Part shown: one piece after another, positions 1 to 64,000 of the stretch
How the letters are laid out: every line of letters starts with the position of its first letter
Numbering within the stretch: the stretch's first letter is position 1
NCBI RefSeq assembly: GCF_006345805.1
Contig: NC_043007.1
Location: 59,024,001-59,088,000, forward strand
Direction of reading: 5' to 3'
Origin: Octopus sinensis
Taxonomy: Eukaryota
Length of the DNA stretch: 64,000 nucleotides
Notes under the pieces: generated by a model
Told to the model about the DNA's origin: nothing
Database searches by the model: none
What the model saw: the letters and a program-made list of their open reading frames with translations, nothing else
Translations under genes and position numbers: made by a program

Positions 1-2699
1 GATTTGATAAACAGGAACCTTGTCATCATAACAGATAAACAGGAACCTCATCATTGTAACTGACAGAGTGCCATTTTTTAAAAAGAGTGAAAGGAAAGGA
101 AATGTTCCATATCGTAAGGCAAAAATGTGTTCAGTTTAAGCAGTGAAAGCTAAGACAAAATAATTGCTATTCCGTTGTGTAGTGACTTTGCACTGGACTC
201 ATGCTCAGTTTGATAACAACCTGCGCATCAGTGTTGGCCTCCAGATCTGTGAGACCCACAAATGTTGCTGTTAGGACTTGATTTAACACCCATAGTGACC
301 CTAACAACTAAAAAGATTTTCCTACCCCTATAAAGGATCTTTTTGGGTTTTCTTCCAACCACTTGAAGGTTTATCTTGCTCCAGTCTACTCAGCTGGCCA
401 AAATGAGTTGTAGCTGTAATTGAAAGGGGTCGGCCTTGTCAGATTCAATGTGAGGCTGAATCACCCTGAGAACTACGTTAATGGTATGCATGTCTGGGGA
501 GTACTCAGCCACTTGCACATTAATTCTATCCTCATGTGGTAATGAAAAGTGAAAGCGATATCTAATATTTGCTGTAGTTAATTTGTCTTTGATTTAACAA
601 TGTGTCTATGTATCTATTTTTCTTTTGATCTATGTATCTACTTTCCGTTTGAAAATACTGATAGACATTTAAAAAATCAAAAAGGAACACCATCTTCCTT
701 TCAGTACCACTCGCTGTCTCTCTCACTTCCTTTCTCCTGCTTTGCCACTCACTTCAACTATACCTCCTCTGCTTAACACCTTTTATTTCTCTTTTTCTTT
801 GTACCTCTCCCTTCAACCTTTTCACCTCTTCCTTTGAAGTAAGTGTGACACACACCACAGGTATGTATGTATGTACAAAAACAGAAAGTTAGCATATCAA
901 TATTATTGATTGTTAAATTCTGCCAAGGTTGACTTTGCTTTCCATGTTTTTGAGGTCAATAAAATAAGTACCAGTTGAGTACTGGGGTTGATGAAACTAA
1001 CTTTCAGGCCTTGTAGAAAGGATTATTAATATTTCATCTCTCGGCATAAAGCCTCAAATTTTGGTGGGAAGGCGGATAGTCAATTACATCAATCCCAGTG
1101 CTCAACTGGTACATATTTCATTGATCCTGAAAGGATAAAAGGCAAAGGAGATCTTGGGTTAATCAAAGAAATGATCCCAACAGGACAACTATCCAGGGTT
1201 AATAAAAAAAAAAAACAAGCATTAAAACAGATTTTTGTAGAAGAGGGATAAAGGCGATGGAATATGTGTAGATGGTCAACCTGTTAAAAATGGAAACCAA
1301 ATTTCCCTAAAATCTCACTCTATCATTTTATTTAAGAACAGAACAAATCAGAAACTGCAGCATGCATACCCTAAGAAAGACAGGATAGTCCTGTCTAGAA
1401 TACATTTGATCATAGGTCTACTTTAAACAACAATAACAATTTGAAAGTGTTAATGTGAGGGGAAAATAACAACAATGATTTGAATTAGAAGACTTTAAAT
1501 TTAAGTATTGAAAAAGTGTATGAGATTAAGTGACAGTCATGTTTTCTCTAGGGCCATCAGAAGTCGAATGATAACAACTGCAATTGTCACCAACTTAGCT
1601 TGCCACCACCACAACTACAGCTACGACAACCAGCACAGCAACAACAACTCAACATCAACAACAACGAAAAGAATGCCAGAAATGTTCTCAGGTATCTCTA
1701 GTGATATTTAAATTACAATGGCTGCTTTTATTCAGTCGTGCTATAAAAAATATATATCTACTTGACAAAAGTAGTTCCCTTTCCTTGAGGTCTACTCTCA
1801 AAGACTGGAGGAGCTGATACACAGGAAAACACAACCCCTTAGTCATAACAGCTTTTAACCTACATCTAATATAGCTTTGTTTAGTCAAGGGTAGAGACTA
1901 GTGTCTGGTGCTTTAAAATCTCATTTTAGACTAAAGGAATGCTAGATATATATTTTAATAGACAAGTCTTTGTCCTAGACTAGAATTGTTTGATATCATA
2001 ACTGTCTCTGAAATATCTGTGTTATCAGATAGTGACTAGATATAGGAAGAAAGACTTGACATTATATTAATATTTAAATGCCACCTTATTATGGAATAGC
2101 TGACATACCTACACCTATGTCTGGATGTGTGTGTGTGTGTATGTATATATATGCTTTGGAGAAGTGTTTTGAATATGCATATAAAAGTTCCTAATCTATT
2201 CTGCCAGCTACAGCCTAATGATGTCAACCAGTGATACCAGTTTTTTGTGGTTGCACTGAGCTATGCTGATATAATATAGGATGAATATAGTAATAACAAT
2301 AATAGTCCTTGGATGGAATTAATAAATATTTTAATGCATATATACATCTACATATGTATGTGTGTGTTTACATTTGTATACACACATACGCATGTGTGTG
2401 TGTGTGTATTTACACTATATATATATATATATATACATATATATATTGTGTTTAAGTATTGCAGTATTTCTTCTAATTCTATATTCAGTTCAAATCTTGC
2501 TGAACTCCACTTTGCTTTTCATCTCTAACAGGGTTATATTATTTTAAATCTATGAGAATTTGAGAAATTAAAATTCAGCCAAAACAATATTGATTTTACT
2601 TGTAATAGTCAAAATACTAAGCACAACTTGACACTATTTTTGTCATTATAATAGTCATAGCAGTTGTATAGTAGCAGCTAGTGTGAGCAAAATGGTTAT

Positions 2700-3070
2700 A
2701 AATGAATATGAATAATATATATATATATATATACACATACATATATATATATATATATACACACACATACATATATACACATATATATATACATATATAT
2801 ACATACATATATATATACATATATATACATACATATATATATACATATATACACATACATATATATACACACATATATATATACATATATACACACACAT
2901 ACATATATATACACACATACATATATATATATATACACATACATATATATATACACATACATATACATATATATATATATACACATACATATATATATAT
3001 ATACACATACATATATATATATATACACATACATATACATATATATATATATACACATACATATATATAT
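2700..3070. repeat. Compound (AT)n/(AC)n microsatellite, about 370 bp
   Basis: Direct reading; source of the spurious YI/CV-rich ORFs. Confidence 0.95.
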
Positions 3071-6000
3071 ACTGTGTAGTAATAAGTTTGCTTCCCAACC
3101 TCATGGCACCAGGTTCAGTCCCACTGTGAAAGTGTCTTCAACTATAGTCCCAGGCTTGTAAGTGGAATTGGTAAATAGAAACTGAAAGAAGTTCATCATA
3201 TACGCATATGTGTGTGTGTGTCTGAGCGAGTGTGAATCTGTATGTCTCCTTGTCTTGACATCGCGTGAAAGTTATAAAATTGTCAATCATTAGAGCAGTG
3301 ACATTCATTTCCAATATTTTGTGAGAACATGTCTTGCAAAACAGATGAGGATTGGAGACAGAAACAGTATCCAGCTGTAGAAAATCTGCTTTGTAAACCC
3401 CCCAACCCATACAAGCATGGAAAAGTGGACATTAAAATGAGGACGATGATGATATAAACAAACACAGGCACACGTATATATATATCTATGTATTTATTAA
3501 TCAAAGTATACAGTATTAAAGATCCATTTCAGCCATTCTTACCAATTGGTTTCACACTGGATATTAGATAACACTATGGTCAAGTAATAGTGTGTGATCT
3601 TCAGTGCAAATGGCTTCTTTCAATTTCAATCTACAAAATTCAATCATGAAGCTTTAGACACTTGCTCATTATGCCATCAGTGGGATTCAGTATAGTGATG
3701 AGCTTTTTTAGTTGGTCAAACAACTGGGTGCTTATACTTTGAAATCCTGGTGAGATTCCATCAAACCTGAAATACTTCTACTCTTTGCATAAAACCTCCT
3801 ATAGAGTTATAACTTCTTCCACAAGGATAACTTGCTCTCAAAACACACAACTAAAAGTTTTGGGTAGTACCTCTATGATCACTGGCTTCTTGCACAATAT
3901 CTCTTTCACACACATACAGTAAGTTAAAAATAAAGATGCTTAGTCAATGACATTGAAATCATTTGTACATAATGAAATATCTTTTGGTGAGGTCATTTGG
4001 TTTGAAATATGCATGACAATGCATGCAGTTTTGTTGATCAATAAACAGCAGCACATTTTAGAAAAATATTACACTATTTAAAAAGTTATATAAATCTCGT
4101 ATCTACATTATTATTTAAACAAGGAAAGACGATTAATGTCTTACAAGAAAAATATTCATCTGCTTTATTTAAAACCAAAATTGTTACAAATTAATTATTT
4201 TGTTTACATTTAGCATTGAGCACTGTTAAGAATTTTTAAAATTTCTAAAATGTTCACACAAACACGTATCTATACACACATATTTTAGAGAAATGGGTAG
4301 AAAGACATGAAACCTCAAATTTATTTAAGAAAAATGAGAAATTGTGACAGTCATAACAACATGTGACAGTGGAACATGATCTTCACAATTGTTTAATTAA
4401 TGAAAAATTTAGCATGATACAATGATAAATACACGTTAGTGAAACTCATTATTTTCATTGTCTATTTATCAATATTAATTATTGGAGTTTTCCATGAGCA
4501 GGGAGAAATCATTTACTGTTTTCATTTTTCTGAAAAAGACAGCTAATTATTAACTAAGTACAGCATTTTGATTAATTAATATAATATACGAGAATTTGTT
4601 TAATGAATCTGTGCAATAGTTTTGTGTTTATAAATAGTAAAATAACTTCAATCAATCCCAGTCTCAGTAATATAAATAAGTTGGATTTGTTATAGTTACA
4701 GCTGGCTCAGCTGTTGTATTGCTGCCTTATGGTACTGATTGTTGACTCATATTTCAGTGTTGCCATGGTGCTCCCATGACAATAAATACCTAATTCCTGA
4801 AGATTTAGTCCACCTATCTATAAAATAGGTATCATGGCATGGCACATCTCATTACTGAAAAAGTTTGATTGACAAATGGTGGGCAAGCAGTGTAACCAGG
4901 AGAAACTGTGTTAACACAGTTTTATAATGCCTTTTTTTACATTTGTTAGTCACAGTGGGTGAATTCTTTTAATTTTTTAGTAGGTGGGTTTGGAAGAAGG
5001 AATGGTATCTTTTGCTGCCACAGTCCTTCTGAAACTAGTGAGATAGATATCATTAATGTCCTGCTCAAACTGTTAAAAGCCAATATTTGGAGGAAAGATA
5101 CAAACAAGAAGGAATTAAAAAAAGAAAAAAGAAAAGGAAAAACTAGTTGAAGTGGTTAGTACATGGCTTGGGCAGGATAATAAAAACAAAAATCAATTTT
5201 TAGGAATTCAAGAGACAACATCATTATCACCATTGTTTGACATCCACTTTCCATGCTGGCATGGGCGAACAGTTTGAAGAATGTCTTGCTCCAGTGTCTA
5301 AGTTTTGGTATGTTTCTGCAGCTGGATACCCTTCCTTACACCAATTACCTTGCAGAGTGCACAGGGTTCCTTTTTGTGGCACCAGCATGAATGAAGTTAC
5401 TATGTAACTTGCAGTGCTAAAGAGCCCTCACAAGTGAGAGAGAGTATAATAGAGAGAGAAATGGCTTTATGCAAGATGTTGAAAGGTTAAAGTCTGATAA
5501 AAGGGACAGGAACAGGTTTGTAGAGAAGATACATGGGTACCCTGCATTGTATAAGGGTGGGTGTGATTAAAAGGGGTGAAACAAGATATGTAAAAAAAAG
5601 TTTGTGACTTCACTATTTTCAAATGTGGTAGAGATGAAATACTTTGGATATTACTAGTTGTTTGAAAGACTTAAATGAAATTACAAGAAACTTATACTGA
5701 TAAAAATAAAATAATGATGAATTAGTTATTAGCACAATAGAAAAATATCAAGAAATCAAAGAAACTGGCAATAGTTTCTGTGTCAGCATTTAATGCTTCC
5801 TCTAATTTTAGAAGCCAATGAGTGCAAATATTTTGTTGTGAAAATTGTTTTTCCAATGTTTTCCTACACTATATAATAATTATTAATTAGTTTGTTATTT
5901 TAAGTAATTAACATTTCATGCACACATTAATGTCTTTTGTGCATTGGTTGCAAAATGTGCATGTGCACACAGTGGAAACAGTGTTAGCAATTAGTTTATA

Positions 6001-8948
6001 GAGGAGTGTAAATTCAATTAAGTATGATACATTAGGTAATCCTGTTTTTAATAGGCTAGATGAAACAATGTTTCTCTCGACATTATGCATATTTACAATT
6101 TTTTGTTTTGGTCATGTGGTGTGGATGGATGAAGACAATTGCATAAAGAAGTGCTGATCACTTATAGTGGATGGAAGTTGTGAAAAAGAAAGACCCAGGA
6201 AGATATTAGGTGAAGTATCGAAAGGCAATCTCAAAATGCTGAACCTCACAGAGATGACAAAGGACTGGGATATATATTACTGTAGTCAAGAAAACCCATT
6301 CTCTACAAAAGAATTCATATCCTAAATAGTGCTGGTACCATGTAAAAAGCACTGGCGCTGGTGCTATGTAAAAAGCACCCAGTATACTCTGTAAAGTGGT
6401 TAGTGTTAGAAAGGGCATCCAACTGTAGAAACCAGGCCAAAACAGACTATGGAACCTGGTGTGACCCCTGGCCTTGCCAGCTCCTGCCAAGCTGTCCAAC
6501 TCATGCCAACATGGAAAATGGATGTTAAATGATGATGATGACAATATTACTTTAATTGTTCTTAAAAATTATGCGAATGCTTATAAAGATGTTAAAAGAT
6601 AATTAATTTTTAACTTGAACATCTTATGGCTTTTTTGTTACCATATTTGTTGAAATATACTCTAATTTAAAAAATAATGAAGAATTTAGTCACGATCAAG
6701 TTCAGAACTTTGTTGTTATTAAATAAGTATTTGGAACATAAAATAAAATTAGAACATTATAGGTGCAGGTGTGGTTGTGTAGTAAGGTACGTCTCTCAAC
6801 CACATGGTTCTGGGTTCAGTCCCACTGTGTTGCATCTTGGGCAAGTGTCTTCTACTAAAGCTCTGGGCAAACCAGAATTTTGTTAGTGGATTTGGTAGGC
6901 AGAAACCGAAAGAAGCCAAACATATATCTGCACATATCAATGTGCATGCCTTTGTGTTTATATTTGTTCCCCATCACCACCACTTGACAACTAATGCTAG
7001 TTTATCTATGTCCGTGACTTAGTGGTTTGGCAAAGAAGACTGAGAGAATAAATACCAGGCTTAAAAATAAGTACTGGGGTCAATTCAACTGAAACAATTT
7101 ACAGATATAAAAATTTTGATGGAAGGTTTTAACTATTTTCTCAAAATCATTGAATCAAACAATGATACTTTGATGTTAACTCTAGCATTTAAACAGGCCA
7201 GATCTAGCCAACATAGTCTACCTGCTTTATGTTCAAACTAGCCAGATGTGGGCTCTCACACCAATCCTACAATATCATTCTTAATATTAACAGTTACCTC
7301 ATCAATATACTCTTTACTCTTTTACTTGTTTCAGTCATTTGACTGTGGCCATGCTGGAGCACCGTCTTTAGTCAAGCAAATCGACCCTGGGACTTATTCT
7401 TTGTAAGCCCAGTATGTATTCTATCGGTCTCTTTTGCCGAACCGCTAAGTGACGGGGACGTAAACACACACATACATACGACAGGCTTCTTTCAGTTTCC
7501 GTCTACCAAATCCACTCACAAGGCATTGGTTGGCCCGGGGCTATAGCAGAAGACACTTGCCTAAGATGCCACGCAGTGGGACTGAACCCGGAATCATGTG
7601 GTTGGTTAGCAAGCTACTTACCACACAGCCACTCCTGTGCCTTGTATCTCAAAGATACAAGACAATGCATGATTAATTCAAGACAAAGTGAATAAATAAG
7701 CATTACTTTTGACAGAATAATGTGAGTGCTAAAGGGTTAAGGCATCTTATACTTGTTTCAGTCATTTGACTGTGGCTATGCTTGGGCACCACCTTGAAGG
7801 GTTTTAGCCAAACGAATCAACCCCAGGACTTAGTTTTTTTTTAATGCCTGGTACTTATTCTATTGGATTCTTTTGGCTGAACCGCTAAGTTACAGGGATA
7901 TAAACACAGCAACACCAGTTGTCATGTGGTGGTGGTAGGACAAACACACACATATCTATCTATCTATATATATATACATACATACATATGATGGGCTTCT
8001 TCCAGTTTCTGTCTACCAAATCCACTCACAAGACTTTGGTCGGCCTGAGGCTACAGTAGAAGACACTTGCCCACGGTGCCATGCAGTGGGACTAAATCTA
8101 AAACCATGTGGTTGGGAAGCAAGTTTCTTACCATGCCTTCTCAATGAAAATGTTTTAATAAATTTTCCTAAACATTATGAAATCCAAAAGAAAAGGATTG
8201 TAAAATACTGATTCAATTCTAATTAAGCATTTTATTAATTATAAAAATAGTATTTATAAAAATGTTTCCTTGAATATTAAAACCTTTACTAACATACTCA
8301 TAGACACCCCTATTGAAACTTGATAACCTGTGCATTGACTTGTTAAATGCATTCAAGCAATAACATTTTTAACACAAATAATGAAGCCGCATGGTAAGAT
8401 CATTACTTGCCTCATCAATACATAACATAAATTAACAGTGACTTCTTAAAAAGGTCCATATCCAGTGTCCTTAAATAGTAGAAACAGAAATGCTTTTTTT
8501 TAAACCCTTTCATATTCAGCTTAATCAAATGTAATGCTTATTTAATTACACTGTTTTTAATTAATCATGCATTATCTCATAGCTTTGAGCTTTTGATGTG
8601 ATGCTTATTTTTAGAATGACATTGTAAGATAGGTGTAAGAGACTGGATCTGGCTGGTTTGAATGTAAAACAAAATACTTGGGTTGGATAAGATGGGTTTA
8701 AATGCTGTTTATGTTTGAAAGAGAAGATAAACAGATGATAAACGTTTTGTTATTTTTTTAGTGATTAGCTGTTTCTGATCCAAACAGACTGTCATTCATT
8801 TCTTTTAGAAGTAGGAAAATAAAGAATATAGTGGCATATTGTATTTTCCATTGTATAAGGCATGCTGTAGTGTAAGACACACCATCTTATATAAGTAGTT
8901 GTTTTTAGGAGTGGAAAAATGTAAAGTTTCATTTGATTTATTGACATA

Positions 8949-9331
8949 CTAGCAGTATCGCCCGGCGTTGCTCAGGTTTGTAAGGGAAATAACAATAAAG
9001 CATTTTTAGAGAGTTATAGCCAAAAAATAGCAAAAAAATGGAAAAAAAATTATGGTAAATTTTTTTGAGAGTTAAAAAAGGTGGAGTTGCGTCCCCTAGA
9101 CGGTCTGTGGTTTGGGTTTATGATTCTCGACCCCATGTCGAATTTATCGATTTTTTTCAGAACTGGGAGAACTTTTCAAAATTTTCGCTGCGTTAGTTTT
9201 GAATTATGACATTGGGCTATGTGTGTGTCAAGTTTCATCAGAATCGGTTGAAAGCCGTGGTCAGAGTGAGGGTACGAGAAAACAGACACACAGAAAACGC
9301 ACAGACAAACTGCCGTTTATATAGAGAGAGA
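8949..9331 (-). mobile_element. Non-autonomous Helitron-type element, 383 bp
   Basis: Minus strand: A|TC 5' end, GC-rich subterminal hairpin CCTGAGCAACGCCGGG, CTAG|T 3' end, no TSD. Confidence 0.8.
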
Positions 9332-12300
9332 TAAGACAAGGTGTGTTTCAGAGATACAAGTTTTGGTTGAAAAAAAAAATCATACGTAAGTTAAAAATAA
9401 ATTTTTAAAGTTTTCGAAGGTATAAAAGGAAACAAGTGACAATAGTGTTTGATTTTTCTTTACTTGAATATTAAAAAAAAATTAAAATGTAAAAATATAT
9501 CTTCAGTATTATCATACTTATAAATACTTGCATACCCATGCAGATTTGTTAGTAACTAAATTAGTTAGAAAACAATATCAAAATCAAACAATAAATAGGT
9601 ATTTCTTTAAAAACATATGAAAACAACTGCAAAATATTTCATTCTTAAATAATATATTCAATGTTATTTCACATCGATAGTTCTGAGATGAACTGTGGTT
9701 AAAATAGAATGACATTTACAAACTCTAAATCTCATTTTTCATGCCTTTACTATCTACATTACATTCTGTTTAGTGTATTCACAGACCATCTCAAGGGTCT
9801 TCAGGTTATTTTTGTCACAAAATTTAAATATATCCAGCCATAAACTTATTGATTAAAATAAAAGCTTTTGACTTTAAAATCCAGTCTAAGTATACATATG
9901 TAGGAATAGCACACCTGAAGATGCTTGAGGAATAGACCAACTGAAAGAAAGTGTAAGAAATTGAAATGAAAAAGGTGATGTGTGTAGAATTGAAAATACC
10001 AAACTATTTTAACATTCAAAAGAATTTGTTTAAACTGAAAACAATATATATAATTATGATAAGATATTTCTAGAAATAATTTAAAACACTACAGAAAACA
10101 AAAATGTTTTTTCTCACAGCAAATGGATAAATTAGAAGAAAAAAAAAACTAACATTGTGGTCTTCTTGCAAAACTTGTCAATTTTCTGAGAATTCTTTCC
10201 TCACCAAAGACATAGCAAGGTTGAATGCTAAAGGGTTAAATTAATCCCAGTAAGATTTGAATTCAAAATGTAGAAAGAGAAGGAACTAAACACCATGACA
10301 TTTTGTCCAAGTCTATTATTTCTGGCACTTTACTGCCTTTTTATTTGTACAAAAACAAACAAGAACTAAAGTGAAAAAAAAGGAAAGAGTAAGCATCAAG
10401 TAGAACTTGAACATGAAACCTTTGGTTAATGGCCTATTACATTTACTATTTATACTACTGGCTCTGTATGATTTTTCAGTTTTATCATGACCCCCTCCCA
10501 TGACATAGTGAGGAATGGAGGAGTACTTGTGTGAGTGAGTGTGTGTCTGTGTGAATTAATAGATGATGTGAAGGAGCATATATGTAAGTATGTAAGTGTA
10601 TATGTGTGAATAAGTATATGAATAAATATGTGAATGAAATATATTTACAAAAATGTGTATAGTAAGAATATTGCAAGAATACCTAACATTATATATATAT
10701 ATAAATTGATGATTTTAGAATTTTTTTTAGATAAAATTCAAACAGACAATATTCTCTACAACATGAATCCATTCCTTTATGGGTAAAAATAAAGATTTAA
10801 AAAATGTTTTAATACTAAGAGATAAAAAAAAAAATTACACTCATCCAAGACAACATTTTGAGGGATTTGGTTAGGATTGATAGCATTTTGGACATTTTAC
10901 TCTCAGCCACATAGAAATATTCTTATTGTCAATCCTGCTTCCACTGAATTCACCCTTTCAATTCTGCAACATCATAAACATCAGTATGCTGCCTATTTAA
11001 TGGTTACAATAAGTAGCTATTCTAATTAGAAGTCCTATTGTCAGTGAATTAATGCTTCCAATGCTACACTGGTTGGCAATGCTACATTAAAGCTATAATA
11101 TAATGACTATTCTAATTGCAGCCTTTTCAAATCTCTAGAAATTGGTAGCACCATATAATGGATAAACTATGGAATCATTCTAACTGTAAATCCCATTGTT
11201 AATGGATTAATGCTGCTGGCAGCAATGAGTATACTCTCTCTCACACACACATTAATTCTATGTTTTAGAAAACAAGAATTGGCAGCTGTCACTAACAGTT
11301 ATGACACTGTATTAACACCTTCATTGCACATCTAGTCATCAGTATGATGACTATTCTAACTGAAAATGTAGTAAAAGAGTTTAAAATATTGTGGAGTAGT
11401 CATAGAATATGTAAAAGAACAGAAATTTGAGCTTTGTTAAAAGTTATATTCAAGTTTGCAAATTAAGAAAGAAGCCTCTTCTGAGCCAAGCCCATGCTGT
11501 GGCTTCATTCTCTACTAAAATCGCAATACTTGTATTCTTGAGAAAGGCATACAAATCACAACATCCAATCTACTCTCTTCTGTAAATCTGTAGCTTTGAA
11601 CTCAAGTGAGAAAAGTTATGAGAAATTCAAACCTTTAAGACTGGAAACAAAAATCTATCCCAGAATTTTTCTTATGATGGATGGCAGGAGTGGACTGAAC
11701 CATCGGTCATTCGGGCACTGCCCAAGTGCCTGGAGCTCTGAGGAGCCTGTACTCTACACTTTAACTCTCTTTGATATCAATGCTAAAGTTATGCTAAAGT
11801 GAACAGTTATGCCTGAGGGCTCTTGATACTCTCAGTCTGCCCCTGATGGATGGTCTTTTTACTAAAAAATATTTTGACTGATTTAACTGAAATAACTTCT
11901 GTTTTAATAGCAAATATGATTCTAGACAAATTAATTTAGTGATATTTTTAATGAGGGTGTAAATGGTCCAGCTGATAAGATATTGGGCAACCAGCTGAGA
12001 GGATCACCAGCATTCAAGCTAATGAAGGAGCCTCTTGTAGTTGCTTGGCCTCCTAGAAATAGCCACAAGTTTCACTCAAATCACATCCAACCATCTTGAA
12101 AAATGTGGTTTTGGGTTCACTGTACATAGGAAAAAAATGGAATGGCTATGGCTGGATTACCTCTTATCATAAGCCTATTTGATCTGGATTTACAACAATT
12201 TAACTTTCAACAGCAAAGTCCACCTAGACATAAGTAATATTTACTTTACTAAGAGTACAGTTATGAGTAGTAATATGTTGGCTTGTAGTACTGGGTTCAA

Positions 12301-14610
12301 TTCTTTCAGTAGGAAAAACTACATGTAATAGTTCAAGGGCCTATATTAAGAGAGATTTATCTTTCATCTACTAAACACCCAATAAAAATCAGGAAAAGGC
12401 ACCGGCCTTATGGAATCTTGTGATTTAGAAATGTATTAGCTTTTTATTTACAGCTGTAAATGATTGTAAACTTAGCAATGAAAATCGAAGACAATAAAGC
12501 ATAAGTGCAATGAAATGGCATCCAAGAGAATATAAAGTTGGGTTGCAGCCTTGGCCTCACCAGAAGCTTGGTACTAGCTCTTTAGACCTACCAAACAAAA
12601 TATTTTCTTGACAATTCTTTTCTGGTATAGTAAGATTCTACAGGAAGAAATCGATCCATTTAAAAGCTACTTTAAGAGTATGAATAATTGGCATCACTCA
12701 CTTGTAAAGGATTTCTTCATATTCCATCAGGAAAAAAAAAAAAAAAAATAAGTGCAATAAAAATTTGTTTTTACCTTACAAGGCCTTCATAAAATGAAGG
12801 AATTCCAGATATTTATGATAAATAATATTGACTTATAAAATGTTTCATTAACAGTATACTTTCTTTATAGATAGTGCAAAATACCTTAATAATATTTAAA
12901 AACAAACAGTTATCATGTTTGAGAAAAATAACAGTAACAATAGTATAAAAATAAAGTACTTTTAGTAGACCTGGTGGTGATATAGTCTATTGTCCCCATT
13001 TTGCTTCATTAGTTATATGAGGTTGCTGGTGGTACTAAAGCCCAAAGTGAGCTGTGACAATTCAGCACGATGGATTAATCAAGCTAAGAGTGACAGACAT
13101 TCCTAACAGGTTGTGAGCAATTTCAATTAGATAATATACTTACAATAAATATATTCATCAAATCATTTATTTGATGGGTGGAGTTTCTGTACAAAACATA
13201 TTTTCCCTCTTGACTGACATGATTCATTTGTTTTTACTAACGAGTTACACTGTTATTGTTTAACAATCCATATGCCCAATCAACTTAAATAAGACAAGAG
13301 TATACAGGTGAGTTTTGGAGTATAGGTTAAACAAGCAACAATTTGAGACTGTAATCCTCTTTTGAATCCCACATAACTATTTTACTTTACAAATTTTGTT
13401 ATTACTCTTGAGAAGTATGTCACAGAATTTTATTAATCAAAAACCTTGTGTCTACAAAAGAAATCAATATCAATTTATTATGTGTAATTTATTCAAAATA
13501 AATATCTTTGATTTTTTTTTTTTAAACTAAAAATCTTTAATTTTATCAATGAGCTTATGCAGAGCTAATGTCTTTAAAAAGCATTTTTTCAATATGTTCA
13601 GCTTCGAATCAAGTTGTACTAAAGTTAGAAATACAACTGCATTTCCAACATTCTGTAAGCCAACAAGGGAATTTCTATCTAGCTGTTTGACCTACTAGTA
13701 ATAGCAACTATATTTCCTTCAAATTATTCTCCACTATCTTAAAAAGAAAGACACACACTGGATAATGCAACCCTAGGTATCTGGGCAAAAAAGACATCTG
13801 AAACTGAACTGAATAACCCAATGTGTTCTTGCTACCTTTATTAAGTAAACTGAGTTAAACAGAATAACAACATCTTTTCTAATCTTGCTTTTAGCTAAAG
13901 CCACTAACCCACAACAATTTAAACTGATTGTTAATTCCAGTTTAACTGATCATTAATCAGTTAACGATCAGTTAAATAATTAACTGATTAATGTGAAATT
14001 AATACTATGACTAAGTAATCCCCCTCTCTCCTCCATCTCTTCTTGACAAAACTCATGAGATTAAAGGACACTTTCACAGGTCATCTAATAAAAGAGACTA
14101 TTTAATTATTAATTGTCATGAATATATTTCTATGCTGGTTTTTTATTTACTTTGTTGTTTTGTTCTTGGGCTTTTAGAAATTTAGGGAAATCATTTGACC
14201 CAAACCAGTAAACCTCATATACTGATATTTGGCTTTTATTTTTATAAATTTATAAAAATAATAGAACTTTCTATTCAAATATATAAAACATAAACACATA
14301 GATAAAATGTTAGGTGTAAGGCACTTTGTGTAAAGAGGAAGAGTTATTTATACATCATTAAAATCAAAATGCTGAAAGTATAATGTGAAGTGAAAAACAA
14401 CATAAGAACTGTAATTATATCAATTACCAACACTTTTTTTATAATTTATATTTTGCTTTACTATGCTATGTTGTGTAGTTATTATTTAGGTTGCATGAAT
14501 GCATATGTTGGTTATTTGATTTCTGCTGTTTGTTGCATGGTTTTCAGTGATCATGCAATGTCACACCACTTCTCTCTTTTATACATCAAAACCTATTTTT
14601 CCACCTCCAA

Positions 14611-14998
14611 TTAAGGAGAGTTCAGCAGATAGCAGGAATTTTACTTTGTAAATTTACTGGCATCTTTGAGAATTTTTTCACAATGAAGAATCTTTTGAAT
14701 CAAGAACTGTATTCAAATCAAAGCAATATCAAATTAAGTTTTTAATTTTGTAATCAACAGATTTTACAACACTTGTAATAACTCTTTAAATTCAAGTAAA
14801 ATGACTTAAGTATTGAACTTTTTTGGTTGTCACAATTCTTTTTGCCATTTTCTTTAAATTACCACAGATATTCATTTTTGTTTAATGAGTTAAAATTACC
14901 ACAGTTTTTAATAAATGCAATAACAAATAAACTTTGTTATTAAATTAATATTGTGCAAAATGTTTCTTGTTATTTGCTCCTTGCTGAACTCTCCTTAG
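14611..14998. mobile_element. Probable MITE with short TIRs (GGAGAGTTCAGCA / TGCTGAACTCTCC), TTAA/TTAG flanks
   Basis: Perfect 16-bp inverted repeat taaggagagttcagca (14612-14627) / tgctgaactctcctta (14982-14997) about 350 bp apart. Confidence 0.5.
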
Positions 14999-15776
14999 GT
15001 AGAGTAAAGTAGGTCAGGTGTGTGATATATAAATGTGGGTGGTGGTGCAAATGTGCATGAATGCTTGTCCTTCCCTTCGTAGCCCATCTTGAGAAATAAC
15101 AGTCTGGGCTAACAGTAACATTACTTTAGTAGAACAAGTATACTTTTATGTTCAGCAAAAAGGAAACTGAAAGAATAATTTGTTAGATACAGTCATATAA
15201 ACACACACACACACAGAGCTATATCTAAATATTTTGATGGTTTTTACATACATTTTCATAACATTTACAGCTAGTATTGTGTTCTTCATTCTGTACTAGT
15301 AGCAACTGAGTCAGAGCAAGGAAATCTAAATTATTTTGAAGCACAAAGACATCAAGAATGGACAATTTACAAGAAAACATTTTTTACAACACAAACACAC
15401 ACACAAAATTGACATTTTAAAATAAATTAAAAACAAAGAATGTTACCTAAGTTGAATAAAAAATAAATATTTGCATGTAAATATTCTACAATAAAAATAT
15501 TTTGGTAAATTTATAATTGGGTATTGAATTTCTAAATTCCAATAACCCTATTGAAAACAGGATAAAATTTCTGTGATAAAAATATATTGATATATATATA
15601 TATGAGATAAATATATATTTTTTTCCATTTTCTCTCCTTTCTACAGGAACTTACAATAGTTATTAGCACCTAATATCTTTGTAGTGTTAAAAGATATTAA
15701 AATAGAATCTAAGAAAGAACTTCTTTCAGTGTCTTCTTCAAACAAAACTCTCCAATGTTAGTTCTTCAATCAGCCA

Positions 15777-15800
15777 TCACAAAAGAACTTTTTCCAGCCA
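15777..15800 (-). CDS. Calpain terminal coding exon 18 (WLEKVLL-stop)
   Basis: Acceptor tctttcttttaatttcag then TGG CTG GAA AAA GTT CTT TTG TGA; equivalent to the calpain C-terminal WL..... Confidence 0.85.
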   Translation of the reverse strand, partial: WLEKVLL

Positions 15801-15848
15801 CTGAAATTAAAAGAAAGAGTAAAAGTGATTTAAAAGAAAATAATACAA

Positions 15849-15880
<32 letters not shown>

Positions 15881-16070
15881 ATAACCAAAACAGTTTCTGT
15901 TCCTAATTGTCATTATTTTAAACCAATTCACTTACACTGAAAATATGTTAGTGAAAGGCATTAATGCTATACAATCGTATTTCTTTCTCTTTCTCCTATG
16001 AATCTGAAACAATGAATCTATCTGAGAAAGGGAAAAAAAATAATAAGTCTATCATATATGTGTGTGTATA

Positions 16071-16149
<79 letters not shown>

Positions 16150-16348
16150 TTATATTCTTTTATTTATTTTAGTCATTTGACTGCGGCCATGCTGGAGCAC
16201 CACCTTTAGTTAAACAAATTGATCCCAGGACTTATTCTTTGCAAGCCTAGTACTTATTCTACCATCTCTTTTGCCGAACTGCTAAACTACGGGGATGTAA
16301 ACACACCAACATTGGTGTCAAGCAATAGCAGGGGTACAAACACAGACT

Positions 16349-16416
<68 letters not shown>

Positions 16417-19400
16417 ATGTGCTTCTTTCAGTTTGCATATACCAAATCCACTCGCCCAAGGTGCCATGCAGTGGGACTGAACCTGGAACCATGTGATTGA
16501 GAAGCAAGCTTCTTACAACACAACCACTCCTGTGCCTGTATATACACAGGGTTGGCCAAAAGTCACCCAAAAGTAAATTAAAATTCAATAAATACATAAT
16601 ATTCAATTTTATTTATTCATTCCAATTATGAAGTCATTCAAAGACTTCAGTTTGAACAGTTTTCACATTTCATATGTAGATGCTTTTATTAAATTCATTC
16701 AGTTGTGAAATGGCTTTGATTTACTGTCAGATGACTTTTAGCCAACCTTGTATATATAAGTATATATTTATGTGTGTGTATGTGTTTGTGTCTGTGTTTG
16801 TCCCCCAACCCCAGCCACCATCGCTTGACAACTGATGTTGGTGTGTTACGTCCCTATAACTTAGCAATTCGGCAGAAGAGACCAATAGAATAAGCACCAG
16901 GCTTAAAAGAATAAGTCCAAAGGTTAATTTCTTTGATTAAAAGCTGGTGCTCCAGCATGGCCACAGTCAAATGACTGAAACAAGTGAAAGAATAAAAGAA
17001 TAATAATAGCATGCCCTGATCCAGTACTAAGAAGTGGCTCTCATGACTTCTAATCTTAACTGATTGGAAGTGTTATCATGTCTTGGTATAAAAGGATGGG
17101 CTACAGTAAATATTCTGCTCAAAACCACAGATTTGCTTGTCAGTTGCTTGACCTTCACCAAGTGAGCATGTTCATTAGTGGCTGACGATATGTGCATCTC
17201 TGCTCAAAGGCAGGAGTAGTGGAGAAGCATCATAGCCAGGTGTTGAGAGGAATTCCTTGTGTTTGAGAAATTTAACTCTGGAAACATAGGTGTTTTGTTC
17301 ATCACCCTCAAACAACCCTCATTCAAGGACCTTTTGAGCGGGATGAGCTACTCAACCTGAAGAAAATCCTAACAGGGCCCTACCTGTAAAGTGATGCACT
17401 GTTTATCTTAATGCAAGGTCATTATATGGTGCACATATGGTTGTGATGCATGTGTCTGGTGTACCCTTATCAGATGGGTATGTTTGGTTTCATATATTTG
17501 TACCCCAGTGTCACTTTGATGGCATGCGCAGCTCTCTCACTCAATAATAATGGTTTCAAATTTTGCCACAAGGGCAGCAACTTCGTGGGAGGGGATGAGT
17601 CAATTACATCAACCCCAGTATTCAAGTGGTACTTATTTTATTGACCCTGAAAGGTTGAAAAGCAAAGTTGACCTTGGCGGAATTTGAACTCAGACTGTAG
17701 CAACAGGCTAAATACTACTAGGCATTTCATCCAGTGCACTAATGATTCCACCAGCCTGTTGCCTTAATAATAATAATGACAATAATGACCAACCATTATG
17801 CAATTTAGTATCAATAATTCGGAACAATTATTCAAGAAAGTTTTGTCAGAAGAGTAATAAAAGTAGTAGTCTACAACAGAGTACACTGCCACTACCACTG
17901 TTATACAGAAAGAAGAAAACATTTTGCTCAGAAAGATAAACGACTGTTGTCCAACTTACTTTCTCAATGGTCAAAATGATCTGACCCTTTTGTTGGGAAG
18001 CTTTGAATGTATCTGAAAGAAAGAATACAGAGTGATAATATTGAGAAAAAATATATATATATATATAATTGGGAAATGAAGTAGTGGTGTACATATATCA
18101 GATTTACACTTAAGACACTCATACCAGTGACACGTAAAAGGCACTCATGCCAGTCTCACATCAAAGGCACCTGTGCCAGTGACACATTAAAGGCACCTGT
18201 ACTAGTGACATGTTAAAGGCACACATGCCAGCATGGAAAACAGATGCTAAATGATGATGATGATGGATAAGCCAATGATGGGGCTTTTATATATTCAGTT
18301 GATATACTAAAAATATTTGGTAACTGCATTCAAATTTCACCCTACCATCTTCAAAAGAGGAAGAACAGTTTGGTTGATAACAACTAGAGAATATCCAAAA
18401 TTTAAAAGAGAGGGAGAGAAAGAGGTGAACAGTTATGGTCAGAATGGTTTTGATCAAGGCACCTCTACCACATTAACATCTGAGGCTTCTATTGGGCATC
18501 AGATCGAAGGACAAGCAATGCTTTAGTCCAGTGGTTTTCAACCAGGGTCCATTTGGCTTTTGGGTGGGGGCCATATAAGATTTGGGCCATATAAGATTTT
18601 CCTGTTAAAATTTATCTGCACCATGTTGGTTATACTCCAACAATACACAAAATATTTTTTTCAATACAATTTCTAATAATATTTAATTATAAAAATATGA
18701 TTTTTTAAATATTGAATGGCTAGGAAGATACATCCAAGTAAAATTGGAATTAAAGCAGACATAAGTAAAAAAATAGTTGAGAAACACTGTTTTATATCAT
18801 TAAACATGGCTGTAATGCAACATCCAGTAGTCTTAGCTTTAACATCAATAGCTGTGGGGAAGAAAGTGTGATAGTTTTGGGAAAGTAAGTATGGGAGTTG
18901 TGGGGAAGGGAGAGTGATAGCTGTGGGAAGAATGTGTAAGTCATAGAAGACTATGTATATACATATATGTGTGCATGTGTTTGTAAACCTGTACATGTAT
19001 ACTCACACACATCCTTGAAAATATATAAATTTGCAAAAAAGCTTATCCAACATGTAAAGTAGTAAAGACAAGGAATAAAAGAAAACCATTGGCACAGGTG
19101 CCTTTTACATATCACTGGCATGGGTAAAAGGCACCCGTGCTGGTGACATGTTAGGGGTTTCCATGCAAGTGACACTGTTACAGGCACCCATGCTGGTGAC
19201 ACATTAAAGGCTCCCCATGGCAACAACATGTTAAAAGCACCCGGTACACTCTATAGAGTGGTTAGCATTAGTAAGGAGATCCAGCCATAGAAACCATGGC
19301 AAAGCTGACTGGAGCCTGGTGCAGCTCTCCAGCTTACCAATTCCAATCAAACTAACACATGGCAGCATGGAAAATGGATACTAAATGATGATGATCATAT

Positions 19401-22400
19401 TTGAAAAACAGTGGTGGAGTGAGTAAAGAATATACTGAAAGCAGAAACAGTCGCAACAGAAGACACTTACTAAAATGTTTCATCAAGTTCGTAACACAGA
19501 GGAGAAAACTATTCATGTTGACTGTCCAATCTTTGTCTACATAATGGAAGCAAAGTATTCGATGAATGCTGGAACTCATTTTATAACCTGTCACATAAAG
19601 GAAGAATAAAGAATTATTATATGAGGCAATATTGTTATATGAGATGAAAGATAGAAGCAGCAGCCAAACTACCCTCTACTCCATACTATTTTAACAAAGA
19701 AAATAGAATGGTTGCAGAGGGAATTCCTTTCCTCATCAACAGAACAATCACAATTTTACTTTATCAGACTGGAGCCTGGTGCAGCCTTTTGGCTTGCCAG
19801 TCCTCAGTCAAACCATCCAATCCATGCCAGCATAGAAAGCAGACATTAAATGATGGTGATGAGTCAATGATTGTACGATTTATATTTAACCATTGTCATC
19901 ATCATCACCATTTAACATCCATTTTCCATGCTGGCATGGTTAGACGGTTTGACAGAAGTTGAAGAACTACCCATGTCTGTTTTGGCATGGTTCCTGTAGC
20001 TGGATGCTCTTCCTAATGCTAATCACTTTACAGAATGTACTGGATGCTTTTACACAGCACCAGCATTGGTGCTTTTACATGCTGGTACCACATAAAAGGA
20101 CCCATGCCAATAGCATGTAAAAAGCACCCAGCACACTCTGTAAAGTGGTTGGTCTTAGGAAGAGCATCCAGCTATAGAAACCATACCAAAACAAACATGG
20201 ACCCTGGAAAGCTCTTCAGCTGGCCAGCTCCTGTCAAGCTTTCCACTCCATGCCAGCATGGAAAATGGATGATGATGGTTAAATAGAAATTTTACAATTA
20301 TAGCAAACACTATGTTTGTTAACACATTATGTTTTAATGTACTTAATGTGCCATATAGTATATGTAGATGCGATTTGTTTAGCTCTTGTATAAACTAGAT
20401 AAATCTTCTCTTAGAGAGGATACGTATCTTAAGTAACATACATAGATGACAGCCAGGTGAAGTGAGATATGCAGAATAAGATTTACTAAGTAAATATACA
20501 ATGAAAGACCTGTAGTAGATCTGAGTTCAAGATCTTTGAGCTAATAGTAGTTTAATACTATGTCTATTCAGCCATTTCTCTAGTGTTATGTCCTGCCCTT
20601 GGAAATAGAAATGTATGGACAGAATTATTGGGAGTTTGATCTAAGTACCACTAATGTAGTGATCAAGAACATTGTATAAGGGATAAGGTTTCGTTAATTT
20701 TCTCATCGAACACTACATTAGAGATGGTTACAAGCAGGTTTATTATTTTTGAATATTGCACCATTTCACTTGGAAGTATGGGAATAATAAATTAAAATGA
20801 GTTGAAAAAGTCTGAAAATTTGAATATTGGAGGGAATCTTCGCCCCAGAGTTGACTGATACCTTCCATTACTGATGATAAACTACACCAAAAACAGCAAT
20901 ATAATGGTAATAGCTGTTTTTCAGTTAGGTTAACAAGTAATGTGGCTTGTCCAATACCCCTGGCAGAATATTTAAAATGCAATATTTCATAGATTTTGCA
21001 TTTGTAGTCCAGCAATGTAAATACACAAGTAAAGGGTTTCTGTATCATCAATATATTCTAATGGTAGCATTTCCATGCTACAATGAGTTAGCTAGATTTG
21101 TCATGCAGTATATCTGAACATCTCTTAATAAGGTATTATCTCCTCTATGAGGCTAATCATTTTGAAACCTAATTTTGCTTTATCTGTCAGGTTTTCTTTG
21201 ATTACTTTCAACCATAGTATATCCTAAAATACAAAGCAACCCTCATACTAGAAACTGAACTGACAAGGAGCCAATGTGTATTACTAAACCTGTAAGAAAT
21301 AACAGAAAAATTTCCTGACAATCTTAAATAAAAAAAAATGTAGACTTAGATACACTGAAAAAAGACAGTAAAGTCAGAGATGGAAAGTCTTCATTCATAG
21401 CTGCTCGAGTATCATTGGACTAGAACTATACAACCACAACATGCAACAAGGAGAAATGTTCCATGTTATCCCAGTATGTTACCATGACATCATCAAGCTT
21501 TCAACTTTGATCTATGAATTAATTCCTTATCAATTATTTAGTCCAACTCAGTTAAATTTCCACTGAGAAACTGTCCTGCCTATTTAGATCTCATAGTTGT
21601 GGCCCTGAAGGCAGTTGCTACTAGATTTGTTATTTCAGAATCTAATTGTCACCAGGAATATTAAAACAATGCTTTGTACACCTCAGCTAACCTCTCTAAA
21701 CCCTTTAGCATTTAAGCTGTTCGTATCTGGCCTCTTACACCTACCCTACAATACCATTTAAAAATATACATCAAAATCTTGAAGCTATGAGACAATGCAT
21801 GATTAATTCAAAACAACGTGAATAAGTGACAAAGTAATATGAATGCTAAAAGGTTAAGACTTCTACTAGAGATAATTCTTCCTCTAGATGTAAAATAAAA
21901 CGGATACTAAAAAATAGCATAACAGGGGTGAAATAACTGAGTGGAAACTATATTAGACTATCAGTTTAATTAGTATGTCTTTTGACTGGACACTGTAGTT
22001 AATACTGGCTCTATGGAGCTCTTTGGCTTGTGAAAGCATTAAATAACTTATATGGTACTTATTGTCAGTGGCATGGTGCTGCATTGCATTGAATAAAGCC
22101 CTGTGAAGTTGTGAATCAAAATTAAATATGCTCAGGTGTATATGTAATATAATAATAATGGACTTAATGTATATAATGCTCAGGTGTACTACAACTCATC
22201 AGAAATGGTAGCCAAAATTGCATGTACAGTACACAGAATAATACACAGAAAGTAAACAGTGAATGAAGGGCAGGGAGGACATCAGGTGTGCTATTGGGGA
22301 ATTTCAAGAAGCATGGAAGTTTTGAAGGATGCAGTGTCCTAACAATTGAAATGAGTAGTTTATTCCATGCTTCAGTGATTCCGAGACAGGCAAAATGTTT

Positions 22401-25400
22401 CTGAAAGTTATGGGTGATGTGTTGTTTTGTGATTTTGTAAGGATGTCCACAAGTGTTTGACATATGGAATTCTAAAAGGCACTGAAAGTTGTTTTCAGAA
22501 AGATGGTGGATAATTTTGTGGGTATTTTCCAAGTCAGTTGCTTGGGAAGCAAGATGTTCAGAGTATGGTAGATGCCTGAAGGTAGGTATTCATCTGGTTG
22601 CACATTTCTGAATTTCTAAGCAATTTTCAGGAGATTCATATCTTGAGTAAGATAAGAGTTCCAGACTGATGATACAAATTCTAAGTGTGGATGTACCATA
22701 GCCACATTAAGTTTTAAGTAGATAGCTGAAGAGCAGCTGTCAAAGAGCTTACTGAGTGATGCTAAGACACCCTCAGCCTTCTTGACAATTTTAGAAACAT
22801 GGTTTGTCAACACTGTTAACTATAATATCCAGGTCACATTCACTAGTAGACTTATGAAGTTGTGAAATAAGATTAAATGAGTCTAGGAAGTAATTGAGGG
22901 AAAAGCGTTGGTTAATAAAAACAAGAAGCTGTTGTGAAATCAACTTCATAACAATATATAAAGGCCCTGTAATTTACAAGTTTGTAACAATGAGAACTTA
23001 CCAGTAGCAGTGATTGCACGTTGGAGTTCAAAAGAGTTTAGAGAACCAGTTTTATTGGCATCAAATGTTTGGAAAATTCTCTGGTAATAGAAATGAAATG
23101 TAATGAAGAATTGTGTTACTTAATTGAGAAACCTAGCTGGAAATATGCACAGGAGTGGAGTTGAGAATAAGCTACAAGCAAACACTTGTTTTAAAAAAAT
23201 ACCCGAATTTGCAGGTCATCTCAGAATGGAAAAAAATCAATGCAAATGCAATTCACAAACATGTAATTTATATAATACATAAATATGTAGAGATATTGGT
23301 ACCAAGTATTTGGTTAACTCAAAGAGTATTAGATTGACATGGTGAAATGAATCTTGGTTGAGGCAGCTTAAGAATGACCTTCAAACCGTAATATCTGTTA
23401 GGTTTGATAACAACAAGAAAAATACTTTTCTGAAACTTTATTGATGTTATTAAAACTTGAAATAATACCCCACCCATGTCATGAGGAAATTATGGCATCA
23501 ACGATGCCATAGGTTTGCTCAATGTAGCAATAAAAACAAATTTTCCCCAACAAACCCCATATAAAGTTTAAAATGGAAACTTTATATTTAAAGAGTTAAA
23601 GTTTTATCATAGCACCCACTCTCGCTAAATAATGATTAAAATGTTTATTTGCTGAGATATTTCTACATTTTGATCTGCTCATTCAGAATTAATCAAAAGA
23701 TGGAGGAAACCGCCAAGCAGCAATACCATTAATACAGATCTGCCAGGTAGCATGTTCTCTTCTAACACAGTTGACTGTTGATGTTGTTGTTGTGACATTT
23801 CAATATTGTTACAGACTGATTGCAAGATACTCCTGAAGTCTAAAAACGGTGCAGGTAGGAATTCAAGGAGTTTACCTAAATAAGTACTCATTAGATAATA
23901 CATAATAAAATGCCATTGTCCAGTAAGCAGCCAGCCACCATCCTCTACTCTGTAAGATATATCCACTTCCTTTGTAAATATAAGGATACATGTCCAAGAA
24001 AAAGGCTGCAACATGAATACACAGAGGTATAGTGAACATACAAAACAACAGAGGGGAAAAAGAGAGGGCGGATGAAAGCAAACTTGTTTCCTTGACATAT
24101 TGAACCACAATAAAAGTATATGAACAAGGAATAATTGCAATGAAACTGGGGGAAAAAAAAGAAATGTAAGAAATATTTGGGAAACAATAGAAGCATCAAA
24201 AGCTGGAATATTTACCCGCCATGCAAGAATATAACTCCATAAAACAAGGAATTCTGAAAAACCAATCTTTCCAGAATTGTTTGTCTGAGAAAAAAAGTTA
24301 AGGATTTTGGTACTTGAAACAGATCATGAATGGTATTTTAATGTAGAAAAGGGGGCTTTGGAAGATCATAGAGAAGTTCAGCTGCCAAGACAAATTTATT
24401 GGAATGGTGTGACAGTTCCATGATGGCATGCTTTCTTGAGCACTGGACAGTGGAGATACTTCCAATGCATTCCCAGTCACTAAGAGTCAAACAGGGCTGT
24501 GTACTTGCACCTATGCTGTTTGGAATGATGTTCTCAGCTATGCTGTCAAATGCCTCTTGTAACAACAATGAAACCAGCATCAAGATCAGATTCAAGGCTG
24601 ATGGCAGACTCTTCAACCTGCAGAGGCTACAGGCCAAGACCAAGGACTCGGCGAGCAACTTCCTGTTTGCAGATGACTGCGCATTCAATGCCGCTACAGA
24701 AGCCCTGATGCAGCAGGGCATGATATGCTTTTCTACTGCCTGCAGCAACTTTGGCCTAACAATCAGTACTTGGAAGACAGAGGTCATGCACCAACCTACC
24801 ACACAGAGGAATATGGAATCAGCTATCATTGTCAAAGAGGAAACTTGAAGATTGTTGATAAGTTCCTTGGTAGCACACTTTCCAGACCTGTCAACATTAA
24901 CAATGAAGTTGATACACATATTGCCAAGGGAAGTTCAATATTCTGGCAGCTATGTGAATTAGTGTGGGAAAGGAGAGATATTAGGTCTCCAAGTTGAAGG
25001 TGTACCATACCCTATACCTGCAAGACTTGGGCAGTCTATGAATGCTACGCCAAAAAGCTAAACTGCTTCAACATGAACTGCCTGAGAAGGCAGTGGAAAA
25101 TCACCAGGCAAGACAAGGTCCCAAACACAGAGGTCCTCATTTGAAGCGATCTACCAAGAATTTATATACTGCTGAGGAAAGTGCAAGTCAAGTGGGGAGG
25201 TCACCTTGTTTGAATGCCTGACACATGACTCCCAAGAGACTGTTTTACTGTGAACTGCTGAAAAGCAAGCACATGCAGGGTGGACAGAAAAAGTACTTCA
25301 AGGATACACTCAAGAGCTTTGAGATCAACCCTTGACCTGAGAAATGCAAGTGCAAGACTGCACTGCCAGGTAAATCTGCACCAGCAGAGGTGTCACCTTC

Positions 25401-28400
25401 TATGAACAGAACTGGATTGTAGGGGCACAAAGAAGATGCAACCTGCACAAGTCCAGAACTAACTCCTGATCTTCAGTCCCAGCAGACCATCAGTGCCCAA
25501 TCTACAGAAGAGCTTTCTAAGAATACATTGGACTGATTGGTCATAGCCAGATATACCATGCCCTGACTTCTCCCATATTATGTCTTTGGTCATCATAGAC
25601 GACAGACAAATTAATGATAAATAGAAGAGCATGGCTGGAGGAGTTAACAGAAGACTTGATAAACAGCTTGATAAAAAATGCCCTTTTTAATGCCAACCAC
25701 TCCACAATATGTACTGGGTGCTTTTTATGTGGCATCAGCACTGGTATTAAATCTGCTGTGGTGGACAGGTCTTCTTGAGTGCAGCAGTGCACCAGATATC
25801 TCAGTTCTTTGTCACCTCCTTTGTAAGGCTCAGTATCTTGAGATCTGCCTTCAAGACTTTATTCTATATGTCTTCCTGGGTCCCCTGTTTCTACAAGTTC
25901 TTCAAATTAAATAAATGATGCTTTTGTATGCAACTGTCTACATTCATAAGCTCCACATGCAAACCAGCACAATCTTCTCTCTTCCACACTGCATTTAATT
26001 CCTGTTATGCCCAACTTCTTCCTCAATTGGAGAACTATTATCTTGTCTGGAAACAAGTGAGGAGTGGAGACAAGAAGGATATCCAACTGTAGTAAATTTG
26101 CCTCAACAACTTCTGTTGTTCTCATACAAGAATGGAAAAGTGTACCTTAAAACAATGACGAGGAAGATGATGAAATGATGATGATTTAGTTTGGTGCCCC
26201 CTAACATTTCTACCAATTTGCAATGACAAATAAATATTGTATGAAAGGATACATCCATGAGAAAGACAAAATTCTTGCATGTATCCAAGCCAGTGTAGTG
26301 ATAAGGGATATCTGAAATATACAGTAAAAAAAAAGTAAACTAATATTTAAAGAATAAAAGAATACAAATATTAAAGTTAAAATGCTATCTTTGATCCCAG
26401 ACCAAAGATCAATTAGCTACACATTATCTAGCTATGAAATAATGTGCCAATTTCTCAAGTGAAGAGAAAATTTATATTATACATGTTTTTCTTTCCTTTA
26501 TTTTCCAGCCTTTTAAGTAAAAAGTAGATCAGACAAGAATTCAAATACACTGTTAGTGTTTCATTGTGTTACTGGGGCTTCATACTTTATTTTTCATAAT
26601 CTCAGTTCACCCAGGTACAGGTAAATATGTACCAAGTTATCTGGAGGTTATAGATCAGCATCTTCTCCAAGAAGAAAAATTTATCTTTTGTATGCTTCTT
26701 GCTATGAAAACAAAACTACTCACTGGTCCTTGAGAGGAATATATATTGCTTGTGTTTATGCTAGTATATGCTTGATAGACATGAGCTATATAAATGCAGA
26801 AAGAACAAAGACAGCAAAAGTAATTACAAAATGAAACACTGACTAACCATGTTTAAATTCTTCATCCAAGATATTGTGTAATTCAAAGGAGTCAATTTCC
26901 ATATCCTGTAAACATCAAAACAAACATATCAAATAATTGTGTCTTAAAACACATGCAATCCATACCAGCATGAGAAAGCAAACATAAAAACATTGATGAT
27001 GATAAGCGATTTCTAAAAACAGAAAAGCTTTAAATTATAATGGTTTCTTTTTAATCTAGCTATCTGTGTATGTATCAGGCTGAATAAAAAGTAAGCAACG
27101 TTTTGAAACATGAAATTCATTACAATATATTTCAACAATACAAAAATGTTATTCATCAAATTAAGTACCACTACAATCAATACATTTTTACCAACGAGTT
27201 ACAAGTTTGTTTATTCCAGTAACATAAAAATTTGGAGTTCTGAAGCTGATGAACTCTTTGAATGCACTTTCAGCATTGGTTTGATTTTGTAACTCCCCAC
27301 ACAGGAAACCATCAAGGTGGTTGAAAAGTGGTAGTCGGTAGGAGAAAGGTCTGGGTAATAAGCTGGGTGGGGATGAACTTTGTAGCCAAGTTCCCTCAAC
27401 TTCTGGAGTGTTATTAGTGAAATGTGTGGTCAGGTATTGTCATGAAGAATGATTGGCCCTCTTCTGTTGACCAATCTGGGACAGAGGAGTAGCAGTTTTT
27501 CATTCATTTTGGCAATTTCATGGCAATATGTTTCTGCAGTAACAGTTTTTCAAGGTTTTAAGAAGTTGTAGTGGATGAGTCCAGCAGTACACCACCAAAC
27601 AGTCACTATAACCTTCTTTTACAAGAGCTCAGGTTTAGGGAAGGTTTTTCGGTGCTTCATTTTGGTCCAGCCACTATGAAGAACGTTTTTTTTAATTATT
27701 GTACAGAATCCACTTATCATCACAATTTACAATACAATCAAGAAATGGATCAGTCTGGTTATGAAGAAGCAATGAGCAAATTTCATATCTGCACAGTTTC
27801 TGATTTTCATTCAAGTCATGTGGTACCCATTTGTTGAGCTTTTTTGATTTTCTGATGGCATGCAAACAGTTGCTGGCAGTTTTCTGGCTAACTTGAAGTT
27901 CTTTTTCCAGTTCTCGAGTGGTTGTAAATGAATCTTTCTCATTGATGATCTTTAATTGACCGTCATCTATGACAAATGGGTGTCCACTACACTCACGATC
28001 TTCAAGGCTCAGGTCCCCACTGCAAAATCGTTTAAGCCATTTTCAAACTGACCACTCACTGGTCATTTCTTCACCAAACATTTCATTAATATCACAAGCA
28101 GTTTCAGCTACTTTACGTTCTTTTTGAAGTTGAATAGCAAAATTGCTTGAATAGCACACTTTGACAGTTCCATTTCAGATGATTGTAACAATAGTGAAAA
28201 AAATATCAATGTTAATTTATTGATGCATTTGAGCAAGTCTATGTATTATCAAACAATTGCATAAAAATGCTTAATAAAATTCAAAACTCTAAAAATCTGG
28301 TACAATTCTTTATGGTTCAAAACATTGTTTACTTTTTACTCAACCTGATATATATACGTGCATGTAGTGGCACACAAACACACATTTATATATGTAGGTG

Positions 28401-31400
28401 CAGGCAAGGCTGCATGATAAGAAGTTTGCTTTCCAACCACAAAGTTCTGTGATGAGTTCCACAGCATGGCACCTTGAGCAAGTCTCTTCTACTATTGCCT
28501 TAAGCTGCCCAAAGCCTTATAAGTGGATTTGGTAGTCAGAAACTGAAAGAAACCTGTCATATATATATATGTGTGTGTGTGTGTGTTACTGTCTCCTTGT
28601 CATGACATTGCATAATAGTTGTAAACAAGTATCACCATAATGCAAGCAGTGTCCTTCATTTCCAATATTCTCTGTAAGCATGTCTAGTCATGGGGAAATA
28701 TTAACTTAGAAACGGGTGAAGTTTGGTGACAGATGGATATCCACCCATAGAAAACCCACCACAAATTCTGTCTGACCCATGTGAGCATGGAAAAATGGAC
28801 ACAAAAAGGATGATATGATATATATTGTATGTGTACATGTATATGGTTTCATATGTTTATATATACATACATATATACACAAATGTAAATTGTGTGTGCA
28901 GGCATGTTTTTTAGGCAGACCATTTTAGTCACTAACAGTATACAGGCAGAGTGATATTCTTTTTTTTTCTGTAGTGAATCTGCTATGTAGTCTCTGTGCA
29001 ATATCTAATGGTTAACACTTTAGCATTTAAACTGGCCATATTTGGCCTAAATATTCTACCTGTTTCATACTCACACATACCCTACAATGTCAGTCTAAAA
29101 ATAAACACTCACATCATCAAAATCTTGAAGCAACAAGATAATGCATGATCAATTCAAAACAATGTGAATAAGTAAGTGTTACATTTGACAGAATAATCTG
29201 AATGCTAAAGGGTTAATATAGTTAAGTTTAAATCAAATTGGAGAGGAATTAGATGTTATTGATAATCACATTACCAGACATGATGAAATGACTGAATAGG
29301 TTTAGAACAGAACAAAACAGGATGCATACCTCACCCGATATTCGATAGAAATGTTCTTTGAAACACTCTGTATCTTTTTCATCAATGAAGTCTTTTGGAG
29401 GTTGGCTGACAAGGGAAGGAATGTTGTCTGCTGGTCTAGATGGATAGAAAAATTAAATGAACATTGAAGTGTTTCATATTCAATTTGAAATTATCAACTT
29501 AGCATCATCATCATCATCATTGCCACTAACTCACTGTCATCGTCAGTAACTCTTCCTCCTAATCATCATCATTATGATTACTAACAAGTTAGAAGCATGG
29601 CCCATATACAGCTGCTTGACCTGCTAGAATTAGCTACCCAATCTGCCTCAAATGATACCCTACTATCTTAAAAGGGGAGAGAATGTTTTCTATTATAGTC
29701 TTGGGCTGAACAAAGCCTTGTGAGCAGATTTGGCAAGCAGAAACTGAAAGAAGCCTATACATATGTATATATATATATATATAATAGGCACAAGCATAAC
29801 TGTGTAGTAAGAAGTTTGCTTCCCAACCACATGGTTCTGGGTTTGTGAGGAGATTTGATAGATGGTAACAACTGGAAGCTTGTCATATATGTATGCATAT
29901 GAGTGTGTGCACACATTCACGTTAGTGTGTGTGTGTGCATGCATATACGCATGTTTGTGTGTCTTGATATCACACAATAGTTGTAAATGACTATCACAGT
30001 CATACAAGCAGTCTCATTTGTTTCCAATCTTCTGTGTAAACATGTCCAGTCATGGCGATATATTATCTTGTTTTGAAATAAATAAGGGTTGGTGACAGGA
30101 AGTGCATCTGGTCATAGATAATCTCTCAATGAATTCTATCGAATCAATAAAAGCACAGAAAAGTGAACATTAAAATGATAAAGATAATCACAGTCTAAAA
30201 ACCTTACTTCTTTCATCAACCTCTTCATATGATAGTTTTGTTTCTAATCTTTATTACTATTTATACTAAAGGGGATGGCATATTTTTGTGACTTTCATCT
30301 GCTAAGAAAACTTACTCCACAATATTTGGTTTTTCCATAAAGAATCTGATGAGAAAACTTGCTTCCAAGTTGGCTTCATATGTACAGGGTAGCACAATAT
30401 ATTCTCCAGGTTTCAATGCAAACCGCTTCACAACCTGGCGACCATTCATAAAAGCATCAACACTGGCAACACTTGAATATTTTTTAAAGAATTCATATTG
30501 CAATGGGAGAGCATGGTGGAGATCATTCTGACAAAAATGAAATTTTAAAAAATGTGGTTAAGCATTCACTATAGCAAAACAGAAAAATATTATAATACTA
30601 TTGAAAAAATTTATTTCTCTTCACCACTCAACAAATACACAATCACAAACACACATTAATCTTTCTACACCAACTTACCTGAAACTGCACCTGGTTCTAA
30701 GATACTATCTCCTTATTTTAAAATGATCTAAATTGAAAACTTTTCAGCAAAAATTTCGTATAAGCTTATGTTCCAAATATTCATTAATTACGACAACTAT
30801 TTTATTAAATTTTTCATCGTTTTAAAAATCAATTGAAACAAAAGCAATATATTGGATTTCAAAAGAAATACAATGTCAAATAAAACAGTAAAATAGCACA
30901 GCATCGATTAACTCGTTTCAAATTGCGACAGCTATTTCAAAGGGACGTAACTCTACGTTAAGAACAACGTAAGTCGCTGACAATTCGCGATCCAAATTTT
31001 ATGAGCCCAAGTAAAGCCACTGAAATTGAGTTACTCATCTAAACTCAGTTCAGTAACCCATCCCCAAACTGACAACACTCAAACTTATGGGCTGTGTAAA
31101 GATGCAATAAACAATGGAGTAAGAATTTGCTAATGAAGCACAATTCAAAAATGGTTATTAACAAAGTCTGAATACACGGCTCATGTAGTCATCATTTTTA
31201 TTTGATGTCCATTTTCCAAGTTGGATAATTTGATAAGAACCGACCAGCCGGAGAGCTGTCCAAGCCCCAATTGTCTGTTTTCGCATGGTTTCTATGGTTG
31301 GATACCCTTCCTAACGCTAACCACTTTACAGAGTATGTTGGGGTTCTTTTCATGTGTTACTGCCATGGGTGCTTTTATGTGGCACCATCACAAGTGCATC

Positions 31401-34400
31401 TACATGGCATCAGCACAAGTGCAATTTATGTGGCACTGGCACGAGTGCATTGTGTAATAACTTCTGAATGCATGGTCCATATTTCAGAAAGACTGTGGTT
31501 CTGAAAGTGTGGGGAGATCCATACATGGAGAGGAAATATATTCAAGAAATATATCAGTAAAGATAACTGAACAGGCTAAATTCAAAGTTTCATTGTTATC
31601 TCTATGATATTACACAGTTCTTGCTTTCTTTTTTCTTTCCATGAGCCATTCATAGACTTTTGTAAACGAAATAACTTGGGAGTGAGGGTAAGACATAAAA
31701 TTGCTACTTCAAAAGGAGGAATGGTAATTAAAAAATATCAAATTGTTTAAGCTGTGGTTCAGTAATAGATACATTTTTTATATAAATACCTTCCTATCCA
31801 TTTGTGGTTTCAGGTTCAATCCCACAGAGGAGAATCTTAGGCAAGAGTCTTCTATTATAACTCTAGACCAACCCAAGCATTATAAGTGAATTTTGTAGAG
31901 GGAAACTGAAAGTGCCAGTTGTGCATATATGTGTGTGTGTGATGTCTGGGAGTTAGTTTACATTTACACTCTCCAAATGCTGTGAACTACAAGTAATGTT
32001 GTTAGCAGTTCTCCTGTCATTAAATCATTTGCTTGCTTTGAAGAAGTTGCATGAAATAAAGGGTGCCTTACATGAAAAACAAGTACAGTTAGTGATAAGG
32101 ACATTAGCTGTAATCCATACTAGCTTATTAAAAAACAGGTAAACAAATGAACAAACCTTATAAATTACAAATCCTATGTATTGTAAGCAAGGGTTCTTCA
32201 GCTTGATTCTTCTGCAGTCTTTCTGTGCAAGCTGTAGGATGACACTACAGTGAGTGTCATCATCTTCATCAGAATCACCGAGAATCATACGATACTGAGG
32301 ATTACTCCAGTGTGTAGCTGCAAAAGAAAAAAAATTGAAATAACCTGATTATGATATATAATGTGAAAAGGAAGTCACCAAAATTGATTAAGTTAATTCA
32401 CTTGGTTATTTTATATTATAATATCAAAAGTTACTGTAATATTGTCATCAAATGTTATAATGTGAAAATACCAATTTTCACATTCTATTTAGTAATTTAT
32501 GAAAATATTTACTTATTTTATTTGATTAAAGCCAAACACTACTACTACTACTACAATAACAACACTGATTTGTGTGACAACATTAATTTTAAGTCAAAGC
32601 TGTCAGAAATTTTTGTTTTCCCTACATCTTTTAAATTTGAATACTTACTAGAGCAGGATGGTCTTCCTCCAGCAGAGAAACCTTTGTACCATCTATTATG
32701 GAATTCCACTGCAAACCATGTCCTAGGCATGTTCAATGGAGCATCAGGAGACAAATTACAGATATTCAAAGTGTCAAAATGAGCTTTAAAATCATTGAAG
32801 TCCATCCTGAAGGATAAAAAAAAAAAGTGAAAGATTCAGTAAGCATTTGAAATGTTGAAAGTGAATTGAACAAAGATGGAATATTCCAGGCAGTGCTGAA
32901 AAGTTGCTGGTTTTTGGTAAAATACAGGAGGATCAGTTAATTATGATTTTATTTAACGTATTCCTATCTCAGATTCACACATTTATTGCAGCAGTCCTTT
33001 CATGATACCCTTAAAGTCAGGAACTTTTCAGTATCCCTTCATAATGTATTGAAGCAAGCATGGGTGTGTGGTTTCAAAAGTTTGCTTCCCAATTGTGTGG
33101 TTTTCAGTTCAGTCCCACTACAAGGCACCTTGGACAAATGTCTTTCACTATTGCCCTGATCCAGCCAAAGTCTTGTGAATGAACCTGGTAGACAGAAACT
33201 GAAAAAAAAAGCCTGTTGTGTATGTGTATCCTTGTTTTGGCATTGTATGATAGTTATAAACATGTGTCACCAGCAAACAAATAGAGTTATTCATTTCTAA
33301 TCTTTCATGAACAACCTGTCCAGCCCACAGGAAAAATTTTAACATGCTTAGGCAGGGTTGGTGACAGGAAGGGCATTTGTCCATAAAATATCTGCCCCAG
33401 TAAATTTTGCCTGTCCTATGTAAGCATGGAAAAGAGAACATTAAAACAGTGATGATGATGATAATATAATGTTTTCATAATTTATCTTCTGTTGAAGAAG
33501 GAACAGACATAACTTTGTTTGATCCCACTGTTCAGCACTTGAGGCAAATGTGTTCTACAGTGTCAGGTTGACCCATGTTTTGTAAATGAAATTAGATGAA
33601 AACCATGCGAAATTTCACTTTATGTATTGCATCTATGGTTCTGGAGATCCAGCCGAAAAATTACACTTAGGGTCAAAATGCCTGTGGAATACCCAGCTGC
33701 TTACATTGTAACACAAAAAGCAGCTAGTTCCAATCATTGGCCAAACAGGCCACTTGTCATAGAAACAAAGCAAGATCTTTGCTTTGCTTCGATCCCTCAA
33801 CTCCTGATGGAGTTGAAAGAGCACCATTGTGACATACAACGTGGCTTTGGTTGAGCCCACATACCTTCGGGTTTGACTAACCACAGTACTTTTCATCCAG
33901 AGAGACAAAAAAGTAATAAACAAAGAGAGAAAGAGAAGAATTGACTCTCATACTGGACTCAAACTTTATTGACCACTAAAAGGATGAAATGCAAAGTTGA
34001 CCTCAGTAAGATTTGAACTCAGAGCACAGAGAACTAAAATAAACATCTTAAAGCATTCTAGTTAGTGCTCTGACAATTCACCAATGAAAGATCCATCATC
34101 AGTTGAAGAAGACACCATCAGCTTAACATGAAAGAAAATAAGGTTGTGTACTCTCATTGAGCAACTGGAGTTCTACTGAAAACTTCATCTTCATGTCATG
34201 TGCTTGTGTCCAATTCAAGATAGGAAACATTGGAAAGTGGTATTTTGTTGCATTCTCTAAGAAGATTCAAACTAATGACTCCAAGTTAACAGAACACTTA
34301 TTACATAATGTTTCCCACTTTCTAAAATCCACCAATAAATTATTTCCCACACTATTTTACCTATTAACAGCCAACTGAACTGACCAAGTCAAAGCTGGTG

Positions 34401-37400
34401 AAAGTTAACCCTTTATCATTCAGATTAATCTGTCAAAATGTAAGACTTATTTATTTATATTGTTTTTCAGTTAACCCTTTAGCATTGAAACTGGACATAT
34501 CAGACCAAAATATTATCTGTGTTTTATGCTCAAACTGGTCAGGTCCTGCCTTTCACACTTACCCTACAATGTCAGTGTAAAATAAACAATCATATCATTG
34601 AGATCTCAAATGCATGCTTAATTTAAAAAATGTGAATAAATAGGCATTACATTTGGCAGAGAAATCTGAATGCTGAAGTATTAATCATGCATTATTTAAT
34701 AGTTTTGAGATTTTAATGGTGTGATAGTTTATTTTTACAATGACATTGTAGGATAAGTGTAAGAGGACAAATCTGGCTAGTTTGCACATAACTGATAGAA
34801 TATTTCAGCCCCATATGGCCAGTTAAAAAACTAAAGGGTTAAAGTATACTTTTCAGGAATATGTTCTGTGTCAAAAGCAAGATATAAACCATCAACAATT
34901 TGGCTGTGGGCCAGCAACCTAAAGCAAATTGTCACCTTTATATTTTACTTGAAACATCAAAAAGTAATAATAATAATAATAGTTTCTAATTTAGGTGCCA
35001 GGCCAGCGTTTGAAGGGAGGAGATCAATCAATATCATTGATCCCTGCACTTGACTCATACTTACTTTATTGACCCCAGAGAGATGCAACGAAAAATTGAT
35101 CTCCACAGGATTTGAACTTGGACACATGTGGCAAGGTATTTTTTCCAGAGATCCAACAATAATAATCACCCTGCTGTTTTACATGAAGTTAAAATAGTAA
35201 TAATACAGTATATGACTGATACATATCAATCCTGGAGACATGAAATATTATAAAACATTCTATATATTTATATATTTAAAGAGAGAGAGAGGGGGAGGTA
35301 ATAAGAGAAGAAGGAGAGGCAGACAGAGATAATAAAATATATGTATACATAAATAAAATTCACACAAAAAATACATACCAAAATTCTCCATCATCATTGA
35401 AGACTAGTCCTAATTTTTCCCTCTCATCGCTAGGAATACTGTTCCATTCAACAGACCTACAGAATTTGAAAATAAACACATTGTAATCTGGAAGTCAAAA
35501 TAAATTTTCAAAGGAAAGATGATATAACAATAAATATACTAATGAAAATAACGATATGTTTAACTAAAAACAAAAAATTAAAGGAAATTAAAATAAGAAA
35601 AGAAAATGTCAAATTTGAATTTATTCAAGATTACCTTTCATTCCACGGTCCATTCCAGGCAATATGTTCACCCCAAGGGTTTCGAATCCTTATCAGAGTG
35701 ACTGAGCGATTTCCTTGATCCGAGGGCAGTAAAAGCTGCAATGGAAAACAGCGAATATGCATAACTATTTACAAGAAAGAGACAATATGGTTACATGCAT
35801 ATGCACATATGCAGTAACAAAAAATATACATTACAAATGTACAAACTTCTCTACTAGTGGAGGCACATAGCCTAGAGGTAGGGGCTATTGCACTTGCACT
35901 CACAAGAATGCGATTTTGATTCTCAGACCAGGAGGTGTGTTGAGTTCTTAAGTAAAATGCTTCATTTCATGTTGCTCCTGTCCACTCAGTTGTAAATAGG
36001 TAAACTTACAACAGACTGGCATTCCATTCAGGGGTAATATTGTCCTGTCCACTAGCCAGCAGGGGAGCATCATCTAAAAGCTAAAACAATGCGAGGAGGT
36101 GCATTGCAATCAATGGTGTATAACACCATCTAATAGTCTGGTCAATACAATGATATATATAACGGTAGGGTTGTGAGGTTTCTTTAGTCCTATCCATCAC
36201 TATGTATTGTGGTTAACAACAGAAGAGCATCCAGCTGTAGAATCTAAGCTTAATGAGCACCAGTCAATAACAAAAATGACTCAGACTACTTAACCTATGA
36301 TAGAATGAAAAAAAGATATCAAATTATGATGATGTTGATGCTAGTGTCATGTAAAAATCTCCCAGTACACTGTAAAGTAGTTGGCATTAGGAAGAGTATT
36401 CAGCTATAGAAGCATTGCCAAAACAGACAACAAAACTTGAGTAGCTCCTGTCAGATTGTCCAACCCATGCCAGCATAGAAAACAGATGTATGATGATGAT
36501 GTGTGTTCGTGTATGTCCATTCACATAGGAAATTACTAAATAAAATATTAAGTTTCTGAAATTTATCTGAAAACCAAAAATCCAAATTAAAATATTACCT
36601 GCCGTAAATCAGTGATGTTATAAATATGACCTGACAACAAACCATTTGGAAGTTCACACTGTTTTTCATCCAGTGACAATGACTGAAAGATCAAAATGAA
36701 AAGAGAATAGATAAATCTAAAATGGTGTGAATTCAACCACAATTGCTCACACGCACACTACCAGTCATTAGAAAATTAGACAAAATATTTTGTGGTATTT
36801 GTTCCAACTCTCTATACTTGGATTCAAAATCTACCAAAGTCAACTCAAGAGTTTTATCTTTCCGAATATTGATGGAAAAGTACCAGTCCAAGGCAGTGAA
36901 TTGAAGGAGCTGTAAAAACATCTCACTGAATGCCTTATACTATTTGTTCTGACTGTGCATCCTGAATTCAAATCCTGCCCTGGAATACTTGGATGGTAGA
37001 CTTAAATTGTCACCTGGCTGATATTTTTGAGAGGTATTAGCAGAGTGCAAGCAGTCAGGCTAGGTTTTGGTTTGAGGATATCTCCCTGCCCACCCCCCAG
37101 CCTTCGATGTACTGTAATTGGTCAGAGGTACTGTCTTCCTCCTGACTAAAAAACAAAAAATTTTAAAAAACATGAGTACAGGGTATGAATAATATCACAA
37201 TGGTTGTGAATTTACACAAGAATTCAAATCTAACCTTTGTTGTATATTAACAATGTAAATTTATTGCCCCTAAACACGGTCAGTTACTGAAGCCTGCTCG
37301 CCTTGACAACATATCTGAAGAGTCAAGATATGATTCAGCTGATATCATTTACTTTCAAACTGACTCACATTGCAATCTAGATTCTAACATACCAGTTTGC

Positions 37401-40400
37401 ATCTGTTGTGGAGTATTAATTTCCTAAGAAATAAAGACTACAGACCTTTTAGTCCACATTTCAAAGAATGGTTGAGAGTATAACAGATGCACAGAAACTC
37501 ATTCAATGGCTCAGACTCAGTTATGAACAAAAAGAAAAAAAATCCTGCTTTAATGACGAAGAGATTTAATAATACTAAATCAAGTCCATTGCTTTAATCA
37601 GTTGGCTCTGAAGACCAGATCCACTTCAATTTGCATTGTGTATTTTGTCCCAAGTTTTGACTGATAGATCTAATTAAAGTTACCTCCCTTGTTTCCTCTC
37701 CGTCGACTTAAGCAATCGTAGAAGGAATTTTTGTCAACTATTTGTTTGGATAATCTCAGTTGATTAAAGTTTCTTCTAACTCTGTTTTAGATGTGTGAGC
37801 CCCTCTCCACATTAACAATATATATATATATATATATATATAAAGATCCACTTTGGTCATGAATGACCATGGGATTGCACCTAGAAAGTTATCCTGAGAC
37901 ACAAGTCCAGGCAAGGTTGTTTTTATCAAAGATCAGCAGTCGCCAATGCATACCAGCCTTCCCTCTCCATGCCACTGATGTTATCCAAGAGAAAGGTAAA
38001 GGCTGATACAGCTTGGCACCAGTGATGTTGCAACTCATTTCTACAGATGAGTGAACTGGAGCAACATAAAATAAAGTGTCTTGCTCAAGAACACAACACA
38101 GTCCAGTCTGGGAATCAAACCACTGAGATGTATGGCCTAGTGGTTAGGGTGTTGCACTCATGAGCACAAGAACATAGTTTCAATTTCTGGACAGAGCATT
38201 GTGTTCTTGAGCAAAATACTTCATTTGCTCCAGTCCACTCAACTATAAATGAGTTACCCTGCAATGGACTGACATCCTGTTTAAAGGGAATACCATGATC
38301 CTGGTCACTTATATGCTATAGGTCTACCTGCCAAGCCAGCTAGGTGGCATCATTTGAAAGCTCCAACATTGTGAGGAAGTGCATTGTAACTAGTGGTGTT
38401 TAACAATTTTAAGAGATCATAAAATGAATACGAAAAATTCCATTTGTAAATAACTATAAATTCATCAGCAATATTTCTCTTCTCCACAAGCCATCAAGAT
38501 GGCAGAATCATTAGCATGCAGGGTGAAAAAGCTTAGCGGCATTTCATTAGTCTTTATGTTCTGAGTCCAAATTCCAAGTAAGTTGATTTTTGCCTTTCAT
38601 CCTTACCAACTCCAGTCAAACCGTCCAACCCAAGCCAGCATGGAAAACATGTTAAATGATGATGATAATGATGATGGCAATGATGATGATCCCTTCTTGG
38701 GAAATATAATCTTGTGATATTTACTTACATTTATGCCACAAGCCACAATAGAATATCTATCGAGAGCTTTAAAGAGAATATTAATGATGTTTTCTGGAAC
38801 ATTTGCATTGGCTCCATGAAGCTTGTAGCTTTCTATTAGTCCACCAGTTAAATCAGCAAGGACATCTTCAAAAACATTCACTTTGAGAGCTTCATAGGAT
38901 CCATACATTCTTTAGTGAAATCAAATTTTCAAAAAATAGTGGAAAGAAACAAAATAGGGGAAAAAAGAAAAGAAAAAAAAGTAAATAATAAATTTACAAA
39001 AAGGAAGGAAATAAAACAAAAGATAAGGAAAATAAATTATGTTTTCTTCGATAATTGCTAAAAATTGAAGAACCAAGTGGTGGTTTGGGTTAGCGAGAAT
39101 CATTAAAATAACCAATATATTAAAACATTTTAAAAAATATTTTGGGTTACAAAGGAATTGCTTTTTGGCACAGGCTTTTGTTTGCAGGGTTTAGAGAGAG
39201 AAAGGGTTATGCCAATGCAGTTTGCAAGGTTTCTGAAACTGTTGGTACAAAAGAGCAAGAAGCTATGACCAATCAGGTACAGCCTATCCCACAAGCTTCC
39301 ACCCACACAATTTCAGCCACAGGTTTTTTTTAGTTAACTCAAGGTCATAGGACAAAACAGTTGCCCTGGGTCAAATATAGAACAAAATTGTGAAGACAAC
39401 TTCTTAACTCCACAGCAATGCAGGTACCCACAGTGACAAATTTGGTGAGGAGGAATTATGGTCAACTGAATCTTCCCTTGGTTATTAGTGATATTTGTTT
39501 TATAAATTGTGGAGCTAACTTCTTAGTTTAAAACCCAGAAGGAAGAAAAATCAGAGTTAAACACAGTAGGGTATGATCTTAGATTGTAGGATTTTTAGTT
39601 TTACTGATGACACGATAACTTCTCTAATGACAGACCCATGATAAAATACACTCAGTACACTCTGTAAAGTGATTGGTGATAGGAAGAGCATCAAGCTGTA
39701 GAATCCAGGTTGAAAGTCATCATTGTCATCATCATAATCATTTAATGTCCGTCTTCCATGCTGGCATGGGTTGGATAGTTTGACAGGAGCCAGCCAGGCT
39801 ACTGTATCTGTTTTCGCATGGTTTTTACAACTGGATGCCCTTCATAACACCAACCACTTTGTAGAATGGATTGAGTGCTTTTTACATGGCACCAGCACAA
39901 GCAAGGTCAGCTTTGGCATGGTTTTTACAGCTGGATGCCATTCCAAATATCCACTTCACAGTGTGGACTTGATGCTTTTTATGTGGCACCAGCACCAGCA
40001 GGGTCACCAAGTAACTTGCAAGGCAAGGAATTTTGAGAGGGGAGGGTGCATTAAAGGTGATGATAGGTTAGAGTGTGACAAAGAGACAGAGAGGCAGAAA
40101 CAGGTGTCTTGCTATAGAGGAGGTACATGGTTACCTGGCAGAGAGAGAGATGTATAAGCAAGACCCAGTCCTGTGACCTGTCTAGAAGGGCAGTAACTGT
40201 GAACAAGGACTTGGATCGTGACAACTTGTCCACTCCATACCAGCAGGGAAAGTGAAAGTAAAATGATGATGGTTGATAAGGTACACAACCATTTCTGTAA
40301 CTCCAACTGTTAGAAATAGCAGCTAAATCTCAGTCAAATCATACTTCTACTTTAGAAATGGAGAATGTAGTATTAAATATACTACAATAAAAAGGATAGG

Positions 40401-43400
40401 ATTGTCATGGCAAGCACAACAATCATTAGTCTGCTCAATCAGGATTGATTTGGGCTTTAATCAAAACTAAATAACAGAAAATGAATGTAAACCTTAATAG
40501 GAGTTAAAAATAAGGATAAAAAAAGAAAAAGAAAATGAAGGGAATGGAATGGAATCATAAAAAAGGGACTATGTTGGTTAAATATTAACAAAATACTCAA
40601 GGAGAATAGGAGGAGGAAAGAGAAAAGTAGAGACAGAGAGGGGGGAGTGAGCAAAGAAAATCCAGCAGGCAGAAGAAAGGTGAAAGACAAAGGAGGAGTG
40701 ACAAGAAAAAGAGACGAAGAAATATAGGAAATAAAAAGGAAATTTGAGGAGCAAAAGAATAACAGAGAAAAGCAACAAATAGGTAAGGGAATCAAATGAA
40801 CAAAAATGAATCACTTTCTCTCTTTCTCTCTCACACACACACACACACGCATCATTTTGACAAGAAAGAAGCTAACAGTTCTTCTAAAGATTCAGCTTAT
40901 GTAGCCTCCATCAGACAGTTCAATGTAAAAATAAAATAAATATCTTACTCTACTGAAAGATATTGAATGATCCTTCAATTTAATGTTTGTTTTTATATAT
41001 AGGTCTACATAAAATGAAATGCTAAGATATATATATATACACACACAAGGTAAGTTGGAAGAATTGTTTGCATGCTGGACAAAGTGCTTAGCAGCATTTT
41101 GTCCATCTTTATATCCTGAGTTTAAATTCCAATGAGGTTGACTTTGCCCTTCATCCTTTCAAAGTCAATGTAATCAACTAGCCCCCTTCACCAAAATTTC
41201 AGGCCTTGCATCTATATTAGAAAGGAATATATGTGTATCATTTAATATACGTAATTACAAAAGAGCTTCTAATAGTTTCATGCTTTTAGGATACGTTAAG
41301 TCGACAGATTTATATAACATGCCATGTATCTCCAAGTGTTCTGGTTTTTAAAAACATCTAACATGAACTGAGCCTGAAAGATTGCTTGGAGATACAATGC
41401 ACAGAAGCAGACCCAAGGTGGGGCCTGAGGGGTGTGTGCCCCTCTCAAGAAAAGAAGTGTGCCTTCTAAATAATGTTATTACGCCCTTTTCTCATGGAAT
41501 TGTATTCCCTTTTGACCTTGTGGTCTTCCTTTGAAAAATTCCTGGGACCACGCCTGATGCATGTTATATAATCTGCCAATTTAATGTATCTTAAAAGCAT
41601 GAAACTACTTGTAGCTTTTTTGTAATTGTGTGGATTAAATGATATTTATCTCTCACTGGCCTGTGTACTTTTTTTGTTGATCTTACCTATACTGGAACTG
41701 TAAACTGTGTGTATGAGGTTATGTGTGTGCATGTGCGTGGAGGTATGTGTCTGTGTACGTGTAAATGTAAAATAAATGGATTTACCACAACCAACTCATT
41801 GAATTATGTATCTGCTTATTGAATTGTAACTGGTTCAGTATTCTACAAACACATACCTTTGACCCATTAGCATTCAAACTGGCCATATCTGGCCCAAATA
41901 TTCCACCTATTTTATGTTCAAACCAGTCAGATCAAGCCTCTCACACCTACCCTACAATGTCATTGTGAAAATAAACAATCACATCATGGAAATCTCAATA
42001 CTACAAGATAATGCAGGATTAATTCAATACAATGTGAGTAAATAAGCTTTACATTTGGGAGTATAATCTGATTGCTAAAGGGTTAATGTAATCCCCAAAT
42101 AGAATCACATTGCACAGCATGTGACAAGGTTAAGCCTTTCAGAATTACAGGTAAAATCCATCTGACTGGCTTCCACTCACTGAACTTCAGACAGGTTTAT
42201 ATAACATGTCATGTTTCTCCAAGTGTTCTGGTTTTTACATACATCTAACATTCTAACATGAACTGAGCCTGAAAGATTGCACAGAGGCAGACCCAAGGTG
42301 GGGCCTGAGGGGTACGCACATACACATTTGTCCAAGGTGATGGACTGGCAGAATAGCACAGCATTAGGTATGATACCTGGTGGTATCTGTTTTGGAATTT
42401 GGAGTTTAACTCTTTAGTATTCAGATTATTTTGTCAAATGTATTTATTGTGATTTAGTGGTTAGGATTCCTGGCTTTTCACCCAGGTGGCCCGGGTTCAA
42501 TTCCCAGCACGGGAACATAAATTTTTCACATTCAGAAGGGCATCCAGCCATAGAAACCATGCCACAACAGACAATTGGAGTCTGGTCAGCTCCTGTCAAA
42601 CCATCCAATCCATGCCAGCATGGAAAACAGATGTTAAACGATGATGATGAAGATTGTTTTGAATTAATCATGTATTATCTCATAGCTTCAAGATTTTGAT
42701 GATGTGACTGTTTATTTTTTAGAATGACATTATAGGGTAGTTGTGAGAGGCCAAATCTAACCATTTTGAATACAAAATGGGTTGGCTATTTGGGCCAGAT
42801 ATGGCTGGTTTAAATGCTAAATGATTAAATCCCACCTTTTATCACCAGAGAAGAAAAGAAATCTAGTAAAAACGGTGACAAACTTGAGAAGTCCTTAAAC
42901 AAGTGTCCATGTAAGTCAGCTAATCACTGTTCATATCAGCTGATCAGTTGGTAGGAGAGGACAGAAAGAGACTTCAAATCCTGTATATTCAAGGAAGGAG
43001 TAGTAAACTGTGCTGTAAACTAATTAGTGTTGTGTTACTTCTCAGTCTCAAGTTCAAATCCTTCTCTGTACAAAAAGCTTATCCAGGATAATAGTTCTCA
43101 AAACCAGTTAATACGAAGAGATCTAAGATAAATTCCATCATGGGAGTTACGTACAAGTGTCTCTTTGGAGAAAAATCTTGTCCAAAGTTCAATCCCTGTT
43201 GAAATGTTTCCATTGGTTAACTGGAACATCAATGAAAGCTCCATCTTTGTAATGTGAGCTAATTTGGTAAATGTGGGTTGATTCTTCTTCAAGTTAATGG
43301 TTAATGAACGATGGCCAAATATGGGAGCTGGCATGACTTGGTGGTTAAGAGGTTTGCTTTGCAACCACATCATTTTAGGTTCAATCCTACAGACTGGTAT

Positions 43401-45787
43401 ACTAGGTAAGTAGTGTATTCTACCATAACCTTAGATTGATTAATGCCTTCTTAGTGAAATTTAGTACAGGGAAACTATGTAGAAGCCCATTGTGTGTGCT
43501 AGTGTGTTTGCATATATATCTTTTGTCAATGTATATGTGTGAAAGACAGACACTTCAGTGAGAAAATAAATGAGTAATTAAATGAAAATATTGCAGTATT
43601 TAATCTGGCCAAGTTGTTCAGACACTCCCTTGTTCCACTTACCATCAGAAATGTCAAGTTGTAATAGTTGCATCGTGAACATTTGTATCCTATTGCTCAC
43701 AAAATGCATGATATAATAGAAATAATCAAAAGTGTGAGACAAGCACTAAACAGGAATTGAACTTGCAGCTTGTCTTAGGAAGCAGTTACCATTATTCTAT
43801 AACAAGTTGTAATGCCTCCATAAATAACTCGCTTAATACCCATCACTCACAAATATCACACCTGTAGTTTAGCTGCAACCTATAATTCAAGCATGATCTG
43901 GTGCTAAACAACAACAATTATGGTCTAGTTATGTACTGTTGACTCAAAAGAAATTAAAAGACTAAAATAAAGAAGATCAAAACGAAATTCTTACTTGGCA
44001 TAAGCCTTTTCCAGAAGAGCTGGCCAAAATTCATTACTTTTGCTGGAATGTAGAAAGCAGTACTGTCCTTCATAGGTGGGTAAATAGTCATCTACAACAA
44101 TCTCTACCCAGTTACCACTGTGCCAGAAGTTGAAGTAAAATGCACCACAGTAATCATTGACATGGAAACTTTGGTTAAGTGGAATAACACGATGGAAGAG
44201 AGTTGAACATCCAGGTGTGGCTAGACATGCTATGGCAGCCAAAAGCCAGCTGTCTCCTGCATTTGAAAAAACAAAAAGATGATGATAATGTTTGTTACAA
44301 TCAGGATAAGTTAATTTTTTTTGTCTTTCTAGTGGTTACTTATTGTTTTGGTGTGTTTCTTTGAACTTATTTGTTAAAGATACTTATTTATATTCATGGA
44401 AAATTTTCTGTCTATCAAGTTTATTTTTATGAGATTCATTAAAGCAGATATCCTGTTTGTCAAAAGAAGCAAGTTTTATTTACACTTCGTTTCTTATGCT
44501 ACTTTTGTCATCAGATTTACTTCTCAAAACATACAGCAAGGTTGTTTTTACAGTTTGATGATCATCCACTTTGTATGTTGTTTTTATGGTTAATTGGGGT
44601 TTTAGGGTAATTTTATGGTACAGTGGTTTTATTACATTTTTGTTCATGTGATCTTTTTACCTATGAAGTATATTCCTGTGTGTGTTGTGTGTGTGTGAGA
44701 TTCTGTTGGTTTGAATTAGAAATGAGTGTATCTGGTTTTTTTTTTCTTTCTGTGTGAAGTGCCATTACTATTTTGTCTGTCTCTTTGAATTTTCATTGTC
44801 CACACAGCTGTTGCTGCATTGTCCATTGTCTATCTTGTTTGTAGTTCAGATTATTTTTTGAAGATGAATTTATTTTGGTGCCTGCAACACAAGATGTGCC
44901 ATTTATCCTGTTTAGCAATGGTATGTTATGTATGGCTATGTTATATATATGGCTGGTTTTGGTGTCGTGTAAGTTACACACACATGACAATCAGAGATCT
45001 ACCAGTTTCTTAGACAATCTCTTTAGTTAAATGGGTGGCTAGCACAACACCAAAACAACCCAAAAAATTCAAGAATCAATTCTGTACTCACCCAACTGTC
45101 CTTGCTGAACATCAAAGCCACCAATACCATCAACAAAAAACTTTGGTTGTATGCCAGTTAACTTACTTAAAGCCTAAAAATAATGGAAGTGTTAGAATTA
45201 GAACAATGAGCTGATTTCAAATGTTAATAAGTTGTTTTTTTTTATTTAACAGATTAATAAAAGTTTCAGGGCAGGGAGATGATCACACAGCTCTAATTCA
45301 GATGGTTATGTATGAATACTGCCCGTAGCTGATTTATTTCCTTGTTAGCCATTTATGTTGTTGGTGATGTTTAGACTCCAGGTCAGTTCTGGGCTTAAAC
45401 AACAACAAACAAGCAGGACTATGATTAAAGGCATTCTAGCTGTGGCCATCCTGTCTTTTTTCAGACATATATTAATATCTAAGTCTACATGTATTCAGTG
45501 TTCTTTCTTTTTTTATATTTTAAATGTTAGTGTGTAGTTTGAGGGAGATTCAGTTACAATTTCTAAGAGGTCAAATGACCACATAGAGGTTTCTTCACTG
45601 CATTGGTAATACATTTATTTCATCAGCAGGAGAATAGTGTCCAAGACTAAATAAGCAAATAAAACTTTAAAGAATATCTAATTTGAAAAAAAATGGCTGG
45701 GAATAAAATCAGTAATAGGTCATCCTGCAAATAGTACATGGTTCAAAGTCTGTTAGTGAACTTGTTCTTTATCTCTAGTTAGTCGAA

Positions 45788-45851
<64 letters not shown>

Positions 45852-48800
45852 CAATGACTAGTGTAGCAGCATTATAATCAACTGCTACAAGAATGAAGGA
45901 GATGTCTTAGATAGAAGTAATTAGAGAAGTATTAAATTGCTGGACCATGTCATGAAAGTTACAGAAGCTAGCTGAATGGCTGGTGAGAGCTGTTCATGTC
46001 ATGTACCAGGGTGCTGGCAGTAAAGTGAGAGTTAGCAATGAGTACAACAAATTTAGTGTGCCAGTAGGAATTCAACCCAGGGGCTGGTTTTCATTACTCT
46101 CGTTTTTATCCTAGCCCTTCAGGCCATAACAGAGGATTTTAAGACTGGAGGTCATGAGAACACTTCAATGCTGATGACCTTGTTCTTGTAACTGAAGCTG
46201 TAAAAGAATTAGGAAAGAAATACCAAATGTGGAAGGGAAACCTGGAATCAAAGGGCCTTAAAATTAACTTAGCAATAACCAATGTTTTCGTAAGCAGGAA
46301 AACAGAGTGGATGCTACTTCCTTCAAGAAAATGAATGTTTAAATGTAAAGAGGGTTTAGGCAGAGATTCTGTATGATGTACTGAGTACAAATTATGGACT
46401 CATAAGAGATGCAATGGTATCACAGGAAGATTAACAAAGAGAGTAGATTTTCTATGTGGCAGATGAACAGGCGCAATAAATACTGAAAACCCATAGAAAA
46501 TGGAGTTTTTCAAATGTCCAGGAGGTTGACAAGAGGTAGTAGATAGCTTTTATTATCTAGGTGACTTAACAGTGGAGGAGGAGGTTTCAAAAGTATAACT
46601 GCTAAAATAAGAACAGGATGGAGAAAGTTTAGAGAACTATTATCTCTGTTGGTAGCAAAAGGTCTCTCACTCAGATTGTATGATGCCTGTGCAATACTAC
46701 ATGGTAGTGAAATGTGAGCCATGAATGCAGATGATATGCAAATACTAGAAAGAAAGCTAGCATGCTCAACATCAGTGCGCATATATAACAGAGTAAATGC
46801 ATTGAGAGAAAAGCAGAGCACAAGAGGTATCAGATGTAGTGTGCGAGAGACTGTGCTGGTAAAGTTATGTGATGCATGTGGATGAGGATAGCTGCATAAT
46901 GGATGAAGACAGCTGTGGATTGCTAAATGAGGATGGGATCTAAGGAAAAAGGTGACCTAGTAATATGTGGGACAAAGTAGTGAAGACCAACCTCAGAATA
47001 TCGAACATCATGGAAGAGATGATAAATGACTGAAATGACTGGTGACTTTTCTGTGCTTGAGTGTCCATCTTAGCAAAAACAAGGTCATCATCATTGTTTA
47101 ATGTCCGTTCCCCATGCTAGCATGGGTTGGACGGTTCAACAGGGGTCTGGAAGGCCAGGAGGCTGCACCAGGCTCCAGTCTGATATGGCAGTGTTTCTAC
47201 AGCTGGATGCCCTTCTTAATGCCAACCACTCCATGAGTGTAGTGGGTACTTTTTACGTGCCATCAGCACAGGGGCCAGGGGAGGCTGGCAAACGGCCACA
47301 ATCAGTTGGTGCTTTTACATGTCACCGACATGGATGCCAGTCAGGTGGCGCTGTCATCTGCCATGTTCAGACAGTGCTTTTTACGTGTCACCGGCATGGG
47401 TATCTTAACTACAATTTCCATTTGATTTTTATTTTGATGTATCAACAATATCCATTCGATTTTTATTTTGATGTATCAACAATATCCATTCGATTTTTAT
47501 TTTGATGTTGATGTACTTGACACAATAGGTTTCCTCAAGCACCGGAGGCCGTCCTGCAAGCCATGAACTCACTTCATTTGTTGGGTCTTCAAAGTCACAG
47601 CATATCTCCAGAGGTCTTTCGTCATAGCCTCTGTGAGGCCCAACGTACGAAAGTCATGCTTGATCACTTTGTCCCATGTCTTCCTGGGTCTACCTCTACC
47701 CCGGATTCCTTCAACAGTTTGGGAGTGACACTTCATCATATATCTCTCCTCATCCATCCGTAGTACACGACCATACCAACGCAAACGTCTCTTTTGCACA
47801 CTGCATCTGATGCTTCTTATGTCCAACATTTCTCTCAGGGCACTTATACTCTGTCGTGCATGGACAGACATTGCACATCCAGCAGATCATGCTAGCTTCA
47901 TTTCTTTCGAGCCTACGCAAGTCCTCTGCAGTCACAGCCCATGTTTCACTGCCATGAAGCATAGCAGTTTGCACACATGCATCGTACAATCTACCTTTCA
48001 CTCTGAGCGAGAGGCCCTTTGTCACCAGTAGGGTAAGAAGCTTTCTAAACTTTGCCCAGGCTATTCTTATTCTAGTGGTAACACTCTATGAGCATCCATC
48101 CCCGCTACTAACTTGGTCACCTAGGTAGCGGAAACTATCAACTACTTCTAGTTTCTCCCCCAGGAGTGTAATGGAATCTGTTTTCCGAGTATCAATGGTG
48201 TCTATTGCCCTTGTGCATCTGCTGCACACGAAAGCTATCTTCTCAGTTAATTTTCCTTTTGATGTTGCTGCACCTCTTATGTGTCCATAGCTTACACTGG
48301 GTACATCTTATGGAGTTTCTACCTACACTTTTTCTACAGATCAAGCAGGGTCACCTACCTGAAGGGATGTGTGTGGTGAGTTAGCCTTCCTACTTACTAG
48401 AACTTTGGTCTTTGCTCTAAGGCCTTTTGAATCTAAACCTAGCTTCCACACACGAAATTTCTTCTCTAGTTCCGGTAGTGATTCTGCTACGAGGGCTAAG
48501 TCATCAGCATAGAGGAGATCCCAGGGGCAACCAGTCTTGAATTCCTCTGTTATTGCCAGGAGGACTATGATGAATAAAAGGGGACTGAGGGCTGAACCTT
48601 GGTGGACCCCTACTTCTACCCAGAATTCTTCGCTATACTCGTTGCCAATCCTAACTTTGCTAATGGCCTCTTTGTATAGGGCCTGTACAACCCTAATTAA
48701 CCATTCGTCAATCTCCAGTTTCCGCATCGCCCACCAGATAAGGGATCGGGGGGAACCTGCATATTGTTTCATCTGTTTCTGCACTTAAGCCGTCATAGTG

Positions 48801-51196
48801 ACCTTCTTGTACCTTGAAGGTATGTCTTGACACCTCATCACCTCCACCTTGGGCAGCAATGTATCTCCTCTGCAGCAAGAAGCCTGTTCCTTATCCTTCT
48901 GTCATACTTTAACCTTTCAACACCTGGTACAAAACTTGTGAGTCACTTGGTGACCTCACTAGTAGTGCTAGTAACATGAAAAAGCATCCAGTACTTTCTA
49001 TAAAGTGGTTGATGATAGGAAGGGTATCCAACCTCACCAGTACCCCACCTTCCCGCACAAGGGGAAAAAACCCAAAATACTGAATACTGCTTTTGTTTGA
49101 AATAAACAAAAAGTGGAGCAATGGAGTATCCATCATTAATGTAATATTGACTTCAAATTTTAGCACAAGGCCAGCAATTTCAGAGGATGGGCTAAGTTGA
49201 TTACACCCCACCCAGTACTCATTGATCCTGAAAGGATGAAAGGCAAAGCCAGTCTCAGTGGAATTTGAACTCAGAATATAATGATGGGCGTAATGCCACC
49301 TAGCATTTTGCCTGGTGCACTTAATAATTCTGCCACTCGCCACCTTCATTGTAAGTGTAATATCTTTTGCTACTCTAGGCACAGGGCTCAAAGTTTTTGG
49401 TGAGGGAGCCAGTCGCAACTGGTACTTAATTTATCAACCCGGAAAGGATGAAAAGCAAAGTCAACCTTGGCAGAATTTGAACTCAGAACGTAATGGCAGA
49501 TGAAATGTCACTAAGCATTTCATCCGGCATGCTAACGCATCTGCCGTTCCAAGTTCAATCCTGTGCAACAGTGACTAAAGGGAGAGCACTTATAGTGATT
49601 TGTGTTTACAACTAATTTTACTGAAAAAAAAAAAATTGTGCGTGTATTACAAGTAATTAACAACGAATTGGTCTCAGATTTTAGCATAAGGCCAGCAATT
49701 TCGGGGGAGTGGGGTAAGTCGATTACATCAACCCTCAGTGTTCAACTGGTATTTGTTTTATTGACCCAAAAGGATGAAAGGCAAAATCGATTCTTGTGGC
49801 ATTTAAACTCAGAATTTCACTAAATAGTTTTTCCAATGCAATAACGATTCTGCCAGCTCAGCGCCTAAATAACTTACCCTCACATTACTGTATATTATGA
49901 TTGTTATTTGATATATATCTCTTTTATTGTTTTTTTTTTTAAATTTGGGATCAAATCTATTTTCTTTCAGTTTCTTTGTATTCTTTTATTTGTTTCAGTC
50001 ATTTGACTGCAGCCATGCTGGAGCACTGCCTTTTAGTCAAAGATATCGACCCCAGTACTTATTCTTTGTAACCTAGTACTTATTCTATCAGTTTCTTTTG
50101 CTGAACCGCTAAATTACAGAGATGTAAACACACCAACATCGGTTGTCAAGTAATTGTGGTGGGGACAAAAACATACACATAAGTATTTACATACATTCAT
50201 ATGTGTGTGTGCATGTGTATACACGATGGGTTTCTTTTCTGTTTCGAACTGCCAAATCCACTCACAAGGCTATGGTCGGCCTGAGGCTATAGTAGAAAAT
50301 ATCTGTCCAAGGTGCATTGAAGTTGGACTAAACCCGGAACCATGTTGTTGGGAAACAAGCTTCTTACCACACAGCCACGCCTGTGAATGTATGTAGGTAT
50401 TTCAATACATACTGCCAACCCTTAAACCTGATACAAAGGTTTTCATCATTATCATAATTTAAAATCTACTTTTCAATGCTTGGATGGATTGAACAGAGTT
50501 CATTTGAGGCAGATTTTCTACAGATGGATGGCCTTTCTATCACCCATTCCCAGCTGTTTCCAAGCAAGGTAATATTTCCCCCATGGCCAGGCATATTCTC
50601 ATAGAATACTAGATATGAATGACACCACTTGTATGACAGTGACACTCATTTACAACAATCACATGATGTTAAATGAAAGACACACAGACACACTAGGCTT
50701 TTTTCAGTTTCCATCTACCAACTCCACTTGCAAGGGTTTGGTTGGCCAAGTGCTATAAGAGTAGATACTTGCTCAAGGTGCCACACAGTTAGATTGAACC
50801 TGGAACCATGTAGTTGGAAAGCAAATGTTTTACCACATAACCATGCCTGCACCTATATCTTGTTTATATAATAATCTGTCCAAGTAACTAAAAATAAAAT
50901 TGTTTCTAATTTAGGCACAAAACTAGCAATGAAAGGCAAAATTGATCATGGCGGGATTTTGACACAATGTAAAAAGCCAGAACATATACCACAAGGCAGT
51001 TTGTTTCACTAATATTGCTGTTGTTTAGCACCAAGTCATCCCTGATTGACCAGATGTATGATTAAAGGAATTCCAACTGTGAGAATTCTATCTTTCTAGA
51101 AATCACCTTTCTTTTACTTTTTGAGAGTGTAAGGTGTGATTAAAGGGAGATTTGATTGCTTTTACAAGCAGTTGAAGTAGGGTGAAAAAAGAAAGG

Positions 51197-51273
<77 letters not shown>

Positions 51274-54200
51274 AAGACAGACAGAGAAAGAACAGAAAAA
51301 TGTAGCACTATCTGCAAAGTGGCCTTGCTTAATGTGTAGAAATTCAATATTATATTATGTACTTAGAGTAAGCAATAGGTGCAGTGAAGGAATCTGACAG
51401 ACTGAAACTAAATCACTGGATGCAGCAAATGCATAGGAATGGTTAGTAGCAGATACTGCAAGCAGAAGCTGCATTGATTACTTGTCTATGTCCCCTTCTT
51501 TAACCTTGTAACATTTAACCCTGTTAAATGTAATGCTCATTTTCACATTGTTTTGAATTAATCATACATAATCTCGTAGCTTCAACATTTCAATGATGTG
51601 ATTGTTTATATTTAGAATGACCATGTAGGGTTGGTGTGGGAGGCTGGATCTATCCAATTTGAAAATAAGACAGGCAGAATATCTGTTTCAGACATTGGAT
51701 TGTAACCAGGCTGGAGCATTTCTTTCATGCGTTTTTAGTTAAACATATCACACCGCAATTCTTAATTCAGTCTGCTACTTATTTTATTGAAGTCTATTTG
51801 TTGAACCACTAAGTTATAAGATGTGAAAGGACACAACATAAACAAAAACACTGATTTTTAGACATAAACACACACACACACATAAATCAGATCAAAGGGG
51901 ATTTAGACAGGTGAGAGGTTACCTCAGTCAGCACTCTTGCAAATACTAAGAGAGTGCATAAAAATGAACAGTTTCCATAAGGGAAACCATTTCATACAGC
52001 CTAAAATTCGAAGGAGGATTTGTTACTCACAGAGTATGCTATAATTAGTACAAGAATGGAGGTGCTGGTAATGTAATACTAACATCCCAATTCTTGGACT
52101 TACACACACATTTGTGCATTCCGACAGTTTTCATTTAGTAAATTCCTCTCATGAGATATTGGTCAGCCTGAAGTTATAGTAAGATGATTTAATTAACACA
52201 GGGGATTTCTAATGAAAGTTCAATCACTAAGCTTTTGTTTTGTTTTTGTTTTTTTAGTTTTAAATCATCCCTGACTAAGCAGAACTATAATCTATTGCAT
52301 TCCAGATGTGACCTCTTGTTTTTTTTTTTTATCAAAATTATTCAGTGAATCTTTTCTTTCTTAAAATAGTAGTGTGTCTTCTGAAAGCCATTTCTAGCAT
52401 ATAAAATGACCATGCAGTATTTCCTTTGTTGGCTCAACTCATCATCATCTAGCTTTCCATGTTAGCATGGGTTGGACAATTTGACTGAGGGCTGGCGAAC
52501 CAGATGGCTGCACAAGGCTCCAATCTGATCTGGCAGAGTTTCTACAGCTGGATGCCCTTCATAACGCCAACCACTCCAAGACTGTAGTGGGTGCTTTTAC
52601 GTGCCATCAGCACAAGGGCCAGTCTGGCAGTACTGGCAATGGCCACGCTCAAATGGTGTTTTTTACATGCCACCTGCACAGGAGCCAGTCCAGTGGCACT
52701 GGCAACGACCTCACTCGAATATTTTTTTATGTGCCACCAGCACAAGTGCCAGTAAGGCGACGCTGGTAGTGATCACGCCTGAATGATGCTTTTTACATGC
52801 CACCAGCATGGAAGCCAGTTAGCTGCTCTAGCAATATTCACACTTGGATGGTACTCTTAGCACTCCACTAGCATGGATGCCAGTTGTCGAATTTGATTTC
52901 GATTTCACTTGCCTCAACAGGTCTTTGCAAGCAGAGTTCAGTGCCCAATGAAGGAAAGGTATGCATAAGTGGGCTGGTTACACCCCTGGCACAGGCCACG
53001 AGGTTACGGTCTCACTTGGCTTCCTGGTTCTTAAGCACAGCGTATTTCCAAAGGTCTCAGTCACTAGTCATTGCCTCTAGTTTTGTTAAAACTAGGACGG
53101 AAAATGTTCAGTGGCTTGTTTCATCTGTCGGTAAGAAAGTGTTTCTCAGTTTGTGACAGACAGACTGTATGAAGTATATGTACAATGATGTTGTACAGTA
53201 GGGGTATATCATAAGCAATATCAATTTATAAAATAGTGTCCATGCTAACAGCAGCTGTTGAGACAGAGGCAATAAGAGGACGAGCTTCAAAAAAGTGTGG
53301 GCAGATCTAAAAATGCTGCATAGTACAAAAAAGATCACACATGATCTTTACAGCAGTGAAAATTTTGGGAACACTTGAGATATACTGAAAACCTATCCAA
53401 GAAGATGGGTGGATATTTAAAAACAGTTATAAATTAAAATAACTAGAAATAGAAAATATGTGGAAGAGATAGACCCATGAAGACCTGGGATGAGGTGGTG
53501 AAGCATGACCTTCGAACATTGGGCCTCACCGAAGCAATGACTAGTGACCGGGACCTTTGGAAATACGCTGTGCTTGAGAAGACTCGGCAAGCTCAAGTGA
53601 GACCATAACCTTGTGGCCAATTCCAGGGGTGTAACCAGCCCACTTATGCGTACCTTTCTTTCATTGGACACTAAGCACTGCTTGTGAAGACCTGTTGAGG
53701 CAAGTGAAATCGAAATCAAATTCGATGACTGGCATCCATGCGCTAAGAGTACCATACGAGCATGATCGTTGCATGAGCAACAGGCTGGCCTCCATTTGAG
53801 TGTGATTCTTACCTGCGTTGCCTTACTGGCACTTGTGCTGGTGGCACGTGAAAAAACATTCGAGCAAGGTCGTTGCCAGTGCCGCTGGACTGGCTCCTGT
53901 GCAGGTGGCCCATAAAAAGCACCATTTGAGCGTGGCCGTTGCCAGTACCACCTGACTGGCCCTCGTGCCAGTGGCATGTAAAAGCACCCACTATACTCTC
54001 GGAGTGGTTGGCATTAGGAAGGGCATCCAGCTGTAGAAACTCTGCCAGATCAGATTGGAGTCTGGTGCAGCCATCTAGTTCGCCAGACCTCAGTCAAATC
54101 GTCCAACCCATGCTAGCATGGAAAGTGAACTTTAAATGATGATGATGATAGACTTGACAGGGACATTGTTTGAAAGACCCTGTTGTGTGCATAAACATTA

Positions 54201-56841
54201 TGCTTTCAGAACCTCAGAGACACTGCACTAGCATAGCTGGAATGGTTCTTTTCAAGCACTGTGTATCATCAATCACCTCTGTCCTTTGTTATTTCCTCCA
54301 TGAGGTTAAACATCCTAAGATTGGCCTTCACTTCATCATTCCCCATCTTCCTTTGTCTTCCTCATTCACAGGTTTTCTCTGCTGTAATTATCACTTCTTT
54401 ATTCTTTTAGTATTTAAACTGGCCATATCCAGCCTAAATGTTCTATCTGTTTTATGATTAAACTGGCCATGTCTGGCCTCTCACACTTACCCTTGAACAT
54501 CATTCTAAAAATAAATAATCACATCATCCAAATCTCAGTTACAAGACATTACATAATTAATTCAAAACAATGTGAATAAAAGGCATTAATTATGATAGTA
54601 ATCTGAATACTAAAGGATTATACAACTATCCTCATCCATCACATTACATTCTCAAACCAATTTTGTCTACTCTCTTGCACATTACACCTGATTCCTCTTA
54701 TGCTCAGTTTTCCTCTCAGCACATTTATACTCTGTTGTTCATGCATGCTGACATTGCCAGTGAAGCATGCTAGCTTAGTTTCTTTCTAGTCTCCACAGGT
54801 CCTCTGTATTCCAGACCTACATCTCACAACCATGTAGCACTGCTGTTTATACACAAGTATCATGCCTGTCTGCCTTTCAAATCTTTAGCTATCAAAAGAG
54901 ATAATACTTCCCTGAACTATCTTCAGCCTGTTCTAACTCTGGCTAGTGCACTTTCAGAACTTCCTCCTCAATTACCAATTAAGTCACCTAGATATGAAGC
55001 TATCAGCTAATTCGAGAAATCCTCCTGCGCATTTGAGAGCATCTATTTCCTATACACTGCTGGTGTTTATTGCTCCTACACATCTACCACAACTAAAGTT
55101 TATTTTCTTGCTATGGTTCCACTGCACCTTAAGTATGTCCATAGTTTGCATTGGATACATTGTATGAAATTTCTACCAACTCCTTTCCTACATAGAGAGC
55201 TTGGCCATTTTCCTGATAGTAGTAGGGTTCTGTGTTTTCCTATTTACTAATTCTCGAGTCTTTGCTAAGTTCATTTTCAGGGTTTTTAATTCCAGGTTTT
55301 GTGTCCGTGTCTGGAATTTCAGTTCTCAGAATAAGAGTTTCCACAAGCTTCCAGTTTTCTTCCTATTTATTATTTTAAACTTTGCTAAATTCACTTTGAG
55401 TCTTCACGATTCTAGGATTTGTTTCTGCTGGAATTGGAAACTATATCGTAAACTTCTCTGATATGGTTTAGAGGATTATAATGAACAGAGAGTGCTGAGA
55501 TTGACCCCCTGCTGTACTGCACCTTCACACTGAATTCATCCTTATACTCATTACTAACTCACCTTGCTGATTCTGATTCTGTACATGGATTGTAACAGCT
55601 CTGAAATGCCCACACAGCAGAGGATCCCTGTCAAACACCTTCTCTAGATCTACAAATGTTTTGTATGGAGGCTTATTCCTGGCAACATATGTCTCCTGCA
55701 ACAGCCTCATTAATAGAATAGCCTAACTGCATCACATCTGTTAATTCTCTCTCTAATCTATTATGCTGTACCTCTTTCTGTAACCTTCATAAACTGATCT
55801 AACAGTTTAATGCCTCAGTTGTTTCCTCTATAATTTCCTATCACTAATGCATCTTCTTTGTCCTTTTAGTAGTTGACAATGATGCCACTATGCATCTGAT
55901 TTACTATGTGAGTTATGATTTTGGCAGATATTTTCAGCATTTCAGCAGTGATTCCTAATGGATGAGGATGCCTTCCTATCCTTCATATCTTTAATCTCTC
56001 TATCCATCATAATAGTACTTTCATGTCTCTTTTTTTGTCATTCTTTGTACAAGCAAGACTACCATTATCATTCCATACACTCTTCACCCCAACAATGTCA
56101 GGATTTTCTCTCATTGCTGAGCAACCTGAAATATCTCATGCCTTTCTCTGATCCACACATCTAAGAACATTGGGCAAAGTTTTTACTCTCAGCTTCTCCT
56201 ATTGCTAGATTTACCTGATATCTAGCTTCTCTTCTTACAATTTGCTATTGCTCTTTGCTATCCATCCTTTCAATTAGTTTTTAAGTCTGTCTCTTAGCCT
56301 TTATGGCTCTCTCTATAGAGCTATTCCAGCATCCTCTGAACCTCTTTTTAGTAAGATCCGTGGCCCAATCTGATCTCCTTAATAGATTATTCCAAAGAAG
56401 CTCCCAGTTGTTCACTCTCTACATTATTATTTTCTATCTCCTCTATCTTGTCTTATGCTAATACTACTTTAAACATACACACATGTACATGTATAACCTA
56501 CATACAATATGACCAGGCAAGTAAAATGAGATCACAGCTGTAGCCTATACTAGTGTCGCATAACCATCCCCCACCTCGGCTGGCTCCTGTGCTGGTAGCA
56601 TGTAAAAAGCACCATCCGAACGTGGCCGATGCCAGTGCCGCCTGGCTGGCTCCCGTGCCATGGCATGTAAAAAGCACCCACTGCACTCTCGGGGTGGTTG
56701 GTTTTAGGTAGGGTATCCAGCTGTAGACACATTGTCAGATCAGATTGGAGCCTGGTGCAGCCTCCTGGTTTGCCAGTCCTCAGTCAAACCGTCAACCCTT
56801 GCCAATATGGAAAACGGACGTTAAACGATGATGATGATGAT

Positions 56842-56885
<44 letters not shown>

Positions 56886-57720
56886 TACTATCTTCTTGAA
56901 GTTGCTACAATTGAGATGTGTTTCCCCACACTACACTAGACATTTCTGTCCTATATTATCTTTGGCAGAGCCTCAATTTCATGTTGTGTGACTGCTAATA
57001 ACATCAATGTAATCGAATTGTCTACATCCTTTATTGGAGTACAGAAATCTCCATAATAACGAAAACTTACTCCACCGTTGAACAGTAGAGATGGGTGAAA
57101 CGTCCGTAAACCTTCTCTTTCGTTTTGCACTCATACCGTAAGAAGCCTGAACATGCCACAGCTGATACCCCCACCACAGTAAATAGCCATAGACGACACC
57201 TTAACTCGGTAAATAGCCATAACTGACTCCCTAACTTACTAAATAGACATAGTCGGCACCCCTTCTAATCGGCACATGTATAACAGTGTGTTGCAGATGG
57301 AAAAGTCATGATTTCTTTTAGTAAATAAAATACATTTTTCTGCTTTGAAAAGTTAACATTTATTTACATACTTTGGCATTCTTTCGATATAACTCGACAA
57401 AATCAAAACACTTTACTTCGGGTATTTCCGTGGAAGCAAATGACAGTTCGATTCTGCTTGGAAATTTGCAGATTTTACATATACACATGAAACAGGTAAG
57501 AACAAATATGCAACGCTTTTTTTCTTCTAGTTTAAAATAAGACATTGCTGACATAATTTCGTTATATCTATATTCCACAACCCACAGAAATACCCGAAGT
57601 GAAATGTTTTGATTTTGTCGAGTTATATCGAAGGAATGCCCATACTTTAAACATACACATAGATATGTGTTTGTGTGTGTATGTGTATACACATACACGG
57701 GCGCACACATGTGTACATAT

Positions 57721-57761
<41 letters not shown>

Positions 57762-59567
57762 ATCCATACCGGTTTCTGTGTTTGTATGAAATGTATAGAC
57801 AAAGACTTGTCTGTTTGTCTATCTGCATGTACGTATGTATATATGTATGCATACACCTGTCCATTAGCTAACGACAGTTCTATGAACTAAATACTTTGTA
57901 TAGTTTATTTGCACATTTTGTAAACAGCGTTAGTGTACGCACAGGAGAGATGAATCTGTGTGGGTGTATGCCCTAGTTATTTTTAACAATGCCAATAAGA
58001 AGCTTAACTTTTAAAAATATTTATTCATATGGGTCAAGAAGTTCGCTTTCCAGCCACGTGGTACCCGGTTCGATCTTATTACGATTTTGTTTATACATGT
58101 TTACCTTTCAATATGCATAATTTCTATATTGCATGATATTATATTTAGAATCCAAATATTTATATTTAAATAAATAAAATTATTTGTATTTAAATTTGTG
58201 TTTTCTTAATCAAGGATGTATGTGAAACATTCGCGGGGGACGGGGTGAACAATCTATATTTTGTTATGTTTAGTTACAAGGTGACATAGTTAATAAAGAA
58301 AGTTTTGCATTCCTTATCAAGCGGATGTGAATTACGATTTCAAATTTCGTCGAGGTCGAATTTGCCCATCCTTCCGAGGTCGATAAAATAAGTACTAGTT
58401 GAACACTAGTACTTACCCCTTCCCTAAAATTACTGATAGTTATATTTAAGAAATTTATTACTTGCTCAAAATTTTCCTATTTAAGTCAACAATCGTGGAT
58501 AATGTATTTCAATTTCATACGTAATCAATTAAAAAGTTTACTGAAGGACAGGCATGATTGGAATGTCTGATAATGTGTTTGTTCGATCTGAATTGACCTG
58601 GGGGCGGGGTAACCGACAACATACCTTTTAAAATGTTCAAACAGATTCACATAATATAAAAACTGGGGATATATAAGTTAATATATTAAACTCTCAGTCA
58701 CTTTTTTTTTTATCTTTCTTAACTATCTAGCTCTCATAATCAAAAAAAAAAAATCTACATCGACTGATTTACCCCAATTTCTTAGGAATTGAAAGGATCA
58801 GCGATAATTCTCTCTATTTAAATATACGTATGTATATACCTAATAAATAATAACTCATTAACACCAGCCAGACTAAGATTGTGTGTTTTAAATTAATTAG
58901 TCCCCATTAAAAAAAAAAACACTTAAACTAAAATAAACTACTAAACATTTGACGAAAGTGATTACTTTTCGGTTGTACTAGCAAACAAAAAAAAGTGGAA
59001 AATAATAATAATAACAATGCAACAAAGTAAATAAAACCAGAACCGAATCAAAAAGTCAAGATGAGGGTAAGGGTGAAATGTGATGAGTGGAAATGTTAGA
59101 TATTGATCGTTTTAACTTACACTGCATCGTCTCCATTCAAATTGGTAAGGTGGATGACGAGAAAAATAAATAGATGCATCGTTTGCAGGAAAATCCTTGT
59201 CTTCGAACAGTTCCGCCTGTTGCTTGCAATTTCGACGGACTATGTCGTAAAGACGAGAGATCTGTTTATTACTTTTACCAGACATGTATGTGTCTTCTTT
59301 AGACATATTTAAATTATTGTTTGTATAACTAATAGTCTCCTCATGACTGGTGCCGTTCGTCACAGTTGTTTTAGAAGTAAAAGCGATGTTACTGGCAAAA
59401 TTTCGAGCTTTAAGTTTTGTTGGTAAAGGTGAGGAAATTCCAGAGTCCAGCTGTTGTGACGATATCGAATTCCGTTGCTTGGCGGGGAATTCGTTATTTT
59501 GCTGCGATCTATATGGCTGGGGTGTGAAGACAGCTTCTCTTCTGAGAAACTGATTCCCAGAATTCAT
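15777..59567 (-). CDS. Classical calpain-family gene (CysPc + C2-like + penta-EF-hand), 18 coding exons, 776 aa, catalytic Cys replaced by Ser
   Basis: Manual splicing of 18 exons (447,82,262,181,84,101,78,158,161,212,106,58,59,69,79,117,53,24 nt; total 2331) gives one open frame. It contains the calpain motifs [81 protein letters not shown] and EF-hand loops. An in-frame TAA lies 10 codons upstream of the ATG. Confidence 0.95.
16070..16150. repeat. (TG)n(TA)n microsatellite
   Basis: Direct reading. Confidence 0.95.
16352..16408. repeat. (TA)n microsatellite inside a SINE
   Basis: Direct reading. Confidence 0.95.
17960..18012 (-). CDS. Calpain exon 17 ([18 protein letters not shown]); EF5
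   Basis: Acceptor tctttctttcag, donor AAA|gtaagt; 53 nt; phase 1 to 0. Confidence 0.9.
19471..19587 (-). CDS. Calpain exon 16 ([38 protein letters not shown]); EF4
   Basis: Acceptor ttcctttatgtgacag, donor A|gtaagt; 117 nt; inside ORF 19352..19594. Confidence 0.93.
22250..22835 (-). mobile_element. CR1/L2-like LINE 3' fragment
   Basis: ORF 22616..22813 ([24 protein letters not shown], compare LVRPHLEY...VW.P....D...LE) and GHPYKI...WNKL in ORF 22164..22532. Confidence 0.7.
23002..23080 (-). CDS. Calpain exon 15 ([27 protein letters not shown]); EF3
   Basis: Acceptor ttctattaccag, donor G|gtaagt; 79 nt; canonical DxNxTG...E loop. Confidence 0.95.
24216..24284 (-). CDS. Calpain exon 14 ([23 protein letters not shown]); EF2 loop
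   Basis: U12 branch site TCCTTAAC then tttttttctcag acceptor; donor CGG|gtaaat; 69 nt. Confidence 0.95.
24285..26252 (-). other. U12-type (minor spliceosome, GT-AG subtype) intron 13 of the calpain gene
   Basis: 5' splice site GTATCCTTT (26252-26244); branch site TCCTTAAC (24304-24297) ending 12 nt before the exon; both match the U12 consensus. Confidence 0.93.
24395..25610 (+). mobile_element. 5'-truncated RTE-clade (BovB-like) LINE, reverse transcriptase remnant, inside the U12 intron
   Basis: ORF 24399..24848 with [17 protein letters not shown] and FLFADDCA (RT domain 5); frameshifted continuation. Confidence 0.85.
26253..26311 (-). CDS. Calpain exon 13 ([19 protein letters not shown])
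   Basis: Acceptor tatttcag, donor GAT|gtatcctttc (U12 type); 59 nt; homologous to calpain F.LDTCRSMV.LMD. Confidence 0.93.
26848..26905 (-). CDS. Calpain exon 12 ([20 protein letters not shown]); EF1
   Basis: Acceptor tgtttacag, donor G|gttagt; 58 nt; DMEI...EL..IL motif. Confidence 0.93.
27075..28348 (-). mobile_element. Full-length decayed mariner (Tc1/mariner) DNA transposon, 1274 bp
   Basis: 28-bp TIRs, 24/28 identical (tcaggctgaataaaaagtaagcaacgtt vs tcaggttgagtaaaaagtaaacaatgtt); TA on both flanks; transposase remnant [15 protein letters not shown] (the YSPDLAPxD motif) in ORF 27211..27399; frame disrupted. Confidence 0.92.
29012..29216. mobile_element. About 200-bp TTAA-flanked MITE (piggyBac-like termini TTAA|CCCTTTAGCATT...AATGCTAAAGGG|TTAA); representative copy
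   Basis: TIRs and TTAA at both ends; related copies near 7176-7740 (split by a SINE), 8500-8710, 21700-21857, 41860-42086, 42650-42828, 51515-51690 and 54408-54620. Confidence 0.8.
29330..29435 (-). CDS. Calpain exon 11 ([35 protein letters not shown]); linker and start of EF1
   Basis: Acceptor ttttctatccatctag, donor GAG|gtatgc; 106 nt; phases fit both neighbours; F...F....GE motif. Confidence 0.88.
30316..30527 (-). CDS. Calpain exon 10 ([15 protein letters not shown]...[11 protein letters not shown]...[11 protein letters not shown]); C2-like domain
   Basis: Acceptor tttttgtcag, donor GA|gtaag; 212 nt; ORF 30312..30503. Confidence 0.95.
32157..32317 (-). CDS. Calpain exon 9 ([23 protein letters not shown]...IGFVIYK); C2-like domain with acidic loop
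   Basis: Acceptor ttttgcag, donor AAG|gtttgt; 161 nt; NPQY and IGF.IY motifs. Confidence 0.95.
32649..32806 (-). CDS. Calpain exon 8 ([10 protein letters not shown]...[11 protein letters not shown]); end of the protease core and start of the C2-like domain
   Basis: Acceptor ...ttcag, donor A|gtaagt; 158 nt; ORF 32551..32805. Confidence 0.95.
34405..34842. mobile_element. Nested pair of the TTAA-MITE (inner copy 34471-34684 in opposite orientation)
   Basis: Outer termini at 34405 and 34842; the inner copy is bounded by TTAA at 34471 and 34681, duplicating an internal TTAA of the outer copy. Confidence 0.8.
35379..35456 (-). CDS. Calpain exon 7 ([26 protein letters not shown])
   Basis: Acceptor ttctgtag, donor TG|gtatgt; 78 nt, phase 2/2; DDGEFW motif. 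Confidence 0.95.
35635..35735 (-). CDS. Calpain exon 6 ([33 protein letters not shown]); catalytic Asn codon AAC at 35681-35679
   Basis: Acceptor ttttccattgcag, donor AG|gtaatc; 101 nt; RIRNPWG motif. Confidence 0.96.
36599..36682 (-). CDS. Calpain exon 5 ([28 protein letters not shown]); catalytic His codon CAT at 36628-36626
   Basis: Acceptor tctttcag, donor CAG|gtaat; 84 nt, phase 0/0; GL..GH.Y motif. Confidence 0.95.
38131..38420 (+). mobile_element. tRNA-derived SINE family B
   Basis: Head tggcctagtggttagggtgttgcactc...cttgagcaaaa; related copies at about 35868-36150 and 62188-62485. Confidence 0.7.
38729..38909 (-). CDS. Calpain exon 4 ([23 protein letters not shown]...VACGIN)
   Basis: Acceptor ...cactaaag (AAG), donor AAT|gtaagt; 181 nt; ORF 38603..38908; YG.YE.L and DLTGG motifs. 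Confidence 0.95.
41303..42313 (+). repeat. Local direct duplication of about 125-130 bp (41303-41433 and 42190-42313)
   Basis: Shared gacag.tttatataacatg.catgt.tctccaagtgttctggttttta...catgaactgagcctgaaagattgc...cagacccaaggtggggcctgaggggt. Confidence 0.85.
42443..42515 (+). pseudogene. tRNA-Glu(TTC) pseudogene
   Basis: tagtggttaggattcctgg-cttttcac-ccagg-tggcccgggttcaattcccagcacgggaa matches the metazoan tRNA-Glu pattern. It has an 8-nt anticodon loop (one extra T), a 5' acceptor strand that does not pair with CACGGGA, and a T5 run at 42522-42526. Confidence 0.75.
43995..44256 (-). CDS. Calpain exon 3 ([12 protein letters not shown]...[13 protein letters not shown]); contains the nucleophile position
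   Basis: Acceptor ttttttcaaatgcag, donor AA|gtaag; 262 nt; overlaps ORF 43991..44242. Confidence 0.97.
45092..45173 (-). CDS. Calpain exon 2 ([28 protein letters not shown])
   Basis: Acceptor tttttag, donor G|gtgagt; 82 nt, phase 0 to 1; matches the calpain P.F.V.G....D..QG.LG motif. Confidence 0.95.
45792..45850. repeat. (TA)n(CA)n microsatellite
   Basis: Direct reading. Confidence 0.95.
45925..47080 (+). mobile_element. Older degenerate RTE LINE, tail-to-tail with the 47085-48760 copy
   Basis: Degenerate similarity to the same RT/3' region (e.g. catggtagtgaaatgtgagcc, gaaagaaagctagcatgctc). Confidence 0.7.
47085..48760 (-). mobile_element. RTE-clade LINE, RT C-terminal region plus 3' UTR and (ATG)n tail
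   Basis: ORFs with [55 protein letters not shown] and [10 protein letters not shown]. Confidence 0.9.
49150..49865 (-). mobile_element. Three adjacent copies of SINE family C (conserved central motif GCCTTTCATCCTTTCGGGGTCGATAAAATAAGTACC)
   Basis: Repeated block ggatgaaaggcaaag...ggaatttgaactcag; further copies near 917-1150, 17560-17745, 34975-35155, 38490-38605, 41050-41230 and 58270-58425. Confidence 0.7.
51201..51268. repeat. (GA)n microsatellite
   Basis: Direct reading. Confidence 0.95.
52437..53075 (-). mobile_element. RTE LINE 3' end
   Basis: Same 3' UTR and tail as the other RTE copies. Confidence 0.85.
53460..54150 (+). mobile_element. RTE LINE 3' end, inverted relative to 52437-53075
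   Basis: C-terminal peptide [18 protein letters not shown] plus 3' UTR ending atgatgatgat. Confidence 0.85.
54690..56450 (-). mobile_element. Degenerate RTE LINE body
   Basis: Remnants such as [12 protein letters not shown] (ORF 55525..55710) and similarity to the 47-48 kb copy. Confidence 0.65.
57180..57270. repeat. Three 30-bp-period units sharing TAAATAG(C/A)CATA
   Basis: Motif starts at 57180, 57210 and 57240. Confidence 0.75.
57375..57640. mobile_element. MITE with 59-bp TIRs, GG...CC termini and an 8-bp TSD (Merlin- or Mutator-like)
   Basis: Arms 57375-57433 and 57582-57640 are 55/59 complementary; perfect direct repeat CATACTTT at 57367-57374 and 57641-57648. Confidence 0.85.
59121..59567 (-). 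CDS. Calpain coding exon 1: N-terminal extension and start of the protease core (MNSGNQF...[29 protein letters not shown])
   Basis: ORF track 59112..59567; ATG preceded by ACA; donor AGT|gtaagt at 59120; phase 0. Confidence 0.9.
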
Positions 59568-59640
59568 TGTAGGAACCAGATTTCTTTTATATCTTTATTT
59601 ATTTGCTTTTTTTTCTCTTTCAGTCAGGCAGGATGCTGTG

Positions 59641-59710
59641 TTAGGTGAGCTTCCACACATGTTTGATGTTGCCGTTAAGTTCATCACACGTGCAGGTACC
59701 CGCCATATTG
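59641..59710 (-). promoter_or_regulatory. YY1-like motif CAATATGGCG overlapping the ATG of a 21-codon upstream ORF in the presumed calpain 5' leader
   Basis: Motif at 59710-59701; uORF ATG at 59706 to TAA at 59641 (MAGTCTCDELNGNIKHVWKLT). The TSS is not directly visible. Confidence 0.4.
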
Positions 59711-60736
59711 GCAGCTCAACGAGTTGAGCCAAAAATAAATAAAAGAAAAAAATGTTTAAAGCGGTAGACAGGGAAAGCGAGGTATGCAAAACAGCAAGGT
59801 TAAGCCTACCTATTTAATGTCATATAATCCTCAATGCATATACAACACTAAAGCTATTTGCTACTTACGCATTTTACTGTGTTATCTATATACTATCAAT
59901 AGACTTTACTTTCACTTAAAAGGGTAAAAATCCATGAATTCATATTACAACGTGCAAGTTACTATTTTTTTTTATTTGATGATCTAATATCAGTTTCTAT
60001 TTAATAAGTGTGTTAGTGTACTTGTAAATGTCTAAGTACTAATGTGTGTGTGTGTGTGCATGCGTGCATATGTTTGTGTAAAGTGGGCGGGTGGGTGTGT
60101 CCTTACCCTTATGTTCTACCCCTCCAAAGTTAGAATTATTGATCATTCCATCATTTTAAAGTGTTCTATTATTAAAAAGTATAGCTGTTCGTTCAAAACA
60201 GAAAGCACTGTACACTGTTATATCAAGATTGGGAAAAGTTGGAACACGTCATTTGTCAAAGAAAAATGCTGTGATGAAATGCCCATAGATGGCATGCTTT
60301 GATTAATGTCATTGTGAACTTATGTCTCCTCACGCAAGTGTAAACAAAAACTTTACATGTGATATTTTAGCTTTCACCTGTTTTTTTTTTATAGCGCGCG
60401 CACGCGCACACACTTGCGCGCGTGAGCGCACACACACACACCTACACATCTATAAATACAAACACATACACATATATTATGTATGTGAGTCGGGAGGGAG
60501 AAAGAAAGAAATGTGTAGATGCATAAGAATATCTCCTTGTTTAACATTTTCAATTTTCTAGACGGATAAACTACTCTGAAGAATTTGCAGAGAAATATAT
60601 AATAAAAATTACATCTGCTTCTCTGTTAATAGAGCATTAACCCTTACTTTATTACTTGAATATACTTTACTGCTCTATACTTTAGGTGCTCCGTTTTTGG
60701 ATATATGATACATTGGCAATGTGTGTGTGTCGATAA

Positions 60737-60740
<4 letters not shown>

Positions 60741-60797
<57 letters not shown>
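60741..60797. repeat. (TA)n microsatellite
   Basis: Direct reading. Confidence 0.95.
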
Positions 60798-60800
<3 letters not shown>

Positions 60801-60866
60801 GGTCCCGGGTTGATTCGGGGTTAACCACAGTAAATAAGGTACTCAATACATAGCAGAGTAAAATTA

Positions 60867-60994
60867 ATTTATTATATAGAAGGAGCTTCTACAGGACTAG
60901 AACTGTTTCATTCAAGAGAAATCTTCAGGAAGCTGAAGATTTCTCTTGAATGAAACAGTTCTAGTCCTGTAGAAGCTCCTTCTATATAATAAAT
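60867..60994. repeat. Perfect inverted repeat (62-bp arms, 4-nt loop GAAG); probably the end of a Penelope-like element inserted in (TA)n
   Basis: Arms 60867-60928 and 60933-60994 are exact reverse complements, checked base by base; flanked on both sides by (TA)n tracts. Confidence 0.9.
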
Positions 60995-62505
60995 ATATAT
61001 ATATATATATATATGTATATTTATATATGTTTGTGTATAGGCATGGCTACCCATTCACATAGTTCCAAGTTCAGTTCGACTGCAAGGCACCTTGGGCAAG
61101 TGTCTTCTATATCCATGGGCTAACTAAAGCCTTGTGAGTGGATTTGGTTGATGGAAACTGAAATCATCATCATCATCATCACTATCATTATTGTTTAACA
61201 TCTGCTTTCCATACAGCTATGGGTTAGACAGTTTGACTGAGGACTGGCAAGCCAGGAGCCTGCACCATGCTCCAATCTGATCTGGCAATGTTTCTACTGC
61301 TGGTTGCTCTTCCTACACTCCAAGAGTGTAGTGGGTGCTTTTTACATGCCACCGCCGGTAGGGGGTGGGGGGCAGTCAGGTGGCACTGGCATCAATCACG
61401 CTTGAATGGTGCTTTTTACATGCCACCAGCATGGGAGCCAGTCAGGCAGCACTGACTCAACAGATCTTCTCAAGCACAGCATATTGCCCCACGATTGAAG
61501 GGTACTTTTAAACGAGTCGGTTAAACTAAAAGAAGTCCATCATATATATAAATGTATGTGTGTGTGTCTTTGTGTTTGTGCTTGTTCCCCATCATCACTG
61601 ATTGAATAAGTCCCAGGCTGCTTAAAAAAATAAGTACTGGGTTTCATTTGTTTGACTAAAATTTCTTCAAGGTAGTGCCCCAGTATGGCCATAGTCTAAT
61701 AACTAAAACAAGTAAAAGATAAAAGATGTGTACGTGTGTGTAGCAGTCCATCTCCATTGTGTGTGTATGTGTGTGTGTGAGTATTTTCATTCTTGTTGGA
61801 TTTCATCTGTCTATGATAGCTTTTTTTCAATTTGGCTGCAATCATTCTCTCTACCTCCATCCCCAGGATGGCCCAATAGTTTAGCTGAGCTTAACACATT
61901 CAGTTAGCAAGTGCAAGAGATAACTCCTGAAATGCTTCAAAAGGTGTTTCATAACATTAAGGATGCATTTGAAATTTGCAGGGATACAGACGGAGCACAT
62001 GTTGAAAATTTTCAATAAAGTTTTGATGTAAGACTCATAAATCTATTTGTTTTGGTATCATAATTAAGTAATAAACATAAAATTCTGTCAGCCTTTTTTT
62101 TTTAAATGTGCCTTATTGAAATAAATAGTTAATTCTGGGACACCATGTACATAATAATAACCTGGTATTAGAACTCAGTGAAAGCGTATGGCCTAGTGGT
62201 TAGGGTATTCAGCTCATGGTTGTAGGGTTGTCAGCTTGATTCCTGGTGATGCATTGTGTCCTTGAGCAAAACACTATATTTCATGTTGCTCCACTCAACT
62301 GGAAAAAATGAGTAGTATCTGTATTTCAAAGGGCCCACCTTGTCACATTCTGTGTCGCATTAAATCTCCCTGAGAACTACGTTAAGGTTATGCTAATCTG
62401 TGGAGTGCATGTTAATTTCACAAACAGGCTGCTCTGTTGATCAAATCAACTTGGACCCTCAACGTCGTAACCAACTGAGTGCCAGTATTAGAACTCAATA
62501 TACAT

Positions 62506-62671
62506 AGGTGTAGGAGTGGTTGTGTGGTAAGTAGTTTGCTTACCAACCACATGGTTCTGGGTTCAGTCCCACTGCGTGGATCCTTGGGCAAGTGTCTTCT
62601 ACTATAGCCTCAGGCTGACCAAAGTCTTGTGAGCGGATTTGGTAGACGGAAACTGAAAGAAGGGCGTCGTA

Positions 62672-62726
<55 letters not shown>

Positions 62727-62995
62727 CCCATGTATATATATATATATAAATATATATATATGTGTGTGTGTGTGTGTATATGTTTCTGTGTCTGTGTTTG
62801 TCCCCCAACATCGCTTGACAACCGATGCTGGTGTGTTTACATCCCCATAACTTAGTGGTTCAGCAAAAGAAACTGATAGAATAAGTACTAGGCTTACAAA
62901 AAATAAGTCCTGGGGTTGATTTGCTCGACTAAAATGGCGGCACTCCAGCATGGCCAAAGTCAAATGACTGAAACAAGTAAAAGAGTAAAAGAGTA
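62506..62995 (+). mobile_element. tRNA-derived SINE family A with CORE-like segment and internal (TA/TG)n; best-preserved copy
   Basis: A/B-box-like head (gtggtaag...gggttcagtccc), CORE-like ccttgggcaagtgtctt, tail gaaacaagtaaaagagtaaaagagta. Other copies at about 3070-3455(+), 6760-7090(+), 7308-7642(-), 7749-8135(-), 16160-16540(-), 16770-16990(+), 28392-28800(+), 29780-30175(+), 49985-50392(-) and 50510-50855(-). Confidence 0.85.
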
Positions 62996-63450
62996 TTTTC
63001 AGGTTAGTGTTTATTGTAATTTTTAGATTACATTGTCTAAATATACTAATTAACATTTTTAAAAATTTGTCTATGTTGTGTTTGTTCATATAATTGAATA
63101 TGGCAAGTCATCATCTTCTATAATTTCATAATATAAATAGGTAAATGAACTCTGATATTGTCATATCATCATTGCTAATCAGAGAGACACCCAAAAGCTC
63201 ATTTCCATGTTTCTTAACCCAGAAGAAATTATCATGAAATGAATATAATTCACCTGGATTTCTGGTTATATTGATGTTGGTAATTAAGGTAAGCATTTTA
63301 CCAAACTGTAGAGCTTTCAGAAGACTTCTGCAGTTGGCTAGGTATCAAACTGAATGAATCCTATTTTGTCTTCAATATTATAAAACCTTTCTCAGTCATA
63401 CTACTACAATTCCATAGTTTTATGTTGATTACTAATGTAATTTTTGTATT

Positions 63451-64000
63451 TCCTCATCCATTCTTGCCACATGCCCATACCAGTGCAGTTGTCTCTCTTG
63501 CACACCACATCTGATGCTTCTTAGTTGGACCTAAGAAGCATCAGATGTAGTGTGCAAAAGAGACGACTGCACTCGTATGGGCATGTGGCGAGAATGGATC
63601 AGGATAGCTGTGGGGAAAAGTGCCACACCCTAGCAGTTGAAGGAACCTATGGAAGAGGTAGACCCAGGAAGACCTGGGATGAGGTGGTGAAGCATGACTT
63701 TCGAACATTAGGCCTCACCAAGGGAATGACTAATGACCGAGACCTTTGGAAATATGCAGTGCATGAGAAGACCCGGCAAGCTAAGTGAAACCATAACCCG
63801 TGGCCTATGCCAGGGGTGTAACCAGCCCACTTATGCATACCTTTCCTTCATTGGACTCTAAACTCTGCTTGTGAAGACCTGTTGAGGTAAGTGAAATCGA
63901 ATCAAATCAAATTCACAAATTCGATGACTGGCACCCATGCCAGTGCACCATCCAAGTGTGATTGCTGCCAAAGCAGTTGCCTGGCTTCTGTGCTGGTGGC
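63451..64000 (+). mobile_element. RTE LINE 3' region with a fold-back inverted duplication at its 5' end; runs off the window
   Basis: ORF 63525..63788 ([23 protein letters not shown]); inverted arms 63451-63524 and 63531-63604. Confidence 0.85.

Follow-up and report, generated by a model that had tools for sequence, protein, structure and literature searches.

Here we report that a gene on the reverse strand of a 64,000-nucleotide stretch of the Octopus sinensis genome (contig NC_043007.1, positions 59,024,001 to 59,088,000; the window) probably encodes a classical calpain that is conserved but non-proteolytic ("dead") and represents, in cephalopods, the orthologue of molluscan family C calpains, a reading to which we assign a probability of roughly 0.7. 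Ser179 occupies the position of the calpain nucleophile Cys, and it is very likely that the protein lacks proteolytic activity. The most likely reading is that of a selected pseudo-calpain working through its C2-like domain III (C2L) and penta-EF-hand (PEF) domains and notable for a minimal Gln-Ser-His-Asn active site, and the gene looks like a clean case of a nucleophile lost a single time, in an ancestral cephalopod, after which the gene was locked in place by purifying selection.

Gene model and the nucleophile position

The gene was rebuilt independently, exons being found by tblastn seeded with a calpain-1-like guide sequence and the final model being validated separately (Pfam, phmmer and RefSeq identity). 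It comprises 18 exons, all with GT-AG boundaries, and 2331 nt encoding 776 amino acids with one terminal stop (Table 1). The model is identical at 776/776 residues to RefSeq XP_029642848.1 (O. sinensis) and at 775/776 to O. vulgaris CAI9730197.1, and matches exactly the intact frame and the numbering of Ser179, Gln173, His343 and Asn371 put forward in an earlier note on this DNA. A candidate C-terminal exon at 10340-10266 ("IIDLDKMSWCLVPSLSTF*") was dropped, the true exons 17 and 18 lying at 18012 and 15800, as identity to RefSeq confirms.

Domain assignments are those of a classical calpain, with a full-length protease core (CysPc), a C2-like domain III and then a penta-EF-hand domain. Pfam places Peptidase_C2 (PF00648) at residues 121-429, covering profile positions 1-297 of 297 (E 2.8e-99), and Calpain_III (PF01067) at residues 448-581 (E 2e-34), with additional EF-hand_1 and EF-hand_6 matches; in phmmer, residues 99-773 match classical calpain large subunits end to end, and residues 609-773 align with PEF structures of calpain and the small subunit. 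The calpain fold is predicted to be intact, the AlphaFold model having pLDDT values mostly of 80-95 at residues 104-776 and a TM of 0.85 to m-calpain large subunits. This model lies closer to Ca2+-free than to Ca2+-bound m-calpain, a resemblance on which we place no functional weight.

Splicing joins the end of exon 2 (CAG TTG G, followed by the donor gtgagt) to the start of exon 3 (GA GAC AGC TGG, preceded by the acceptor cag), giving QGQLG-D-S-W, and the numbering places Gln173, His343 (GHIYNIT) and Asn371 (RNPWGE) alongside Ser179. Position 179 is that of the nucleophile, since the best PDB sequence matches of exon 3 are engineered Cys-to-Ser cores (1KXR, 1MDW) and because other calpains carry Cys there (108/108 Cys-bearing calpains in the site table described below, and 113 of 125 rows in a wider alignment). 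Codon, splicing and alignment thus confirm the central observation of the earlier note, a Ser where calpains have Cys. Within the Cys-His-Asn triad, Ser179 stands for Cys while His343 and Asn371 are present, and an active-site substitution in a calpain that is otherwise whole places the protein among dead calpains. In two surveys of about 270 calpains, Ser together with retained Gln, His and Asn (QSHN) was found only in cephalopods, and the other dead calpains also lacked His or Gln; the statement in the earlier note that natural dead calpains use other substitutions is therefore mostly right. A single T-to-A base change (TGC to AGC) suffices to convert Cys to Ser.

Table 1. Positions of the calpain gene and of its exons and key codons, numbered from the first letter of the window.
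Feature	Positions	Strand	Remarks
Whole coding span	15777..59567	-	ATG 59567-59565, stop 15779-15777; 18 exons, 776 aa; all GT-AG
Exon 1	59121..59567	-	Disordered N-terminal extension (aa 1-103), AlphaFold pLDDT <35; protease core start
Exon 2	45092..45173	-	Ca2+ site-1 residues V163, G165, D170; Gly168; oxyanion Gln173
Gly168 codon	45119-45117	-	Mu-calpain Arg104 equivalent
Gln173 codon	45104-45102	-	
Exon 3	43995..44256	-	GDSWLLAA motif including Ser179
Ser179 codon (AGC)	44249..44251	-	Calpain nucleophile Cys position; + strand reads GCT
Exon 4	38729..38909	-	Val274-Asn275 (38881-38876) in place of calpain Gly-Gly (mu-calpain Gly207-Gly208)
Exon 5	36599..36682	-	Gln332 (mu Glu261 equivalent), Gly342, catalytic His343, Ile344 (mu Ala273 equivalent)
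His343 codon	36628-36626	-	
Ile344 codon	36625-36623	-	
Exon 6	35635..35735	-	Catalytic Asn371, Trp373, Ala378 (mu Glu302 Ca2+ ligand equivalent), Glu385
Asn371 codon	35681-35679	-	
Ala378 codon	35660-35658	-	
Exon 7	35379..35456	-	Ca2+ site-2 residues Asp408 and Glu410
Exon 8	32649..32806	-	CysPc end and C2L start (Pfam)
Exon 9	32157..32317	-	C2L domain (Pfam)
Exon 10	30316..30527	-	C2L domain, best conserved domain across cephalopods (86%)
Exon 11	29330..29435	-	Linker and PEF start; alternative in-frame acceptor 33 nt inside
Exon 12	26848..26905	-	EF-hand 1
Exon 13	26253..26311	-	PEF
Exon 14	24216..24284	-	EF-hand 2 loop (Pfam)
Exon 15	23002..23080	-	EF-hand 3 loop (Pfam EF-hand_1 685-711, E 3e-9)
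Exon 16	19471..19587	-	EF-hand 4 region, conserved Asp replaced by Asn738
Exon 17	17960..18012	-	EF-hand 5 (dimerisation hand)
Exon 18	15777..15800	-	WLEKVLL and stop

Conservation, expression and selection among cephalopods

Ser179 (AGC) is shared by O. vulgaris, O. bimaculoides, Argonauta hians (88% identical) and the 68%-identical orthologue of a second cephalopod lineage. In the latter, the codon is AGC in 11/11 mRNA contigs read (independent loci), and the open reading frame runs unbroken through contigs roughly 2.9 kb long, which were assembled from no fewer than 24 RNA-seq-like runs (31 index blocks) and one further run. Since an uninterrupted frame on contigs from so many such runs identifies them as spliced mRNA, the orthologue of the second lineage, rather than the gene of Octopus itself, is observed to be expressed. 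A-to-I RNA editing cannot restore the Cys, since an edited AGC would read GGC (Gly), and the mRNA contigs of the second lineage carry AGC. These orthologues were found with the full-length query; a search with exon 3 alone gave nothing longer than exon-sized fragments, each of them carrying Cys and none an orthologue, and one with residues 101-352 returned no additional cephalopod fragments or octopus transcripts.

Synonymous sites are saturated between the lineages (pS 0.67-0.90), and for this reason dS cannot be estimated over the whole gene, whereas pN is 0.15 in CysPc and 0.10 in C2L; where computable, in the core only, dN/dS is about 0.10 or less, an approximate figure of the upper-bound type. 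The calpain gene is thus under strong purifying selection and is not a pseudogene. Constraint has moreover shifted within the protein, C2L being held more tightly than the protease core: across cephalopods, identity is 86% in C2L against 75% in CysPc, a ratio of 0.87-0.91 as compared with 0.94-1.26 in 15 comparison pairs. The N-terminal extension in exon 1 retains just 33% identity to the second lineage, and branch lengths combine a long cephalopod stem (0.27) with a slow crown (0.14-0.19).

The earlier note had reasoned that a TGC codon in orthologues would reveal an assembly error or private SNP, and that absent expression or a dN/dS near 1 would reveal a young pseudogene. A single T-to-A change would indeed yield the AGC codon, but the same Ser recurs in the independent assemblies of four octopod species and in the 11 mRNA contigs of the orthologue, where the codon is AGC and not TGC, the 18/18 exons are intact with canonical splice sites, and dN/dS lies far below 1. 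The probability that the Ser reflects artefact or decay is accordingly vanishingly small.

Changes in the core and the function of the protein

The earlier note had pointed out that Gln173, His343 and Asn371 are retained. Every cephalopod sequence indeed has these three along with Trp180 and Trp373, and Gly342 and most of the Ca2+ ligands are kept as well, but other parts of the catalytic apparatus have changed. Positions of the core were compared in mu-calpain numbering with 108 other (Cys-bearing) calpains, leaving out tandem-fused fish gene models. The equivalents of Arg104, Gly208, Ala273 and Glu261, present in 104, 108, 107 and 101 of these calpains, respectively, are replaced in every cephalopod sequence. 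Arg104 has become Gly or Asp across all cephalopods, with the Glu333 equivalent retained, and in the cleft Gly207 is replaced by Val, Gly208 by Asn or Cys and Ala273 by Ile, with Gly271 kept. Ca2+ site 1 is intact (V163, G165, D170, E252) and most of site 2 is retained, although each lineage has lost one site-2 ligand (Glu302 to Ala in octopods, Asp309 to Val in the second lineage). Moldoveanu et al. 2002 reportedly described Arg104-Glu333 as the Ca2+-switch salt bridge. The core Ca2+ switch, which comprises the ligands of both sites together with the Arg104-Glu333 link, is therefore incomplete. Near-invariant sites changed number 8 in the cephalopod calpain against 16-28 in other dead calpains, three of which have likewise drifted at Ala273 and Glu302; compared with the 0-6 invariant sites lost in Cys-bearing control pairs, these 8 are a modest excess. 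Gly208 and Ala273 sit at the cleft, and Arg104Gly and Gly208Arg have been equated with loss-of-function CAPN3 mutations (PMC4057710).

These changes bear on whether the active site might still work. It is improbable that Ser179-His343-Asn371 forms a working serine-type triad, making the protein a hydrolase that is perhaps slower, oxidation-resistant or directed at a new substrate, and decidedly improbable that, with Gln173 kept, the cleft changes (Gly208 to Asn or Cys, Ala273 to Ile) and the altered Ca2+ switch are adaptations to such a switch of nucleophile rather than decay. Papain-fold proteins with a natural Ser, sponge silicatein for instance, would be its precedent. The five residues retained in all cephalopod sequences, the core dN/dS of about 0.1, the QSHN pattern, unique among the calpains surveyed where other dead calpains lose His or Gln too, and a degeneracy far below that of other dead relatives are what such a hydrolase would lead one to expect. 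However, engineered Cys-to-Ser calpains are inactive (PMC5650170; cited as such in PMC11387712), the Arg104, Gly208, Ala273 and Glu261 equivalents are gone, two of these replacements matching the CAPN3 mutations (PMC4057710), and the retention of three residues at 68% overall identity is statistically unremarkable (0.68 cubed is about 0.3). Low degeneracy and 75% core identity across the deep cephalopod split nevertheless mean that the cleft could still catalyse something or bind ligands.

A second possibility is a competitive dominant negative or, as the earlier note suggested, a Ca2+-regulated substrate trap, in which the dead cleft, like that of engineered Cys-to-Ser calpains such as C105S m-calpain, binds calpain substrates in a Ca2+-dependent manner and shields them from active calpains. 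Consistent with this, Cys-to-Ser AplCCal1 is a dominant negative in Aplysia neurons (PMC5650170), the protease core is strongly conserved, and the Ca2+ ligands are complete at site 1 and mostly kept at site 2. Yet the residues contacting or hydrogen-bonding the backbone of the bound peptide (Gly207, Gly208, Ala273) have changed along with the Arg of the Ca2+ switch, which makes it doubtful that Ca2+ triggers cleft assembly and that peptides bind in the canonical way; the Glu261 equivalent and a site-2 ligand are lost as well, and C2L is under more constraint than the core. We therefore consider a trap unlikely. More remote still is a sponge for calpastatin, also suggested previously, whereby the protein would soak up the endogenous inhibitor and free active calpains: C105S m-calpain does bind calpastatin, and its structures 3BOW and 3DF0 are among the matches, but Gly208 and Ala273, which touch calpastatin subdomain B, are replaced, leaving only Gly271 conserved among these cleft contacts. 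Calpastatin is itself missing from Drosophila and C. elegans.

The favoured reading is a conserved dead calpain. A one-base change of the nucleophile codon from TGC to AGC would have taken place along the cephalopod stem, prior to the divergence of octopods and the second deep lineage. Over the same period, replacement would also have affected Gly208, Ala273 and Glu261 of the cleft and the Arg that couples both core Ca2+ sites (Arg104 of mu-calpain). The whole folded protein would afterwards have been kept by strong purifying selection, and because this selection has acted since the Ser change, the protein presumably works, though not as a protease. It retains the calpain fold, a C2-like domain under very strong conservation and a PEF domain with competent-looking EF1-3 loops, and may on this basis be a Ca2+-responsive subunit with a binding, scaffold or regulatory function; dimers formed through the fifth EF-hand, either with a second copy of itself or with active calpains, are plausible. 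A scaffold or regulator, close to the scaffold tuning active calpains that the earlier note proposed, is plausible and favoured; the partner and mode of action, namely regulation of active calpains, are speculative. Precedents come from Aplysia CCal1, in which engineered Cys-to-Ser abolishes autolysis and produces a dominant negative (PMC5650170), and from insects, in which dead calpains take part in development and CalpC is an interaction partner of CalpA/B (PMC11387712).

Orthology and comparison with known dead calpains

Family C is named after the catalytically dead Drosophila CalpC and includes Aplysia AplCCal4-6 (Hastings et al. 2017, PMC5650170). The Aplysia proteins closest to the octopus calpain are XP_012942074.1 (AplCCal5) and XP_005105754.2 (AplCCal6), both assigned to classical family C (Table 2, PMC5650170). 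In an NJ tree whose topology follows the species tree, the mollusc clade that holds them has 96% bootstrap support and excludes insect CalpA/B, which belong to family A, and Lingula calpain-A; support for the cephalopod clade is 100%. Because gene and species trees agree and the top matches of the full-length homologue search included no octopod co-orthologue with Cys, the gene represents the "classical family C" calpains of molluscs (AplCCal4-6 / Drosophila CalpC group) in cephalopods, as their orthologue and not an extra paralogue, contrary to the lineage-specific paralogue envisaged earlier; likewise, there was no retained duplicate among the octopod proteins retrieved. Placement in family C rests on the Aplysia accessions and on an NJ tree without Drosophila CalpC, and the published family C clade has only 36% bootstrap support (PMC5650170). 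Lophotrochozoan members of the family are said to keep the triad (PMC5650170), a statement that the present sequences correct, cephalopods, Biomphalaria and Paralvinella appearing as exceptions.

Dead calpains are already well known from flies and mammals, and the octopus protein adds a new case to them. Like Drosophila CalpC of family C, it is a classical CysPc-C2L-PEF calpain without catalytic competence, but only the Cys of its triad is replaced, whereas CalpC lacks all three triad residues. Mammalian CAPN6, with its nucleophile replaced by Lys, is likewise a naturally occurring, conserved calpain that performs a cellular function without proteolysis, but is non-classical, has no PEF domain and belongs to another subfamily (CAPN5/6/TRA-3). 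Plasmodium SERA5 and sponge silicatein, papain-fold proteins of clan CA, also carry a natural Ser for the nucleophile Cys with His and Asn retained; they belong to family C1, not C2, and differ in biology, and offer an analogy only. CAPN6 stabilises microtubules (PMC3315469), and Table S1 of the same paper counts 344 inactive calpains, the replacing residues not being given.

The engineered C105S, C115S and C129S calpains and the Cys-to-Ser Aplysia CCal1 carry the identical substitution at the identical position, fold and are proteolytically dead, but their remaining catalytic and Ca2+-switch apparatus is whole, unlike that of the octopus protein, in which the Arg104, Gly207/208, Ala273 and Glu261 equivalents and a site-2 ligand have changed. 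The insect dead calpains A/B of Rhodnius prolixus have been suggested to regulate active calpains or to act as scaffolds (PMC11387712); they arose by lineage-specific duplication and have usually lost several triad residues and EF-hands, whereas the cephalopod protein is a single-copy orthologue with PEF intact. Among the sequences that share the cephalopod protein's well-supported clade, Biomphalaria 'calpain-9' (P0056/P0193), Paralvinella KAK2162664.1 and Logan P0061 have lost the nucleophile independently and drifted at the Ala273 and Glu302 equivalents, but with 16-28 rather than 8 near-invariant sites changed and with Gln and/or His lost too.

No other dead calpain in the present survey has retained as much of its active site as the cephalopod protein. 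Family C has lost catalytic residues repeatedly, in Drosophila, Daphnia and Branchiostoma (PMC5650170), and cephalopods, together with Biomphalaria and Paralvinella, join the lineages whose family C calpains gave up catalysis, which strengthens the idea of an ancestral non-proteolytic role for the family and illustrates how dead enzymes under selection are a recurrent source of regulators. Work on cephalopod neurobiology or muscle should accordingly not take public labels such as "calpain-A" and "calpain-9-like" to mean an active protease. The protein is also a natural analogue of the Cys-to-Ser dominant-negative construct from Aplysia plasticity work.

The Ser179 codon and its gene

Positions 44249-44251 of the window read GCT on the plus strand and AGC (Ser179) on the minus strand, within an exon whose translation runs on to ...LLEKAYAK. 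Since this exon finds its top solved-structure matches in 1KXR and 1MDW, two calpain cores engineered from Cys to Ser, and GDCW is found in 20 of 20 natural exon-level homologues, the serine occupies the exact position of the calpain nucleophile, as the earlier note had read it. The gene model, built manually by tblastn with a from-memory calpain sequence (used as a guide only) and subsequent reading of splice sites, comprises 18 exons on the minus strand (59567 to 15777), with GT-AG at every intron and zero frame lesions. Its 776-aa product matches XP_029642848.1 ("calpain-A", Octopus sinensis) at 776 of 776 residues, and A539T is the sole difference from O. vulgaris CAI9730197.1 ("calpain-9-like isoform X2"). 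Both the intact frame and the numbering of Gln173, Ser179, His343 and Asn371 were reproduced, and the gene model of the earlier note agrees with the public one. Pfam matches include a complete Peptidase_C2 domain (1-297/297, E 3e-99), Calpain_III and EF-hands; residues 99-773 align with the large subunits of m- and mu-calpain, and the AlphaFold model, confident from residue 104 to the C-terminus with residues 1-103 disordered, matches m-calpain with a TM of 0.85.

A second good acceptor in exon 11 (ccttcccttgtcag/C), 33 nt downstream and in frame, could generate a shorter-linker isoform lacking 11 aa; the O. vulgaris name "isoform X2" implies that further isoforms are annotated. A short ORF (KGSKVPEIIDLDKMSWCLVPSLSTF, then stop), preceded by a strong polypyrimidine tract and resembling a calpain/PEF (penta-EF-hand) C-terminus, was rejected as a calpain exon, being outside the RefSeq-identical model, and may be a chance or relic exon. 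Among other elements of the window, a dispersed ~280-bp repeat has at least 8 copies, which lie in either orientation in introns and in the flanks, and TA/CA microsatellites yield spurious long Y/I/C/H-rich ORFs in several frames.

Features of the window surrounding and within the calpain gene
Feature	Position	Strand	Remark
RVT_1 reverse-transcriptase fragment, LINE-type retrotransposon	48344-48784	-	intron 1
ORFs near RVT_1	47572-48085		look like C-terminal part of same element; no Pfam match
RVT_1 reverse-transcriptase fragment, LINE-type retrotransposon	24372-24845	+	intron 13
Rfam tRNA match	42443-42515	+	intron 3; 30.4 bits vs gathering score 29; no ARAGORN call; probably tRNA-derived SINE, not tRNA gene
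~280-bp repeat, inverted pair	52485-52766 and 53812-54093	+ and -	~1 kb apart, 89% identity
~280-bp repeat, more copies	near 6371, 25678, 39806, 47155, 56580, 61237		
Long TA/CA-type microsatellites	2620-3137, 16350-16480, 57600-57800, 60700-60840, 62650-62800		
Exon 11	29435-29330	-	
Second acceptor in exon 11	29402/29403	-	
Short ORF	10266-10340	-	

Conservation of the serine and orthology in cephalopods

The orthologues of O. bimaculoides and Argonauta hians, with identities of 98.6% and 88%, also have Ser179, as does a distant, 68%-identical cluster pair (P0034/P0157) sourced from Logan assemblies only. Contigs of this second lineage (24 read for P0157, of 31 blocks in the index, from at least two run series; P0034 from one run of a third) hold the whole ORF unbroken in ~2.9 kb, as against 44 kb for the octopus gene, and therefore represent spliced mRNA. 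Its position as sister to octopods (100% bootstrap) and a common N-terminal extension suggest another cephalopod, probably a decapodiform. It includes two mRNA variants, loci L001-L010 and L011, with differences at 44 of 2346 CDS positions plus an indel of one codon; coming from separate run series, they probably represent two close species or populations. The Ser codon is AGC in all 11 loci retrieved; A-to-I editing was discarded as a route back to Cys, since AGC cannot become a Cys codon. Between the octopus and second-lineage CDS, synonymous sites are saturated (pS 0.67-0.90) while pN is low (0.15 in the CysPc protease core, 0.10 in the C2-like domain, C2L, and 0.23 in PEF), giving a dN/dS of ~0.10 where computable at saturated dS, far from that of a pseudogene. 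Serine in distant orthologues, AGC-bearing mRNA and low dN/dS together exclude assembly error, private SNP and pseudogene as accounts of the substitution.

The nearest non-cephalopod proteins (44-52% identity) are "calpain-9-like" sequences of gastropods, bivalves, annelids and one nemertean. Two Aplysia matches, XP_012942074.1 and XP_005105754.2, are AplCCal5 and AplCCal6, placed in classical family C (Table 2 of Hastings et al. 2017, PMC5650170), a family whose defining member, CalpC of Drosophila, has no catalytic activity (PMC5650170). A neighbour-joining tree (650 columns, 100 bootstrap replicates, CalpC left out) supports a lophotrochozoan-plus-Priapulus clade (100%), a mollusc clade (96%) and a cephalopod clade (100%), with separate gastropod, bivalve and cephalopod subclades that match the species tree. 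No Cys-bearing co-orthologue occurs among the top matches from four octopod proteomes. Both observations argue against the lineage-specific paralogue suggested earlier, and on the sequences compared the octopus gene is the cephalopod orthologue of a single molluscan gene.

Between the two deep cephalopod branches, identity is highest in C2L (86%), followed by the CysPc subdomains PC2 (77%) and PC1 (74%) and by PEF (65%). Relative to C2L, CysPc is less conserved in cephalopods (CysPc/C2L identity ratio 0.87-0.91) than in 15 comparison pairs (0.94-1.26), 14 of them with Cys on both sides. The path from the molluscan ancestor measures 0.41-0.46 in cephalopods versus 0.27-0.41 for most Cys-bearing orthologues, with ~60% of it on the stem and short crown branches. 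This pattern fits a burst of change at a presumed loss of catalysis, after which purifying selection resumed for a new role.

Active-site remodelling and candidate roles

The rat m-calpain core (1MDW sequence, P0175) served as the bridge for placing residues in an alignment of 119 calpains. Cephalopods retain Ca2+ site 1 (V163, G165, D170, E252), the Gln173, His343 and Asn371 reported from the first reading, and Trp180, Gly342, Trp373, Asp408 and Glu410.

Cephalopod substitutions at conserved calpain positions (others, 108 Cys-bearing calpains)
Position	mu-calpain equivalent	Cephalopods	Others
179	Cys115, nucleophile	Ser	Cys 108/108
168	Arg104	Gly (Argonauta Asp)	Arg 104/108
275	Gly208	octopods Asn, second lineage Cys	Gly 108/108
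274	Gly207	Val	Gly 100/108
344	Ala273	Ile	Ala 107/108
332	Glu261	Gln or Lys	Glu 101/108
378	Glu302, Ca2+ site 2	Ala, octopods only	Glu 107/108
385	Asp309, Ca2+ site 2	Val, second lineage only	Asp/Glu 108/108

Moldoveanu et al. 2002 is said to have described a salt bridge, Arg104-Glu333, by which the two Ca2+ sites are coupled. Gly208, Gly271 and Ala273 surround Cys115 in the cleft and touch calpastatin, and "Arg104Gly" and "Gly208Arg" are equivalents of loss-of-function CAPN3 dystrophy mutations (PMC4057710, which also enumerates the core Ca2+ ligands). In total, 8 of 149 near-invariant columns are changed in cephalopods, 5 of these in the cleft or Ca2+ switch, compared with 0-6, for the most part conservative, in Cys-bearing control pairs; as other dead relatives show 16-28, the cephalopod protein would be a minimally degenerate dead calpain.

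An engineered Cys-to-Ser change abolishes autolysis of an Aplysia classical calpain and makes it dominant negative (PMC5650170), and is the standard inactive calpain (PMC11387712). Given this and the additional residue losses, we judge the octopus protein to be non-proteolytic with a probability of roughly 85%; that Ser179 instead completes a working triad with the retained residues seems quite improbable. The remaining assets, namely an intact calpain fold, a very well conserved C2L, octopod EF1-3 loops with consensus ligands (one Pfam EF-hand_1 match) and a fifth, dimerisation EF-hand, would favour a Ca2+-responsive scaffold or regulatory subunit. Regulation by pairing with active calpains is a tentative proposal. 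Among precedents, CalpC is a binding partner of CalpA and CalpB, CAPN8/9 form heterodimers, and inactive calpains of insects function in development (PMC5650170, PMC11387712). The earlier note also offered two further roles. A classical substrate trap is unlikely, since both the Ca2+ switch and the glycines that bind peptide have changed; a calpastatin sponge is barely credible, as the calpastatin contact residues are replaced and Drosophila and C. elegans are without calpastatin.

Dead calpains in other lineages

Calpains that are dead by nature are familiar, with CAPN6 and CalpC as examples and 344 catalogued in 2012 (PMC3315469), and they recur in insects (PMC11387712). Our literature search turned up no publication describing a dead calpain in cephalopods, and public annotation names of these proteins give no hint of lost catalysis. 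An exhaustive search retrieved 149 diverse cluster representatives, and the nucleophile Cys is missing in ~10 of ~139 (~7%), replaced by Ser (three), Phe (three), Thr (two), Ala and Asn. Among the calpains surveyed, only those of cephalopods carry Ser while keeping Gln, His and Asn. One representative, P0242, reads Q-T-H-N, with Thr at the nucleophile position and His and Asn kept.

Three further independent dead calpains fall within the clade of the octopus protein, with Phe, Tyr and Ser, respectively, at the nucleophile position. The "calpain-9" of Biomphalaria glabrata and B. pfeifferi (P0056/P0193-P0196) has Gln-to-Phe and Cys-to-Phe changes conserved in both species; in Paralvinella palmiformis KAK2162664.1 (P0072) the Gln/Cys/His/Asn positions hold P-Y-K-N; and a Logan transcript, P0061, reads Q-S-Q-N, combining Ser with His-to-Gln. 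According to PMC5650170, the triad is kept in every lophotrochozoan calpain of family C, a statement that needs amending in view of the cephalopod, Biomphalaria and Paralvinella proteins. In all three relatives the Ala273 and Glu302 equivalents have changed, as they have in the cephalopods, whose putative dead calpain adds to an already known class of natural dead calpains.
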